Notes: generated by a model from the letters alone, not told the origin. 60,205 bases of DNA, filler included, from 4 parts of 4 records of this genome joined end to end with filler, not necessarily neighbours in it, one strand, 5' to 3'; positions 1 to 60,205 are shown, counted from the first letter of the whole stretch. A program made the numbers and translations.

Positions 1-618
1 ATGGACGACGACGACCTGCGCCGGGGCCAGCCGACGGTGCATAAACGGTGGGATGAGGCGACAGCTGTGCTTGTCGGAGATGCGCTTCAGAGCCTTGCGT
101 TCGAGTTATTGACCCGCCCTGAAATGGTGGTTTCAAGCCAGATTAGGGTCGAATTGATCGCCTCTTTGGCCAAATCATCGGGGGTTCAAGGCATGGTTTT
201 GGGCCAAGCCCAAGACATCGCTGCTGAGACTTCAAAGACACCGCTCGGTCTGGCGCAGATCACCGAGCTTCAGGGCCATAAAACCGGCGCGTTGATTGAA
301 TGGTCCGCTTGCGCCGGGGCCATCCTTGGTGGGGCCGATCCTGCGTCGCTGCGTGCCTATGCTAAGGCGCTGGGACTTGCCTTTCAAATCCACGATGACA
401 TTTTAGATGTCGAGGGCGACGTTGCCAAAACCGGCAAAGCCGTGGGCAAAGATGCCGACGCCGGGAAGGCGACATTCGTGTCTCTGCTCGGTCTTGATGA
501 GGCCAAAGCCCGTGCTGAACGCCTTGTGGAACAAGCCTGTGCGGCATTGAGCCCCTATGGAAGCCGCGCCGAACCCTTGCGAGACCTTGCCCGCTTCGTT
601 ATTTCGCGGGAAACCTGA
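1..618 (+). CDS. ispA: Farnesyl diphosphate synthase / polyprenyl synthetase (5'-truncated by window edge)
   Basis: [11 protein letters not shown] first Asp-rich motif, KTGAL and FQIHDDILD second motif; directly upstream of dxs. Confidence 0.93.
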
Positions 619-632
619 GAAAGCGAGACGCT

Positions 633-2561
633 ATGTCTGACCGTCCAGCCACACCCACCCTAGACCGTGTTCATGTTCCGGCCGATCTCAAGGCCCTGTC
701 CGATCCGGAGCTAAAGCGTCTGGCGCATGAGTTGCGGCAGGAAACCATTTCCGCCGTCTCTGTGACCGGCGGTCATCTGGGCGCTGGGCTGGGTGTGGTC
801 GAATTGACCGTGGCGCTGCATGCTGTGTTTGACGCGCCAAAAGATCGTCTGATCTGGGACGTGTCGCACCAATGCTACCCGCATAAAATCCTCACCGGAC
901 GCCGTGACCGTATCCGCACCTTGCGGACCGAAGGTGGCCTGTCCGGCTTCACCAAGCGCTCGGAAAGCCCCTATGATCCCTTTGGTGCGGCGCATAGTTC
1001 GACCTCGATTTCCGCTGCTCTGGGCTTTGCCGTGGCGCGCGATCTGGGCGGTGCGCCCGAGAATGGGATCGGCGATGCCATTGCGGTGATTGGCGATGGG
1101 TCGATGTCGGCTGGTATGGCCTTTGAGGCAATGAACAATGCGGGCCATTTGGGTAAACGGTTGATTGTGATCCTCAACGACAATGAAATGTCGATTGCGC
1201 CGCCCACGGGTGCGCTGTCGTCCTACCTGACCCGTCTCTATGCGGGGGCGCCGTTCCAAGAACTCAAGGCCGCAGCCAAAGGCGCTGTCTCGCTTTTGCC
1301 GCATCCGTTCCAGGAAGGGGCCAAACGCGCCAAGGAAATGCTTAAGGGCATGACTGTCGGCGGCACCTTGTTTGAAGAGTTGGGATTTTCCTATGTCGGG
1401 CCGATTGATGGTCACGATCTGGATCAGCTTCTGTCGGTGTTGCGCACCGTGAAAGCGCGTGCGACCGGGCCGATCCTGATTCATGCGATCACCCAGAAAG
1501 GCAAAGGCTACGCCCCTGCCGAAGGTCGCCCCGACAAAGGTCATGCCACCGGCAAATTCGACATGGTCACGGGAGAGCAGAAAAAGGCCAAATCCAACGC
1601 GCCGTCTTACACTTCTGTGTTTGCCAAAGCGCTGATCCAAGAGGCCGGGTTCGACGATAAAATTGTCGCCGTCACGGCGGCGATGCCGGATGGCACGGGT
1701 TTGAATCTTTTTGCCGAACGATTCCCGACCCGCTGTTTTGATGTGGGCATCGCCGAACAGCATGGCGTGACGTTTTGCGCCGGTCTGGCTGCGGGTGGGA
1801 TGAAACCGTTTTGCACGATGTACTCGACCTTCCTTCAGCGCGGTTATGACCAAGTTGTTCATGATGTTGCGATTCAACGCCTGCCTGTGCGCTTTGCGAT
1901 TGATCGCGCGGGACTTGTTGGCGCCGATGGGGCAACCCATGCGGGATCTTTTGACGTGGCGTTTCTCGCCAACCTGCCCGGCATGGTGGTGATGGCGGCC
2001 GCCGATGAGGCGGAGCTTGTCCATATGGTTGCCACTGCTGCCGCGCATGATGACGGTCCCATCGCCTTTCGCTATCCGCGTGGCGAAGGCGTGGGCGTGC
2101 AGATGCCTGAACGCGGTGTGCCGCTTGAGATTGGCAAAGGTCGTGTTGTGGTTGAGGGCACGCGCGTGGCGCTTTTGTCCTTTGGAACACGTCTCGAATC
2201 CAGCCTGGAAGCGGCTGAAAACCTTGCTGCCAAAGGCGTTTCCTGTACCGTGGCCGACGCGCGCTTTGCCAAACCTCTCGATCATGATTTGATCCGTGAT
2301 CTGGTCGCAAACCATGAGGCCCTGATCACCATTGAAGAAGGCGCTGTCGGTGGATTTGGGTCACATGTGGCCGATTTTCTGGCAAATGAGGGTCTGTTTG
2401 ATCGCGGCCTCAAATTCCGCTCGATGACCTTGCCGGACACATTCATTGATCAGGCAAGCCCTGAGGCGATGTATGCCATGGCAGGTCTCAACACGCCGGA
2501 CATTGAGGCCAAAGTGCTGTCCGCTCTTGGTGTGACCGATCTGTCGAGCAAACGCGCCTAG
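633..2561 (+). CDS. dxs: 1-deoxy-D-xylulose-5-phosphate synthase
   Basis: [38 protein letters not shown]-binding motif, [21 protein letters not shown]. Confidence 0.98.
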
Positions 2562-2677
2562 GGGGTGGCTTTGCCAGATTTGCAAGGCGGCTATGAGCAA
2601 AGCATCGCGCCCTTCTTGTTGAACCGTGGGGCTGAATAGGGGAAGTGTGATGCGCACTCTGTTCAGGACTCACCACA

Positions 2678-3871
2678 ATGGCAACCGCCTCCTTCGCCCC
2701 CTCTGCTACGCACCCGGGGATCGTCCTTTTTGCGCTCGCGATGGGTGGGTTTGCGATTGGAACAACCGAATTTGCGTCGATGAGCCTTTTGCCTTTCATG
2801 GCAGAGGGGTTGGACATAACGGAAGCCACGGCAAGCCGGTTGATTTCGGCCTATGCATTGGGCGTGGTCGTTGGCGCGCCTTTGATCGCTGTGGCCGCAG
2901 CGCGGATTGAGCGGCGGCTTTTGCTCATCGGTCTTATGGTGGCCTTTTGTCTGACGCATATTTTGTCTGCGCTTGCCGCCAATTATCCGATGATGTTGGT
3001 CGCGCGGTTTCTCAGCGGTGTGCCGCATGGGGCCTATTTCGGTGTTGCGGCTCTTATGGCGGCGTCCTTGGCGGGGCCGAAAAATCGCGGCAAGGCGGTG
3101 GCACGGCTTATGTTAGGGCTGACCGTGGCGACGGTTGTCGGTGTGCCCGTCGCGAATGTGTTGGGGCAAACGGTGGGCTGGCGTTGGGCCTTTGCTTTGG
3201 TCGGGGTTTTAGCTGCGATTACGGCGCTGATGATCCTGATCTTTGCTCCGAAAACTGAGATTGGCACGGGCTCCAATGCGTTGAGTGAGCTGGACGCACT
3301 TAAGAACCGCCAGGTACTTTTGACGCTGTTGAGCGGAGCCATTGGATTTGGTGGCTTTTTTGCCTTTTATACCTATCTGACCTCAACGCTTATCGACGTG
3401 ACCCATGTCACCGAGGGCAGCATTCCACTCTATCTCGCTCTGATGGGTGCAGGGATGACAATTGGCGCGCTTTTGGCCGGGTGGGCGGCGGATCGAGCGC
3501 TCAATGTCTCGGTCTTTGCCACCTTGTTCATCAACATCGCGTTGCTGTTGATCTATCCCATGATCGCTGATCGGGCCTATGCGATGGCGGTTCTGGTGCT
3601 CGCCTTGGGCATCGCGAACGGGTATCCGATCCTGCTCCAGACCCGATTGATGGATGTGGCACGCGACGCGCAATCGCTTGCTGCGTCTTTGCATCACGCG
3701 GCTTTTAACGCTGCCAATGCTCTGGGGCCTTTCGCAGCCTCCCTCTTTATTGCCAAAGGCTATGGGTTTCCCTCGTCAGGCTATGTCGGTGCCGTGCTTA
3801 CATTTGCAGGCGTCATCCTTTATGCGGTGACGGTGTTCGACCATCGCCGGAACTGGCAAAACAGTCACTGA
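2678..3871 (+). CDS. MFS transporter (DHA1/AraJ-like)
   Basis: 397 aa with about 12 hydrophobic segments; LAMGGFAIGTTEF N-terminus, ARFLSG and FNAANALG motifs. Confidence 0.9.
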   Translation: MATASFAPSATHPGIVLFALAMGGFAIGTTEFASMSLLPFMAEGLDITEATASRLISAYALGVVVGAPLIAVAAARIERRLLLIGLMVAFCLTHILSALAANYPMMLVARFLSGVPHGAYFGVAALMAASLAGPKNRGKAVARLMLGLTVATVVGVPVANVLGQTVGWRWAFALVGVLAAITALMILIFAPKTEIGTGSNALSELDALKNRQVLLTLLSGAIGFGGFFAFYTYLTSTLIDVTHVTEGSIPLYLALMGAGMTIGALLAGWAADRALNVSVFATLFINIALLLIYPMIADRAYAMAVLVLALGIANGYPILLQTRLMDVARDAQSLAASLHHAAFNAANALGPFAASLFIAKGYGFPSSGYVGAVLTFAGVILYAVTVFDHRRNWQNSH

Positions 3872-4731
3872 TCCTGCGCCAAAAGCGCCTTTAGACCCGT
3901 TTTGTAATCGGGATAGATCAGTTTCACGTCCAAATCTCGCTTCATCTTTTCATTGCTGACTTTTTTGCTTTCGGCATAAAAGCTACGGGCCATCGGCGTC
4001 ATGTCGGCGGTTTCAAAATCTTCTTCTGGTGGCAAAGGCAGACCCAAAAGTTCGGCTGCATAGCCGATCACATCTTCTGGTGGCACGGGCAGATCATCGC
4101 AGACATTGTAAATGCCGCTAAGTTCGGGTCGATGAATCGCAGCCTCAAGCACTTGAGCGATGTCTTCCACATGGATGCGTGAAAAAATTTGGCCTTGTTT
4201 GATGATCCGACGCGCTGTGCCGGAGCGGACTTTGGCAAACGGACCACGTCCGGGGCCATAGATGCCAGCAAGGCGGAAAATCGACAGATTAAGACCCAAA
4301 TCCCGCACAAAAGACTGCCAAGCGGCCTCGGCTTCGACCCGAGAGATCCCGCGTTTTGTGGCGGGGGTGAGGGCCGTTTCCTCTGTCACCCAATTCCCCC
4401 CGTGATCACCGTAAACGCCAGTGGTCGACAGATACCCAACCCACGTCAAATGTGGTGCAGCTTCCACCAAGGCTTCTCGATAATGGTGCAACATCGGGTC
4501 ACCGTCAGGGCCGGGCGCGGCGGATACCAAAAGATGTGTGGCTTGGGACAGTTGTGGCAAAATCGGGTCTTGTCCGAGAACCAAAGAGGTCACGCCTGCG
4601 CTGTCAAATTCTTGTGCTCTGTCTGCGCTACGGGTTGTACCTGTGATTGCCCAGCCTTGGGACAAAAGACGGCGTGCAAGAGCCTGGGCGCTATAGCCAT
4701 GGCCGAAGGAAAACAGGTGCGGTTGGGTCAT
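3865..4731 (-). CDS. NAD-dependent epimerase/dehydratase (atypical SDR)
   Basis: FGHGYSA Rossmann motif, YLSTTGVYGD, RLAGIYGPGR, SRIHVEDIA. Confidence 0.9.
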   Translation of the reverse strand: MTQPHLFSFGHGYSAQALARRLLSQGWAITGTTRSADRAQEFDSAGVTSLVLGQDPILPQLSQATHLLVSAAPGPDGDPMLHHYREALVEAAPHLTWVGYLSTTGVYGDHGGNWVTEETALTPATKRGISRVEAEAAWQSFVRDLGLNLSIFRLAGIYGPGRGPFAKVRSGTARRIIKQGQIFSRIHVEDIAQVLEAAIHRPELSGIYNVCDDLPVPPEDVIGYAAELLGLPLPPEEDFETADMTPMARSFYAESKKVSNEKMKRDLDVKLIYPDYKTGLKALLAQDQ

Positions 4732-4886
4732 TGTTGGCCTCTCGTGTCTGATCTCAGGTCACATCTCGGGGCCTTGCGCCCGTCGCCCACTTGGTCTCAA
4801 TTGGACAGCAAGGCTGATTTCTCAGCATTCGACAAAACGGACCCCAAGAGTAATGAGGGACCGTCTTACCGTAAGAGGATATAAGA

Positions 4887-6371
4887 GTGAATACGACAAG
4901 CAAAAGCCTCGCCCTTGAGACACCGCCCTTAATCGCGCCGCGCAATTTTACCGATCCGGCGGCAGCGGTCGCTTTCCTCGAAGAACTCTATTTCGAGGCC
5001 ACATCGTTTTTAGCGGAAAAGTTCTCCCAAGTGGCCAGCGGGCAGGCACCCACCGCGCGCTACCGGGCCTTTTATCCCGAAATCCGCGTTGTGACGACCT
5101 CCTATGCCGCAATGGACAGCCGCTTGTCGTTTGGGCATGTCGCCAAGCCGGGGATGTATTCCACAACGATTACGCGCCCGGATTTGTTTCGCAATTACCT
5201 CACCCAACAAATCAAACAGATCGTGCGCAATCATGGTGTGAGCGTCGAAATTGGCATCTCTGACACGCCGATGCCGGTGCATTTTGCTGTCGCCAACGAC
5301 GAATCCGTGACCGTCCCGCAAGAGGGAGTCATGTCCTACCCGCTGCGCGATGTATTTGATGTGCCGGATTTGACCACCACCCATGACGATATCGTCAACG
5401 GGTTTGGCTTTCTGCATGAGGACGGCTCGGCCGCGCTTGCGCCCTTTACGGCGCAGCGGATTGATTACTCACTGGCCCGTCTGTCCCATTATACTGCGAC
5501 GGATGCGAGCCATTTTCAGAACCATGTGTTGTTCACAAACTATCAATTCTATGTCTCGGAATTTGAGGCCTATGCCCGTCAGGTCCTGGCCGATCCGAAC
5601 AGCGGTTACACAAGTTTCGTCTCAACCGGGAATGTCGAGATTTTTGATGCCGAGACGGAGATTCCGCCCACGACCAAAACGCCGCAAATGCCGACCTATC
5701 ATTTGAAGCGTGCGGATGGGTCGGGGATCACTTTGGTCAATATCGGCGTGGGTCCGTCGAATGCCAAAACCGCAACCGATCATATCGCGGTGCTGCGGCC
5801 TCATGCCTGGATCATGGTCGGACATTGCGCCGGTCTTCGCAATTCTCAGCGGCTGGGTGATTTCGTTTTGGCGCACGCCTATCTGCGTGAAGATCATGTG
5901 CTGGATGCGGACCTGCCGGTCTGGGTGCCGATCCCAGCCTTGGCGGAAATTCAGACCTCTTTGGAAACCGCTGTCGAACAGGTGACCAAACTGGAGGGCT
6001 ACGAGTTAAAGCGGATCATGCGCACCGGCACGGTGGCGACGATTGACAACCGCAACTGGGAATTGCGCGATCAATCCGGACCGGTTCAGCGTCTCAGTCA
6101 GTCGCGGGCCATCGCCCTTGATATGGAATCTGCCACCATTGCCGCCAACGGATTCCGGTTCCGGGTGCCCTATGGCACGTTGCTTTGCGTGTCTGATAAG
6201 CCGCTTCATGGTGAGCTAAAGTTACCCGGTATGGCCTCTGATTTCTACAAATCACAGGTTGCGAGGCATCTTTTGATCGGCATTCGTTCGATGGAAATCC
6301 TCCGTGAAATGCCGATCGAGCGCATTCACAGCCGCAAATTGCGGTCATTTGAGGAGACCGCTTTCCTTTAA
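4887..6371 (+). CDS. amn: AMP nucleosidase
   Basis: VLFTNYQFY, QMPTYHL, NIGVGPSNAKT, GHCAGLR, DMESATIAANGFRFRVPYGTLLCVSDKPLHGE; GTG start. Confidence 0.96.
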   Translation: MNTTSKSLALETPPLIAPRNFTDPAAAVAFLEELYFEATSFLAEKFSQVASGQAPTARYRAFYPEIRVVTTSYAAMDSRLSFGHVAKPGMYSTTITRPDLFRNYLTQQIKQIVRNHGVSVEIGISDTPMPVHFAVANDESVTVPQEGVMSYPLRDVFDVPDLTTTHDDIVNGFGFLHEDGSAALAPFTAQRIDYSLARLSHYTATDASHFQNHVLFTNYQFYVSEFEAYARQVLADPNSGYTSFVSTGNVEIFDAETEIPPTTKTPQMPTYHLKRADGSGITLVNIGVGPSNAKTATDHIAVLRPHAWIMVGHCAGLRNSQRLGDFVLAHAYLREDHVLDADLPVWVPIPALAEIQTSLETAVEQVTKLEGYELKRIMRTGTVATIDNRNWELRDQSGPVQRLSQSRAIALDMESATIAANGFRFRVPYGTLLCVSDKPLHGELKLPGMASDFYKSQVARHLLIGIRSMEILREMPIERIHSRKLRSFEETAFL

Positions 6372-6503
6372 GGGAGGTTTTTTCACCCAAAATGCGCGAA
6401 AACATACCGCTCTGTTACACTAGGCGTTGTGCGGCCCCTCAATATTCGCTTAGAAATGCGCAATAACCCTCTACTGCATGGGGGACTACGAGGAGATACA
6501 GAC

Positions 6504-6791
6504 ATGTCGAAACCGATGACCAAGACCCAACTCGTTGCTGCTCTCGCCGAAGAGATGGGCTCCGACAAAAAATCTGCAGGGGCTGCTCTTGATGCAATCA
6601 CTGCGCTCATCACCAAAGAAGTTTCCGGCGGTGGCGCTGTGACTCTTCCGGGTGTTGGCAAAATTTATTGCCGTGAACGTCCTGCACGCATGGTCCGCAA
6701 CCCGCAAACGGGTGACCAGATGCCGAAAGACGCCGACAAGGTTGTGAAAATGACCATCGCCAAAGCGTTGAAAGACAGCGTAAACGGCTAA
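6504..6791 (+). CDS. HU family DNA-binding protein
   Basis: MTKTQLVAALAE..RPARMVRNPQTG..AKALKDSVN; start moved to ATG 6504 behind a GAGGAG RBS. Confidence 0.92.
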   Translation: MSKPMTKTQLVAALAEEMGSDKKSAGAALDAITALITKEVSGGGAVTLPGVGKIYCRERPARMVRNPQTGDQMPKDADKVVKMTIAKALKDSVNG

Positions 6792-6814
6792 TCGGTCGAT
6801 TGAGTTATTTCTGG

Positions 6815-6850
6815 GAGGGGTCGCGCACAGTCGCGGCCCTTCTTCGTTTG
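6815..6850 (+). terminator. Probable intrinsic terminator after HU
   Basis: GAGGGGTCGCG-cacagt-CGCGGCCCTTC hairpin with G-U pairs, followed by TTCGTTT. Confidence 0.55.
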
Positions 6851-6860
6851 GGGGCATGAT

Positions 6861-7721
6861 ATGGATATCAGAGCGATCGTAATGGGGTTGGCCTTCGTGC
6901 TGATGTGGTCCTCGGCCTTCACATCTGCTCGGATTATCGTTGCAGATGCGCCAGCGCTTGCGGCCTTGTCTGTACGGTTTGCCCTTTCTGGTTTGGCGGG
7001 GGTGGCGCTGGCCAAACTGCTTGGTCAATCGTGGAATTTTACCCGTACACAATGGAAAAGCATCATCCTCTTTGGTCTGTGCCAAAACGTTGCCTATCTG
7101 GGCCTGTATTTTTTGGCGATGCGGACGGTTGAGGCCTCCCTTGCGGCGGTTCTTGCCTCATCCATGCCGCTTGTCGTGGCTTTGCTTTCAACCCTAATCC
7201 TGCGCGAAACTCCTAAACCTATGGCGATCTTTGGCCTCGTGTTGGGGTTCATGGGGGTGTTGATCATCATGAGCACGCGCTTGTCGAGTGGCAGTGATCT
7301 TGTGGGGATTGCCATGTGTAGTGTCGGCACTGTCGCGCTTGCGATTGCGACGCTGGCTGTGCGGTCGACGAATGCCGGAGGCAATGTTTTGATGGTGGTT
7401 GGTGTGCAAAGTCTGATCGGATCGATGGTGCTTGCTGTGCTATCCCCGGCGATTGACATATATGAGCTCACCATGTCCGCCAAATTGGTCTGGGCGATGC
7501 TCTACACAACCTTCGTTCCGGGGCTCATGGCCACTTGGATTTGGTTCAAACTGGTTGAGCGCATTGGAACCGTCAAATCCGCAGCCTTCCACTTTCTCAA
7601 CCCGTTTTTTGGCGTCGCGATCGCGGCGCTGTTGCTGGGCGAACATGTCAGCCAATGGGATATTTACGGCGTTTTGACCATCATGGCGGGCATTTTAGCG
7701 GTTCAAATGTCTAAGGCATGA
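6861..7721 (+). CDS. DMT/EamA family transporter
   Basis: 286 aa with about 10 TM segments; WSSAF motif and FLNPFFG..LLGE EamA-type C-terminal repeat. Confidence 0.88.
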   Translation: MDIRAIVMGLAFVLMWSSAFTSARIIVADAPALAALSVRFALSGLAGVALAKLLGQSWNFTRTQWKSIILFGLCQNVAYLGLYFLAMRTVEASLAAVLASSMPLVVALLSTLILRETPKPMAIFGLVLGFMGVLIIMSTRLSSGSDLVGIAMCSVGTVALAIATLAVRSTNAGGNVLMVVGVQSLIGSMVLAVLSPAIDIYELTMSAKLVWAMLYTTFVPGLMATWIWFKLVERIGTVKSAAFHFLNPFFGVAIAALLLGEHVSQWDIYGVLTIMAGILAVQMSKA

Positions 7722-7729
7722 TTGGGGTC

Positions 7730-8836
7730 TTATTCGGCCCCAAATCTACCTCGCAACCCTTCGCCAACTTGACCACGATGCAGCAGAAGGTGATCCAAAA
7801 TCACGCAAGCCATCATTGCTTCGCCCACAGGTACAGCGCGGATGCCGACACAGGGGTCATGACGCCCCTTGGTGATCAGGTCGGTGTTTTCGCCCGCCTG
7901 AGTGATCGTTTTGCGCGAGGTGAGGATCGAGGAGGTGGGTTTCACCGCAAACCGCACAACAAGGTCTTGCCCGGTCGAAATCCCGCCAAGAATGCCACCG
8001 GCATGATTAGACCCAAATTCAGGCCCATTTGGCCCCATCCGCATCTCGTCGGCGTTCTCTTCACCAGACAGGCACGCAGCATTCATACCTTCGCCAATTT
8101 CGACGCCTTTCACTGCGTTGATCGACATCATCGCTGCGGCCAAATCCGTGTCTAACTTGGCGTAAATCGGTGCGCCAAGCCCGGCTGGCGCGCCTTTCGC
8201 GACCACTTCAATAATGGCCCCAATAGAGGACCCGCTTTTGCGAACACCATCGAGATAAGTGGCCCATGTTTCGGCTGTTTTGGCGGAGGGCACCCAAAAC
8301 GGGTTGTTGTCGATCTCAGAGAAATCGCGTTCGCCTTCGATCCCATGCGGGCCGATCTGGGTCATGTAGCCCTTGATCTCAAGACCAGGCACCAATGCGG
8401 CCAAAACCGCACGTGCAATACCGCCCGCGGCCACACGCGCCGCGGTTTCGCGCGCACTGGAGCGACCGCCCCCGCGATAATCGCGGATGCCATATTTTTG
8501 GAAATAGGTGATATCGGCATGGCCCGGACGAAAGGCTTGCGCGATCTCGCCATAATCCTTTGAGCGCTGATCGGTGTTGCGGATCATCAATTGGATCGGC
8601 GTCCCCGTGGTCTTACCCTCGAACACCCCGGACAGGATTTCCACTTGGTCCGGTTCGCGCCGCTGAGTGGTGTATTTCGATGTCCCCGGCTTGCGTTTAT
8701 CAAGCCAGATCTGAAGCATGTCCTCATTGATTTCGATGCCCGGAGGACAGCCATCCACTGTCGCGCCAAGCGCCGGACCATGGCTTTCGCCCCATGTTGT
8801 GAAACGAAACAGATGTCCGAATGTGTTCATGCTCAT
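7730..8836 (-). CDS. aroC: Chorismate synthase
   Basis: [40 protein letters not shown]. Confidence 0.98.
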
Positions 8837-8996
8837 CGGGTGCTCCTCAGGTTTCCCCTGCTTTACCCGATGTCACATCCTTGAGCAATCAAGGGAAGTC
8901 ATTCTGTGGCGCACATAAAGCGCATCCTGAACCAACCTGTCTCTCCCGCAATGTCGGAGGGGCTTGAACTTCTCTCAAAGGGGCAATAGCGTGACC

Positions 8997-9090
8997 GACA
9001 CCTCGGGGTGCCCGTGTGCAACACGGCTGAGATGCGAAAGCGGACCCGTTGAACCTGAACCGGCTAACACCGGCGGAGGGAAGGTATCAG
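8997..9090 (+). ncRNA. TPP riboswitch (THI box)
   Basis: GGGGTGCCC..GGCTGAGA..ACCCGTTGAACCTGAACCGGCTAACACCGGCGGAGGGAA directly upstream of thiBPQ. Confidence 0.95.
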
Positions 9091-9141
9091 CGATCACCAT
9101 TCGCCACCTTTTTCTTCGCCCATTTTTGAATGGAGCGAGCC

Positions 9142-10116
9142 ATGAAATATGGATTTACACTTGCGGCACTGGTTGCGGCCTCGGCGGCTCACGCAGACCC
9201 CTTGACCATCTATGCCCCCGACTATTTTGCCTCGGAGTGGGGTCCCGGCCCGGCGATCAAGGCGGCGTTTGAGGCCGAATGCGACTGTGAGATTGAATAT
9301 GTCACGGGTGATTTGCTGCCTCGGATTCTGTTGGAAGGCGAGCGGACCAAGGCGGATGTGGCCATCGGTTTCAATTCCGATGTGACCAAGAAAGCCCGTG
9401 AAACCGGGCTTTTCGCGCCGCACGGGCTGGACCTGTCGCCGTTGACCCTGCCGCTTGAGTGGACGGACGACACATTCTTGCCGTTCAACTGGAGCTACAC
9501 GGCCTTTGTCTATGACAACACCAAAATCAAAAATCCGCCGACGTCCTTCCATGACTTGGTGAATTCAGATGAGAATTGGTCCATCGCAATCCAAGACCCG
9601 CGCACGTCGATCTCGGGGCTGGCTTTGGTGTTGTGGGGCAAGGAGGTATTCGGGGACGACGCCGAGGCCGCATGGGCAAAATTGGCGCCGAAAGTCACCA
9701 CAGTGACCAAGGGCTGGTCCGAAGCTTACGGCCTGTTTACCGATGGTGAGGTGGACATGGTACTCTCCTACACGACCTCACCCGCCTACCACATCATCGC
9801 TGAAGAGGATGCCACCAAGTCCGCCGCACTGTTTGACGAAGGCCACTATTTCATGGTCGAACTCGCCGCAAAGCTGAAAGGCACCGATCAACCGGAGCTT
9901 GCGGATGCGTTCATGGCCTTTATCCTCTCTCCGACGTTCCAAAACATCATTCCGACGGCGAACTGGTCCTATCCTGCCGCTTTGCCACGCGATCAATGGC
10001 CGGATGCGTTCTCCGAATTGAACTATCCGGAAAAGGCCATTTTCCTGAATGAAGACGAAGCGGATGCGTTGCGGGACGAGGCGATTGCCGAATGGCGCAC
10101 CGCGTTTTCGCAATAA
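9142..10116 (+). CDS. thiB: Thiamine ABC transporter substrate-binding protein
   Basis: Signal peptide, SEWGPGPAIK, QDPRTS, KGWSEAYGLF..VLSYTTSPAYH; start set at ATG 9142 after GGAG. Confidence 0.95.
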   Translation: MKYGFTLAALVAASAAHADPLTIYAPDYFASEWGPGPAIKAAFEAECDCEIEYVTGDLLPRILLEGERTKADVAIGFNSDVTKKARETGLFAPHGLDLSPLTLPLEWTDDTFLPFNWSYTAFVYDNTKIKNPPTSFHDLVNSDENWSIAIQDPRTSISGLALVLWGKEVFGDDAEAAWAKLAPKVTTVTKGWSEAYGLFTDGEVDMVLSYTTSPAYHIIAEEDATKSAALFDEGHYFMVELAAKLKGTDQPELADAFMAFILSPTFQNIIPTANWSYPAALPRDQWPDAFSELNYPEKAIFLNEDEADALRDEAIAEWRTAFSQ

Positions 10117-11636
10117 GGCTTTGGCCGGGGCTCATCGCTGCGGCTTTGGTCGCAGCCTTGAGCCTTGGCACTCTGGGCGTTGTCGCGCTTCGGGCTGAAA
10201 GCTTTTCAACCCTGTCTAAATTTGACTGGATGGCGGTGCGGTTCACCGTTGTTCAGGCGCTGATCTCTGCGGGCCTGTCGGTGATCTTGGCGGTTCCCGT
10301 CGCACGCGGTTTGGCGCGGCGTGATTTTTATGGGCGTCGTCTTTTGATCACCCTTTTGGGTGCGCCATTTATCCTGCCGACGATTGTCGCCATCCTCGGC
10401 TTGACTGCGGTGTTCGGCAAAACGGGATTTGTCTCGATCGCGCTCAATTGGGCTGGATTAGAGCCGATTTCGATCTACGGTTTCCATGGTGTGATCCTTG
10501 CGCATGTGTTCTTTAATCTGCCGCTTGCAACGCGGTTGTTGCTTCAGGGTTGGGGCGCCATCCCGTCCGAGAGGTTCCGCCTTGCGGCGTCGCTTAATTT
10601 CTCTCCGCGCGACATGCTTCGCCACATCGAAGGACCGATGCTTAAAGAGATCGTGCCCGGCGCGTTTGCTGTCATTTTTCTGATTTGCACCACCTCTTTT
10701 GCCGTCGCTCTGACTTTTGGTGGCGGACCGAAAGCCACCACCGTTGAACTCGCAATCTACGAGGCGTTTCGCTATGATTTCAACCTCGGTAAAGCCTCAC
10801 TTTTGGCGCTGATCCAAGTGGTGATCTGTGCGGTTGCTGCCTTTGTATCGCTGAAATTTCGGGTTCCCCAGGTGGGAGGGGCTGGGTTGGATCGCCCTGT
10901 GCAGCGGTTCGATGTTCATAGGTTGAGCGCACGGGGGGTGGATTTGTTTTGGATCATGATGGTCAGTCTCTTCTTGCTCCTGCCGCTTCTGGCCATCGTC
11001 CTGCGTGGCGCATATGGGGTGTTTGATCTGCCCATCTCCGTTTGGTCTGCGGCCCTGCGTTCCCTTGTGACGGCCCTTGGATCGGCCGCATTGGCGATCA
11101 TCTTGTCCCTGTCGCTTAGTCTCTCGGCACTGCGCTGGCGGTGGTTGGAAGGCATCGGCATGACGGCCATTGCAGCCTCGCCGCTGGTCATGGGCACAGG
11201 GCTTTACATAGTGCTTTTTGCTGTGGCCGATCCGGCGGATTGGGCTTTGTTCATCACTGCTTTGGTCAATGCGGTGATGTCCTTGCCGTTTATTTTGCGC
11301 GCGATTGGGCCCGCTTTGGCGACAACGGAGCGAACTTATGGGCGCTTGTCCGACAGTCTTGGGCTGATGGGATGGACCCGCGTGCGGCTTGTTCTGTGGC
11401 CCAGGTTGCGCGGGCCTGTGGGCTTTTCGGCCGGGTTGGCTGCGGCGCTGTCGATGGGGGATCTTGGCGTGATCGCCCTTTTTGCGCGCCCTGACTCCGC
11501 AACACTCCCGCTGCAAATCTACCGCTTGATGGGGTCTTACCGGATGGATCAGGCGATGGGGGCGTCTTTACTGCTTCTTGGGTTGAGTTTGGCTCTGTTT
11601 TATATCTTTGATCTTTGGGGGAGACGCCGTGCTTGA
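10092..11636 (+). CDS. thiP: Thiamine ABC transporter permease
   Basis: Two permease halves; AHVFFNLPLA, GGGPKATTVELAIY, LSMGDLGVIALF. Confidence 0.94.
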   Translation: MAHRVFAIRLWPGLIAAALVAALSLGTLGVVALRAESFSTLSKFDWMAVRFTVVQALISAGLSVILAVPVARGLARRDFYGRRLLITLLGAPFILPTIVAILGLTAVFGKTGFVSIALNWAGLEPISIYGFHGVILAHVFFNLPLATRLLLQGWGAIPSERFRLAASLNFSPRDMLRHIEGPMLKEIVPGAFAVIFLICTTSFAVALTFGGGPKATTVELAIYEAFRYDFNLGKASLLALIQVVICAVAAFVSLKFRVPQVGGAGLDRPVQRFDVHRLSARGVDLFWIMMVSLFLLLPLLAIVLRGAYGVFDLPISVWSAALRSLVTALGSAALAIILSLSLSLSALRWRWLEGIGMTAIAASPLVMGTGLYIVLFAVADPADWALFITALVNAVMSLPFILRAIGPALATTERTYGRLSDSLGLMGWTRVRLVLWPRLRGPVGFSAGLAAALSMGDLGVIALFARPDSATLPLQIYRLMGSYRMDQAMGASLLLLGLSLALFYIFDLWGRRRA

Positions 11637-12324
11637 GTTCCGAAATCTGCGCCTAACGCAGGGCGATTTTACTCTCACCGCTGATTTCCAAGTGCCAAAA
11701 GGCGCGCGGGTGGCGGTGATTGGACCTTCGGGGGCGGGAAAATCGACGCTTCTGTCGCTCATCGGGGGATTTGAGACCCCTGATGACGGCGACATTCTTT
11801 GGCGGGGCAAGCCCTTTGGCCTATCCGCGCCTTTTGAACGCCCGATTTCACATCTGTTTCAGGACAACACGCTTTTTGCTCATATGACTGCGGCGCAGAA
11901 TGTCGGGCTTGGGCTTAGGCCAAGTTTGCGCCTGTCCAAATCTGAGCAGAGCGCAGTATCCGAGGCGCTGCGGGCCGTGGGACTTGAGGGTTTAGAAACC
12001 CGGCGCCCGGGTGCGCTTTCGGGCGGACAGCAAAGCCGCGTGGCTTTGGCGCGCGTCCTTGTGCAGCAAAAGCCGTTGATCCTGTTGGATGAGCCGTTTT
12101 CGGCGCTTGGTCCGGCGATGCGGCATGAGATGATTGATCTGGCGAAAGAGGTGTCGGAGCGCTTAGGGGCGACGATGTTGATGGTCACCCATGATGTGTC
12201 GGATGTGGACCGTTTCGCCGATCTGGTGATTTGGGTGGAGGGCGGGACCTGTCAACCGCCACGGCCATGGGCAAAGATGAAAGCGGACCCGCCACAGGGA
12301 CTTTTGGATTACATCGGCACATGA
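11629..12324 (+). CDS. thiQ: Thiamine ABC transporter ATPase
   Basis: GPSGAGKST, LSGGQQSRVALAR, LLDEPF; GTG start overlapping the end of thiP. Confidence 0.93.
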   Translation: MLEFRNLRLTQGDFTLTADFQVPKGARVAVIGPSGAGKSTLLSLIGGFETPDDGDILWRGKPFGLSAPFERPISHLFQDNTLFAHMTAAQNVGLGLRPSLRLSKSEQSAVSEALRAVGLEGLETRRPGALSGGQQSRVALARVLVQQKPLILLDEPFSALGPAMRHEMIDLAKEVSERLGATMLMVTHDVSDVDRFADLVIWVEGGTCQPPRPWAKMKADPPQGLLDYIGT

Positions 12325-12354
12325 AAAAAGCGCCCCAAATTGGGGCGCTTTCTC
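12324..12354. terminator. Bidirectional intrinsic terminator between thiQ and petC
   Basis: AAAAAAGCGCCCCA-aat-TGGGGCGCTTT between convergent genes. Confidence 0.85.
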
Positions 12355-12374
12355 ATTTCTAACTCTTCGGTCGC

Positions 12375-13193
12375 TTAAAGCGACGTCTTTTTGCCTTTAT
12401 GCGGCGCCCAGAGTTTTTTGTTGGTCAGGTAGAGCAAAGAGGTCAGCAGCACCAAGAAGGTCACGGCCATAAAGCCGGCCCGCTTGCGTGCCATCATCTT
12501 CGGCTCAGCGGCCCACATCAAAAAGGCAGCTACGTCTTCGGCTTCATGGTGCAGCTCATTGGAGTGACCATCAGCATATTCGACGTCCTCCCCGTAAAGG
12601 GGCGGAGCCATGGCGATCCAACCTGTCGAGAACGCGGTGTTTTCGTAATAGGTGGTGCCAGCTTCGACCTTTTCCTCACCGGTGTAGCCGGTCAGGATGG
12701 AGACGATGTGCTCCGGGCCACCAATGCCTTTGAGGAACTGGTTGATGCCAGTGCCGTAAGGACCGTGAAACCCCGCACGCGCCTTTGCCATCAAGGACAG
12801 GTCAGGTGCGTTTTGCGAATTGTTGGCCGGGAAGTGGTCGTTCGCGGTCAACGGGCGCGCAGCACCTTCGTTATAGTCGAAAAGCTGCATGTTGGAGGCT
12901 TCGTCATTCACCGACAACTGGGCCGCATAAGCGCGGACCTGATCTTCGGGGAGTGCCGGGCCACCTTCGTCGGCCAGCGTGCGGATCGGCACGAATTTCA
13001 TGCCGTGACACGCCGAACAGACCTCGGTGTAAACTTGCAGACCGCGCTGAAGCTGCATCTGGTCAAATTTACCGAACGGTCCTTCGAAGGAGAAATCCAC
13101 ATCATGGACATGTCCGCCTTCGCCTGCGGCGATCGCCCCACCGGTGGACAAAGCCAGCGCGGTGAGGGCGGAGAGGGTAAGTTTTTTCATCAT
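12375..13193 (-). CDS. petC: Cytochrome c1 of the bc1 complex
   Basis: CSACH heme motif, [25 protein letters not shown] and C-terminal anchor; true start MMKKL (13193 or 13190) behind a GAAAGGA RBS. Confidence 0.96.
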
Positions 13194-13210
13194 CGTCCCT
13201 GTTTCCTTTC

Positions 13211-13646
13211 TCACTCGGCCGCGCCCGGGTAATGGGCGGCAAAGTCTTCTTCGATCGTGGCCGGAGTCGGCAGCGGTTTCTCGATCACACCCAAGAGCGG
13301 GAGGATGACGAAGAAGTAGGCGAACCAATAGGTTGCACCGATCAGCGAGATATACGGGTAAATCCCATCGGTCGGCATGGCGCCCACCCACATCAGCACA
13401 ACGAAATCGACGGCCAACAGCGCAAACCACCATTTGAACATCGGGCGGTATTTGCCCGAACGCACCGACGATGTGTCGAGCCAAGGCACAAGCGCCATGG
13501 CGATGATCGCACCAAACATGGCCAAGACGCCGAAGAATTTCGCATCAACGATGCCGCCGGTGATGAAGGAGACCGCTTGCACGGCCCACACATCCGCCGT
13601 GAAGGCACGCAGGATGGCGTAGAACGGCAGGAAGTACCATTCCGGC
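13211..13646 (-). CDS. petB: Cytochrome b (C-terminal part, truncated by contig end)
   Basis: [30 protein letters not shown]; upstream of petC. Confidence 0.95.
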
Positions 13647-13746
13647 NNNNNNNNNNNNNNNNNNNNNNNNNNNNNNNNNNNNNNNNNNNNTTAATTAATT
13701 AANNNNNNNNNNNNNNNNNNNNNNNNNNNNNNNNNNNNNNNNNNNN
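13647..13746. other. Artificial contig-joining spacer
   Basis: 44 N + TTAATTAATTAA (stops in all six frames) + 44 N. Confidence 0.98.
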
Positions 13747-13756
13747 ACAAACAAAA

Positions 13757-13771
13757 GAACAAATCAAGAAC
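13757..13771. promoter_or_regulatory. Putative alphaproteobacterial LexA (SOS) box
   Basis: GAAC-aaatcaa-GAAC matches GAAC-N7-GAAC exactly; the target gene is probably off the contig. Confidence 0.6.
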
Positions 13772-14017
13772 TTTTTTTCGAAGAATCTGAAAAACTTTAT
13801 ATATGCCCCAGGGCTGCCCCCAATTCGTACGCCTGAAATTGACAATTGAAATCTGGTTGCCCTTAGAAAAGGGAATTGTCGTATGGCACGGATTTAATGC
13901 TGCAGAATGAATAAGTTATTGCTCGTTTTCTTCTGCTTGAAGGGCGTGGATTGATCAGCAGAACAGCGATCTAACAGCATATTTCACATTCTTTAAACCG
14001 TTACACGGCCCAATTTA

Positions 14018-14036
14018 ATTGCGAATGAGTATTATT
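14018..14036 (+). promoter_or_regulatory. Putative Fur box upstream of fecI-like sigma
   Basis: ATTGCGAAT-G-AGTATTATT, an imperfect 9-1-9 AT-rich box. Confidence 0.5.
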
Positions 14037-14082
14037 TTTGATAACTCAACAAGTATCGGATCATTAGAGTCAGGTTTTCGGT

Positions 14083-14598
14083 TTGGCAATAACCGACATC
14101 AAAACGCTATTCCTTTCCCATCAAAGGGAATTGCAGATTTATCTCACTCGCCTGTTGCGCGACGCTGATATTGCTGTGGATTTGACACAGGAAACATTCC
14201 TGCGTGTTACCGAACACGCCCGGCAGAATAAATCGAATGATGTGACGCATGTACGCTCCTACCTGTATCGGGTTGCCCACAATCTTGCCGTGGACCATGT
14301 TCGTGCACAAAAGCGTAACCCGGTGAATCGGGCTGATGACAGCAATCTGGGAACGATCCCTCACAATGCCCCCTCGCCAGAACAAATTGTCGGCGATCAG
14401 TCTGAACTTGATTTCGTGCGGCGTGCCCTTGATGAACTTCCCGAAAGGACGCGCAATATCTTCGTGCTGGTGCGCGTAGATGGGCTTACCTATCATCAGG
14501 CTGCCGAGAGACTTGGTATCTCCGACAGCTCGGTCCAAAAGCATATTGCCCGTGCCATTGCCCACGTCATGGCACGGCGGGGCAAGAAAGGCGTGTGA
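14083..14598 (+). CDS. FecI-like ECF sigma factor
   Basis: DLTQETFLR, YLYRVAHNLAVDH, LPERTRNIFVLVRVDGLTY; followed by a FecR-like gene; TTG start. Confidence 0.93.
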   Translation: MAITDIKTLFLSHQRELQIYLTRLLRDADIAVDLTQETFLRVTEHARQNKSNDVTHVRSYLYRVAHNLAVDHVRAQKRNPVNRADDSNLGTIPHNAPSPEQIVGDQSELDFVRRALDELPERTRNIFVLVRVDGLTYHQAAERLGISDSSVQKHIARAIAHVMARRGKKGV

Positions 14599-14692
14599 TC
14601 TGGTGCAAAATTTTTTAGCCTTTTCTTGTACTTTGAACGTCCTAAAGTTATGGACCAAATGAAACAGCGATTTTCGGGCGCGGATCAGTAAC

Positions 14693-15736
14693 GTGAATCA
14701 AACGCAACAGACGCAGGAAAGCATTGATCTTTGTGCCGCCAACTGGGTTGCGCGGATGATTGACGGCGGCCTGAATGATGCAGAACACAAAGCTCTTGAT
14801 GCCTGGCTTGCACAATCCCGTTCCCACCAGCAAGCATTTGCCGATGCCAATCACGCACTTGCGATGATGGATGCCAGTCTGTTTTCTGACGGCGTAAATG
14901 CGGCGCAAAGCTCTATGCATGAGGCAGACAGGCAGAACGCCGAAATCCGGCCATTTCCGGTAATTACAGGCAAAGGCAAAAAACCGCCTCGCACAGGTAT
15001 CGGAAAATGGGCCGCGATTGCCCTGGCTGCCTGTCTGCTCATCGCACTGTTTTCCGGCAGGGTGCTGATGGGTGATCCGGCTTTGGTCTGGGGGGCAGAT
15101 TATCATACTGCACCTGGCGAAATCAGGACGATCACCCTTGACGATGGCAGCAAGATAACACTTGGCCCCGATAGCGCCATTGACGTCAAATTCAGTGAAC
15201 AGGAACGACGGATCGAAATTTTTACCGGCCTCGTCGACTTTCAGGCAGTTCCGATGGAGAATGCCGGTGATCGTCCGTTCGTCGTGTCCACCGGCGACGG
15301 TATAGCACGCGCTTTAGGGACCCGTTTTGTCATCGACAAATTCGATGATTATGCGTCGGTCTCCGTATTGCAACACAACGTGAAAGTCAGCCTGACAAAC
15401 GGCGCGCGCCCCACAAAATCGCTCGTTCTGAGCCCCAATGAGGCTGTCAGATACAGCCGATATTCACTTGAAGATATCTATCCCGTCAATTCGGACCGTG
15501 TTCTGAGTTGGCAAAAGGGCAAGCTGATCTTTGACCGGGTTGCCTTGCGTGAAGTGGTTGCCGAGTTTTCCCGCTATCAGCATGGAAAAATCCTGATCGC
15601 CAATGAAGCCGTTGCACGAAAGCGTGTAAGTGGTGTTTTCGACATGAGCGATCCACAAGTCGGGCTGGACCTGATTGCGACAGAGCTGTCTATCCGCAAG
15701 GTTTCCATCACACCGCTGCTGACATTCCTTTACTAA
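14693..15736 (+). CDS. FecR-like transmembrane sensor/anti-sigma
   Basis: AANWVAR..WLAQSRSH N-terminus, single TM, TLDDGS, RPFVV, ALGTRF, SGVFD. Confidence 0.93.
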   Translation: MNQTQQTQESIDLCAANWVARMIDGGLNDAEHKALDAWLAQSRSHQQAFADANHALAMMDASLFSDGVNAAQSSMHEADRQNAEIRPFPVITGKGKKPPRTGIGKWAAIALAACLLIALFSGRVLMGDPALVWGADYHTAPGEIRTITLDDGSKITLGPDSAIDVKFSEQERRIEIFTGLVDFQAVPMENAGDRPFVVSTGDGIARALGTRFVIDKFDDYASVSVLQHNVKVSLTNGARPTKSLVLSPNEAVRYSRYSLEDIYPVNSDRVLSWQKGKLIFDRVALREVVAEFSRYQHGKILIANEAVARKRVSGVFDMSDPQVGLDLIATELSIRKVSITPLLTFLY

Positions 15737-15821
15737 ATCGGACGCCCAGTCTTCCGGAAAAGCCGCATTTCGGCCATTTCCCGACCTTCCTCCTGAAGAA
15801 AAACAAAAAATAGAAATTTAT

Positions 15822-15852
15822 CTTACTGAATCAGAATGCAAATCCCGTCTCA
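15822..15852 (+). promoter_or_regulatory. Putative ECF promoter, class A, upstream of the TonB receptor
   Basis: CTTACTGAA-N9-AAATCCCGTCTCA; the same motif and spacing recur at 23072-23102. Confidence 0.65.
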
Positions 15853-15865
15853 CCTAGCATCAGCA

Positions 15866-15884
15866 AATGCAAATCATTTGCGTT
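15866..15884 (+). promoter_or_regulatory. Putative Fur box upstream of the TonB receptor
   Basis: AATGCAAAT-C-ATTTGCGTT, a near-perfect 9-1-9 palindrome. Confidence 0.6.
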
Positions 15885-15917
15885 ATTAAGAAAATATCGA
15901 AGATGGGGGTCTGCATA

Positions 15918-18377
15918 ATGCAGGTAAATAAAGCCGGCAAAGCCCGGTTGGCAAAAGGTTTGGCATATCAGTTGATATGTGGTGCAAGTTTGTTTGCACT
16001 TGCTGCCGGGTTGATCGTTACGGGGGTTCCAGCCACGGCGAAAGCACAACAGGACAATACGTCGGTAAGCAGTGCAACACCGATGGAATTTTCAATCCCG
16101 TCACAGGACCTTAATCAGGCGCTGTTGACTTTTGCCGATCAGGCAAATTTGCAATTGTTCTACGATCTGGACCGTGTCGACGGTTTGCAAAGTTCGGAAC
16201 TGGAAGGCAGTTACACGCCTTCTGATGCACTTAAAGTCCTGCTGCTGGGTAGCGGTATGACCTATCGGTTCACGGGCGAGAGCACTGTTTCCCTGTCAAA
16301 GATGGAAACTTCCGATGTGGATGCGTCGACTGTTGTTGATCCGGTCTATGTCGAAGCAAATGCACAAAGCTCAAGCGAACTGGCGCATGGTTACGTCGCA
16401 ACAACCAGCAGTTCGGGAACCAAAACCAGCACTCCCCTGATCGAAACCGCCAAAAGCATCTCGGTCGTGACCGAACAGGAAATTGAAGACCGCGCAGTCG
16501 CCAGCATTGAGGATGCAGTCGCCTATACCGCAGGTGTCGCAACCAATAATTACGGCTATGATCCACGCTTCGATCAGGTCTATGTCCGTGGCTATCCGGT
16601 TCATATCTATGGCGATTATCGTGACGGCCTACGGCAGATGACAGGTGTTTACGCAACCTTCAGAACCGAACCTTACAGCCTTGAACAGCTTGAGATCGTG
16701 AAGGGCCCGACGGCGGCACTATATGGCCAGACGACACCCGGCGGCTTGCTAAATAGCGTCACCAAACGCCCGCACAAAGATGCCAAAAACAACGTCTATG
16801 GACGTTTCACCGACACGGAATCCTATGAAGGTGGTTTCGACTATAATCTGGATATCAGCGAGAATGGCGAATGGGCTTCGCGATTTGTCGGCATGGCGCG
16901 TTATGGCGAAACAAGCAATGACATCCAGGATGATCGCCAGATGTTCGCGCCAACCATTCGCTGGCAACCCAATGAGAACACGGACCTGACCGTTTATACC
17001 CTTTTACAACATGACGAGACGGACGCATCTGCGACATTGCTGAACCTGAATGGCGAAGTCCTTGACTATCGTACCAGTGACGCAGATTACGACTATCAGA
17101 AGCAAGATCAGTTTCAGGTCGGCTATGAACTCACCCACCATCTGAACTCCGTGCCGGTCACCCTGGCTCAAAACACCCGATTTGGTTATTTTGACCTCAC
17201 GGCCCGCTATCTCACCGGGGGCGTTGCCGGGGCTGGCTGGAATCCTTCTGACGCCAACGAATATCGACGCGTGGCGCAGGCCGTCCAGGAAACGCTCTGG
17301 AGCGCACAGGTCGACAATCAGGCAATTACCAGCTTTGAAACCGGAGAGGTTTCTCATGAATTGCTGACCGGTCTGGATTTAATGTACTCGAAATCCGATT
17401 ATCGATTTGGTTCAAGTGCGGTGCTGAGCGACTACAGCTTCTATCTTGATGACCCAAACAGATCAATTTCCGGCAGCACGCCTGCCTACACGACATTGGA
17501 TGATGTTACTTATAACCAGACAGGCGTCTATGTTCAGGATCAGCTGGAATACGGGAACTGGCATTTCAATGGCGGCGTTCGTTTCGACTATGCAGAGCGC
17601 AAGCGCATCAGCCGCCTGACAAATACCGGCTCAACAGACTACAACACCGCAACGACTTTTAATGCCAGCGCACTTTACGCGTTCGATAACGGTGTATCGC
17701 CCTATGTCAGTTGGGGCACTTCATTCCTGCCAAGCACCAGTCAGGATATCAACGGCAAGATGCTCACCCCGACCGAAGGTGAACAATATGAAGTTGGCGT
17801 CAAATACGAACCAATCGGGTTCGATAGTTTAGTCACCGTATCTGCCTATCGGCTGACCGAGGACAATGTTGCCCGCTATGCAGGCTACAGTGCCACAATT
17901 GGTTCGTATTATGAGCCTATCGGCAAACTTGAATCACGCGGGCTTGAAATCGAAGGCAAGGCAAATGTGACCGAAAGCCTGAGCCTTGTTGCAAACTTTG
18001 CCTATAACAATGCCAAGATCGTCAAAGGCTCCTACCGTGGCAACACGCCGCTCGTAACGCCGGAAAAAACCGCATCGACCTGGGTGGATTACACTTTCCA
18101 GAGCGGACCTCTGAGTGGCTTCGGACTTGGCGTTGGTGTTCGCTACATCGACTCAAGCTATGCCAACTATACCAACACCAGCAAGAACAAGTCTTACACA
18201 CTGCTTGATGCCGCAATCCGATATGACTTCGGTGCGGTCAGCGACAAGCTTGAAGGCCTGACACTCGCCATCAACGGCACCAACCTCGCCGACAACAAAG
18301 CCGACATTTGCAACAACGGATACTGCTACCAGAACGAGGGGCAGACCATTGCAGCAACATTAAAATACGACTGGTAA
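15918..18377 (+). CDS. TonB-dependent ferric-hydroxamate receptor/transducer (FhuA-like with N-terminal STN signalling domain)
   Basis: Signal peptide, FSIPSQDLNQAL STN domain, GTKTSTPLIETAKSISVVT plug, KGPTAALYG, C-terminal YDW. Confidence 0.93.
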   Translation: MQVNKAGKARLAKGLAYQLICGASLFALAAGLIVTGVPATAKAQQDNTSVSSATPMEFSIPSQDLNQALLTFADQANLQLFYDLDRVDGLQSSELEGSYTPSDALKVLLLGSGMTYRFTGESTVSLSKMETSDVDASTVVDPVYVEANAQSSSELAHGYVATTSSSGTKTSTPLIETAKSISVVTEQEIEDRAVASIEDAVAYTAGVATNNYGYDPRFDQVYVRGYPVHIYGDYRDGLRQMTGVYATFRTEPYSLEQLEIVKGPTAALYGQTTPGGLLNSVTKRPHKDAKNNVYGRFTDTESYEGGFDYNLDISENGEWASRFVGMARYGETSNDIQDDRQMFAPTIRWQPNENTDLTVYTLLQHDETDASATLLNLNGEVLDYRTSDADYDYQKQDQFQVGYELTHHLNSVPVTLAQNTRFGYFDLTARYLTGGVAGAGWNPSDANEYRRVAQAVQETLWSAQVDNQAITSFETGEVSHELLTGLDLMYSKSDYRFGSSAVLSDYSFYLDDPNRSISGSTPAYTTLDDVTYNQTGVYVQDQLEYGNWHFNGGVRFDYAERKRISRLTNTGSTDYNTATTFNASALYAFDNGVSPYVSWGTSFLPSTSQDINGKMLTPTEGEQYEVGVKYEPIGFDSLVTVSAYRLTEDNVARYAGYSATIGSYYEPIGKLESRGLEIEGKANVTESLSLVANFAYNNAKIVKGSYRGNTPLVTPEKTASTWVDYTFQSGPLSGFGLGVGVRYIDSSYANYTNTSKNKSYTLLDAAIRYDFGAVSDKLEGLTLAINGTNLADNKADICNNGYCYQNEGQTIAATLKYDW

Positions 18378-18385
18378 CCGCGCAT

Positions 18386-18445
18386 CCCGGGGCGCAATAC
18401 CGCGCCCCGGGTCCGTTTTCCGCAATCCGCGTCCAACGCGGATTT
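18386..18445 (+). terminator. Tandem hairpins after the receptor (attenuator or mRNA stabiliser)
   Basis: CCCGGGGCGC-aatacc-GCGCCCCGGG, then AATCCGCGT-cca-ACGCGGATT-TT. Confidence 0.55.
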
Positions 18446-18475
18446 TCTGCATTTCCAAGAAACTGGTTCATCGCC

Positions 18476-19273
18476 ATGGATTTGTCTGACCGCCCCGCCG
18501 TTCTTGCCATGCAGGACACCCATTTCCAAACATCGGAGGGCTCAATCCTTCTTAAGGAAGTCTCCGTTACATTTCGGGCGCGCAGCCTGACTGCAATTGT
18601 GGGCCATAACGGTTCTGGTAAATCGACGGCCCTTAAAATGCTGGCTGGGCTGAACAAACCATCGGGGGGGACCGTCACCCTTGATGGCGAAAATATTGCA
18701 AGCTTTGGCACACGCGAATTTGCAAAAAACGTTGCCTATCTGGCACAGGATCCCGGCGACGGCGCAGATTACACCGTCGAGGAACTGGTCGCTCTGGGAC
18801 GGTATCCCTGGCACGGACCATTCGGGCGATTACAGGACCACGACAAACAAGCAATCGAACGTGCCATTGCTCTGACCGGGCTGGAATCATTACGTCAACG
18901 TGCTGTCCACACCCTGTCTGGTGGAGAACGGCAACGTGCATGGATCGCAGTCACGCTGGCCCAGCAGGCACCTTGCCTGCTTCTGGACGAGCCAATTTCA
19001 GCACTCGACCTTGCCCATCAATATGAAATCCTGCTTTTGCTTGCAGAACTCAGCAAGCAAGATGGCTTGTGCATCATCGCCGTTTTGCACGATATCAATC
19101 TGGCTGCGCGCTTTGCCGATCAAATCGTTGCCTTGAAAAATGGCCATCTGATTGCGGATGCATCCCCTCAAACCATTATGCAGCCCAATATTCTGCGCGA
19201 TATTTTCGGCATCGACATGCTTGTCCAGCCCCATCCAACCAATGGGCATCCTGTTGCCTTGGCCAATGTGTGA
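18476..19273 (+). CDS. fhuC: Fe-hydroxamate ABC transporter ATPase
   Basis: GHNGSGKST, LGRYPWHG, LSGGERQRAWIA, LLDEP; start moved to ATG 18476. Confidence 0.9.
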   Translation: MDLSDRPAVLAMQDTHFQTSEGSILLKEVSVTFRARSLTAIVGHNGSGKSTALKMLAGLNKPSGGTVTLDGENIASFGTREFAKNVAYLAQDPGDGADYTVEELVALGRYPWHGPFGRLQDHDKQAIERAIALTGLESLRQRAVHTLSGGERQRAWIAVTLAQQAPCLLLDEPISALDLAHQYEILLLLAELSKQDGLCIIAVLHDINLAARFADQIVALKNGHLIADASPQTIMQPNILRDIFGIDMLVQPHPTNGHPVALANV

Positions 19274-19287
19274 CGGGACGAATTTCA

Positions 19288-20232
19288 ATGCATAAACCAA
19301 TCCATTTATATTCACGCCGATCATTCCTGCGCCTTGTCACGCAGGCATCGATTATATCAGGATGCGGTTACGCTTTATCCGGCCTGATGGCAGAAACCAC
19401 ATCGGCGGCAGTTCCCAAACGCATCGTGATCGCAGACGGCGCAATCAGCGAAACGGCACTGGCGATGGGGATTGTTCCGTTAGCGATGGCCGATATTCCG
19501 GGTTATCGGGCATGGGTGCAGGAACCGGCTGTTCCAGATAGGGTCATTAACCTTGGCGCACGTTTCCAGCCAAGCCTTGAACGTCTGGCACAGCTTAAAC
19601 CTGATCTGATCCTGACCAGCAGCTTCTATGCAAACCAATATGCCAGCCTACGTGATCTGGCACCGATTGAAAAAATCGACATTTACAGCAGCAGCAAAAC
19701 CCCGTTTTCAAATGCGGTTACCGCAGCACGCAAAATTGGCGACGTCACCGGTCACCCGAACGCCGCCGATAGACTGGTTGCTGATACAGCTGCGCGAATT
19801 GAACATGCTGCCCGACAACTTTCAACTCCAAAAGCCCGTTCGGTTTTGATTACCAGCATGCTGTCCCCCAGACACATGCGTGTATTTGGCCAAAACAGTC
19901 TGATGCAGGATGTTATTGCGCAACTCCCCATCCAGAATGCCTGGACTGGCCCAACCAATCATTGGGGGTTTGCGACCGTTTCGATTGATCAGGTCGCGCA
20001 ATATACCGATGCCGCAATGATTGCCATCGAACCGGTGCCTGACAATGTTGACCGGGCAATTGATCACAGTCCCATTCTTTCCGAACTTCCACCGATCAAA
20101 CGCTACGGGCTGATCAGGATGCCCCCGATTGCAACATTTGGTGGCCTGTTTGCCGCCGGTCGTTTTGCCGACCTGCTGGCAAAGTCGCTTACCCAAGCCA
20201 CGCCGGAGAATGCCGAGGCGACATCATCATGA
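19288..20232 (+). CDS. fhuD: Fe-hydroxamate ABC transporter substrate-binding protein (Tat signal)
   Basis: SRRSFL twin-arginine motif, YRAWVQEP, LGARFQPSLE, NAWTGPTNHWGF. Confidence 0.88.
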   Translation: MHKPIHLYSRRSFLRLVTQASIISGCGYALSGLMAETTSAAVPKRIVIADGAISETALAMGIVPLAMADIPGYRAWVQEPAVPDRVINLGARFQPSLERLAQLKPDLILTSSFYANQYASLRDLAPIEKIDIYSSSKTPFSNAVTAARKIGDVTGHPNAADRLVADTAARIEHAARQLSTPKARSVLITSMLSPRHMRVFGQNSLMQDVIAQLPIQNAWTGPTNHWGFATVSIDQVAQYTDAAMIAIEPVPDNVDRAIDHSPILSELPPIKRYGLIRMPPIATFGGLFAAGRFADLLAKSLTQATPENAEATSS

Positions 20233-22235
20233 CAACAACATTGCGTAACCACCCCGCATATCTGGGCACCATACCGACGACGATTTTCATTGCAGCTTTG
20301 CTGCTAAGCGCCCTTTCACTGTATATCGAAACGGGAAGCCTGAACCCTGCAATAGTTTTCGATCTTGCATCTGCGTCGGGTACACAATCCTTGTTGCTAA
20401 CCCATGGCTGGGTGCCAAGGTTTTTGATCTCCTTTGTCGCCGGTGCAGGTTTGGCGACGGCCGGTGCACTGTTTCAGCACACCCTCAAAAACCCGTTAGC
20501 GTCACCGTCCACACTTGGCCTTGCTGGTGGGGCAAAACTGTTTCTGACACTGGCAACACTGTATGTTCCCGGCGCACTTGTCATTGGCCACGATATGATT
20601 GCCCTGCTGGGTGCTTTAGTGGTCGGTATGTTGGTTTTTGCCTTGGCCCGACGTAGCGGTTTCTCGCCGTTGGTGGTGATCCTGACGGGTATGATCATTG
20701 GGCTTTATTGCGGGGCTGTGACCACCGCCCTTGCAATCATTCATCATGAATGGCTCAAAAGCCTGTTTATCTGGGGCAGCGGTGATCTTACTCAGGATGG
20801 CTGGTACATTTTGAATCCGCTGACCATCAAAGTCGCGATCGGGATGGTCGTTGCAATTATGCTGGCCCGCCCGCTTGAGATGCTGAACCTGAATGATCAT
20901 CAGGCAACGGCCCTTGGTGCATCACCGGCCCGACTGCGTATGCTGTGCCTCCTGATCGGCTGCTGGCTGACGGCAGTTACCGTTGCCGCAGTTGGTATTG
21001 TCGGTTTTGTTGGCTTGGCTGGTCCCGCAATCACACGCATGATCGGTATAAGACGCCTGCGCCACAAACTGATCGCATCTGCACTGTTTGGAGCTCTACT
21101 GCTTTGTGCCGCCGACCAAGGAGTACAGGTCCTTTCGGGTCATCTCGGAACTCTTGTTCCTGCAGGGGCCTTGACCGGTGTTTTCGGCGGGCCATTACTA
21201 ATTATTCTCATAAGGCAACTACGTGCCAATTCCCCACCATCACGCAGCACAACAGCAATCCCGACGAAGGATAGGAGCCTTCGGCAAAGCAGAATGATCC
21301 TTAGAACTTGTGTCCTGCTGGCCATTGCGGGTGCGATATTCATAGGACGTGACGTAAATGGGTTCTGGCAACTTCAATGGACAAATGATCTGCAAACTGT
21401 CTGGCCATGGCGTGGCCCGCGCATTTTGGGGGCAATCGCGGCTGGAACAATGCTGGCAATTGCCGGAACCGTCTTGCAGCGCATGACAGCAAACCCGATG
21501 GCCAGCCCCGAAAGTCTCGGTGTTAGTGCCGGGGCGGCAATTGGCATGATCGCCATCATCTTTGCGATTGACGCACCATCTGTGTGGCTTCTGATTTCCG
21601 GGGCCGCAATTGGCGCATTCGTGACACTGGTTGCGATTTTTGTCCTGACGCGGAAATCGGGATATGCACCGGAGCGCATTCTTATTGCCGGAATTGCAAT
21701 CGGAGCATTATTTGATGGTTTCATTGCATTCCTGATGGCAGGTGGCGACCCACGTGCCGCACGCCTTCTGGCCTGGAGTTCGGGGTCCACTTACGGGCTG
21801 GGCTTCGACCGTGCCACTATTCTTGCAATCGTTGCTGTTACCGCCCTGCCAATCCTGCCTGCGCTTGCACGCTGGCTTAATCTATTTCCGCTAGGCCCCA
21901 TCACCACAAAGTCGATGGGTGTGGACCTGTCGGTGTCACGTGGCAGCATGTTGCTGTTCGCTGCCATTCTGACGGCCGCGGCAACATTGCTGGTAGGGCC
22001 GCTCAGCTTTGCCGGCTTGATTGCCCCACATCTTGCGCGATTAGCCGGGTTCCGCCACGCGCTTTCACATAGTATCGGAGCTGCTTTTATCGGTGCCGCC
22101 CTGATGGTGAGTGCCGATTGGCTTGGACGGATGTTGTTCTTTCCGTGGGAAATACCTGCTGGCCTGATGGCTGCGATCATTGCCGGACCGGTTCTGGTTT
22201 GGCTTCTTATGCGTATCGGACAAACCTCATCATGA
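20229..22235 (+). CDS. fhuB: Fe-hydroxamate ABC transporter permease (duplicated FecCD domains)
   Basis: 668 aa with two halves carrying KNPLASP and ANPMASPE; FAGLIAPHLAR. Confidence 0.92.
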   Translation: MTTTLRNHPAYLGTIPTTIFIAALLLSALSLYIETGSLNPAIVFDLASASGTQSLLLTHGWVPRFLISFVAGAGLATAGALFQHTLKNPLASPSTLGLAGGAKLFLTLATLYVPGALVIGHDMIALLGALVVGMLVFALARRSGFSPLVVILTGMIIGLYCGAVTTALAIIHHEWLKSLFIWGSGDLTQDGWYILNPLTIKVAIGMVVAIMLARPLEMLNLNDHQATALGASPARLRMLCLLIGCWLTAVTVAAVGIVGFVGLAGPAITRMIGIRRLRHKLIASALFGALLLCAADQGVQVLSGHLGTLVPAGALTGVFGGPLLIILIRQLRANSPPSRSTTAIPTKDRSLRQSRMILRTCVLLAIAGAIFIGRDVNGFWQLQWTNDLQTVWPWRGPRILGAIAAGTMLAIAGTVLQRMTANPMASPESLGVSAGAAIGMIAIIFAIDAPSVWLLISGAAIGAFVTLVAIFVLTRKSGYAPERILIAGIAIGALFDGFIAFLMAGGDPRAARLLAWSSGSTYGLGFDRATILAIVAVTALPILPALARWLNLFPLGPITTKSMGVDLSVSRGSMLLFAAILTAAATLLVGPLSFAGLIAPHLARLAGFRHALSHSIGAAFIGAALMVSADWLGRMLFFPWEIPAGLMAAIIAGPVLVWLLMRIGQTSS

Positions 22236-23017
22236 TGTCAGCACCACACAATCAATCGAACCTGCCGCCGCGGCAGCCCTCCATCAACGGGACAGAAAGC
22301 AAACTGCTTTCGGAAATCAAGGCTCAGGTTTTTCAGGGCCCCTATCAGGGGCTCGGCGAACGTCATCACGTTACTGCCGACGCCAAGGCCGGTATTGACT
22401 GTTTTGACTTGCATGATCCCGAATGCCTTTCCCCGCTGCTGGATCACTATTGCAAGATGAAATATCCCAATGATGATCGTCGTGCCGCGGTTTCGATGTG
22501 GTCACAGTGGTATTTCGGGCTTCTTCTATCGCCTATGCTGGTCATGGGTGCCTGGGGGGAAGTAGTACTGCCGTTTCAGGCTGGCTTTGTCAGCATGAAG
22601 TCAGATGACGTCAATTGCCCGGTGGGGTTTGATTTAACCGACAGGCACGTTCGCCAAACGGTCACCGATCCTGTGGCACCTTGTTCATGGGCACATTTTG
22701 ATGATCTGATCTCCATGCATCTCACCCCTCTGATCATGTCGCTTTCAACCTCATCAAAGGTTTCCCCCAAAGTATTCTGGTCAAATGTTGGCGTGTTAAT
22801 TGCCTATGTCGAAAAACACGTTCTCAAGGACAGCCGTATCTCGCTTGTACCGCTGATCAGTGATGCAAAACGCCCCGACGATATGCGCAACCCTCTGGCA
22901 AATCCATACAGCACCAAACAATCAGAAGATGGCAGTCTTTCCAGGCGTGTCTGTTGCCTGCGGTATTTGCTCACCAGTGTCAAAATATGCCCCACCTGCC
23001 CGCTCGCAAAACTCTAG
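22232..23017 (+). CDS. fhuF: Ferric-siderophore reductase
   Basis: SMWSQWY, WSN and C-terminal CC-X10-C-X2-C [2Fe-2S] motif (RRVCCLRYLLTSVKICPTCP). Confidence 0.9.
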   Translation: MMSAPHNQSNLPPRQPSINGTESKLLSEIKAQVFQGPYQGLGERHHVTADAKAGIDCFDLHDPECLSPLLDHYCKMKYPNDDRRAAVSMWSQWYFGLLLSPMLVMGAWGEVVLPFQAGFVSMKSDDVNCPVGFDLTDRHVRQTVTDPVAPCSWAHFDDLISMHLTPLIMSLSTSSKVSPKVFWSNVGVLIAYVEKHVLKDSRISLVPLISDAKRPDDMRNPLANPYSTKQSEDGSLSRRVCCLRYLLTSVKICPTCPLAKL

Positions 23018-23071
23018 AAATTCCACAAGCCCCTTGCATAACTGCGTTCACTTTCCGGACACGCAGTTTTC

Positions 23072-23102
23072 CTTACTGAAAGCGATCAGAAATCCCGTCT
23101 CA
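23072..23102 (+). promoter_or_regulatory. Putative ECF promoter, class A, upstream of the second sigma gene
   Basis: CTTACTGAA-agcgatcag-AAATCCCGTCTCA, same layout as 15822-15852. Confidence 0.65.
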
Positions 23103-23195
23103 TGAATCATGAGGCGGGTTTGGAGCACCATCAGGCCCTGCTCAAAAAACAAAAGATGTATCGACCTCACGGAGAGTGCAAAGCCACGTCCCAAA

Positions 23196-23214
23196 TTTGC
23201 AAGTGACTATTAAT
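23196..23214 (+). promoter_or_regulatory. Putative Fur box
   Basis: TTTGCAAGT-G-ACTATTAAT, resembling the box before the first sigma gene. Confidence 0.4.
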
Positions 23215-23250
23215 TTCACTTGCGAGCAAACCAATGGAGACTATTGGAAA

Positions 23251-23814
23251 ATGCACCTATCAAACCGACTTGAGCCGAAATCCTTTGAGCACAAACAGAG
23301 ACACGAACTGCTGATCAAAACCCGGGACATTGAAGGAAAGCTGCGTCGCATTGCCCAATCCATCGTCAAATGCCCACATCTTGCAGATGATATTGTTCAG
23401 GACACATATGCCAAACTTCTAACTATACAGATTGACGAGGAAGTCTCCACGCCAAGTGCATTTATCACCCGCATTGTACGCAACATGGCCATTGACAAGG
23501 TGCGGCAGATGACATTTGAACGCAGCCTGTTTTCAGGCAGTGACCAAACCGAGTTCTGCCCGGCAGGTACTGCCAATTGTCCGGAAGCACGACTAAGCGG
23601 ATGTCAGGCCCTGCGCGTCATTGAACACACCTTGCAGGAACTGCCGCCCCATGTTCGCAATGCTTTTTATCGCCACCGTGTCGATGGGTATGCGCAAAAC
23701 GTCATTGCCAGAGATATCGGCGTTTCAAAGGCATCTGTCTGCGCCTATATTCACCTGGCCGATCAAAGTTGTCGCAAGGCCCTGCAAAATGCCGAACTGG
23801 TGCGTCCCGCCTGA
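23251..23814 (+). CDS. Iron-starvation ECF sigma factor (PvdS/PbrA/RpoI-like), no adjacent anti-sigma
   Basis: KCPHLADDIVQD, RIVRNMAID, LPPHVRNAF..DG..IARDIGVS, SCRKAL; start moved to ATG 23251. Confidence 0.88.
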   Translation: MHLSNRLEPKSFEHKQRHELLIKTRDIEGKLRRIAQSIVKCPHLADDIVQDTYAKLLTIQIDEEVSTPSAFITRIVRNMAIDKVRQMTFERSLFSGSDQTEFCPAGTANCPEARLSGCQALRVIEHTLQELPPHVRNAFYRHRVDGYAQNVIARDIGVSKASVCAYIHLADQSCRKALQNAELVRPA

Positions 23815-23834
23815 TTGGTAAGGAGGGATCGGCA

Positions 23835-23861
23835 GCCGGGATAAAAACTATTTATCCCGGC
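23835..23861. terminator. Hairpin between the convergent sigma and monooxygenase genes
   Basis: GCCGGGATAAA-aacta-TTTATCCCGGC, a perfect 11-bp stem. Confidence 0.7.
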
Positions 23862-23888
23862 CGCTTGCCGATCAATTATCACACCATA

Positions 23889-25199
23889 CTATCCCCACGC
23901 CTGAACCACAGCGCCATCTGCCACATGCGTCCCATCTGCAACCCAATCGACAATTGGCCGGTTTTGATCGAGATCGAACACATTCTGCCCCATCAGTGCA
24001 TTGACGATCTTCGCACTGCGCCATGCCATCAGGCTGAGCTGTGGTTCAAAGATTCCCAGATCAATACGCCCGGCATTTTGAACGAAGATGCTACGATCAG
24101 CCGGGCCATCCCAACAGGCACGAAAATCCGCATCAAGCCGGTAGGCACCAGACACACCTTCTTCAAGACGTGGGCGCAATGGTGCCATGAATTCCGGCAA
24201 GGCCGTTTCATACCCTGTTGCAAGGATCAATGCATCGACATGGAAGAATTCAACATCCTGATTTAGGCCGTTGCGCGCCGCTATCCTGAAATCTTCCCCA
24301 TCATGCTGAACCTGAAAGACCTCACGTTGCGGCAACAATCGCGCAATGACGTTACCCTCATCAAGATATCTTTGCCGATAGATCAGCTGATAGATCGACT
24401 TCAATGTCGAAAGCGAAGCCCCGTCACTTGCCAGCTTCTGGCGCGACATAAGCTCCTGCTTCCGGCTATCGTGCAATCTGGCAAAGATATCAGCATATCC
24501 GGGGGTGAAATATTCATTCACAAACGGCGTATCATCAAGTGGCTCAAAATTATCCCGCCGTGACAGCCAAAGGACTTCTTCCACATTCCCGTCATTTCCG
24601 CCAAGCAGATACTCCACAAGCTCCGCCCCGCTCTGACCACCGCCGATAACCGCGACCCGTTTGCCATGCAAATCAGGCAATCGCGATTTTGCCTGGCTTG
24701 TATGGAAACATTTCTCAACCGGCAGATGACGTGCCCAACCGGGCACAAAAGCAGGCTTTCCGATGCCAATTGCAAGATTGCGCGCCACATAGGTGCCATT
24801 GTCTGAACGCACCTGGAAGTCATTGCCGTCAAATTCGACTTCCCGCACCGCATTATTGAACAGAAGCCCGCCAAGATGATCCGCAACCCATTTCAGATAC
24901 GCTGCAAACTCCCGACGCGGTACGGCTGCAAAATCGGCATTCATGAAATCAAGCATACGTTTCTGGCTGACCATGTAGGACAGAAACGACCATTTGCTTG
25001 TCGGGTTGGTAAGGGTCACAAGATCCTTCAGGAAAGATGTCTGAAGTTCAACACCGGGCAGCATCATGTCGGGATGCCAGGCAAATTCAGCCTTTTGTTC
25101 CAGAAATGCATATTTCACATCGCGAACGTCATCAAGTTGTGCCGCAAGACTAAGATTGAAAGGACCAATCCCGATCCCGACCAGATCCAGCTTATCCAT
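23889..25199 (-). CDS. Lysine/ornithine N-monooxygenase (IucD/VbsO/PvdA family)
   Basis: GIGIGPFNLSLA FAD motif, LQTSFLKDLVT, GGGQSGAE NADPH motif, ILATGY; start moved to ATG 25199. Confidence 0.93.
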   Translation of the reverse strand: MDKLDLVGIGIGPFNLSLAAQLDDVRDVKYAFLEQKAEFAWHPDMMLPGVELQTSFLKDLVTLTNPTSKWSFLSYMVSQKRMLDFMNADFAAVPRREFAAYLKWVADHLGGLLFNNAVREVEFDGNDFQVRSDNGTYVARNLAIGIGKPAFVPGWARHLPVEKCFHTSQAKSRLPDLHGKRVAVIGGGQSGAELVEYLLGGNDGNVEEVLWLSRRDNFEPLDDTPFVNEYFTPGYADIFARLHDSRKQELMSRQKLASDGASLSTLKSIYQLIYRQRYLDEGNVIARLLPQREVFQVQHDGEDFRIAARNGLNQDVEFFHVDALILATGYETALPEFMAPLRPRLEEGVSGAYRLDADFRACWDGPADRSIFVQNAGRIDLGIFEPQLSLMAWRSAKIVNALMGQNVFDLDQNRPIVDWVADGTHVADGAVVQAWG

Positions 25200-25212
25200 C
25201 TTCTGAGTCCTT

Positions 25213-27939
25213 CTAATTGCCTGAAAATTCGGAGCTGACTGTCTGTTCAAACGCACGTTGCAAACGTCGTCCAAACAGTCTGTGAAATGCAGGGTCACCA
25301 ATGATGGTCAAATGGTCTGTGCCAGGAATGTGTTCTGGTTGCTCGGCCCGACGTGACAGGGCCTGCCAGTCAATGAGATCAAGCTTGCGACTTACGGTAT
25401 CACCTGCCAGCCAGGATGCGATTGGTGCGTCATAAGGAAGAAGTTCATGGCGCCGAAAGACAAGGGCATTATCAATCAGCACCCAAAAAGTGTGCTCCCG
25501 TGTCCCAATTCCTGGACCATCTATCGGAAGGCCAAATTCGCTTTTACCGACGAAATGGACAAACTGCGCATAGGCAAGATCATCCATCAGCGCCAAAAGG
25601 CGTTCCCATTCCTCGCGCATTGCGGTTTGTTGTAGCCAGCGGCGAATGTTGCTTTCGATCTCCTCACGCTCCCCCGGTTGGAATTTTGGTCGGGCATTCA
25701 GATCAAAATCATCATCCATGTCACAAACATCGACCATACCGATCAGACGCAGATCAATATCGCGGCCCAACATCCGGGCGGCTTCATAGGCAAGCAAGCC
25801 TCCCCACGACCAGCCAAGAAATGCACAGGATCGTCCTTTGGCCTCGCGATGCACGATCTCGGCATAGCGTGCGCTAATGTTTGATACAGAAACGTCAAGT
25901 TCCTGACTGTCTGAAAGCGAATGGCACATGAACCCCACAGCCGATTGATCCGCACCAAGGCTTTTAACCAGTTTCATATATTCACGCGTGCTGACCAGAA
26001 GCCCGGGGAAACAATAAAGAACGGGCTGCTCTGACCTGCCTTTCTGCAAATGCACGATGTCAGCACCCGGTTTGCATTCCGGTTCAAAAAGCGCAGTCAA
26101 AAAGGTTCGGACTGTCGGGAAATTGAAAAGATCGGTGATTTCAGCATTTCTATCCGGGAACTGTTCACGAATCTTTCCCAGCACCCGAAGAGCGGTGATC
26201 GAGTTTCCCCCGATTTCAAAAAAATTATCGCTAACGCCAATGTCATCAAGTCCCAGTGCCGATTTCCAGATCGCAAGCACAGCGATCTCATCATCATTTG
26301 CAGGAAGCGTTATCGTACCTTCCCGACGTGGCAGAGGAAGCTGTGCCTTGTCGACCTTGTGATTGGCATTGAGCGGAAGCATCGTCATCTCAATGATGTA
26401 ACCAGGCACCATTGAGCTTGGTAAAAGCTGCTGCAAGCGCGCACGAACTGAGCGGGTATCAACCGACGCACCCGATCGCGGAACCACATAGGCAATCAGT
26501 TCAAGCCGGGATGCAACATCCGCCGCGATAACCACGCAGTTGGCAACATCATCAAACCCGCGCAGGACAGTTTCAATTTCCGCTGGTTCAATCCGATGAC
26601 CACGGATTTTGACCTGATCATCGACACGTCCGGCAAACTGTATCATGCCGTCTGGCAAGAAACGCCCCAGATCACCGGTGCGATACATCCGCGCGTCATC
26701 GGCAAGCGCAAATTTGTCATAAACAAAAAGGCTGTCGGTCTTTTCCGGCAAATTGTTATAGCCGCGTGCCACACAATATCCACCAAGATGGATTTCACCG
26801 ATCTCGCCATCGGCAACCGGATTGCCATCACCGTCAAGGATATAGGCCCAACGATCACCAACCGGACGTCCGATCGGGGCGGTCACCGTCTCACAAAGCT
26901 GATCCTGATTAACCCGCCATAACATTGGGGTCATCACCGTTTCGGTCGGGCCGTAACCATTGATCAGATAGCGTGAATTGATCGCACGAGCGATGCGATT
27001 GAAGGTTTCTTTTGGCATTGCCTCGCCACCAAAAGAACAAAGCGTCAGATCAAGTGTCTGTTCCTTTTCACGTAACCAACCGGCCAATTCATGAACGTAG
27101 CTTGTGGGAAACGATGCATGCGTAATACCGTGATTGCGGATCGCACCGACCGTGTCTTCGGGTGTCCAGAGAAGCTGGTCTGGCAACAGAATGCTACCCC
27201 CGGCCATCAGCGGGACAATCCATCGTTCGTGGCCACCGTCCGAAGAAAAAGGAAGAAATGGCAGTTCCCGCGATGTTTCATCCATAAGATAAAGCGGACC
27301 AGTCGCGTTCAGATGATCAACGAGAGGACCGTGATCAACCATCACGCCCTTTGGCTTTCCTGTCGAACCAGATGTGTAAATGACATAGGCCAATTGATCT
27401 GCACTCGGTGTTGCAGCTTCAAACCGGACTTCCTCTGTCCCGACATCTTCAACCAGAACGGCTTCAAGATCATGGTTGCCCAAGCTTGCCAAACTATCGC
27501 GGCTGGTTACGGCGAAACGCGCACCGCAATCAGATAGCACATGCCGGTTGCGGGTTTCGGGATGCTGTGGGTCCACCGGAACAAACGCACCACCTGACTT
27601 CCAGATCCCCAGAATAGCGGCAATCGCCATCGCTGACTTCGGCAAAACAACAACAACAACGTCACCAACCCCAACACCCCTTGCCACAAGCGCATGTGCA
27701 ATCGCGTCCGAGGTTTGCTTCAAACGTTTGCGCGACCAGTCATCGTTCGTCGCCAGAATGACTGTCCGGTCCGGATCGCTTTGGCAAAAACGGTCAATGA
27801 CTTCATGTGGATACCCCGTCATGGGCCAAGGGGCCTCTGCCCAGGGTAATCCATTCGCAATCAAGTGCTGGTCTGACTTGGAAAAGGGCTTTGTAGCCAA
27901 ATCAAAAGAAGCGGCAGATACCGCCTGAGAACAGTTCAT
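25213..27939 (-). CDS. Stand-alone NRPS with A-T-TE domains and no condensation domain
   Basis: YVIYTSGSTGKPKG, NGYGPTE, YRTGDL, GRVDDQVKIRGHRIE; PCP FFEIGGNSI; TE GWSWGG; start at 27939 or 27951. Confidence 0.92.
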   Translation of the reverse strand: MNCSQAVSAASFDLATKPFSKSDQHLIANGLPWAEAPWPMTGYPHEVIDRFCQSDPDRTVILATNDDWSRKRLKQTSDAIAHALVARGVGVGDVVVVVLPKSAMAIAAILGIWKSGGAFVPVDPQHPETRNRHVLSDCGARFAVTSRDSLASLGNHDLEAVLVEDVGTEEVRFEAATPSADQLAYVIYTSGSTGKPKGVMVDHGPLVDHLNATGPLYLMDETSRELPFLPFSSDGGHERWIVPLMAGGSILLPDQLLWTPEDTVGAIRNHGITHASFPTSYVHELAGWLREKEQTLDLTLCSFGGEAMPKETFNRIARAINSRYLINGYGPTETVMTPMLWRVNQDQLCETVTAPIGRPVGDRWAYILDGDGNPVADGEIGEIHLGGYCVARGYNNLPEKTDSLFVYDKFALADDARMYRTGDLGRFLPDGMIQFAGRVDDQVKIRGHRIEPAEIETVLRGFDDVANCVVIAADVASRLELIAYVVPRSGASVDTRSVRARLQQLLPSSMVPGYIIEMTMLPLNANHKVDKAQLPLPRREGTITLPANDDEIAVLAIWKSALGLDDIGVSDNFFEIGGNSITALRVLGKIREQFPDRNAEITDLFNFPTVRTFLTALFEPECKPGADIVHLQKGRSEQPVLYCFPGLLVSTREYMKLVKSLGADQSAVGFMCHSLSDSQELDVSVSNISARYAEIVHREAKGRSCAFLGWSWGGLLAYEAARMLGRDIDLRLIGMVDVCDMDDDFDLNARPKFQPGEREEIESNIRRWLQQTAMREEWERLLALMDDLAYAQFVHFVGKSEFGLPIDGPGIGTREHTFWVLIDNALVFRRHELLPYDAPIASWLAGDTVSRKLDLIDWQALSRRAEQPEHIPGTDHLTIIGDPAFHRLFGRRLQRAFEQTVSSEFSGN

Positions 27940-27983
27940 GGTCGTCTCCATGCTGACAAAGCAATTATTGCATTTGCAGGGGA

Positions 27984-28010
27984 GACGATCCGTTCGGATG
28001 TAAATTCAGT
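27984..28010 (-). promoter_or_regulatory. Putative ECF promoter, class B (NRPS operon)
   Basis: Minus strand CTGAATTT-N14-CGTC; same spacing as two other copies. Confidence 0.65.
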
Positions 28011-28039
28011 TTTTTCTGCACGCAAACGCAAAAAAGATC

Positions 28040-28066
28040 ACTGAACTTCCTGCCCTCTCACTCGTC
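28040..28066 (+). promoter_or_regulatory. Putative ECF promoter, class B (acyltransferase operon)
   Basis: CTGAACTT-cctgccctctcact-CGTC. Confidence 0.65.
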
Positions 28067-28128
28067 CGGACTAGAGCAAGATAATCGGCCCCAATGGGCT
28101 GGCACCATGGAAACAAGGAGTCCCGGAC

Positions 28129-29211
28129 ATGAATGTCATGACACAAGAAAGCCCAACACAATCCTCGATGAAAACATTTCAGATCAAACACTTCCAGCAG
28201 GTGGGCAGGCGGCATTCCGTAGTCGAAGGTGGGCACCTGCACATGTCTGGCGAAAACGAGAATCACGACTTTTATTTTACACTGACATCAAATCAGATCG
28301 TCCTTGATGATATCGCCAGTATGACTTTATGTGTTCTTGACCAATATGGTTTGGCTGCTTTGGCCGAGGCGCTTTTTGCCGTTCATCCGGCACGCTATGA
28401 AATCCGCCTTCCCAATCAACTTGATCCTGACTGGCTTAGCCAGATGGCCCGAAGTGGATTGATTACTCACACTGCAGGCGACAATACCATCTATTCAGGT
28501 GACCTATACCAACTGTCTCTTAACTGGCTGGAGCATCCTGAAAGGAATAGCTTTCCGCTACGCTACACCTCAACGAATGGCCGTCGCCATCCGGTTCGTC
28601 GACCAAGCGCGCACCAGACGCTCTATTCCCGCTACATTCCATGGATCAATAAAACGATCCGTTTTGAACGGGCTGATCCAACGCGCCACCTTGGGTATTT
28701 CCATAAATGGATGAATGACCCACGCGTAGATGTTTTCTGGGAAGAATCTGGCACGGAAGCGAAGCACCAGTCCTTCCTTGAAAACCGGCTGAATGATCCC
28801 CGGACAGAACCGCTTATCGGATTTTTTGATGATGCACCTTTCGGGTATTTCGAACTCTATTGGGCCCAGGAGGACCGGCTGGGCGAACACTACACGGCCG
28901 AGGATTTTGATCGTGGCTGGCATGTTGCAATCGGTGAGGAAGCTTTTCGCGGCAAGGAATACCTTACAGCATGGTTGCCATCACTGATGCACTATATGTT
29001 CCTTGATGATCCTCGCACCCAGCGGATCGTCGGCGAGCCCGACGCTGGTCATGATCAGCAAATCCGCAATCTTTTACGTTCAGGCTTTGCCGGTCTCAAA
29101 CAGGTTCGCTTCCCGCACAAAACATCTCTTTTGGTGATGCTGCTGCGTGAACGGTTCTTTGATGACCGGCTTCATGTTCCGGACTTTGTTCGTAACGAGG
29201 ATATATCCTGA
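28129..29211 (+). CDS. N-hydroxy-amino acid acyltransferase (IucB/AlcB/VbsA-like GNAT)
   Basis: RHPVRRP, HKWMNDPRV, PFGYFELYWAQEDRL, DRGWHVAIGE, FLDDPRTQRIVGEP, FPHK. Confidence 0.9.
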   Translation: MNVMTQESPTQSSMKTFQIKHFQQVGRRHSVVEGGHLHMSGENENHDFYFTLTSNQIVLDDIASMTLCVLDQYGLAALAEALFAVHPARYEIRLPNQLDPDWLSQMARSGLITHTAGDNTIYSGDLYQLSLNWLEHPERNSFPLRYTSTNGRRHPVRRPSAHQTLYSRYIPWINKTIRFERADPTRHLGYFHKWMNDPRVDVFWEESGTEAKHQSFLENRLNDPRTEPLIGFFDDAPFGYFELYWAQEDRLGEHYTAEDFDRGWHVAIGEEAFRGKEYLTAWLPSLMHYMFLDDPRTQRIVGEPDAGHDQQIRNLLRSGFAGLKQVRFPHKTSLLVMLLRERFFDDRLHVPDFVRNEDIS

Positions 29212-30569
29212 TGCGTAAACGCGAACTTCCGGACTTGAATGATCCTGCGATCATGCGTTTGATCCTGCGACTGGCCTTGCCTTCTGTAGCGGGGCTTTCG
29301 ATCAATGCGATCAATCAGGTTGTCGATGCCTTTTTTGTCTCGCATTATGCGCTCAGTGCCATGGCTGGTGTAACACTCTCCATCCCGTGCTTCATGCTTG
29401 TCGGTGCCATTGGTCATGGATTGGGTATCACGGCCTCAACCGAAATTGGTCGCGCGCTTGGTCGTGGAAATGCAAATAATGCAACTCGTGCAGCTTCACT
29501 CGCATTGGCGCTGGCGATCATATTCGGAATTATCGTTGCCACCCTGATCTTCCTCTTTCATGTTCCGATCCTGCATATCCTTGGTGCAAGCGGTGACGCC
29601 TTTGGTGAAGCTGCAATCTATATGCGGATTCTTGGTGCCTGCGCCATCCTGGTACTTTTGCAGATCGTATGTGATTTCATTGCAATAGGCGAAGGCAACA
29701 GCCGGTTCTCCATGTACACCCTGATCGGATCGTTTGGTCTGAACATGACCCTTGATCCGATCCTGATTTTCGGGTTTGACATGGGTGTTGCCGGCGCGGC
29801 CTGGGCAACCGTTATCTCGCAGGTCGCGGCCCTTTGCGCATATATCTATTACTTCCGCATACGTCTGGGCCGTGTGCATCCAGCGGTATCGGCTCTTCGT
29901 CAACTGAAATGGCGACCTGCCCTTTATCCTTTCGCAAAGCTTGGCATACCGGCAAGCTCGACGACTATACTTGCATCCGTTTGCTTTGCCATTTTGATGC
30001 AGGCGGCAAACGTCCATGGAACCGAGGATGAACTGGCCGGACTGGCCATTTCTCTTCGCATCGTGCTGCTGGCAATCCTGCCAATCATCGGCTTTTGCCT
30101 TGGAGCACAACCTATCCTGAGTTATGCGGCCGGTGCCCATAATCAAAATCGCTTTGATGCCGTTTTCAAAGGGATCGTTCTTTATTGCACTGGTTTTTCG
30201 TTAAGCTGTGCCCTTATTGCATTTCTGTTTGGTGATCTACTGATCACGGCATTTGTTGATCGTGCAGAGCTTGTCGAATTTGGAGGGCATCTGCTTGATA
30301 TTCTCGCCATCCAGATCGCCTGCATCGGGATTTACCAACCAATGGTGTCGCGGTTTCAGGCCGCCAACAATGCCCGGCACGCCGCGATGGTAAGCATGGC
30401 CCCACAAGGTTACATCCAGATCCCGCTCGCCATCCTTTTACCAATGGCCGTCGGGTTTGATGGAATTGTGATGGCACCGGCACTTGCCGCTGTGCTGACG
30501 ACCCTGCTTGCGGGTTTCCTTACCTTTTCGGGGATCAGATCACTTCCCATCAAGGAGCTTTCATCATGA
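29211..30569 (+). CDS. MATE family efflux transporter (probable siderophore exporter)
   Basis: LALPSVAG..QVVDAFFV, LDPILIFG..GVAGAAWAT; TGATG overlap with the acyltransferase. Confidence 0.88.
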   Translation: MRKRELPDLNDPAIMRLILRLALPSVAGLSINAINQVVDAFFVSHYALSAMAGVTLSIPCFMLVGAIGHGLGITASTEIGRALGRGNANNATRAASLALALAIIFGIIVATLIFLFHVPILHILGASGDAFGEAAIYMRILGACAILVLLQIVCDFIAIGEGNSRFSMYTLIGSFGLNMTLDPILIFGFDMGVAGAAWATVISQVAALCAYIYYFRIRLGRVHPAVSALRQLKWRPALYPFAKLGIPASSTTILASVCFAILMQAANVHGTEDELAGLAISLRIVLLAILPIIGFCLGAQPILSYAAGAHNQNRFDAVFKGIVLYCTGFSLSCALIAFLFGDLLITAFVDRAELVEFGGHLLDILAIQIACIGIYQPMVSRFQAANNARHAAMVSMAPQGYIQIPLAILLPMAVGFDGIVMAPALAAVLTTLLAGFLTFSGIRSLPIKELSS

Positions 30570-31762
30570 ATGAACTGCCCTCAAAACCATTGAGTATACA
30601 TCAGGGAGAAACACGGCATTTGGGTGCGCATGACCCAAATTATGAACGACATTTCCGTGCTGTTTCTCAACCGATTTATCAAACATCCCTTTTCGCATTC
30701 CGTGATTTTGACGACATGGCAAATGCCTATGCCGGGAATCCGGGGGGACCGATCTATGCCCGTGGCGACAACCCGACTGTCATGGCGTTCGAGCGCGAAA
30801 TCGCCCGGCTGGAGAATACCGAAGCCTCCCGGGCGTTTGCCAGTGGGATGGGTGCTATCAGCGCAACGGTCATGGCTCTTGTTGCGCCAGGTGATCGAAT
30901 TGTGACTGTCCATAATGTCTATTCGGATGCCTATCGCCTGTTTGAAACGATTCTCAGGCCAATGGGGGTCGAGATTGACTATGTCGATGGCAAAGATACC
31001 GATGCCGTTATTGCCGCTATTACGGATGCAAGGTTACTGTTTCTGGAAAGCCCGACATCGCTGACCTTCGAGTTACAGGACCTTGAAAAACTCGCCACTG
31101 CTGCGAAGTCAAACGATGTCATTACGGTCATTGATAATTCTTGGGCGACACCTGTTTTTCAAAAACCTGCGGATCACGGCATTGACCTTGTCATTCATGC
31201 CGCATCAAAATTCCTGTCAGGGCATAGCGATACCGTGGCAGGCGTTGTTACAGGGCGTCAATCATTGATCGACCGTATCAATGCATCGACCTTCCCCTAT
31301 CTTGGTGGAAAGCTTGGCCCGTTTGAAGCATGGCTTCTTCTGCGTGGGCTTGATACCCTCGAATTGCGCATGCAAAGGCACGCCCTGAACGGAGAATATC
31401 TGGCCAGAAATCTTGCCGTGCATCCACAGGTTTCATCCGTGCTTTATTCCGGTTTCAGTGACCACCCCGGAAGTAAAACCCTGCACGGTCATTCCAGCCT
31501 GTTTTCGATCATTCTTGATGACGCCGTTGATATCCGGGCTTTTAGCAACGCACTTCGAATATTTCGCCTGGGTGTCAGTTGGGGCGGCCCTGAAAGCCTT
31601 GTCGTGCCTGCGGCTGCGGTACTTGATCAGAAATACGATGTCAGCGCGTTCCGTCACTTCAAACTCAACCCCCAACTTGTCCGCATCTATGGCGGGCTTG
31701 AGAACCCCGAACACCTGCTTGCCGACCTCAAACAGGCAATTGCCGTCGGTCTGAAACGGTAG
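30566..31762 (+). CDS. Cys/Met-metabolism PLP-dependent enzyme (trans-sulfuration family)
   Basis: PIYQTS, YARGDNPT, FASGMGAI, ESPTS, DNSW, ASKFLSGHSD (PLP lysine), VSWGGPESL; ATGA overlap with MATE. Confidence 0.9.
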   Translation: MNELPSKPLSIHQGETRHLGAHDPNYERHFRAVSQPIYQTSLFAFRDFDDMANAYAGNPGGPIYARGDNPTVMAFEREIARLENTEASRAFASGMGAISATVMALVAPGDRIVTVHNVYSDAYRLFETILRPMGVEIDYVDGKDTDAVIAAITDARLLFLESPTSLTFELQDLEKLATAAKSNDVITVIDNSWATPVFQKPADHGIDLVIHAASKFLSGHSDTVAGVVTGRQSLIDRINASTFPYLGGKLGPFEAWLLLRGLDTLELRMQRHALNGEYLARNLAVHPQVSSVLYSGFSDHPGSKTLHGHSSLFSIILDDAVDIRAFSNALRIFRLGVSWGGPESLVVPAAAVLDQKYDVSAFRHFKLNPQLVRIYGGLENPEHLLADLKQAIAVGLKR

Positions 31763-31790
31763 ACGCGGGCTTTCCGGAACGACCAAAAGC

Positions 31791-31818
31791 AAAGGGCGCC
31801 CAGACGGCGCCCTTTTCG
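31791..31818. terminator. Bidirectional intrinsic terminator
   Basis: AAAGGGCGCC-cagac-GGCGCCCTTTT between convergent genes. Confidence 0.85.
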
Positions 31819-31839
31819 TTCTTTGCCAAACAGACAGAA

Positions 31840-33006
31840 CTAACTGCTGCTCACCGAAACCTCAATCCGTCGCGATCCGGGTCGAGTCAACAACGTCAAT
31901 ATCCATTCAAGCGGGCCGCGCGATGCCCCCCTGAACCAGACTTGTGCAAATACAACCCATCCCAGATACATCACCAATGAAATCCACAAACAGTCGACCA
32001 AACTGACCTGATTGTGCAATCCGGCACCATATCCAAAAAATACAAACCCCATGATCAACGACATGCCAAGGTAGATGGTCAGTGACATGCGTCCTGCTGG
32101 CGCAATAAATGATGTCAAACCGTTACATGATCTCGACATGAAGCCCCACATCGCTACTGACACCAGAACAAGAGACAGCGGCACAGCGAACAACGGACGC
32201 AAAATCAGGGCCATCATAAAGAAGCGTTCTGGCTCTGCTGATGCTGGCAAGGCGGCCAACACGCCATAAACCACGCTACCCAGAATTGCCGGAATGACCG
32301 CAAACGATGCAATCAATCGCAACCTGCCAATCAGAACATCAAATCCAAGTGCATCACAATATCGCGCGGCGGCCAACCCGCCGCACATCGCTGCCGCCAC
32401 CAACAGGTAATTGCTCCAAAGACAGTAAAGCTGGAACCCGCTCCAGCTATCGAGCCGGATGGCCATGACATCAACAAAACTCCCCGACGCCAGCACTTCG
32501 GAAACCGGTATGTCCGGCGCAACATAAGGTACAGGGTTTACCGTCATGTTTACACCAAACAAGGCATTGCCAATAACAGCCCAAGCCCATAGTCCGATGG
32601 CATAGGTCAGAAGAGAACGTACCGAATGATTGCGCACAAAGACCAACAACAGGCCAATGACCGCATAGGGTAAAAGAATATCTGCTTCAAACAGCAGCGT
32701 CAGGTTCACCACGCCAAACAATGCCAAGACCACGAGACGTCGAATGTAGAATGACAGACCGTAACGCTGAAACTGTTGAAAGGCAGCAAAACCAAACAGC
32801 GCAGAAAAGATCAGGATAAACTTGCTTTCAAACAGCCCCTGAATCACACCAGCAGCGATGACATTCGCCCAAAGTGGCGTTGCATCCTGCCATACCCCAC
32901 CGGCAAAGCCATACGTAATGGCAAAAAATGGCAGATTGACCACGAGTATCCCAAACAGGGCAAACGCACGAAGTGCATCAATTGAAGGTTCGCGTTGCTT
33001 GAACAT
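31840..33006 (-). CDS. DUF418 (YeiB-like) membrane protein
   Basis: IDALRAFALFGILVVN, KFILIFSALFG, DILLPYA, GRMSLTIY, GPLEW. Confidence 0.85.
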   Translation of the reverse strand: MFKQREPSIDALRAFALFGILVVNLPFFAITYGFAGGVWQDATPLWANVIAAGVIQGLFESKFILIFSALFGFAAFQQFQRYGLSFYIRRLVVLALFGVVNLTLLFEADILLPYAVIGLLLVFVRNHSVRSLLTYAIGLWAWAVIGNALFGVNMTVNPVPYVAPDIPVSEVLASGSFVDVMAIRLDSWSGFQLYCLWSNYLLVAAAMCGGLAAARYCDALGFDVLIGRLRLIASFAVIPAILGSVVYGVLAALPASAEPERFFMMALILRPLFAVPLSLVLVSVAMWGFMSRSCNGLTSFIAPAGRMSLTIYLGMSLIMGFVFFGYGAGLHNQVSLVDCLWISLVMYLGWVVFAQVWFRGASRGPLEWILTLLTRPGSRRIEVSVSSS

Positions 33007-33041
33007 TTATCTTTCCTTTGATGATAACGCGTTAAAGGAAA

Positions 33042-33067
33042 GACGTTTGGGATATCGGTAAGTTCAG
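33042..33067 (-). promoter_or_regulatory. Putative ECF promoter, class B (DUF418 gene)
   Basis: Minus strand CTGAACTT-accgatatcccaaa-CGTC. Confidence 0.62.
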
Positions 33068-33224
33068 GCTAAAGACGGTCGCTATATCTCAAAGCGAGAG
33101 CGCATCTCTATCTTTTCGATCAATTTCGTTACGTGAACAGTAGAATTACCGATCAATATAGCCCCCAATTGAGACAACCATTCCTACAGAAAATAAAATT
33201 CGCAACTCGTAAACCGTAACCTAT

Positions 33225-33268
33225 GAAACAAAACACCCCGCTCGACTTTCACCGAGCAGGGTGTTTTG
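33225..33268 (-). terminator. Intrinsic terminator downstream of the tRNA remnant
   Basis: CAAAACACCC..GCTCG / CGAGC..GGGTGTTTTG stem, followed by TTTC on the minus strand. Confidence 0.7.
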
Positions 33269-33315
33269 ATCTAGAGCACTGCTATATCTCGCACAGGAGC
33301 GAGTTATAACAGAAG

Positions 33316-33329
33316 TGGTTGCGGGGACA
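33316..33329 (-). repeat. tRNA(fMet-like) 3'-end fragment, probable att site of an integrated element
   Basis: Minus strand TGTCCCCGCAACCA; no T-arm or rest of the tRNA upstream. Confidence 0.6.
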
Positions 33330-33466
33330 ATCGCCGATGTTCGATTCACTTCCACGGGATTTGCAGATTTTAGCTCAATAGAGCGATTAGATCGCTAACC
33401 CGTGATAGATTGGGATCATATCTTTCTCTTCCTTGTCAAGTCGTTAATGACCTGATGGGGTAGTAG

Positions 33467-33841
33467 ATGGTCGCCACTTGGGGACAGGCAAAAATCGAGT
33501 TCATCGCCCTATGCGATGAGATTTTCGATGAGCATCTGAAAGGTAAATCCAGAAACCGGATTTACCTCGATCTGCGTTCAGCAGGTCGCATCACCATGTC
33601 CCAGCGATCCTTCTATTCCTGGTTCGACACCCTTTCGTCCAGCACGTCTCCCGAACCTCCCCTCATCAATGCCAGCAACGCAGTCAGGCAATTGCCTGCT
33701 CATACGGCTGTGGCTGTTTTGCAAAGTGCTCCCCCTGTCTCGGGCAAGGCCTCCGATACATCCGCCATTGAAGGCCGGGTTGAGACAGGGCGCATGCAAA
33801 TTTGGGACGACGATCCACAACCGAATGAGGCCGAGCAATGA
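33467..33841 (+). CDS. TraK-like protein
   Basis: AKIEFIALCDEI..GKSRNRIYLDL..GRITMSQRSFYSWF resembles IncP TraK; traL/traM-like genes lie downstream. Confidence 0.55.
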   Translation: MVATWGQAKIEFIALCDEIFDEHLKGKSRNRIYLDLRSAGRITMSQRSFYSWFDTLSSSTSPEPPLINASNAVRQLPAHTAVAVLQSAPPVSGKASDTSAIEGRVETGRMQIWDDDPQPNEAEQ

Positions 33842-34011
33842 CCAGAATGGTTACCTCCTGCGGCAACGATCCGCCTTCCCGTCAAGTCAATCACCTCCGT
33901 GCTTCGGGTGCGGTCTGGTGAGCCATAAACGCCCCAACGCCTCCGCCCGTTACCCGGTTTGAAGACCGGGTCGGGCCTAAGGCGTCAAGGACAGAAATTT
34001 AGGGGAAGTCA

Positions 34012-34341
34012 ATGAAACGCCTAGTCGTAGCAGGATTGTTCGCAGTCATATTGGGGAGCCCATCTGCGTTTGCAGGGTGGCTGGTATATGATGTTGAAAA
34101 ATGGCCGTCTGGTCGCAACGGATTGATGTTTGAGCCCAATCCGCAATTGCCTGCCGGTCTGATCACGTGCCGCGTCATCACGGTTCAGCGAAAGAAGCCG
34201 CTTGTCCTGCAATCTGACGAACTCACGTTGGATCCTCGCACTGACAGCCTAGTCTGCGACTATGCGGAAACGACGGGAAAGAAAGTTCAATCTTCACCAG
34301 CCTTTGAAGATGACCAAGAGTCAGGGGCGGGTGCAAATTGA
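34012..34341 (+). CDS. Hypothetical exported protein
   Basis: MKRLVVAGLFAVILGSPSAFA signal peptide, GGGGA RBS, two Cys. Confidence 0.6.
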   Translation: MKRLVVAGLFAVILGSPSAFAGWLVYDVEKWPSGRNGLMFEPNPQLPAGLITCRVITVQRKKPLVLQSDELTLDPRTDSLVCDYAETTGKKVQSSPAFEDDQESGAGAN

Positions 34342-35030
34342 TGACCTCTCAAAGCAGTGCGAATGCCGAACACCGGATAGCTGTCGACATTGTCGATCCT
34401 GCCCTGATATCGGCGATTTCTCAATTTCACCAGTTCAACATCACCAAACGAACGCTTCACCGCCTTGCCGAGAGCGCAAGAGATATCGGTCTGCAATTCG
34501 TTATCGGTGGCGAAACGCTTGATCTTAATGAAGAACAGCGTGACGCTCTGGCACGTTCACTGGCTTACCTTCATGTATCGCTGAATTACCCATTCTGCCC
34601 GGATGAATGGGAGAAGATAGCAGACGACCGAATTCGTGATGGGTGGGCTCTTGGGCTGCTGCTTCAGCTTCTTGAGGAACTTGCACAAGCGAATGTTCAT
34701 TTGGCAGCTTTCGCGTCAGGCAAGATTGAACAACCTTGGCCGCATGAGAACCCCGAACACTCCGGTGCAGAAATAAGCGCCCCGAGATTGCCTGCTGGCG
34801 AAACTGGCTGGCCGCCCTTCCTTACACGTTTTATCGGCTGTGTTCTTGGAAGTTTTATTGGTGTGCTTCTCGCCCAGTGGTTGGTCGAAAGTGTGCTTGT
34901 TGAAACGCCTCCCCAGATATCGTTTCCGGCATACGGAGAGATTGAAGAGTTCGATCTCCCCGATCTCCCGTTACCAATTGATCAGTTCGAAAGACTGGTA
35001 GAGCCGGTTCGGCCGATGGAGGTCGAATGA
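34338..35030 (+). CDS. Hypothetical protein with one C-terminal TM segment
   Basis: 230-aa ORF overlapping both neighbours; FIGCVLGSFIGVLLAQWLV. Confidence 0.6.
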   Translation: MMTSQSSANAEHRIAVDIVDPALISAISQFHQFNITKRTLHRLAESARDIGLQFVIGGETLDLNEEQRDALARSLAYLHVSLNYPFCPDEWEKIADDRIRDGWALGLLLQLLEELAQANVHLAAFASGKIEQPWPHENPEHSGAEISAPRLPAGETGWPPFLTRFIGCVLGSFIGVLLAQWLVESVLVETPPQISFPAYGEIEEFDLPDLPLPIDQFERLVEPVRPMEVE

Positions 35031-35260
35031 ACTGGCAAGCCGATTATCTCGCTTTCCATCGTCGTATCCATGAACAGCGCAAAGCGCTTGGCATGTCTCA
35101 GATCAAGACCGCCAGCCTGATTGGTGTGTCTGAAAGAACCTATCGCAATTTCGAAAACGGTACCGGGGAACTTGAAGGTGCGAAGCTTTTCAAACTCGCC
35201 AGTTCGCTCGGTATCAAAATCATCATTTCAGACGGAGTTATCGCTGATGGCGTTGATTAA
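35027..35260 (+). CDS. XRE-family HTH regulator
   Basis: RKALGMSQIKTASLIGVSERTYRNFENG. Confidence 0.85.
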   Translation: MNWQADYLAFHRRIHEQRKALGMSQIKTASLIGVSERTYRNFENGTGELEGAKLFKLASSLGIKIIISDGVIADGVD

Positions 35261-35993
35261 CATCACTCTTCAGGGCAAGGGTGGCGTCGGCAAGTCCTTC
35301 ATCAACAGCCTGTTGATGCAGTATTACGCCAAGCGCCAGATTGAGGCTCAGGGTTTCGATACTGACCCGGTCAATCAGACGCTTGCCGGTTATAAAGCCT
35401 TTCCGGTGAAAGCTGTAAAGCTTGGCGATCGGGACGACGAAATCAACCCGCGCTATTTCGATTATTTGATCGAAGACATCGTAGCACTTCCCGAAAACGC
35501 TGCCGCCAATATCGATAATGGTGCCAGCACATTCCTGCCGCTTCTATCCTACCTTCTGGAATCACAGGTTCTTTCAATGTTGCGTGAAGCCGGTCACGAA
35601 GTCCGGCTGCATTGTGTGCTGGTGGGCGGGCAAGCACTGGATGACACGTTACGGGGACTGGCGGAGGTGCTGGTTCACCTTCCTGACGTTGCCGTAGTCG
35701 TCTGGATCAATGAATTCGTCTACGGCCGGGTGGAAAGAAACCGCCCGGGTATGGAGCCCGAAGGCTTCGAACAAACGGCCCTCTTTAAGAAAAACAAGGA
35801 CCGTTACCACAGTCTAGTCCGGCTTCCCGAACTCCGCCAATCCACCTACGGCTTTGACATCAAACAGATGACACAGGCGCGGTTGTCTTTCGAGGAAGCT
35901 ATTGCGTCTCCTGACTTCAAGATCATGCAAAAGCAGCGCCTCAGAACAACGTGGGGCACCCTCTTCAACATCATGGAAGAGGCGATGCTCTGA
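35247..35993 (+). CDS. traL: Conjugal transfer TraL-like P-loop NTPase
   Basis: LQGKGGVGKS, DTDPVN, IDNGASTFLPL, GGQALDDT, VWINE; start moved to ATG 35247. Confidence 0.8.
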   Translation: MALINITLQGKGGVGKSFINSLLMQYYAKRQIEAQGFDTDPVNQTLAGYKAFPVKAVKLGDRDDEINPRYFDYLIEDIVALPENAAANIDNGASTFLPLLSYLLESQVLSMLREAGHEVRLHCVLVGGQALDDTLRGLAEVLVHLPDVAVVVWINEFVYGRVERNRPGMEPEGFEQTALFKKNKDRYHSLVRLPELRQSTYGFDIKQMTQARLSFEEAIASPDFKIMQKQRLRTTWGTLFNIMEEAML

Positions 35994-36430
35994 TGTCTGC
36001 TCTCGACGATATGCCGCCGCTTCCAAATAGCATCGAGACAATCGATGAACTTCGCACATTTCTGTGGAAGCAGCATGGGGTCACGGTCGGAGAAGACGAT
36101 CCGATCCTGCTGGTTTTCACAATGCTGCGTGTCGGGCTTGATCAGCAAGAGCGGTATAACGAACGGGAACGTCGAGCTCTGGCCGAAGCAGTACAAGCCG
36201 CTGCCGACACCTTCACGCGCGATGTCGATATTTCGATCAAGACCTTCAAAAATGAGGCAATTGGCGATGTCGTTCGCGAGCGTGTTGAAGCCATGAACGA
36301 GGCCGCCCGTCAGGCGGATCGCGCTACGGGCAAGTTCAGGAAAAACCTTCTGTACCTATCGATAATCACTGCCGTGAACCTGATTGCCGTCGTTTTCAAC
36401 GTCGGTCTGCTTTTTGCGGCCGCTCGCTAA
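35993..36430 (+). CDS. TraM-like conjugal transfer protein
   Basis: KQHGVTVGEDDPIL motif and C-terminal TM; follows traL with a TGATG overlap. Confidence 0.65.
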   Translation: MSALDDMPPLPNSIETIDELRTFLWKQHGVTVGEDDPILLVFTMLRVGLDQQERYNERERRALAEAVQAAADTFTRDVDISIKTFKNEAIGDVVRERVEAMNEAARQADRATGKFRKNLLYLSIITAVNLIAVVFNVGLLFAAAR

Positions 36431-36460
36431 TTGACGAATTCAAATACAGACGAGGATCTA

Positions 36461-36805
36461 ATGAAAATCAAATCATTCATCGGAGCTGTCACCAGCAATG
36501 TTCTGCTCTCCATCATGCTTGCAGAACAGGCTCTCGCCCAAGGCGTCGATCTTGGTGGTGAGGGTGGCGCAGGTGGCTCCGACAAGAAGTGGTACAGCTG
36601 GATCGTCGACGGGCTGAACCTGATTTCAGAAGGTGTCGGGGCGATTGTCGCTGTAATGCTCGGCTTGGGCCTAATGTTTTGGGGCGGCTGGGGGGCACTC
36701 ACAGGTCAAATGGACCCCAAACAAGCATTTATCCGCGTGATTGGCGGAATTATCGCAGTCGCCGGCCCTTTGATGGCCGACGGTCTTCTATCATTCATCG
36801 AATAG
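36461..36805 (+). CDS. VirB2/TrbC-like pilin
   Basis: Signal ending in ALAQ plus two hydrophobic helices; precedes virB3/virB4-like genes. Confidence 0.7.
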   Translation: MKIKSFIGAVTSNVLLSIMLAEQALAQGVDLGGEGGAGGSDKKWYSWIVDGLNLISEGVGAIVAVMLGLGLMFWGGWGALTGQMDPKQAFIRVIGGIIAVAGPLMADGLLSFIE

Positions 36806-36818
36806 TCGCGAGGTAGCA

Positions 36819-37124
36819 ATGAAAGCCGCAAGCCTCGTCCAGACCCACATTCAGCACGAAATGACCATCGCAGGCCTTCCTTTAAGGTTGCTCTTCGTCT
36901 CGGCCACGTTTGGAGTTTCAGCACTTGTAATACCCTTGATCGCCCGATCTCTGGTGCTTGCAATCCCATGTGGAGCAATCGGGATCGTTGGCAGCTGGCT
37001 TATTCTCGTTCGTCGTTATCGTAACGATCCATTCTTTGACAAGCAGCTTCTTCTTGCCCCGCGATACTGGGTCAAACGCAAAGGGAAACTCTCTATCCTG
37101 TCTGCCGGAGGTCAGTCAGAATGA
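36819..37124 (+). CDS. VirB3-like T4SS protein
   Basis: TIAGLP, two TMs and NDPFF; directly upstream of virB4-like gene. Confidence 0.75.
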   Translation: MKAASLVQTHIQHEMTIAGLPLRLLFVSATFGVSALVIPLIARSLVLAIPCGAIGIVGSWLILVRRYRNDPFFDKQLLLAPRYWVKRKGKLSILSAGGQSE

Positions 37125-39514
37125 TTTGGCCCGAGGTAATCTCCACCGGAATGATATCTTTGATGGGTGCTGGTCTTGCCGTACCGGCTGCCCGCAAACT
37201 GATGCTCGGCGACCTGCAGCAAGACTGGTTACAGGATGAGCTTGAACTCGATTGCATCGATCAGATTGACGATGTGACCATCCGGAACAAGGACGGTTCC
37301 GTTTCGCGGGTATGGCACATCGAAGGCACCAGCTACGACGCTCGGATTGATGTCGAGCAGAACACGATGATGCATGGTCGTTCTGATCTGATTATGGAGC
37401 TCGGCAAAACCGGTGTTGCTATCCGCTTCATTGGCGTCAAACGCCAGCGCCAAATTAGCAATCAGGCAACATGGCCCAACGCTGTTTTAGACGAGATCGG
37501 AACAGCTGAGGCCGAACGGTTCAAGGCCAGTTATTTTATCGACTGGTACCTGATGCTCTCTGCTTCGGAAATGCGCCCGCTTAGTGAAGCCGAAGAAAAG
37601 ATAGATGCATTGCTCGCCCCCTATCGTCCTTCGGTTCTGCGCAAAGCCGAAACTAATGACGAAGCCTGCCCGCTGACCGGTTTCCTGAACGGTCTGGTCT
37701 GCGGGGAATACCGGCACGACCTGCCGTCTGCCAGCCGCAATATATCGGGAGGTTTACCCGCCTCCGATATCTCGTTTGACAAAATTAGCGGCACAATAAC
37801 GACGAATGTTCCGCAGCAAAAATTCCAGAAGATCATCACGGTCACCCATTGGCCCGAACAGATCTCTGCCCGGTTCATGGGAGAAATCCTGACCTTGGAG
37901 GGTGACATTGAAATCAGTCAGGTCTGCGAGCCCTGGGGACGCGATCAGGCCACAATGTTTTTCAAGCGTCGGCAAAAATCTGAAGAAAGCACGTGGTTCG
38001 GTAACCCGGCGGCAGCGAAGGAAACAGACGCCCTTCTCAAGTATCTCGCGTCGGGCAATGTCGGACTGTTTGCCTCGCAATTCTGTATTATTGCACGCGC
38101 CGAAACGGCAGAAGCGCTCGATCTTCTGATCCAACAAATTGCCGTCATTCTCGGTGATCAGCGTATCGGTTATTCCATCCAGACAGCCGGTGCGCCTGCC
38201 TGCTGGTTCTTCCGCCTGCCCAAACCGGGTAAGGGTGGCTTGCTGCCCCCGGGCGGGCGGATGATGGCAAGTCTTGATCTTCGCGATCAGAATATTGCAG
38301 CGATATGGGCCTTCCCGCATTCCGCAACCGGTATGCTGGAAAGCCCGCTTGGCCCTGCCCCCGTTCGCTGGTTTGCCACCCCTAGCGGCCAAACCTATGC
38401 ATTCCAGTTCCATGTCGTGAACAAGCCGCTCACGCTCGGCAACTTTCTGGTTTTTGCTCCGGCCGGCAGTGGCAAATCCACTCTGATGATGCATCTGCTT
38501 GGCGGGCTGGCAAAGTTCCCGAATGTCCGTTCCTACCTGTTCGATTCACAGGAAGGTTCTAGATATATGATTGAGGCAATGGGTGGGCTTTATCAGGCCT
38601 ATGACGGCCTTGCTCTGAACCCGCTGGATGTCGGCGAAGACACCCCCGGAAACAGGGAACGTATAAGGCTTATTCTCAAGTCGATTGCAGGTATCGATCT
38701 CGACAAGGAAGACATCCGAGATCTTGATCATGCCGTTGAATTGACCTTTGAGCTTGAGCCGCCTGAACGAACGATCAATGCCATCTACCCTTACGCATTC
38801 GCCCGTCGTTCGGCCCTACGCGAAGCTTTTGCCCAATGGGTTGTTGACGACAAGGGCAACAAGGGCCTTCGCAGTCATATTTTCAACGCTCCTCGGGACA
38901 GCCTCGGTGGTGTTCTGAACCAGTCCCACATGGTCGGCCTCAACATGAACGAGGCTTTGGCCGATCCGTCCCTTGGCGGGCCGGTTGTGGCGCACATTTC
39001 CCAAGCGATTGCAAAGTCGGTTGCCGGCCGGGATGACGGGTTTGTGATGACCATCGAGGAAGCGGCCAGACTGCGCCAAAACCTCGGCTTCAGAAACCTA
39101 AGTGAGGTGATGTGGCGTGAATACCGTAAGCTTGGCGGTATTTGCGGCATGATCTTCCAGGACCCGGCAGCCCTCACAAAGTCCGAGGGTTACGAAGCAA
39201 TTATTGAAAACACGGCCGTTTTCATCTTCTTCCCGAATTCGAAGGTCACGGAAGAAAGCTTGCGTCCCTTCAACTTGAACGCCGAGCAAATGCTCTTTGT
39301 TCAGGGTCGCACACGTAGCCGCAGGAAAAATGACAGGCGTGTCCTGATTATCAAACGCGACGAGACCACGGGATACGAGGAAAGCGTCATCGCAGATGTG
39401 GATCTGACGCCACTCGGCAAGTCCCGCCGATTTTACAAGAGCGGCCCACAGGCCAATGCCGAGCTTGCGGCTCTCAAACAGAAATGGGGGGATGCATGGC
39501 CAAGCCACCTTTAA
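37121..39514 (+). CDS. virB4: VirB4-like T4SS ATPase
   Basis: 797 aa; FQFHV..GNFLVFAPAGSGKST, FD..GG.Y, LNPL, RKLGG..FQDP, IFFPN. Confidence 0.85.
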   Translation: MIWPEVISTGMISLMGAGLAVPAARKLMLGDLQQDWLQDELELDCIDQIDDVTIRNKDGSVSRVWHIEGTSYDARIDVEQNTMMHGRSDLIMELGKTGVAIRFIGVKRQRQISNQATWPNAVLDEIGTAEAERFKASYFIDWYLMLSASEMRPLSEAEEKIDALLAPYRPSVLRKAETNDEACPLTGFLNGLVCGEYRHDLPSASRNISGGLPASDISFDKISGTITTNVPQQKFQKIITVTHWPEQISARFMGEILTLEGDIEISQVCEPWGRDQATMFFKRRQKSEESTWFGNPAAAKETDALLKYLASGNVGLFASQFCIIARAETAEALDLLIQQIAVILGDQRIGYSIQTAGAPACWFFRLPKPGKGGLLPPGGRMMASLDLRDQNIAAIWAFPHSATGMLESPLGPAPVRWFATPSGQTYAFQFHVVNKPLTLGNFLVFAPAGSGKSTLMMHLLGGLAKFPNVRSYLFDSQEGSRYMIEAMGGLYQAYDGLALNPLDVGEDTPGNRERIRLILKSIAGIDLDKEDIRDLDHAVELTFELEPPERTINAIYPYAFARRSALREAFAQWVVDDKGNKGLRSHIFNAPRDSLGGVLNQSHMVGLNMNEALADPSLGGPVVAHISQAIAKSVAGRDDGFVMTIEEAARLRQNLGFRNLSEVMWREYRKLGGICGMIFQDPAALTKSEGYEAIIENTAVFIFFPNSKVTEESLRPFNLNAEQMLFVQGRTRSRRKNDRRVLIIKRDETTGYEESVIADVDLTPLGKSRRFYKSGPQANAELAALKQKWGDAWPSHL

Positions 39515-40425
39515 CCCGCTCCCACCTTCAGTCTCTGGTCGTTGCTGTAACCTTGATATTTGTGCCATCCGTGGCACTTGCGACATATCCGGTTTTCGAC
39601 GCGACGTCCTTTGCCAAGCTCACCGAACAGTTCAACAGCCTGCAGAAGCAGCTTGATCAGTTAATGGAGCAAACGGAGATCCTGGGCAAGCTGTCGCGAA
39701 CGGCTCAGGACCAGGTAAATGCGATCGGCAAGATGGGGCGTGTCACCATGCCGATTGTCAACCTTGCCCGACTTGCCCAACAGATTTCCAAAGATGCCAG
39801 GTGCCTCCTTCCGGATCTGAGTGGCCTGATGCCCGGCTTGAGCCTCGACGAGCTTGATTGGGAGAGCATTTGCGCCCGTCGTGCCTTTTATCGCGAAGCC
39901 CTTTGGTTCGATCCCAACGACCCGGATAGCTGGACTTTCGATGAAGGGAACGGCCCTGAAGACTGGTCTGTACCCGATGGCGGAAGTTGGGGCGGCAGTG
40001 GTCCGGCAGACTGGAAAAATCCCGATGCTTCACCTGAAGCAAACAGGGCCTATATCCGTGCCCGCGATACTGCGCGCGAACAGGTTATCCAGCGCCAGAA
40101 CGCGGTTGTCTTTGAAGCCATCAATACCGGATTGGCTCAATCCGATCAGGTCATTGCCCAGGTAGAGGATAACCAGAAAACCGCCGACGAACTGGAAGCT
40201 CAGGCCGAAGCTGCAGAAGACGTAAACGAGCGCATTGCGACGATGAACAAGATCTTGCTGCATCAAAGTCGCCAGCAGACCGCCATCCAGCAGCAAAACG
40301 CACAGCTTCTGCGCATTCAGGCGGCCATGCTGATGAAATTCATGCCACAGCATGCGACATGGGACGAAGCGATGTCCGGTGGCGAGAATGCAGCAGGCAA
40401 CGAACCGGAAGGGTCAGAAGAATGA
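39496..40425 (+). CDS. VirB5/TrbJ-like exported protein
   Basis: Signal peptide, YPVFD motif, Gln-rich coiled coils; follows virB4. Confidence 0.6.
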   Translation: MAKPPLTRSHLQSLVVAVTLIFVPSVALATYPVFDATSFAKLTEQFNSLQKQLDQLMEQTEILGKLSRTAQDQVNAIGKMGRVTMPIVNLARLAQQISKDARCLLPDLSGLMPGLSLDELDWESICARRAFYREALWFDPNDPDSWTFDEGNGPEDWSVPDGGSWGGSGPADWKNPDASPEANRAYIRARDTAREQVIQRQNAVVFEAINTGLAQSDQVIAQVEDNQKTADELEAQAEAAEDVNERIATMNKILLHQSRQQTAIQQQNAQLLRIQAAMLMKFMPQHATWDEAMSGGENAAGNEPEGSEE

Positions 40426-40457
40426 TGCCCCTTCCGATCAAAACGGGTTCACTGCAT

Positions 40458-40700
40458 TTATTCGATGGCGGCCTTGAGTGCGTCACGGTCAGCTTCCGAC
40501 AGGCTGTCACCGTGGCTTGCGAGATAATCCTCGACCACTTTGCGGCTTGTCGCACGCTGTTCCTCGGTTTGCCGTGCCGTTTTCGCTCTGGCGATCTGGT
40601 TGTTCACCAACCCTGCATCATATTTTGCAACCTCTTCCGGTGTGCGCCAGTCGGGCAGATCGTTACATTCGTCTTTGTTAATGCCTTTAGGCCCTCTCAT
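40458..40700 (-). CDS. Hypothetical protein (probably 5'-truncated at contig end)
   Basis: Charged helical ORF convergent on the virB5-like gene. Confidence 0.4.
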   Translation of the reverse strand: MRGPKGINKDECNDLPDWRTPEEVAKYDAGLVNNQIARAKTARQTEEQRATSRKVVEDYLASHGDSLSEADRDALKAAIE

Positions 40701-40800
40701 NNNNNNNNNNNNNNNNNNNNNNNNNNNNNNNNNNNNNNNNNNNNTTAATTAATTAANNNNNNNNNNNNNNNNNNNNNNNNNNNNNNNNNNNNNNNNNNNN
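40701..40800. other. Artificial contig-joining spacer
   Basis: 44 N + TTAATTAATTAA + 44 N. Confidence 0.98.
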
Positions 40801-41116
40801 CGACGGCCTTCTGGCCGACGTGACAGGCGACGAAGGCCTGGTCGGTGAACTGCTCGACACCGGCCTGCTGGGTGACAGCACCGGCGAAGACGGCACCGCG
40901 GGCGGCTTGCTGGACGGTTTGCTGGGCGAGGACGGACCTTTAGGTGATGTCCTTGGCGGTGGCGACCTGCTGGATGGCCTTACCGGTGACGACGGTCTGG
41001 TCGGTGGCCTGCTCGGTGGCGGCAACCTGCTGGGCGGCACGCTGGACAGCCTGACAGATGGCAGCGATCTGCTGGGCGGCCTGACCGATGGCCTCGACGG
41101 CTCCCCGGACATCTGA
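40801..41116 (+). CDS. Gly/Leu/Asp-rich repeat protein, C-terminal fragment
   Basis: Frame open from 40802: DGLLADVTGDEGLVGELL..LLDGLTGDDGLVGGLLGG..SPDI*. Confidence 0.75.
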
Positions 41117-41372
41117 TCGGAGAACCCCAGAGATGAAACGAGGATTTGGTCCCTTCTTCATGCTGCCAGCCCGGGCAGACACGAGGGGCCATTTCACTGG
41201 GCTGACCGGAACACCCGTGCCCCCCAGCACGTTCCGGTCAGCCTTTTTACCTTGTGAAGGATACGACGCATCCGCTGCCTTCCAGACCGCTCAGGGGCGC
41301 AGACACAGATCCCACACCAAGGCGGATCCGCAACGATTGTCCGGCGTAACCTACGACGTAGACCAGGTCGAA

Positions 41373-41675
41373 ATGAAATACACCCTGCCCCCGATCGTGA
41401 CCAAACGCGAACCAGGTCCAGGCATCTGGGCCTTTCTGTTTATCGGGCTGATCTACGCCAACCTGTCGGCGGCGGTGATCTTCCTGCTGGGCGGGCATCT
41501 TGGGCTGGTGGCACTGGCCTATGTACTGGGCGGTGTCGTGGCCACGATGGTTTCCATCCTTGTTCATGGGATGCTGCAACGGCGCGCGACACTTGCCGAC
41601 GCACCGGAGCACCCTGAACATCAACGCGACGCCCCGGCGCCAGGTCGCATCCGTGAAACGGCAAAAGCCAAATGA
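41373..41675 (+). CDS. Small membrane protein (2 TM)
   Basis: IWAFLFIGLIYANLSAAVIFLLGG / LVALAYVLGGVVATMVSILV; start set at ATG 41373. Confidence 0.55.
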   Translation: MKYTLPPIVTKREPGPGIWAFLFIGLIYANLSAAVIFLLGGHLGLVALAYVLGGVVATMVSILVHGMLQRRATLADAPEHPEHQRDAPAPGRIRETAKAK

Positions 41676-41688
41676 GAAAGTCGAAAAG

Positions 41689-42654
41689 ATGAGAATTCTT
41701 GCTGTTGATGACAATCCGTTCATTCTTGATTTCCTGCCGGCCATTCTTCAGAAAACCGACTTTAGGGACGTAAGCGTCGCGGCCTCGGGTCCACAGGCGC
41801 TTGATATTCTGGCCGAAGCAGAGGCCCCGTTTGATTGCCTGCTGTTGGACATTGAAATGCCGGAGATGGACGGGATCACTCTGTGCCGGAGAATCCGCAG
41901 CCTGGACGCCTATCACGACACCCCGATCCTGATGCTGACGTTGAAATCGGACCCGGTGTCCATCGAACAGGCGTTTGCAGCGGGCGCCAACGACTATCTC
42001 ACGAAACCTTTCGAGATCAAAGAGATGGCCACACGTTTGCGGGTGGCCAAGCGTATGACCGAAACCTCGGACAAGGCGCCACGGCTCAATCCGAACACCA
42101 TGACCAGGAACGGCCTGCCCGGCATTCACAAGTTCGGACTCGAAGATCCGGTTTATGTTCTTGGCGTCAATCAGCTGGTCCTGCCGTTTTCCCTGGGCAA
42201 TTACCTGTCGCAACTGTCGCGCAGCAATCTGAAGATCTGCCAGGCTTTCGCCGTAAAGATCGACGATATCGACGCGTTGTATCGCAATGGCACAAGCCGC
42301 GAATTTGTCAGCGCCATAGCTGCTGCTGCACAGGCAATTGCAGAGGTTGTGGACCGTACGCAACTTTTGATGGCCTATGCCGGAGACGGTACAATTCTGG
42401 GCATCGTCACCGAAGAACACCCCCCGGTCTGGCACGAGCTTGAGGACGGGCTTCAGTCCGCTTTGGACAACATGGACCTGCGTGACGACGATGGCCGTCA
42501 GATGAAAGTCACACTGTCGGTCGGTCGACCAGTTCACCCGTCGGCCAACAAGACCCAGAGGGTCAAGTTTACCTTTGACCGTGTGGTTCGTCTTGCAGAA
42601 GCCCGCCAGGCAACAAAATTCAAAGCGAACGAGAACGAGGTGCGCAGTCTCTGA
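41689..42654 (+). CDS. Response regulator: REC plus degenerate GGDEF-like domain
   Basis: ILAVDD, LLDIEMPEMDG, GANDYLTKPF; AYAGDG in place of RYGG(D/E)EF; LSVG strand. Confidence 0.85.
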   Translation: MRILAVDDNPFILDFLPAILQKTDFRDVSVAASGPQALDILAEAEAPFDCLLLDIEMPEMDGITLCRRIRSLDAYHDTPILMLTLKSDPVSIEQAFAAGANDYLTKPFEIKEMATRLRVAKRMTETSDKAPRLNPNTMTRNGLPGIHKFGLEDPVYVLGVNQLVLPFSLGNYLSQLSRSNLKICQAFAVKIDDIDALYRNGTSREFVSAIAAAAQAIAEVVDRTQLLMAYAGDGTILGIVTEEHPPVWHELEDGLQSALDNMDLRDDDGRQMKVTLSVGRPVHPSANKTQRVKFTFDRVVRLAEARQATKFKANENEVRSL

Positions 42655-42827
42655 CGGTGAGCACCTGAACCGAATACCTGCCAAATGTCCCACCAGACGA
42701 TCCCTGCTCCGCCCTGTCGAACAGGCCGCCTGGTGGGGTAACGAGTACCCCAGAACACCAAACCGATTTTTACGTCACATTATTTTTCGCGGATTTTTTA
42801 AGCCGCACACAGCCGTGTTAGGGACCC

Positions 42828-43766
42828 ATGAAAATTCTGGCCGTCGATGACAATCAGCTCACACTCGACTTGTTGTCCCAATTGACCGGGCAACTGGGTT
42901 TTCATGACGTCACAACCGCATCCTCCGGCGAAGACGCGCTTGAGCTGATCGGGCGCGACGCAGCGCCGTTCGATTGCCTGCTGTTCGATATCATGATGAC
43001 GGGGATGAACGGCATTGAATTGTGTAGCCTGGTGCGCGCCCTGCCCGCCTACCAGCACACGCCGATCATCATGCTGACCTCGATGACTGACAGGGACTAT
43101 GTGGATCGCGCCTTCAAGGCGGGGGCGACAGATTACGCCAACAAACCTTTCCATATTTCAGAGCTCGGCGCGCGGTTGCGCATCGCAAAGCAGATCCGGG
43201 ACGCCCACAGTGCCCATACATCGCAGAACCCGCTTGCCATAGATGCAAAGCAAAGCCTGTCCCAAAGCTTTACGATCACAGGCTTTCCCGGGTTGATCAG
43301 CTATGATGCTCTGGGCAACTACCTGCTGCAACTGTCCCAGGCGGGGCTTGCCGGATCGCAGGTGGAGGCTGTGAAAATCCATCGGATCGACACCATTCAT
43401 ACAAGGACGTCTTCCGACGAATTCTCCTATGCCCTGGGAGAAGTGGCGGATGCCATCAGCAGCGCCCTGATGACCCAGAACGCCATGATGGCCTATGCCG
43501 GAAACGGTGCATTCTTGATTGTGCGGGGCAGAACCGGAATGATGTCATCGGTTGATCTGGAAACAGAGATCCAGAACCTGCTGGATGACAAGGGGACCGA
43601 ATACGACAACGGTGATCCTCTGGATCTGGATATTTCGATTGGCAATCCAATCCTCCCACGGCTCAACGCCACAAGACCGGCGCGCGATGTCTTCGAACGC
43701 GCGCTTGCAAGGGCCGAGCAACGCATGGCCCAACAGACGGGCCATGCTACGACACTCCAAGCTTAA
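42828..43766 (+). CDS. Response regulator: REC plus degenerate GGDEF-like domain (paralogue)
   Basis: ILAVDD, LFDIMMTGMNG, GATDYANKPF; AYAGNGAF; ISIG strand. Confidence 0.85.
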   Translation: MKILAVDDNQLTLDLLSQLTGQLGFHDVTTASSGEDALELIGRDAAPFDCLLFDIMMTGMNGIELCSLVRALPAYQHTPIIMLTSMTDRDYVDRAFKAGATDYANKPFHISELGARLRIAKQIRDAHSAHTSQNPLAIDAKQSLSQSFTITGFPGLISYDALGNYLLQLSQAGLAGSQVEAVKIHRIDTIHTRTSSDEFSYALGEVADAISSALMTQNAMMAYAGNGAFLIVRGRTGMMSSVDLETEIQNLLDDKGTEYDNGDPLDLDISIGNPILPRLNATRPARDVFERALARAEQRMAQQTGHATTLQA

Positions 43767-43827
43767 AACCCCTCTCACAGGTAACGCGACCATAGCGGGG
43801 TCAGGTCGCGGACAGGACAGTCCACGT

Positions 43828-44724
43828 TCAGCTTCCGGCGTCAGGCCAGACCAACGAGCGGTGCACATGCATGCCCGTCAACGCGCCATCCCCTACGGCA
43901 AGGGACACGGAACTTGGGGCGACAGCCACGTCGCCACAGGCAAACACGCCCGGCACAGAGGTCTCTTTCGACCCACTCACTGCAATCATCTGCCCCATCG
44001 GGTTTTCTGCAAGGGCGCAGCCCAAGGTGGCGGGCAGCGTGCTGGCCGGTGACATGCGCGTTGCGGTAAACAGACCCGCAAAGGAAAGCTGGCGACCGTC
44101 CGTCAGCCGCAGGTCGGCCTCGTTCTCAACGGCAGCGATCGGCGTATCGACGACGGTGATCCCCTTTTGCTCCAGCCTCTGACGGTCGGCGTTTTCCAGT
44201 GTCACGACACCGTTTACCAGCAACGTGATGGTGCCCCACTCGGTCAGAAGCTCGGCCTGATGCACCGACGCCGGACCCGAGGCGATCACACCAATAGCAC
44301 CTTTGTCCAGCTCATACCCGTGGCAATAGGGACAGTGAAAGACTGACCTGCCCCACCGCTCGGCCAGCCCTGCAATCCGGGGCAACTGGTCGGTCACGCC
44401 GGTGGCAAACAGAATGCGGCGACCGTGGTGCGGCTCTCCGTCGGCCGATGTCACGACAAAACCGTCGCGCGCGCCGGTGACCGCGGTGGCTTCGCCCTCT
44501 GTCCAGGTCAGCGTCGGATAGGCCTCCAATTCGGTGCGGGCCTTGCGGGCGATAACCGCCGGATCAACGCCGTCCTGCCCAAGAAAGCCGTGGGAATGGG
44601 CGGCCGTCCGGTTGCGTCTTTGCCCCGCGTCGATGACCAGCACCGATCTGCGCGCGCGAAGGAGTTGCAGGGAAGCGGCCATGCCGGCGTAGCTCCCCCC
44701 GATAACAATAACATCATGGATCAT
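43828..44724 (-). CDS. Thioredoxin reductase-like NAD(P)/FAD oxidoreductase
   Basis: IGGSYAG, FATGVTD, CPYCHGYE, GVFACGD. Confidence 0.92.
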   Translation of the reverse strand: MIHDVIVIGGSYAGMAASLQLLRARRSVLVIDAGQRRNRTAAHSHGFLGQDGVDPAVIARKARTELEAYPTLTWTEGEATAVTGARDGFVVTSADGEPHHGRRILFATGVTDQLPRIAGLAERWGRSVFHCPYCHGYELDKGAIGVIASGPASVHQAELLTEWGTITLLVNGVVTLENADRQRLEQKGITVVDTPIAAVENEADLRLTDGRQLSFAGLFTATRMSPASTLPATLGCALAENPMGQMIAVSGSKETSVPGVFACGDVAVAPSSVSLAVGDGALTGMHVHRSLVWPDAGS

Positions 44725-45170
44725 CAGGTTTCTTTCTGGTTTCGCCGGGCGGCATGTCGCAGCGTGAAATCTGCGGCAAGGTCGGCCAGGGTGATCTCTC
44801 CGAAACGTTTGAGCAACAGCGCCTCGGCTTCGGCAAAGCTTTGGTCCAGCGCCGCGTTAACGGTCTGTTCAACCAGGCAGTCCGGAAGTTCATTGCGATT
44901 TCCAACAGCGAAAAGCGCAGGCTCGCCCAAGGCATCATGCAGTTGCCGCAACGAGACGACGGACAGGTCCGCCGTGATGCGCCAACCTCCTGCGTGCCCC
45001 CTGTCCGACGCCACGATTCCGGCCTGGCGCAGGAAGCCCATGCTGCGTCGGACGACCACGGGATTGGTGCCCAGACATTTTGCGAGATCGTCAGAGGTCA
45101 TAGGACCATCATGCTCTGCCATATGGAGAAGCGCATGAAGGACGGAGGAAAGGCGGCTGTCACGCTTCAT
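44724..45170 (-). CDS. Rrf2 family transcriptional regulator
   Basis: SSVLHALLHM, TNPVVVRR, RGHAGGW, ITLADL; TGATG overlap with the oxidoreductase. Confidence 0.92.
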   Translation of the reverse strand: MKRDSRLSSVLHALLHMAEHDGPMTSDDLAKCLGTNPVVVRRSMGFLRQAGIVASDRGHAGGWRITADLSVVSLRQLHDALGEPALFAVGNRNELPDCLVEQTVNAALDQSFAEAEALLLKRFGEITLADLAADFTLRHAARRNQKET

Positions 45171-45645
45171 GTAACATCAATAGTTATGATTCGCGCCGAA
45201 TGTCAACCAAGCCACGGCAATCGGGGAAACCTCTTCTGTTCTCCACGATGCGGAAGATGTCGCAAATCCAGTCGCTTATCCAGAAAAGCTCAATCAAAGG
45301 TTCGCGAAAAATCAAGGATGTGGGAATCGGCAAGCAACCGGGAAGAAGCAAACCTGGACCCGCCCGCTGAAGGTGACCAAGAAAACGGCTGGTCCAGTTT
45401 AACTCGAGATAGTTGTTACAGCCGAGAGGCGCCCAGTCGGCACCAATGGAGCTAGAATGGATCAGACAAACCCGCCTTTGTTTCCAAACAGATAGGACAA
45501 CTTCTACACCTGAACGGCCCGGAACAAGGGGCCGGATCAGCACTGACGAAACCAAACACCCGACCTTCCACGAGAGCAGGTCATGCAGTATGAATGTTTA
45601 CAGGCCCAACGTGCCAAAAATTCTAACTGCGAACACTGAATTCTT

Positions 45646-48600
45646 ATGAAAACCAATGCCGTATCGAAGTTTTTGGATGAATTCGCCTCGCGAGTATCCT
45701 CTCTTCCCGCGCCTTATCCGCGCTTTGTTGTCTTTGTTTCTGCGACGGATGGTGACAGTCGGGCGCGGGTCAGAACGATCACGGCATCTACTCTGGCTGA
45801 ATTGCGCGAACGGCTGCAGGAAAAAGCCCCGCTGCAGATGCTTGGCGCACGTCATGTGCGTTTGGACTGGGCGACCTCGGTACAGGCGGTACCCTTTGCC
45901 ACGTACATTGCCGCCTTGGAGAAGGTGAAACGCAACTACAGCCGAAAAGGTCTGTCTCTGGATGCGGATTTCCAGCATGCGATTACCGAAGGTGAATTGA
46001 ACGGCAGCGCCCTGCTTTATCAAGGCGCGCAGGTTCCGCATTGCGAAATCAACCTCAACAACTTCGGGATCTACTGGAAAAGGCGGTTTGGCAAAACGTT
46101 TGAAGTTCCCAAAGAGACCGACACCGTCCATCTCTTCTCGACTGACGGGATGTTTCGGGATGGCGACAGCGACGAAATTGTAAGCCTCGAACCATCCGGG
46201 CCGAATGGTGGTCGGCGTATTTTCGACCTTATGCAGCCTGCCAATCTGGATTTTCTGATAGATGAAAGTGCCGGGTATCTTGCGGCCCAGGTGAACGAGC
46301 ACGGCATGTTTCATTATGGCAGGCATCCCTGCTTTGACCGTCCGATCAACCACTACAACACATTGCGCCATGCCAGCAGCACCTATGCGCTGTGTGAAGC
46401 CTATGAGTTGTCCCGACGCGATGATCTTCGCGAGGCCATTGATCGGTCGTTAAGGCAGATCGCGAAAAACCTTGTCAAATACAGCCACGGACCGGACGGC
46501 GCTTCTGCCTTTCTGATGGACACGGGCAAGGAAGTAAAACTTGGCGGCAACGCCGTTGCCATTCTGGCGTGCTGCAAGTTTTTCGAGGTGACAGGCGACA
46601 AAACCGTAATTGAGCTGGCACGTCGGCTGGGCAACGGCATCTTGTCGATGCAGCGGTCTGACGGCAGCTTTTGCCACGTTCTGGATGCGGACACGCTGAC
46701 CCCTAAAGAGGACTTTCGCACGGTCTATTATGACGGAGAAGCCGCATTCGGGCTGATGCGGCTTTACGGTGCCACAGGCGATCAACGCTGGCTGGATGCG
46801 ACCCGACGTGCCGTCGATTACTTCATCGCCAAGGATTACTGGCAGTACAACGATCACTGGCTGGCGTATTGCGTCAACGAACTGTCGCGTCATTACACCG
46901 ACCCGAAATACACCGCGTTCGGCATCCGCAACGTCCGGGACTACTTGCCCTTTATCCGCGAACGGATCACCACCTTTCCGACCCTGCTGGAACTGTGTTG
47001 TGCCACCCGGCTGCTGCTGCAAAGAGCGCTGCAGGATGCATCTTTGACCCCGATCATCGACGCGCTGGATCTTCATGCGTTTCGCGAGGCAATGGAACAT
47101 CGGGCGCAATATCTGACCAACGGGTTCTTTTTTCCCGAAGTTGCGATGTATTTCCGGAATCCGGCTTCTGTCACCGGAAGCTTTTTCATTCGCCACCACG
47201 GCTTTCGGGTGCGCATCGACGATGTCGAACACTATCTGTCCGGCCTGATCGCCTATCGGTCCTATCTGAAAGAGCGGGACAGCTTTATCGACCTTTGCGA
47301 TCAGCAAAAGCGAAGGCAGGTCGGAAAACCGGGACAGGCGCGCTGGACAACCCAAGGTATCACCGACCTTCTGCCGGGGTCGGAATGGCTGCGCCCACCG
47401 TCGGCCAGCCAGGAATTGAACGGCGTTTCCACGTTCGCCCCAAGCTTTCGCGCCGATGACATCGTATTTGCGCGGCATCCGGATGACCGGTTCGGAATTC
47501 CCTATAAAGAGCTTGAAGACAGCCAGATTTTTCCACGCCTTGCCATCGTGAGCCGCAACGAAGGCGCCTCCGTCAAAGCCGGCTCCGTATTACGCGTTCC
47601 CGATATGAGCGCAGCTCTGATTGCACTGGCACATGATGCGCGCAGGTCGCTCGCTGCCCCGGTTGTCGGCATTACAGGCAGCGCGGGAAAGACGACCGTA
47701 ACCTCAATGATTGCCCATTGTCTTGGCGCAGTCGGCAAGGTTCACGCCACCCGCTTCAGCGCGAATATGGTGCGCGGCCTTGCCTGGAACCTGTGTTGCG
47801 CCCCCACCGATACGGAATACTGTATTCTGGAGATGGCGATCGGACAGATGCAAGAGAACACCCGACTGGCGCGCCCGGATATTGCAGTGTTTACCAACAT
47901 CCATCCCGCACATCTGATCTATCACAAAGACACGGCCACCATTGCTGAGAAAAAAGCGCGCATATTTACCGAGATGCCCGACAATGGCGTGGCGATCCTG
48001 AACCGGGATATGAACGAATACGAGATCGTAGAGGCCGCGGCAAAGAACAAGGGCCTGAAAATTGTAACCTATGGCTGGTCGGATAGGGCCAACATCTTTC
48101 CGGTATCCCCGGCCCCTTCGGCATCACAGGTCACGCTGAGTGTCTTCGGAGAACTCCATACAGTGCCAACCCTGAGCGCGGGACGCTATGCGATCGATAA
48201 CACGATGGCGGTGGCTGCGGTCGTCCGTGTACTGGACCAACCGGTCGGGCCGGTGCTTGCGCATCTGACGACTTTTGCAAAAGATGTCGGGCGTGGACAG
48301 GTTATCGAAATGGCTGTCGCAAAGGGTTTCGCGAAAATTCTGGATCATTCCTATAACGCAAACCCGGCATCAATGCGCGCGGCGCTGGATGACATGCTTG
48401 CGATGCCTTGCGCTGGGAAACGGGTGGCCATTCTTGGGGATATGGCTGAGCTTGGCGAAGACAGCGACGCAGCACATGCCGCGCTTATCCACCTGCTCAA
48501 AGACAAACCGTTGGATACCGTTTATCTTGTCGGCGACGCGTTCAAGGCGGGCCTTGCTTCATCTGACCATGATGGCAGGTTCAACATTCTTGATCTGGAA

Positions 48601-48711
48601 GATCTGGAGAACATCCTGACCGAACAGCTCGCCCCGGGCGATGTCGTCCTGGTAAAAGGCTCGAACAGTACGGGACTGTTTCAAAACCTTTCGAAATTCA
48701 GAATGTCTTAA
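45646..48711 (+). CDS. Fusion: N-terminal (alpha/alpha)-barrel-like domain (family usually labelled poly(glycerol-phosphate) alpha-glucosyltransferase) plus C-terminal MurF-like ligase
   Basis: YNTLRHASSTY, KLGGNAVAILA, YYDGEA, DHWLAY, RVRIDDVEH; then GITGSAGKTT, SYNANPASM, LGDMAELG, LVKGS. Confidence 0.75.
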   Translation: MKTNAVSKFLDEFASRVSSLPAPYPRFVVFVSATDGDSRARVRTITASTLAELRERLQEKAPLQMLGARHVRLDWATSVQAVPFATYIAALEKVKRNYSRKGLSLDADFQHAITEGELNGSALLYQGAQVPHCEINLNNFGIYWKRRFGKTFEVPKETDTVHLFSTDGMFRDGDSDEIVSLEPSGPNGGRRIFDLMQPANLDFLIDESAGYLAAQVNEHGMFHYGRHPCFDRPINHYNTLRHASSTYALCEAYELSRRDDLREAIDRSLRQIAKNLVKYSHGPDGASAFLMDTGKEVKLGGNAVAILACCKFFEVTGDKTVIELARRLGNGILSMQRSDGSFCHVLDADTLTPKEDFRTVYYDGEAAFGLMRLYGATGDQRWLDATRRAVDYFIAKDYWQYNDHWLAYCVNELSRHYTDPKYTAFGIRNVRDYLPFIRERITTFPTLLELCCATRLLLQRALQDASLTPIIDALDLHAFREAMEHRAQYLTNGFFFPEVAMYFRNPASVTGSFFIRHHGFRVRIDDVEHYLSGLIAYRSYLKERDSFIDLCDQQKRRQVGKPGQARWTTQGITDLLPGSEWLRPPSASQELNGVSTFAPSFRADDIVFARHPDDRFGIPYKELEDSQIFPRLAIVSRNEGASVKAGSVLRVPDMSAALIALAHDARRSLAAPVVGITGSAGKTTVTSMIAHCLGAVGKVHATRFSANMVRGLAWNLCCAPTDTEYCILEMAIGQMQENTRLARPDIAVFTNIHPAHLIYHKDTATIAEKKARIFTEMPDNGVAILNRDMNEYEIVEAAAKNKGLKIVTYGWSDRANIFPVSPAPSASQVTLSVFGELHTVPTLSAGRYAIDNTMAVAAVVRVLDQPVGPVLAHLTTFAKDVGRGQVIEMAVAKGFAKILDHSYNANPASMRAALDDMLAMPCAGKRVAILGDMAELGEDSDAAHAALIHLLKDKPLDTVYLVGDAFKAGLASSDHDGRFNILDLEDLENILTEQLAPGDVVLVKGSNSTGLFQNLSKFRMS

Positions 48712-48844
48712 CCCGCCTTCTGCCCCCCGTTGCGGTGGCTTAAACTGTGGCCGGTCTTCCGTCTTTTTGAACTGTGGTTAAGGCCAGCGGCCGCGCATTC
48801 AGGGTGACCGTCAGCTGCGCTCTCCTTTCGCAACAGTCGGCTGA

Positions 48845-48880
48845 AAAGCAAACAAGCCCCACATGGAATGCGGGGCTTGA
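48845..48880 (-). terminator. Intrinsic terminator of the minus-strand repeat gene
   Basis: Minus strand CAAGCCCCGCAT-tcc-ATGTGGGGCTTG-TTTGCTTTT. Confidence 0.75.
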
Positions 48881-48910
48881 GATTGTTTCGTTGATCTACC
48901 GAACCAGCGG

Positions 48911-49067
48911 TTAGACGATGTCGTCTGCTCCACCCAGACCACCAAGCAAGCCGCCCAGCAGGCCGTCTTCACCGGTTACACTGTCCAGCAGACCATTGTC
49001 GCCGCCGAGCAGCCCGCCAACGAGGCCGTCATCACCTGTCAAGCCATCCAGCAGACCGCTATCGCCG
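48911..49067 (-). CDS. Gly/Leu/Asp-rich repeat protein, C-terminal fragment (not in the ORF track)
   Basis: Hand translation: GDSGLLDGLTGDDGLVGGLLGGDNGLLDSVTGEDGLLGGLLGGLGGADDIV*. Confidence 0.75.
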
Positions 49068-49167
49068 NNNNNNNNNNNNNNNNNNNNNNNNNNNNNNNNN
49101 NNNNNNNNNNNTTAATTAATTAANNNNNNNNNNNNNNNNNNNNNNNNNNNNNNNNNNNNNNNNNNNN
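49068..49167. other. Artificial contig-joining spacer
   Basis: 44 N + TTAATTAATTAA + 44 N. Confidence 0.98.
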
Positions 49168-49360
49168 CTCGCTGCCGAACATCATGAAGGCGAAGAAAAA
49201 GCCGGTCGACAAGAAGACACCCGCCGATCTCGGGATCGAAATCAAGCGGCGTCTGGAAGTGCTTAAAACCGAAGAGCCGGAAGCCCGCAAGGCCGGGATA
49301 AAGGTAGCAACGGCGGCCGAACTGGTCGACAAACTGAAAAACGAAGCCGGCGTGCTTTAA
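49168..49360 (+). CDS. etfB: Electron transfer flavoprotein beta subunit, C-terminal fragment
   Basis: [25 protein letters not shown], upstream of etfA. Confidence 0.9.
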
Positions 49361-49377
49361 AAGAGGAGACGCAGATC

Positions 49378-50307
49378 ATGACCATTCTTCTTCTCGCAGA
49401 ACATGACGGCGCGACCGTTTCCGACCAGACAGCCAAGGCCGCCACGGCCGCCGTCGCCATTGGTGGAGATGTTCACCTGCTGGTGACCGGCAAGGACTGC
49501 AGCGCTGCTGCTGAAAGTGCGGCAAAGATAGCCGGTGTTGCAAAAGTGCTGGTCGCTGACAGCCAGACCTTGGCCGAAAGTCTGGCCGAACCGCTGACCG
49601 CCACAATCATGGGGCTTGCCGAAAGCTATGATGTGATCATGGCCGCGGCCACCACCACCGGCAAGAATGTGCTGCCGCGTGTTGCTGCCCTGCTGGACGT
49701 CATGCAGATTTCCGAAATCGTTGAAGTTGTCGCGCCGGACACATTCAAACGCCCGACTTATGCCGGAAACGCGATTGAAACAGTCAAATCACTGGATGCG
49801 AAAAAGGTGATCACCGTTCGCACTGCCGGTTTTGAGGCATCAGCCATGACCGGCTCCGCAGCCGTGGAGACAATCGCGGCCGCCGAAGATCCGGGTCAAT
49901 CGGTCTTCGTTAAGAACGAGATTGCTGAATCGGAACGTCCTGAATTAACCTCCGCGAAGATTATTATCTCCGGTGGCCGGGCGCTGGGTTCTTCGGAAAA
50001 ATTTCAGGCCGTCATTCTTCCCGTTGCTGACAAGCTTGGAGCCGCCGTCGGCGCATCCCGCGCTGCCGTTGATTCCGGATACGCACCGAATGACTGGCAG
50101 GTTGGTCAGACCGGCAAGGTTGTCGCCCCCGAACTATACATTGCCTGCGGCATTTCCGGTGCTATCCAGCATCTGGCGGGCATGAAGGATTCCAAGGTGA
50201 TCGTGGCGATCAACAAGGACGAAGAAGCTCCGATCTTTCAGGTCGCTGATTACGGCATTGTCGGTGATCTTTTCGAAATCCTGCCCGAACTTGAAAAGTC
50301 TCTCTGA
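49378..50307 (+). CDS. etfA: Electron transfer flavoprotein alpha subunit
   Basis: [39 protein letters not shown]. Confidence 0.97.
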
Positions 50308-50334
50308 ACCACTTCGAAAACAACATCGACCAAT

Positions 50335-50371
50335 CATGACAATGCCGGGCCCGAAGCCCGGCATTGTCATG
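50335..50371. terminator. Perfect 16-bp inverted repeat between convergent genes
   Basis: CATGACAATGCCGGGC-ccgaa-GCCCGGCATTGTCATG; no U-tract. Confidence 0.6.
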
Positions 50372-50375
50372 CGAC

Positions 50376-51707
50376 CTACGGCACGGCAAATGTTCTGTTC
50401 GCCAACCCCGGAAGCATATAGCGGAAGGCGACAGAACGGACGCCCTGAAATACGAGCATGGCAACCCAGAGACCATGATTGCCGAAGAGCGGCTGCAGCA
50501 CCGCCAGTGCCACAAGATAGGTCGCCAGTGACAAAAGCATGAGATTGCGCATCTCCCGTGACCACGTGGCCCCGATAAAGATACCATCCATCTGAAAGGC
50601 GATAACACCGGCAAGCGGCATTGCTGCGGCATAGGGCAGATACTCAATGGCAAGCGCCAGTGTGCTGTCATTCGGCGCCATCATGCCTGCAACCCAGGAC
50701 CCGGTGGCCATGAAGAGGGCAGCCATCGTGAGAGCAAAGGCAACGCCCCAAAGCGTTGTCAGCCGCACCACACGATCAAATGCAGGCCGGTAGAGCGCGC
50801 CGATCGAACGTCCTGCAAGTTGCTCAGCTGCCGTTGCAAACCCGTCCAGAAAGGCGACGCCCAGAAAATAGTAACGCAGCAATATCGTATTGGCCGCCAG
50901 AATTTCCACGCCCAGCGTTCCGCTTTGCCGGGTAAACAGCGAAATCCCGATCAAAAGCGCGAATGAGCGGATCATCATATCGCGGTTGACCGAAAACATT
51001 CGCTTGATCGCAACCAGATCCGGCCAGGTCCATAATGCGCGATCGGTGCGTTTCAGTATCAACCCGATGCCGATCAGTGCGGTTACCGCTTCTGCCACCA
51101 GACTGGCTGCCCCGGCCCCGGCCAGCCCAAAGCCCATCCAGAGCACCCACAAAAAGCTCAAAGCTATATTGAGACCATTCAAAATGAGTTGCAGGACCAG
51201 CGCACTGACTGCCTCGCCACGCCCGATCACCCAACCGAAAACCACGAAATTGAACAACGCAAACGGAGCCGACCAGACCCGCCAGCTGTAATAAACCCAG
51301 CCTGCGTCACGCACCTCGCCTTCGGCTCCCAGCAGATAAAGTCCCAGACGGCCAATCGGCACATGTAACAAAACGATCAACAGGCCGGAGCAAAGCGCAA
51401 TCAGAATACCGCCAAGCAGCATACGCTGTTCACCTGCCTTATCATGAGCGCCCAGGGCCTGGGCGGTGAAGCCGGTTGTCGCGCCACGCAGAAAGTTGAA
51501 CGTCGTGAACAGCACATCGAAAATTACCGCAGAAAGCGCCACGCCACCAATCAGCACGTCGTTCTTCAACTGGCCTATCACGCCGGTTGCAACCAGGCCG
51601 ACAAGTGGTGTGGAAAGGTGGGCGATCATCATCGGCAGCGCAATAATGAGCACAAGGCGATGCGTAACCGCAAAGGCACGGGGATTTTCAGGGGCCCTTG
51701 TGGACAT
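50376..51707 (-). CDS. MATE efflux transporter (DinF-like)
   Basis: IALPMMIAHLSTPLVGLV, FNFLR, DMMIRS, LDGFA, DGIFIGAT, GNHGLW. Confidence 0.9.
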   Translation of the reverse strand: MSTRAPENPRAFAVTHRLVLIIALPMMIAHLSTPLVGLVATGVIGQLKNDVLIGGVALSAVIFDVLFTTFNFLRGATTGFTAQALGAHDKAGEQRMLLGGILIALCSGLLIVLLHVPIGRLGLYLLGAEGEVRDAGWVYYSWRVWSAPFALFNFVVFGWVIGRGEAVSALVLQLILNGLNIALSFLWVLWMGFGLAGAGAASLVAEAVTALIGIGLILKRTDRALWTWPDLVAIKRMFSVNRDMMIRSFALLIGISLFTRQSGTLGVEILAANTILLRYYFLGVAFLDGFATAAEQLAGRSIGALYRPAFDRVVRLTTLWGVAFALTMAALFMATGSWVAGMMAPNDSTLALAIEYLPYAAAMPLAGVIAFQMDGIFIGATWSREMRNLMLLSLATYLVALAVLQPLFGNHGLWVAMLVFQGVRSVAFRYMLPGLANRTFAVP

Positions 51708-51819
51708 TGCACTGCTTTTTCATTTTGGTGAGACGTATAAAGAAGTTTCAATATGCAAAGCCCGGCGCCAGCGTCAAGTCAGCGCACCGCAAGCAAGGCC
51801 GGATATTTCAGGAGAAACC

Positions 51820-52242
51820 ATGCCGCAAAAACACCTGACAGTTCAGACCCACGGACAGGGCCTTTATGAATTCACGCGCGAAGCGGCAGGCTTTGTTTCA
51901 GATCATGCGCACGAAGAAGGATTGCTGACGCTGTTTGTGCGGCACACATCCTGTTCGCTTCTGATACAGGAAAATGCCGACCCGGATGTCAAACGCGATC
52001 TTTCGGCCTATTTTGCGCGACTCGCGCCATCTGCCGATGATCCTTCGATGTCCTACCTGGTACACCGGCTGGAAGGGCCGGACGATATGCCCGCTCATAT
52101 CAAATCAGCGCTGACACAGGTGTCTTTGTCCGTGCCGGTTTCGGCCGGCCGGCTGATGCTTGGCACCTGGCAGGGGCTTTATCTGTTCGAACATCGCGAC
52201 CACCCGCATCGCCGCGAGATCGTGCTGCATCTTTCGGCATAA
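51820..52242 (+). CDS. yjbQ: YjbQ family (UPF0047) protein
   Basis: HTSCSLLIQENADPDV, EGPDDMPAHIKS, LGTWQGLYLFEHR; AGGAG RBS. Confidence 0.9.
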   Translation: MPQKHLTVQTHGQGLYEFTREAAGFVSDHAHEEGLLTLFVRHTSCSLLIQENADPDVKRDLSAYFARLAPSADDPSMSYLVHRLEGPDDMPAHIKSALTQVSLSVPVSAGRLMLGTWQGLYLFEHRDHPHRREIVLHLSA

Positions 52243-52245
52243 GAA

Positions 52246-52269
52246 AGGACCGGTCGCAGGACCGGTCCT
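52246..52269. terminator. Hairpin between convergent genes
   Basis: AGGACCGGTC-gcag-GACCGGTCCT. Confidence 0.6.
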
Positions 52270-52290
52270 CACGCATGCGGTGTTTCTTTT

Positions 52291-53028
52291 TTACTGCTCG
52301 ATGGCAAACGTCATATTGACCGTGACGTTATAGGTGTTTTCGCCCGCCGCAACCGGCGCACCGCCATCACTTTTGACCATCATCGCTTCGGCACGGAACA
52401 TGACCGGCTGCGGCATGGAGCTGTTTTCGGTGATTGAGAGCACATCTCCCAGAGTAACGCCTGCGGCCTCCGCCAGCGTTTCTGCCTTGGCAATGGCGTT
52501 GGAGACCGCTTCCTTGCGTGCCGCATTTTCAGCTTCGGAAGGATCGCTATTGGAAAAGCTGATGCCACCGCCGGAATTCACCCCGAGCTTGATGGACTGA
52601 TCCAGAACCGCGCCGAGATTGGCGAGGTCACGGATTTTAACGCTCAGACTGTTGCGCACCTGATAACCGTTTATTTCGCTTGTCATGCCATCATCGGTCT
52701 TGACCTGCTTATAGCGCGGGTTGATCGAGAAATTGTCCGTCTGCATGTCCTTGTCAGCGACACCGGCGCCTTTCAGTGCAGCCATCACCTTCTGCATGGA
52801 AGCAGAGTTTTCCGACAGCGCCTTGTCCGCCGCATCGGCCTCGGAAACGACGGCCAGAGAAACCGTTGCCATATCCGGCACCAGCGTTGCCTCGCCGTCA
52901 GCTGAGATTGAAATCGTCGCCTGCGGAGCGGAGGTTTCCATGGCCTGCTGGGCAAAAGCGCCAGAGGTATAAAGCGGAGCTGCCAAAATAAGGCCCGCCG
53001 CCGCCATTTTCGCCGGAAAGTTCGTCAT
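52291..53028 (-). CDS. SIMPL domain periplasmic protein (BP26/YggE-like)
   Basis: Signal peptide, PDMA, IN(G)YQVRN, AIAKAETLAEAAGVTLG, V.MTFAI. Confidence 0.9.
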   Translation of the reverse strand: MTNFPAKMAAAGLILAAPLYTSGAFAQQAMETSAPQATISISADGEATLVPDMATVSLAVVSEADAADKALSENSASMQKVMAALKGAGVADKDMQTDNFSINPRYKQVKTDDGMTSEINGYQVRNSLSVKIRDLANLGAVLDQSIKLGVNSGGGISFSNSDPSEAENAARKEAVSNAIAKAETLAEAAGVTLGDVLSITENSSMPQPVMFRAEAMMVKSDGGAPVAAGENTYNVTVNMTFAIEQ

Positions 53029-53196
53029 ATTATCTCCTCGTAAGCTTGAACCTGAAATTGTTTTGCCGCTTAATTATGAAGCGAATACGGCAACTCTTGC
53101 CGGAACCTCCAAATTGGGGTAGTTCGATGCTCCGCACAAGTTGCCATTGGCTTGTGCGAATCCGGTTTTGCATGAAACATTGCACAAAACCGGCGC

Positions 53197-53272
53197 GGGC
53201 CTGTAGCTCAATGGTTAGAGCCGGCGGCTCATAACCGCTTGGTTGGGGGTTCGAGTCCCTCCAGGCCCACCA
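53197..53272 (+). tRNA. tRNA with CAT anticodon, most likely tRNA-Ile2 (lysidine)
   Basis: 76-nt cloverleaf GGGCCTG..CAGGCCC-ACCA, anticodon loop CTCATAA, GGTTCGAGTCC T-arm. Confidence 0.93.
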
Positions 53273-53291
53273 AAATTTCCAATTTTTCTTT

Positions 53292-54404
53292 TCATTTCAA
53301 CACCTTACTTTTATTTTTGACGAACCTTGACTGAAGGTTCACCACAGTTTGTTCTCGGTTCGGTCGAGAAATAAGCTTCGCAAAAGCCGAATCAGCCAAA
53401 CCTTCGCGCATAGCTGCTTCGGTGTACCGCTGGACTTCGGACAGTGTCTTGTGTCCGGTTACGGACATGATTTCATGAGCGCTTGCCCCGGCTTCAGCCA
53501 ACCGCCGTGCACAAGCCTTGCGCAACCCATGCGCCGAACAGGCATCAAGTCCGGCCTTATCGCACCACTGGCGCATTTTGTTGCCCAACCCCTCAGCCGA
53601 CCTTGGCCTTCCATATGCCGTGGCAAGGAATGGCCTGTCATCAGCGCTTGCGGAAAGCACCTCTGCCAAGTCCGGATGGAGCGGAATGGAGATCAGAACA
53701 CCATTGCTCTTGAGGGTCTTCTGGCGGCGATACTCGAAACGCGGGCCATCAGCGGATTGTTTGAGGTTCCATGGGCCAAGCTTCACCGCATCCACGCGGG
53801 CGGCTCCCGTGTAAAGCATCAGCGTCACCGCCGTATGCGCCATGGTTCCCGTCTCATGCACTTGGAAGAACCGGGCTATCTCGCCCTCATCCCATGTATG
53901 GAAGCCCGAACCATCCAGCTTGTAGGGTTTGACCAGACGCGCGGGATTGGTTGAAATCCAGTCAAGGGCAATCGCGTGGTCCAGAAGCTGCATAAGCCGC
54001 TTCCGCAAGTTATTTGCAGCCGCCGGAGTATCTGCCTTCTCTGCCAGTATTTTCATGACATGGCGCCGCTCAAGTTGATTAACAGGCTTGTTGCCATGCT
54101 TCACGCGGAAAGGCTCTATATGTCCGCGATAGGTGCGCTTGGTGCTATCGGAGAGCGCTTTCCATACCGGGGACTTATAGAACGAAACAACAAGGTCATT
54201 CACGCTGCCGGGAATAGTGCGGTCGATGCCGATGGGGCGACGGATTGACTTTACCGCCGCCTCATATCTCGCCACGAAGTCGTCAGACCCATATTCAGTA
54301 CCGAGTTCAACCGAGCGGCCAGCCTTCCGATACCTCCACCGCCTTTTCCCGTGACGGTCAAAGTAAGGTGTTGCGCCGGGAAATTTCTTTCGCAGGGGCT
54401 TCAT
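53292..54404 (-). CDS. Tyrosine recombinase / phage integrase
   Basis: YTGAARVD, HGLRK, VTGH, QRYT catalytic set; DRHGKRRWRYR arm-binding N-terminus; start at 54404 (ATGA overlap) or 54416. Confidence 0.95.
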   Translation of the reverse strand: MKPLRKKFPGATPYFDRHGKRRWRYRKAGRSVELGTEYGSDDFVARYEAAVKSIRRPIGIDRTIPGSVNDLVVSFYKSPVWKALSDSTKRTYRGHIEPFRVKHGNKPVNQLERRHVMKILAEKADTPAAANNLRKRLMQLLDHAIALDWISTNPARLVKPYKLDGSGFHTWDEGEIARFFQVHETGTMAHTAVTLMLYTGAARVDAVKLGPWNLKQSADGPRFEYRRQKTLKSNGVLISIPLHPDLAEVLSASADDRPFLATAYGRPRSAEGLGNKMRQWCDKAGLDACSAHGLRKACARRLAEAGASAHEIMSVTGHKTLSEVQRYTEAAMREGLADSAFAKLISRPNREQTVVNLQSRFVKNKSKVLK

Positions 54405-54574
54405 TCTTTGTCCCATGGGTTCGTTGCTTTCTCGGTCGCCTTGTCAGGAATGATGACAACATGCCCTGTCCGTGGATCAACCTCAATCCGGCCAATCTCC
54501 ACACCAGCGCCGACAACGCCTTTCAACAGGCGCGTCAGTTCTGCTTGCTTGATTGGTAAAGCCCGGTTTGCCAT
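54401..54574 (-). CDS. 57-aa protein upstream of the integrase, putative excisionase/RDF (not in the ORF track)
   Basis: MANRALPIKQAELTRLLKGVVGAGVEIGRIEVDPRTGHVVIIPDKATEKATNPWDKE*; TAATG overlap with portal, ATGA overlap with integrase. Confidence 0.7.
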   Translation of the reverse strand: MANRALPIKQAELTRLLKGVVGAGVEIGRIEVDPRTGHVVIIPDKATEKATNPWDKE

Positions 54575-55788
54575 TAGCCTTCTCCACCTTCCCCACGGTT
54601 GCCGAGCGTGGTCATGTTGAGCGGCGAGAGGTATTCGCTGCCGCCTTCGATTTCGGACATGTTTTCAAGCCCGCGAATTTCGTTCGGGGAAAGCCAGCCC
54701 CATTCCCGGCCCACGCGGTAAGCCTCGTAACGGGCTTTCATGTCGCCGCGCAGCAATCCGGCAAGGTCATGCTCCATAAACAGCATCTTGCGGCTTGTCG
54801 CCGTCAGAAAGGCCGCATTCATCGCCTGTTCCAGCCTGCGCGCCAGCGGCGAGAGGCAGCGCACGACAAAGGCCCGGCTTTCCTGATCGATATTAGAATA
54901 GGTCGCGTTATCGGTGATGCCGGCAACTGACGGCGGGACGTTGTAAACCCGGCAGATATCGAGGTTCGAAAGCTTCATGCGTTCGATGAATTCGGCATCC
55001 TTTGCCGACATGGACACCGCCTTGAAGTCCGCGCCGCCGTCGAGAACATGCACCCCGGACGTGCTGTTATTCGCCTCAAGCTTCTGGCGCAGCTTGTCGA
55101 GAACATCGACTTTCTTGTCCACCGGAAGCGGGTTCGGGAAGGTAAACAGCCCTTCCATGCGAAAGCTCTTTGCCGCCTGCTTGGCAGCGGCGTCCTGTTG
55201 CGACAGGGAGAGGTTGAAGGCTTCGCGGGTAATCTGGACCGGGGAAAGCCCCATAACGCCATCACGGCCAAGCCTGTAGCGCACATGCAGCATTTCTTCC
55301 TGAAGGTAGACCCGAACGCCCCGGCGTTCCGTAACCCGGTAGCGCAGGCGTCCGCTTTCAAGCTGTTCAACGGCAACCGCGCCGGGATCAAGCGGGTAAA
55401 GCGCTGTCACCTGTCCGCGATTGTTGCGGGCAATCCGGGCAAAGGCGTTGCCGTGGATCAGAAGCGCGGCAATCATGTATTCCCGTGCTTCGAAGGCCGT
55501 CTGGGTTTCATTGGCCTGATCATGCAGAACGCCGTAAAGCGGGTGTTCGCTGGCGCGTTCACGCCCGCCATTGTCCGCGCGCCGGTAAAGGTTCAGCGGC
55601 ATCGCTGCCAGCGTCTGGGTGATCACGGCAATGCAGGCATGGGCGACAGCCTGCCCGGAAGCGCGTTCGGGATCGACATAACCGCCGATGCCGCCACGCA
55701 GGCCAAAGAATTCGCCAAGGTAAGGATCATCGCTCTTGATCGTGGCAGCGCGGGTTTCGCGCTTGAAGATGTTGGGAATCAGTTTCAT
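54574..55788 (-). CDS. HK97-family phage portal protein
   Basis: EHPLY.VLHDQAN, LLIHGNAFA, GLSP, ATYSNIDQ, LLRGD..R, SPNEIR..EN. Confidence 0.95.
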   Translation of the reverse strand: MKLIPNIFKRETRAATIKSDDPYLGEFFGLRGGIGGYVDPERASGQAVAHACIAVITQTLAAMPLNLYRRADNGGRERASEHPLYGVLHDQANETQTAFEAREYMIAALLIHGNAFARIARNNRGQVTALYPLDPGAVAVEQLESGRLRYRVTERRGVRVYLQEEMLHVRYRLGRDGVMGLSPVQITREAFNLSLSQQDAAAKQAAKSFRMEGLFTFPNPLPVDKKVDVLDKLRQKLEANNSTSGVHVLDGGADFKAVSMSAKDAEFIERMKLSNLDICRVYNVPPSVAGITDNATYSNIDQESRAFVVRCLSPLARRLEQAMNAAFLTATSRKMLFMEHDLAGLLRGDMKARYEAYRVGREWGWLSPNEIRGLENMSEIEGGSEYLSPLNMTTLGNRGEGGEG

Positions 55789-56321
55789 CGGCCAAGCTCC
55801 AGAAGGCGAAGCGATCGCGCAGCATAGGCTTTGAAGCCGTTGCCGGACTGGCGCGCGCGGGCATTGATTACCGTGCCGTCATAGGCGGGCCACGCCAGCA
55901 CAACGGAGATTTCGAACAGATCCACGGCGCGCAGTTCCCGGCGGTTGCCGTCGCGGCCTTCATCCAGTGCGGCAAAGCCGAATGACATGCCGCCAAGGTC
56001 ACCACGTTCGGCCAGTGCCAGCACATCGCGGCCCGCCTGCGTGTCGGGAATGTCGAGGTCGAAGGCAAGGCCGTGCGTGTCTTCTGACAGGCGCAGGGAA
56101 CCGGAACGGGTGCGTGCCAGAACGCGGCCAGGATCGTGATCGACAAGCGCAAGAATATCCCCCGCCGAACGGATCGAGCCGGAGAAAGCTCCCGGCGCAA
56201 TGGTCTCGCTGAATGCGCCGCCGATCATGGCGGGGTTATTGAAGGTCGCGGCATAGCCTTCCAGCCTGCGCCCCTTGGCGCGGATTTCAGCGGCAAGGCC
56301 TCGCTTTTCGAAAGTGGTCAT
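55785..56321 (-). CDS. HK97-family prohead protease
   Basis: EGYAATFN, ETIAPGAF, DHD..VLART, GMSFGF, LFEISVV..PAY. Confidence 0.95.
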   Translation of the reverse strand: MTTFEKRGLAAEIRAKGRRLEGYAATFNNPAMIGGAFSETIAPGAFSGSIRSAGDILALVDHDPGRVLARTRSGSLRLSEDTHGLAFDLDIPDTQAGRDVLALAERGDLGGMSFGFAALDEGRDGNRRELRAVDLFEISVVLAWPAYDGTVINARARQSGNGFKAYAARSLRLLELGR

Positions 56322-56599
56322 GCAAAACTCTCCCGATAAGGAGCAATCAGGCGGTCAACGGCCAGCGGTGTTTCGATCAGGGGCGCTTCGGCGGTTGCTT
56401 CGCGGTTTAGGTAGAAATGGCCGACAAGCATCAGCACGGCCATTGAAAGCGGTTCGGGCAGAGGATCGGCGCTCATATCAACGCCGATGGAAGCCAGATG
56501 CGCACTTGCCGCCGCGATGAAACGTTCAATCGCGGCGTCATCATCATCAAAATCAACGCGCAAATGCGCTTTCGCGGCGGCAAGCGTCACCATGATCAA
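56318..56599 (-). CDS. Head-tail connector (HK97 gp6-like)
   Basis: TLAAAKAHLRVD..DD, AVLMLVGHFYLNRE, LIAPYR. Confidence 0.92.
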   Translation of the reverse strand: MIMVTLAAAKAHLRVDFDDDDAAIERFIAAASAHLASIGVDMSADPLPEPLSMAVLMLVGHFYLNREATAEAPLIETPLAVDRLIAPYRESFA

Positions 56600-57837
56600 A
56601 CCTCTGCGAAAGCGAAGGCTTCGCCGTGACGAACGGTTACGTCCGCGTCGAGGAAGGCATGCAGAAGCGCACCGCCATTGCTGGCAACGTCCGGGTGATA
56701 AGGATTGATCAGGATATCAACCGCCGACCAGTAGCCCATATAGAGTTCACCCCACTGGCCGTAGATCAGTGCCGATTTGTCTTCTTCTGCCCCCAGATCG
56801 GCGGGAACCTGTGTCGAGGCTTCAACCGGCTTGCCGTGGAACAGTTCGGCCATGGTGAAGCTGTGGCCGTCTCCATCCTTGAGCTTGCGGCAGGAGTTCA
56901 TGACGCCAGGATTTGTCAGAAACGCCGTGGTGCCGGTCACATCGTCCATTTCAAGCGATGCAATCAAGTCCGCCGTTAAATCCGAAAAGTCAGGAAAACC
57001 ACCTTCAAGTTTGCCGATACCGGGATTGTCCAGCAGGCCCAGCGGTTCGCTTTCAGCACCGCTTCCGGCAATTGCGGCCCGGTCCAGCCCCTGCGCCAGC
57101 ATCAGACCAAGATCACGGCGCAGAATGGTTTCCATGGCTTCATTGCTTTGAAGCATCAGGCGGCGCGTCAGGCCATATTCACCGGTGATTGTCTTCGGAG
57201 CCATCGACACCTTGCCAAAGGAAACAGACGAGCGGTTGGCGTTGCCGCCTTCGGCAACCCATGCGGTCGAACCGGAACCCACCATGTTCGGCAGGTCCAG
57301 AAAGCCAGTCAGGCCACGCAACACGGTTGCACCCATGCTTTCAACTTTCAGGGACGGGCGGAAACGATCAGCCATCCCGGCAAGCTGCGTTGCCACGGTA
57401 TAGCCGCCAGCCGCTGCCGCGCCGACGCTCTGTTCGCGGGTTTCAACCCGGCCCAGCAGCACTTCGGACGGCACGGCAAGATGAATGCCATTGGCACCGG
57501 AGCGGCTTTCACGGCCCCGGCTCAATTCCTGATGCACTTCGGCTTCGCGGCCAGCCAGACGGCCCGAAAGCGCGCCGGAGACGGCAGCCGAAAGCGAGTA
57601 GCTGCGCAGTTCGCGGGAATATTCGCCATTATCATTGACCGGCTCTGCCGTGGTTTCACGCTCGTAAGCGGCCATACGTTCTTCGCGGCCAATCTGGCGA
57701 TCAATGGTTTCAACTTCGGTTTCCAGCGCCTTGAAGCGCTGTTCTTCGTTGTCTGACAGGGTTTCCTTTTCGTGCAGGCCGCGCATTTCGGCAATTTTCG
57801 AGGCGCGGGTTTCGCGCAGTTCAATCAGTTTTTTCAT
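56596..57837 (-). CDS. HK97-fold major capsid protein with N-terminal delta/scaffold coiled coil
   Basis: Coiled-coil N-terminus, GGYTV, WVAEG, TRRLMLQS, GSG..EPLGLL, RH..AF; start moved to ATG 57837. Confidence 0.93.
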   Translation of the reverse strand: MKKLIELRETRASKIAEMRGLHEKETLSDNEEQRFKALETEVETIDRQIGREERMAAYERETTAEPVNDNGEYSRELRSYSLSAAVSGALSGRLAGREAEVHQELSRGRESRSGANGIHLAVPSEVLLGRVETREQSVGAAAAGGYTVATQLAGMADRFRPSLKVESMGATVLRGLTGFLDLPNMVGSGSTAWVAEGGNANRSSVSFGKVSMAPKTITGEYGLTRRLMLQSNEAMETILRRDLGLMLAQGLDRAAIAGSGAESEPLGLLDNPGIGKLEGGFPDFSDLTADLIASLEMDDVTGTTAFLTNPGVMNSCRKLKDGDGHSFTMAELFHGKPVEASTQVPADLGAEEDKSALIYGQWGELYMGYWSAVDILINPYHPDVASNGGALLHAFLDADVTVRHGEAFAFAEV

Positions 57838-57940
57838 TCTCGATCTTTCCAATAGGATGTTTTGGGGGGCGGTCGAGATCAGTTCTTTAAGAAAGTTTGG
57901 TTAGTGGTAGTGAGAAGTTCGGACGCAAGGGGGAAGTGGC

Positions 57941-58144
57941 TTAGTTGAAGTAACCCTCAGCCTGAAGGTGCAACCTGATTTTGCTTTTCAGGTCTTCCAC
58001 AACGAATTCAAGAAGTTCGATTTCCTTTTTGTAATCAAAGACCGCTGGCTCATCATCCAAAGTGCTTTCACCCAACGCCTGAACGAATCCCAAATGACCT
58101 TCTGCGGTTTCGTAAAGGTCCCAAAGCTTGGCGATCTCCTGCAT
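57941..58144 (-). CDS. Hypothetical protein (67 aa)
   Basis: GAAAGGA RBS then MQEIAKLWDLYE..; helical and acidic. Confidence 0.55.
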   Translation of the reverse strand: MQEIAKLWDLYETAEGHLGFVQALGESTLDDEPAVFDYKKEIELLEFVVEDLKSKIRLHLQAEGYFN

Positions 58145-58290
58145 TTCGAAGTTCCTTTCTAAATTGAATAGTCGCCAGCGCGCCGCCCTTGTCCGGTGAT
58201 CGTCTCGACACCCCACGCCGCCGGAGGGCGGCTTTCGCTATCGGCTGGCTGGCGCAGCCTCAAAGAACCGGCGTGGGGAATAGCTAAAAA

Positions 58291-58911
58291 CTAGTCGTCA
58301 AACATCGCGGCAATCTCCTCGATTTCCTCGACGTCGACCCGGCGCGTCTGCTTGATGCGACGTTGATATTCGCGCCTCTTGTCGAAGAAACCGCTGCTGG
58401 CGGTGCGCAGATCGGCGGAAAGATCGCCCTGCGGCGCGTGATCAAAGTTCAAGGCATAGGCAAAGGCGACGTTGTTGATTTCGATGATCCCGATCAGTTC
58501 GGAAGACCGGATTTCGACTGCGCAATCTTCAATGGCCTGATCGGCTTCACCCTCTGCACTCAAAAGGTCCAAAAGCATTTCAATGCCAGTCTCGAAGGTA
58601 TGCGGTTCGAAGAAGCCGGGGAAATCGACTCGGAAATTATCGAAATGCGAACCTTCAAGCTGCTCGGCCTGAAGCGCCAGACCGGCGAAATCGCCCACAA
58701 TCTGCGGAGCATCTGCCGGACGGTCGCTGACAAGCGCCCAGATCAGCAGACGGGCAGCATCCATCGAAACCATGTCTGGGGCATTGACGCCACGGGCACC
58801 TGTGGTCATCAGGCCCGCCTCGCGCAGAGACCGGAATGCAACGCGGATAGTTTTGCTCGAAAACCCCGTCGAATTTGCCATTCCGTCTATAAATCCAGTG
58901 GTTTTGACCAT
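58291..58911 (-). CDS. Hypothetical protein with N-terminal wHTH-like region
   Basis: MANSTGFSSKTIRVAFRSLREAGLMTTGARG..DAARLLI; AGGA RBS and an upstream promoter. Confidence 0.65.
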   Translation of the reverse strand: MVKTTGFIDGMANSTGFSSKTIRVAFRSLREAGLMTTGARGVNAPDMVSMDAARLLIWALVSDRPADAPQIVGDFAGLALQAEQLEGSHFDNFRVDFPGFFEPHTFETGIEMLLDLLSAEGEADQAIEDCAVEIRSSELIGIIEINNVAFAYALNFDHAPQGDLSADLRTASSGFFDKRREYQRRIKQTRRVDVEEIEEIAAMFDD

Positions 58912-58940
58912 GTTGAAATCCTAAATGCGTACAACACTCT

Positions 58941-58975
58941 TTGCGCAAAATGCCCTGTCACAACGAAAAAGTCAA
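58941..58975 (-). promoter_or_regulatory. Putative sigma70 promoter, copy 1
   Basis: TTGACT-N17-CATTTT within TTGACTTTTT-N10-GGGCAT-N2-TGCGCAA. Confidence 0.6.
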
Positions 58976-58997
58976 GCACAAAGTGTGTTTTTGGCAT

Positions 58998-59555
58998 TTA
59001 GAGGTTAGCCCCAGACCAGCTTCGCCATGCCCGAACACTCGACTGGGCTACCTTCCGGGTGGCGCGCTTGCCGACTTTCTCCCGAAGAAGGCCGCACCCG
59101 ATGCGTTCGCCGCTGCCGTCAAATCCGGAATGAAAGCTCCATTCCTGCGGTCGGGTTGTGTCTCTGCTATTGGGGTTTGTCTGGTCTATGCCTTCTGTCC
59201 AGCCGCAAAACGGCTCTTGCTCATCGCCGTTGATTTCAACGTCCGCGTCATAAGGTGCGCCGTGAGCGCCGGAGGTGGTCAAGCCAAGCCATGGCTCGTA
59301 GTCGGCATTATCGACTTCACGGTCATCATCACACGACATATCGTTGGTTGTGCGTCGATCTCCACAGCGCTCATGCTGGTTCGGCCAACCATTCACCGGC
59401 TCGGCGGTACCGTCATCTTCGGCGCTGTCGTCGCCGTCATAATCATCGAGTAGTGAAATCAGGTGCTCAATCGTCTGCTCTATCCGCTCCCGCAATTCCG
59501 GCGTCAACTCCACAATGCGGACATAGCTTTCCCGTTCGCGAAAATGAGTGTTCAT
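58998..59555 (-). CDS. Hypothetical acidic protein
   Basis: AGGAG RBS; LRERIEQTIEHLISLLD followed by Asp-rich EP..GW pseudo-repeats. Confidence 0.6.
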   Translation of the reverse strand: MNTHFRERESYVRIVELTPELRERIEQTIEHLISLLDDYDGDDSAEDDGTAEPVNGWPNQHERCGDRRTTNDMSCDDDREVDNADYEPWLGLTTSGAHGAPYDADVEINGDEQEPFCGWTEGIDQTNPNSRDTTRPQEWSFHSGFDGSGERIGCGLLREKVGKRATRKVAQSSVRAWRSWSGANL

Positions 59556-59590
59556 TCGCGTTGCTCCTAAAACGTGCTTCGTGCTATCTA

Positions 59591-59646
59591 TTGCGCACCA
59601 TGCCCAATACCGGGCAAAAAGTCAACTCCATGCGCAAAGTTGGGCA
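59591..59646. promoter_or_regulatory. Divergent promoter/operator region
   Basis: Minus strand TTGACT-N17-CATGGT (copy 2); two TGCCCA-N4-TGGGCA-like palindromes at 59601-59616 and 59631-59646. Confidence 0.6.
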
Positions 59647-59648
59647 TA

Positions 59649-59891
59649 ATGTCAGTTTCTCCAGCACAATGCCGCGCTGCTCGCGCGCTAATCGAGATGG
59701 ATCAGGCCACTTTGGCGCAAGCCGCAAACGTGTCGAGAAACACGATTGTCGACTTTGAAAAGGGGCGACGCACGCCGAACCTGAATAATTTGGCAGCTAT
59801 TCAGCTAGCATTAGAAAAGGCGGGAGTTGTTTTCGTTGCCCAGAATGGCGAGGGTGCAGGAGTACGATTGAGGAAACAAGCCAATGAGTAA
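59649..59891 (+). CDS. XRE-family HTH repressor
   Basis: SPAQCRAARALIEMDQATLAQAANVSRNTIVDFEKG..GAGVRL; divergent from the minus-strand block. Confidence 0.88.
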   Translation: MSVSPAQCRAARALIEMDQATLAQAANVSRNTIVDFEKGRRTPNLNNLAAIQLALEKAGVVFVAQNGEGAGVRLRKQANE

Positions 59892-60015
59892 AAGAGACGA
59901 CTTTCTGTTTGCTGTTCAAACAGCCATCTTGGCAGACTGCATTCTGCGGCAAACCAAGAGTGACCCGACCAGCAAAGAAAAGACCTTTGCACATCCCGGG
60001 CATATTATCGGTCGC

Positions 60016-60205
60016 ATGGATGATCTTCTATATGCAGCAGATCGTATTCCCGAGCACATGAGCGCGTTTGAAGCGGCGCATTCCTACTGCTTTTATATGA
60101 TTGATAACCTACGTGAGGACGATGAACGGTCATCAGGACGAAAAGCTGAGTTACCTTCTTGGTTCGCTCGTTGCTTGAGAACGGCGGTGCAAAAGTCGGC
60201 CACGG
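60016..60205 (+). CDS. Hypothetical protein (3'-truncated by window edge)
   Basis: ATG 60016 frame open to the end: MDDLLYAADRIPEH.. Confidence 0.4.
   Translation, partial: MDDLLYAADRIPEHMSAFEAAHSYCFYMIDNLREDDERSSGRKAELPSWFARCLRTAVQKSAT

What the first reader, a model, noticed from the sequence alone, without database searches (positions are those of the whole stretch)
53197..60205. tRNA-integrated, head-only phage satellite candidate (cf-PICI-like) with unusual gene order
Seen: an integrase ending 19 nt from the tRNA 3' end. Transcription order is capsid, connector, protease, portal, small ORF, integrase. Upstream lie only three small genes and a divergent XRE repressor. No terminase, tail, lysis or replication gene is present in 7 kb. 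Known: HK97-like phages use terminase-portal-protease-capsid-connector-tail order far from int, while capsid-forming PICIs put capsid first and borrow helper tails. Inference: a capsid-forming satellite family in Alphaproteobacteria. Terminase and primase may lie beyond 60205, so their absence is not established.
Basis: partly seen in the sequence, partly recalled or inferred. Interest (0 to 1): 0.78.

Follow-up and report, generated by a model that had tools for sequence, protein, structure and literature searches.

The report
Tail-less capsid-encoding island at tRNA-Met
A small mobile element inserted next to a tRNA gene carries the genes for a virus head but none for a tail, and most likely belongs to an undescribed family of phage "satellites" common in rhizobia-like bacteria.

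Summary
tRNA-Met (53197-53272) is followed on the minus strand by integrase, a 57-aa ORF, HK97-type portal, S78 protease, Ad1 connector and capsid. All junctions have overlapping stops and starts. Upstream lie three ORFs of unknown function and a divergent XRE regulator.

The window ends inside the element, and no attR lies before 60205.

Evidence that it is a real mobile element:
- Martelella lutilitoris GH2-6 has a 93% identical copy at the same tRNA. It is bounded by a 19-nt att repeat and cut down to 4.3 kb by an internal deletion.
- Another strain shows the empty site.
- Element genes have dS 0.13-0.49 against about 1.1 for host flanks, with dN/dS about 0.05 for int, portal and protease.

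The capsid has 489 relatives. The best 120 are 58-85% identical, and those named come from Hyphomicrobiales. Their contig lengths pile up at 10-11 kb.

A complete 10.6-kb analogue in Paracoccus versutus is att-bounded and shares the ORF57-int cassette. It has a replication initiator, TerL, portal and capsid, and no tail gene.

Best reading: an alphaproteobacterial capsid-forming satellite that works like cf-PICI. The small trees here gave no support for placing it inside the enterobacterial cf-PICI lineage.

Still unknown: whether the unseen part encodes a terminase, and which phage is the helper.

The parts
53197..53272 (+). tRNA-Met (CAT). Its last 15 nt (53258-53272) are the att core, so this is the attL side of the element.
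   Evidence: ARAGORN; Rfam. The core is repeated as attR in the M. lutilitoris copy and stands alone at the empty site.
53292..54416 (-). Tyrosine integrase. The probable true start is ATG 54404, which overlaps the ORF57 stop as ATGA.
   Evidence: PF00589 1.2e-13, phrog_1 1.9e-36. dN/dS 0.05 against the sister copy. Alignment to the Paracoccus integrase starts at residue 5. Sequence.
54401..54574 (-). ORF57, a small protein coupled to int. Inferred recombination directionality factor (excisionase-like).
   Evidence: No family match. Homologues sit directly upstream of int in Paracoccus (49%), Pseudorhodobacter (40%) and a Caenibius 38-kb phage-plasmid (42%). dN/dS 0.03.
54574..55788 (-). HK97-family portal protein
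   Evidence: PF04860 1.2e-93 over 2-321 of 321 profile positions; TIGR01537 2.2e-65. dN/dS 0.05.
55785..56321 (-). Prohead serine protease (S78)
   Evidence: PF04586 6e-40, TIGR01543 5.6e-28. Best phage matches: Labrenzia phage V1 54%, Rhizobium phages 48-50%.
56318..56599 (-). Head-tail adaptor Ad1 (gp6-like connector)
   Evidence: PF05135 2.2e-11, phrog_40 4.6e-24, TIGR01560 1.1e-19
56596..57837 (-). HK97-fold major capsid protein with an N-terminal delta-like region (413 aa from ATG 57837)
   Evidence: PF05065 3.4e-22 on residues 149-416; TIGR01554 4.7e-37. PDB chain 8gta_A 1.5e-22. 489 relatives.
57941..58144 (-). ORF67, unknown function
   Evidence: ORF with an AAAGGAA ribosome-binding-like motif before ATG 58144. 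No family match.
58291..58911 (-). ORF206, a family-specific protein with an N-terminal winged-helix-like motif. Function unknown.
   Evidence: 93 relatives without a Pfam domain; invariant T-G-A-R-G-x-N-A-P motif. Confident model, pLDDT 89.5, with no fold match in PDB or BFVD. Absent from the phage and plasmid collections. Three contig lengths (2351, 5100, 10702) also occur in the capsid hit list.
58921..59001 (.). Inverted repeat, 26-nt arms (81% complementary), between ORF185 and ORF206. Role unknown.
   Evidence: the repeat finder (pair I1)
58998..59555 (-). ORF185, an acidic protein of unknown function and first gene of the leftward operon
   Evidence: ORF. No match in Pfam, PHROGs, NCBIfam, PADLOC or PDB sequences. 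Atlas returned only unnamed clusters.
59556..59648 (.). Divergent intergenic region between ORF185 and XRE. Inferred switch and promoter region.
   Evidence: Sequence. The consensus promoter scan found nothing, so this role is an inference from gene arrangement alone.
59649..59891 (+). XRE / C-protein-like HTH regulator, divergent from the head operon
   Evidence: PF01381 6.7e-08; PADLOC Control_protein 2.3e-16; phrog_2104 3.2e-09
59884..60205 (+). ORF107, open at the window end, overlapping the XRE stop. Small all-helical protein of unknown function.
   Evidence: 60 relatives, mostly 88-100 aa, aligned to residues 1-96, so the gene is nearly complete. No Pfam match in 8 relatives scanned. Model pLDDT 91.7 with no PDB fold match.

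Best explanation
The window holds the tRNA-proximal 6.9 kb of an integrated mobile element. It belongs to a family of small elements, probably 10-13 kb, in Hyphomicrobiales.

Shown:
- These elements insert into the 3' end of a tRNA gene with a tyrosine integrase.
- They encode their own HK97-type procapsid set: capsid with a delta-like region, S78 protease, portal and Ad1 adaptor.
- No tail or lysis gene is seen.

Inferred:
- The element is a capsid-forming phage satellite.
- An XRE-type regulator at a divergent promoter region keeps one long leftward operon silent. That operon runs ORF185, ORF206, ORF67, capsid, Ad1, protease, portal, ORF57, int.
- After de-repression, presumably triggered by a helper phage, int with ORF57 (a likely directionality factor) excises the element.
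- A lambda-O-like initiator encoded near attR replicates it. This gene was seen only in the sister copy.
- The element builds small heads that take up its own DNA and then join to helper-phage tails. The helper also supplies lysis, and perhaps head closure.

Whether the element packages with its own terminase, encoded beyond 60205, or with the helper's is open. I put about 0.6-0.65 on its own terminase.
For: 1. Real integration.
- The M. lutilitoris GH2-6 copy (L001) is 92.9% identical over window 53196-56987.
- It is bounded by a 19-nt direct repeat of the tRNA 3' end, 4.27 kb apart.
- In strain ZRK001 the tRNA is followed directly by the sequence that lies beyond attR in GH2-6. This is the empty site.

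2. Horizontal spread and selection.
- dS is 0.13-0.49 for six element genes, against 1.08 and 1.14 for the two comparable host flank genes.
- dN/dS is 0.05 for int, 0.05 for portal, 0.07 for protease and 0.03 for ORF57.

3. An ordered operon, not debris.
- Domain coverage is full-length.
- All five junctions from capsid to int have overlapping stop and start codons.

4. Family breadth and size.
- 489 capsid relatives have E <= 1e-10. The best 120 are 58-85% identical. The named ones are Martelella, Allorhizobium, Pannonibacter, Sinorhizobium, Agrobacterium, Brucella pseudogrignonensis, Nitratireductor, Bosea and others.
- 15 of 119 longest-contig lengths fall in 10-11 kb, against a mean of 4.7 in six neighbouring 1-kb bins.

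5. No tail or lysis gene in 6.9 kb.

6. Capsid-before-protease-before-portal order as in proteobacterial cf-PICIs (passage). All 6 fetched phages have the opposite order.

7. A complete analogue in Paracoccus versutus.
- It spans 10,573 bp between 17-nt att repeats at tRNA-Glu.
- It carries an HTH_36 replication-initiator-like gene at the far end, gpA-type TerL, portal, protease-capsid fusion, cement protein, an ORF57 homologue and int. No tail gene is present.

8. The sister copy keeps the N-terminal third of an O-like initiator next to attR. Full-length relatives are 281-301 aa and match phrog_345.
Against: - No helper phage is known, and no excision, replication or particles have been shown.
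- The far end of the window copy is unseen, so its size, attR and any tail, terminase or lysis genes to the right are not established for this copy.
- No terminase, HNH or head-closure gene is visible, although every described cf-PICI has them.
- The only near-identical relative found is a deletion derivative with a truncated capsid, so decay does occur.
- The replication-initiator relatives share no contig length with the listed capsid or ORF206 hits: 0 of 17. Their link to this capsid family therefore rests on the single M. lutilitoris copy.
- Only two host genes were available for the dS baseline.
- Four to five ORFs have no assignable function.
Confidence: 0.6

Rival explanations
1. It is a rearranged, decaying remnant of an ordinary HK97-like prophage, in which only the integrase and part of the head module survive.
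For: - The M. lutilitoris copy lost everything between codon ~102 of its replication gene and codon ~275 of the capsid, and is only 4.27 kb.
- No terminase, tail or lysis gene is visible.
- A Pseudorhodobacter relative has a split integrase and stray capsid fragments.
Against: - Low dN/dS for int, portal and protease.
- Tidy overlapping junctions in a non-phage gene order.
- Hundreds of full-length capsid relatives of 401-443 aa.
- A contig-length peak at 10-11 kb.
- Synonymous divergence lower than the host's, which indicates recent transfer.
- An intact 10.6-kb att-bounded analogue.
Confidence: 0.12
2. It is the left end of a full-size temperate prophage with an unusual layout. Terminase, tail and lysis genes lie to the right of 60205.
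For: - The window ends inside the element and no attR is seen.
- The ORF57-int cassette also occurs in an ordinary 38-kb Caenibius phage-plasmid.
Against: - In the sister copy a replication gene, not a tail or lysis gene, abuts attR.
- The capsid-family contig lengths peak at 10-11 kb.
- No deposited phage has a capsid more than 31% identical or any ORF206 relative.
- In the six phages fetched, head genes follow the terminase and precede the tail genes, far from int.
Confidence: 0.08
3. It is a tail-less capsid-encoding element that does not depend on a helper. It could be a domesticated head module (GTA-like or compartment-like) or an integrative plasmid-like element that uses capsids in some other way.
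For: - No helper is known.
- The head genes are under strong purifying selection.
- Alphaproteobacteria are known for domesticated HK97-type gene transfer agents (established knowledge, not tested here).
Against: - Integrase, att repeats, an empty site and synonymous divergence lower than the host's all mark a mobile element, not a vertically inherited host module.
- A portal plus an Ad1 adaptor imply DNA packaging and attachment to a tail (established roles of these families).
Confidence: 0.08

Closest known systems
Capsid-forming PICIs of Proteobacteria (EcCIEDL933 type). Seen here as K. pneumoniae 16-kb circle NZ_CP069874.1 and 'Escherichia phage vB_KppS-Ant' LR881103.1.
   Same: - Small integrative element encoding capsid, S78 protease, portal and a head-tail connector but no tail.
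- Capsid gene placed before protease and portal (passage).
- Protease 46-48% and portal 36% identical.
   Different: - Int lies at the downstream end of the head operon next to the tRNA, not at the upstream end.
- The regulator is XRE rather than AlpA.
- The sister copy has an O-like initiator rather than a primase.
- Ad1 sits between capsid and protease, and no head-closure gene is seen.
- No HNH-terS-terL follows the portal.
- The capsid body is not alignable to the cf-PICI capsid; only the N-terminal 85 aa align, at 33%.
- Portal and protease fall outside the cf-PICI clade.
- The likely size of 10-13 kb is below the cf-PICI median of 14 kb.
Unannotated 10.6-kb element at tRNA-Glu of Paracoccus versutus pBEN (NZ_CP038196.1, L012 3539-14128), found here
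   Same: - Backbone: att repeat, replication-initiator-like HTH_36 gene at the far end, head genes on one strand, ORF57 homologue (49%), int (40%), tRNA.
- No tail gene.
   Different: - The head and packaging module is of another type and in canonical order: gpA-type TerL, lambda-family portal, protease-capsid fusion and cement protein.
- It integrates at tRNA-Glu.
- It has a terminase.
HK97-like temperate siphophages of Alphaproteobacteria (Rhizobium phage 16-3, RHph_TM3_3_14B, Labrenzia phage vB_LagS-V1)
   Same: They have the closest deposited proteases (48-54%) and the same protein families for portal, protease, capsid and Ad1.
   Different: - These phages run terS-terL-portal-protease-capsid-Ad1-Hc1-tail and are 39-60 kb.
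- Here the order is capsid-Ad1-protease-portal-int with no tail genes.
- The capsid is at most 31% identical to any deposited phage capsid.
RcGTA-type gene transfer agents
   Same: HK97-fold head genes in Alphaproteobacteria, with a small head expected.
   Different: As recalled, GTAs have no integrase or att sites, include tail genes, and are inherited vertically. This element has int, att repeats and an empty site, and its synonymous divergence is lower than the host's.

Membership tests
cf-PICI (SatelliteFinder model: 11 core components, at least 9 required) | Integrase | tested here: met
   PF00589 and phrog_1
cf-PICI | Capsid, prohead protease and portal encoded by the element | tested here: met
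cf-PICI | Two head-tail joining components (connector and adaptor/closure) | tested here: not met
   Only one, the Ad1 gp6-like connector, is recognisable in 53273-60205. Hc1 proteins of HK97, 16-3 and the cf-PICI gave no tblastn hit in the window. A second one beyond 60205 is not excluded.
cf-PICI | HNH, TerS and TerL encoded by the element | tested here: inconclusive
   None in the visible 6.9 kb, by Pfam, PHROGs and NCBIfam and by six TerL, two TerS and one HNH protein queries in tblastn. The element continues beyond the window. The Paracoccus analogue has TerL.
cf-PICI | AlpA/MerR/Stl-type regulator and primase-replicase | tested here: not met
   The regulator is XRE/C-protein-like. No primase is present. 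The sister copy has an O-like initiator fragment instead. These are analogous functions, not the family's profiles.
cf-PICI | No tail or holin genes (forbidden components) | tested here: inconclusive
   None in the visible part. The right-hand part is unseen.
cf-PICI | Head genes descend from one of the three described cf-PICI clades | tested here: inconclusive
   Trees of 11 portals and 9 proteases put window + M. lutilitoris on its own branch (100/99), outside the enterobacterial cf-PICI clade (94/87 and 99/100). Sampling is small, and Firmicutes cf-PICIs are not included.
cf-PICI | Induction by, and transfer with the tails of, a helper phage | not testable with these tools
   Needs experiments.
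HK97-like temperate prophage | Terminase-portal-protease-capsid-connector-tail order with lysis genes | tested here: not met
   The order here is capsid-Ad1-protease-portal-ORF57-int. All 6 fetched phages have the canonical order. There are no tail or lysis genes in the visible part.
RcGTA-like gene transfer agent | No integrase or att sites; vertical inheritance with the host | tested here: not met
   Int, att repeats, an empty site, and dS 0.13-0.49 against about 1.1 for host flanks.

The most novel reading that the evidence does not exclude
The Martelella-type element has no terminase of its own. It would then be a satellite that builds a complete portal-bearing procapsid and adaptor but takes over the helper's packaging motor as well as its tails. 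This is the reverse of classical PICIs, which bring TerS and steal capsids.

Its integrase would be translationally chained to the head genes, so that a single XRE switch fires excision and head assembly together. If so, capsid-forming satellites arose at least twice more in Alphaproteobacteria, with HK97-type and lambda-type head modules on one shared rep...ORF57-int backbone.
Probability: 0.25. Interest if true: 0.8.

Novelty: new variant of a known kind. Interest (0 to 1): 0.62.

Why it matters
Capsid-forming satellites are so far described from Gammaproteobacteria and Firmicutes.

A widespread family in rhizobia-like bacteria would open satellite biology in soil and plant-associated bacteria. 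The named hosts here include Sinorhizobium, Agrobacterium, Allorhizobium, Pannonibacter and Martelella. A 2026 review states that virtually nothing is known there (passages of PMC13486102).

The capsid-first order recurs in a lineage that does not group with cf-PICIs. Two different head modules also sit on one backbone. Both points bear on how often, and why, satellites acquire their own heads.

The elements are also candidate small-genome packaging systems. They may be an unrecognised route of gene transfer in these bacteria.

Tried and rejected
- **Extending the window.** The right-hand part of the window copy therefore stayed unseen.
- **Megablast of the element against plasmids** matched only the tRNA.
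- **Family members in the plasmid and phage collections.** No member of the capsid, portal, ORF206 or replication-initiator families was found:
  - capsid at most 31% identical
  - portal at most 37.5% identical
  - ORF206 no match
  - P0274 no match in plasmids
- **ORF206.** The model is confident but has no fold match in PDB or BFVD. The Atlas returned only unnamed clusters.
- **ORF185.** No family, no PDB sequence match, and only unnamed Atlas clusters.
- **ORF107.** It has relatives but no Pfam match, and its model has no PDB fold match.
- **ORF57.** Only chance-level PDB sequence matches, E 0.18 or worse.
- **PADLOC.** Only the XRE gene matched; no defence system was recognised.
- **Promoter and terminator scan.** It found 0 promoter-like sites against 3.5 expected, and 7 terminator-like sites against 9.6 expected. 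It is uninformative, so the operon model rests on gene spacing.
- **Repeat search for iterons or cos-like repeats** found only short two-copy families and one 26-nt inverted repeat.
- **An idea dropped.** I considered ORF206 as the counterpart of the M. lutilitoris replication gene. BLASTP gave E 0.049, and only a 31-aa helix-turn-helix stretch resembles the Paracoccus gene (E 0.002).
- **SatelliteFinder supplementary tables could not be read**. Whether any Hyphomicrobiales cfPICI is listed there is unchecked. The main text names none.

Full report
**Observation**

ARAGORN finds one tRNA in the window, tRNA-Met (CAT), at 53197-53272 on the + strand. Rfam confirms it. Immediately to its right, all on the minus strand, lie six genes:

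| Gene | Coordinates | Main evidence |
|---|---|---|
| Tyrosine integrase | 53292-54416 | Its stop codon is 19 nt from the tRNA end |
| ORF57 | 54401-54574 | No family match |
| HK97-family portal | 54574-55788 | PF04860, 1.2e-93 |
| S78 prohead protease | 55785-56321 | 6e-40 |
| gp6-like Ad1 connector | 56318-56599 | phrog_40, 4.6e-24 |
| HK97-fold capsid | 56596-57837 | TIGR01554, 4.7e-37 |

The domain matches cover essentially the whole profiles.

Reading the sequence shows that every junction from capsid to integrase has overlapping stop and start codons. Three overlap by 4 nt, one is a TAATG, and one is an ATGA at the probable int start 54404. The capsid most likely starts at ATG 57837, giving the 413 aa typical of its relatives.

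Upstream are ORF67 (57941-58144), ORF206 (58291-58911) and ORF185 (58998-59555). A 93-nt divergent intergenic region follows. On the + strand come an 80-aa XRE/C-protein-like regulator (59649-59891; PF01381 6.7e-08; PADLOC Control_protein 2.3e-16) and an overlapping ORF that runs off the window (59884-60205).

No ORF of this stretch matches a terminase, tail, lysis or replication family. None of 18 tail or lysis proteins of fetched phages matched by tblastn.

The rest of the window (1-53196) holds ordinary host genes and no other phage gene.

**The element is cut by the window**

No repeat of 11 nt or more from the tRNA 3' region occurs between 53301 and 60205. The right end of the element therefore lies outside the window.

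**A sister copy proves integration, mobility and also decay**

Locus L001 (Martelella lutilitoris GH2-6) matches window 53196-56987 at 92.9% nucleotide identity. The host DNA to the left matches at only 71-81%.

In L001 the similarity stops in the middle of the capsid gene. Only the last 139 codons remain. A 19-nt direct repeat of the tRNA 3' end lies 4.27 kb from the tRNA (sequence). Beyond it come ordinary metabolic genes.

Between that attR and the capsid fragment lies the first ~101 codons of a gene. Its full-length relatives are 281-301 aa, carry HTH_36, and match lambda-O-like replication initiators (phrog_345, residues 29-232 against profile positions 41-205 of 297, E 9.5e-06).

The GH2-6 copy is thus a deletion derivative of a longer element. 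The order of that longer element was attR, replication gene, unknown genes, capsid, Ad1, protease, portal, ORF57, int, attL/tRNA.

In a second strain, ZRK001 (L011), the same SIMPL gene and tRNA-Met are followed directly by the sequence that lies beyond attR in GH2-6. L001 9385-9472 aligns to L011 9149-9062, and the two flanks overlap in the 15-nt core. That is an empty attachment site.

**Selection and transfer**

With a Nei-Gojobori script I compared the two copies:

| Gene | dN/dS | dS |
|---|---|---|
| int | 0.05 | 0.43 |
| ORF57 | 0.03 | 0.25 |
| portal | 0.05 | 0.22 |
| protease | 0.07 | 0.19 |
| Ad1 | 0.27 | 0.13 |
| capsid C-terminal part | 0.14 | 0.49 |

The only two host genes alignable on the flank, ETF-alpha and SIMPL, have dS 1.08 and 1.14.

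The element is therefore two- to eight-fold younger than the host divergence. It entered, or was exchanged between, these lineages after they split. Its genes evolved under strong constraint. The uneven dS along the element suggests mosaic exchange. The baseline rests on two genes only.

**A large family with a characteristic size**

The capsid has 489 relatives with E <= 1e-10. The best 120 are 58-85% identical, and all but two are 401-443 aa. The named ones come from these Hyphomicrobiales: Martelella, Allorhizobium, Pannonibacter, Sinorhizobium meliloti (one cluster seen on 205 contigs), Agrobacterium vitis, Brucella pseudogrignonensis, Labrenzia, Pararhizobium, Nitratireductor, Aquibium and Bosea.

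No deposited phage or plasmid has a capsid more than 31% identical.

Of the 119 listed clusters with a contig length:
- 15 have their longest contig in 10-11 kb, against a mean of 4.7 in the six neighbouring 1-kb bins (Poisson tail about 1e-4).
- 29 lie between 9.9 and 13.1 kb.

I read this as the element often assembling as a unit of its own, which suggests a size of about 10-13 kb. This is indirect evidence.

ORF206 defines a family of 93 proteins without any Pfam domain. Three contig lengths (2351, 5100, 10702) also occur in the capsid list. The family is absent from the phage and plasmid collections.

The replication-initiator relatives also sit on contigs of 9.8-11.6 kb (6 of 17). They share no contig length with the other two lists.

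**Comparison with cf-PICIs and phages**

The cf-PICI preprint (passages read) states that proteobacterial cf-PICIs carry the morphogenetic genes in the order capsid-protease-portal-head connectors, followed by hnh-terS-terL.

I saw this order in two records: a 16-kb circular K. pneumoniae record and the packaged 'phage' vB_KppS-Ant. An Arsenophonus 16-kb plasmid shows the same order from protease onward.

All six phages fetched run terminase-portal-protease-capsid-connectors-tail. These are 16-3, RHph_TM3_3_14B, Labrenzia V1, phiE125, RcRhea and HK97.

The window element shares the capsid-first, portal-last order with cf-PICIs. It differs in several ways:
- Ad1 lies between capsid and protease.
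- There is no head-closure gene.
- The portal is followed by ORF57 and int rather than by HNH-terS-terL.
- Int is at the tRNA end of the operon.
- The regulator is XRE rather than AlpA.

Identities to the Klebsiella cf-PICI are 46% for protease and 36% for portal. For the capsid only the N-terminal 85 residues align, at 33%. The protease is as close or closer to alphaproteobacterial phages: 54% to Labrenzia V1 and 48-50% to Rhizobium phages.

In small trees (11 portals, 9 proteases) the window and M. lutilitoris form their own branch (100/99). This branch lies outside the cf-PICI clade (94/87 and 99/100). The portal sits on the phage side at 88/92, and the protease is unresolved.

I therefore treat the resemblance as functional, not as membership.

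**A complete analogue**

The integrase's best match in the plasmid collection (40%) lies in the unannotated Paracoccus versutus replicon pBEN.

There, a 17-nt repeat of the tRNA-Glu 3' end bounds 10,573 bp. All genes are on one strand, in this order:
1. An HTH_36 replication-initiator-like gene next to attR
2. A winged-helix protein
3. A 170-aa ORF
4. gpA-type TerL
5. Two unknown ORFs
6. A lambda-family portal
7. An S78 protease-capsid fusion
8. A 72-aa ORF
9. A cement protein
10. An ORF57 homologue (49%)
11. Int, ending 5 nt from the tRNA

No tail or lysis protein matched.

A Pseudorhodobacter replicon has a related, partly broken copy.

The ORF57-int pair also occurs in an ordinary 38-kb Caenibius phage-plasmid. 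There it follows early genes. ORF57 is therefore most likely an integrase partner such as a directionality factor. This is an inference.

Alphaproteobacteria thus hold att-bounded, ~10.6-kb, tail-less, capsid-encoding elements built on one backbone with at least two unrelated head modules. The Paracoccus element has its own terminase. A size budget for the Martelella type runs as follows:
- 6.9 kb are seen.
- About 1.1 kb is needed for the replication end.
- That leaves 2-3 kb in a 10-11-kb unit, just enough for terS and terL.

This is why I lean towards an unseen terminase (0.6-0.65).

**Unknown genes**

- ORF206 gives a confident model (pLDDT 89.5) with no fold match in PDB or BFVD.
- ORF107 is nearly complete. 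Most relatives are 88-100 aa. Its model is all-helical (pLDDT 91.7) with no match.
- ORF185, ORF67 and ORF57 have no family.

**Mechanism proposed**

Shown:
- Site-specific insertion at a tRNA.
- A constrained head operon chained to int.
- No tail gene in the visible part.
- Horizontal spread.

Inferred:
- The XRE regulator holds the leftward operon silent.
- A helper phage relieves this repression.
- Int and ORF57 excise the element.
- The O-like initiator replicates it.
- The capsid, with protease and portal, forms small heads.
- The DNA is packaged.
- Ad1 docks helper tails, and the helper lyses the cell.

**Literature**

Four full-text searches found no description of such elements:
- 'phage satellite' with Alphaproteobacteria, capsid and integrase: 6 papers, none on this.
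- cfPICI with Rhizobium: 0 papers.
- 'phage satellite' with Sinorhizobium: 2 papers. Only the search listing was seen, and neither title concerns this.
- satellite with Hyphomicrobiales, major capsid protein and portal: 0 papers.

Other reading:
- The marine VEIME paper reports satellites without capsid genes (passages).
- A 2026 review says virtually nothing is known of satellites in soil and agricultural settings (passages).
- The SatelliteFinder main text names no Hyphomicrobiales cfPICI (find and section 18). Its supplement could not be read.

**Limits**

- The right-hand end of the window copy is unseen.
- The helper is unknown.
- The size estimate is indirect.
- The selection baseline rests on two genes.
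- The trees are small.

Noticed in passing
window 33467-42693: A chromosomal cluster with a TraL-like ParA ATPase (35121-35993, NF010461 8.2e-68), a weak TraM-like ORF (35951-36430) and a VirB4/TrbE-family ATPase (37121-39514, TIGR00929 4.4e-64). About nine ORFs around them have no family. It could be a conjugative or type IV secretion remnant, or an integrative element.
   Followed up: partly
window 14693-31762: A hydroxamate-siderophore-like locus. It holds FecR and an ECF sigma factor, a TonB-dependent receptor, FecCD-type and ABC transport genes, FhuF, lysine/ornithine N-monooxygenase, an adenylation-PCP-thioesterase protein, a GNAT acyltransferase and MatE.
   Followed up: no
window 45646-48711: A 1021-aa ORF whose C-terminal 400 residues are MurF-like (TIGR01143 2.6e-77). 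Its N-terminal ~630 residues have no strong family; there is a weak LanM-like stretch.
   Followed up: no
window 50376-51707: A MatE efflux gene lies between ETF-alpha and the UPF0047 gene. It has no counterpart at the syntenic place in M. lutilitoris GH2-6.
   Followed up: no
L011 (M. lutilitoris ZRK001 replicon NZ_CP066788.1) 9077-18076: Downstream of the empty tRNA-Met site lie a metallophosphoesterase, a DUF6615 protein, a 1464-aa hypothetical protein and a HepT-like ribonuclease. This may be a defence-type island at the same hotspot.
   Followed up: no
L013 (Pseudorhodobacter turbinis NZ_CP039965.1) 8997-9514: Short capsid-like fragments sit just upstream of the portal of the tRNA-Glu element. 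One is 34% identical to the window capsid over 98 aa. The integrase there aligns in two pieces. Together these suggest remains of successive insertions.
   Followed up: partly
window 58921-59001: An inverted repeat with 26-nt arms (81% complementary, 29-nt loop) lies exactly in the ORF185-ORF206 intergenic gap. It could be a terminator, an operator or a packaging-site candidate.
   Followed up: no
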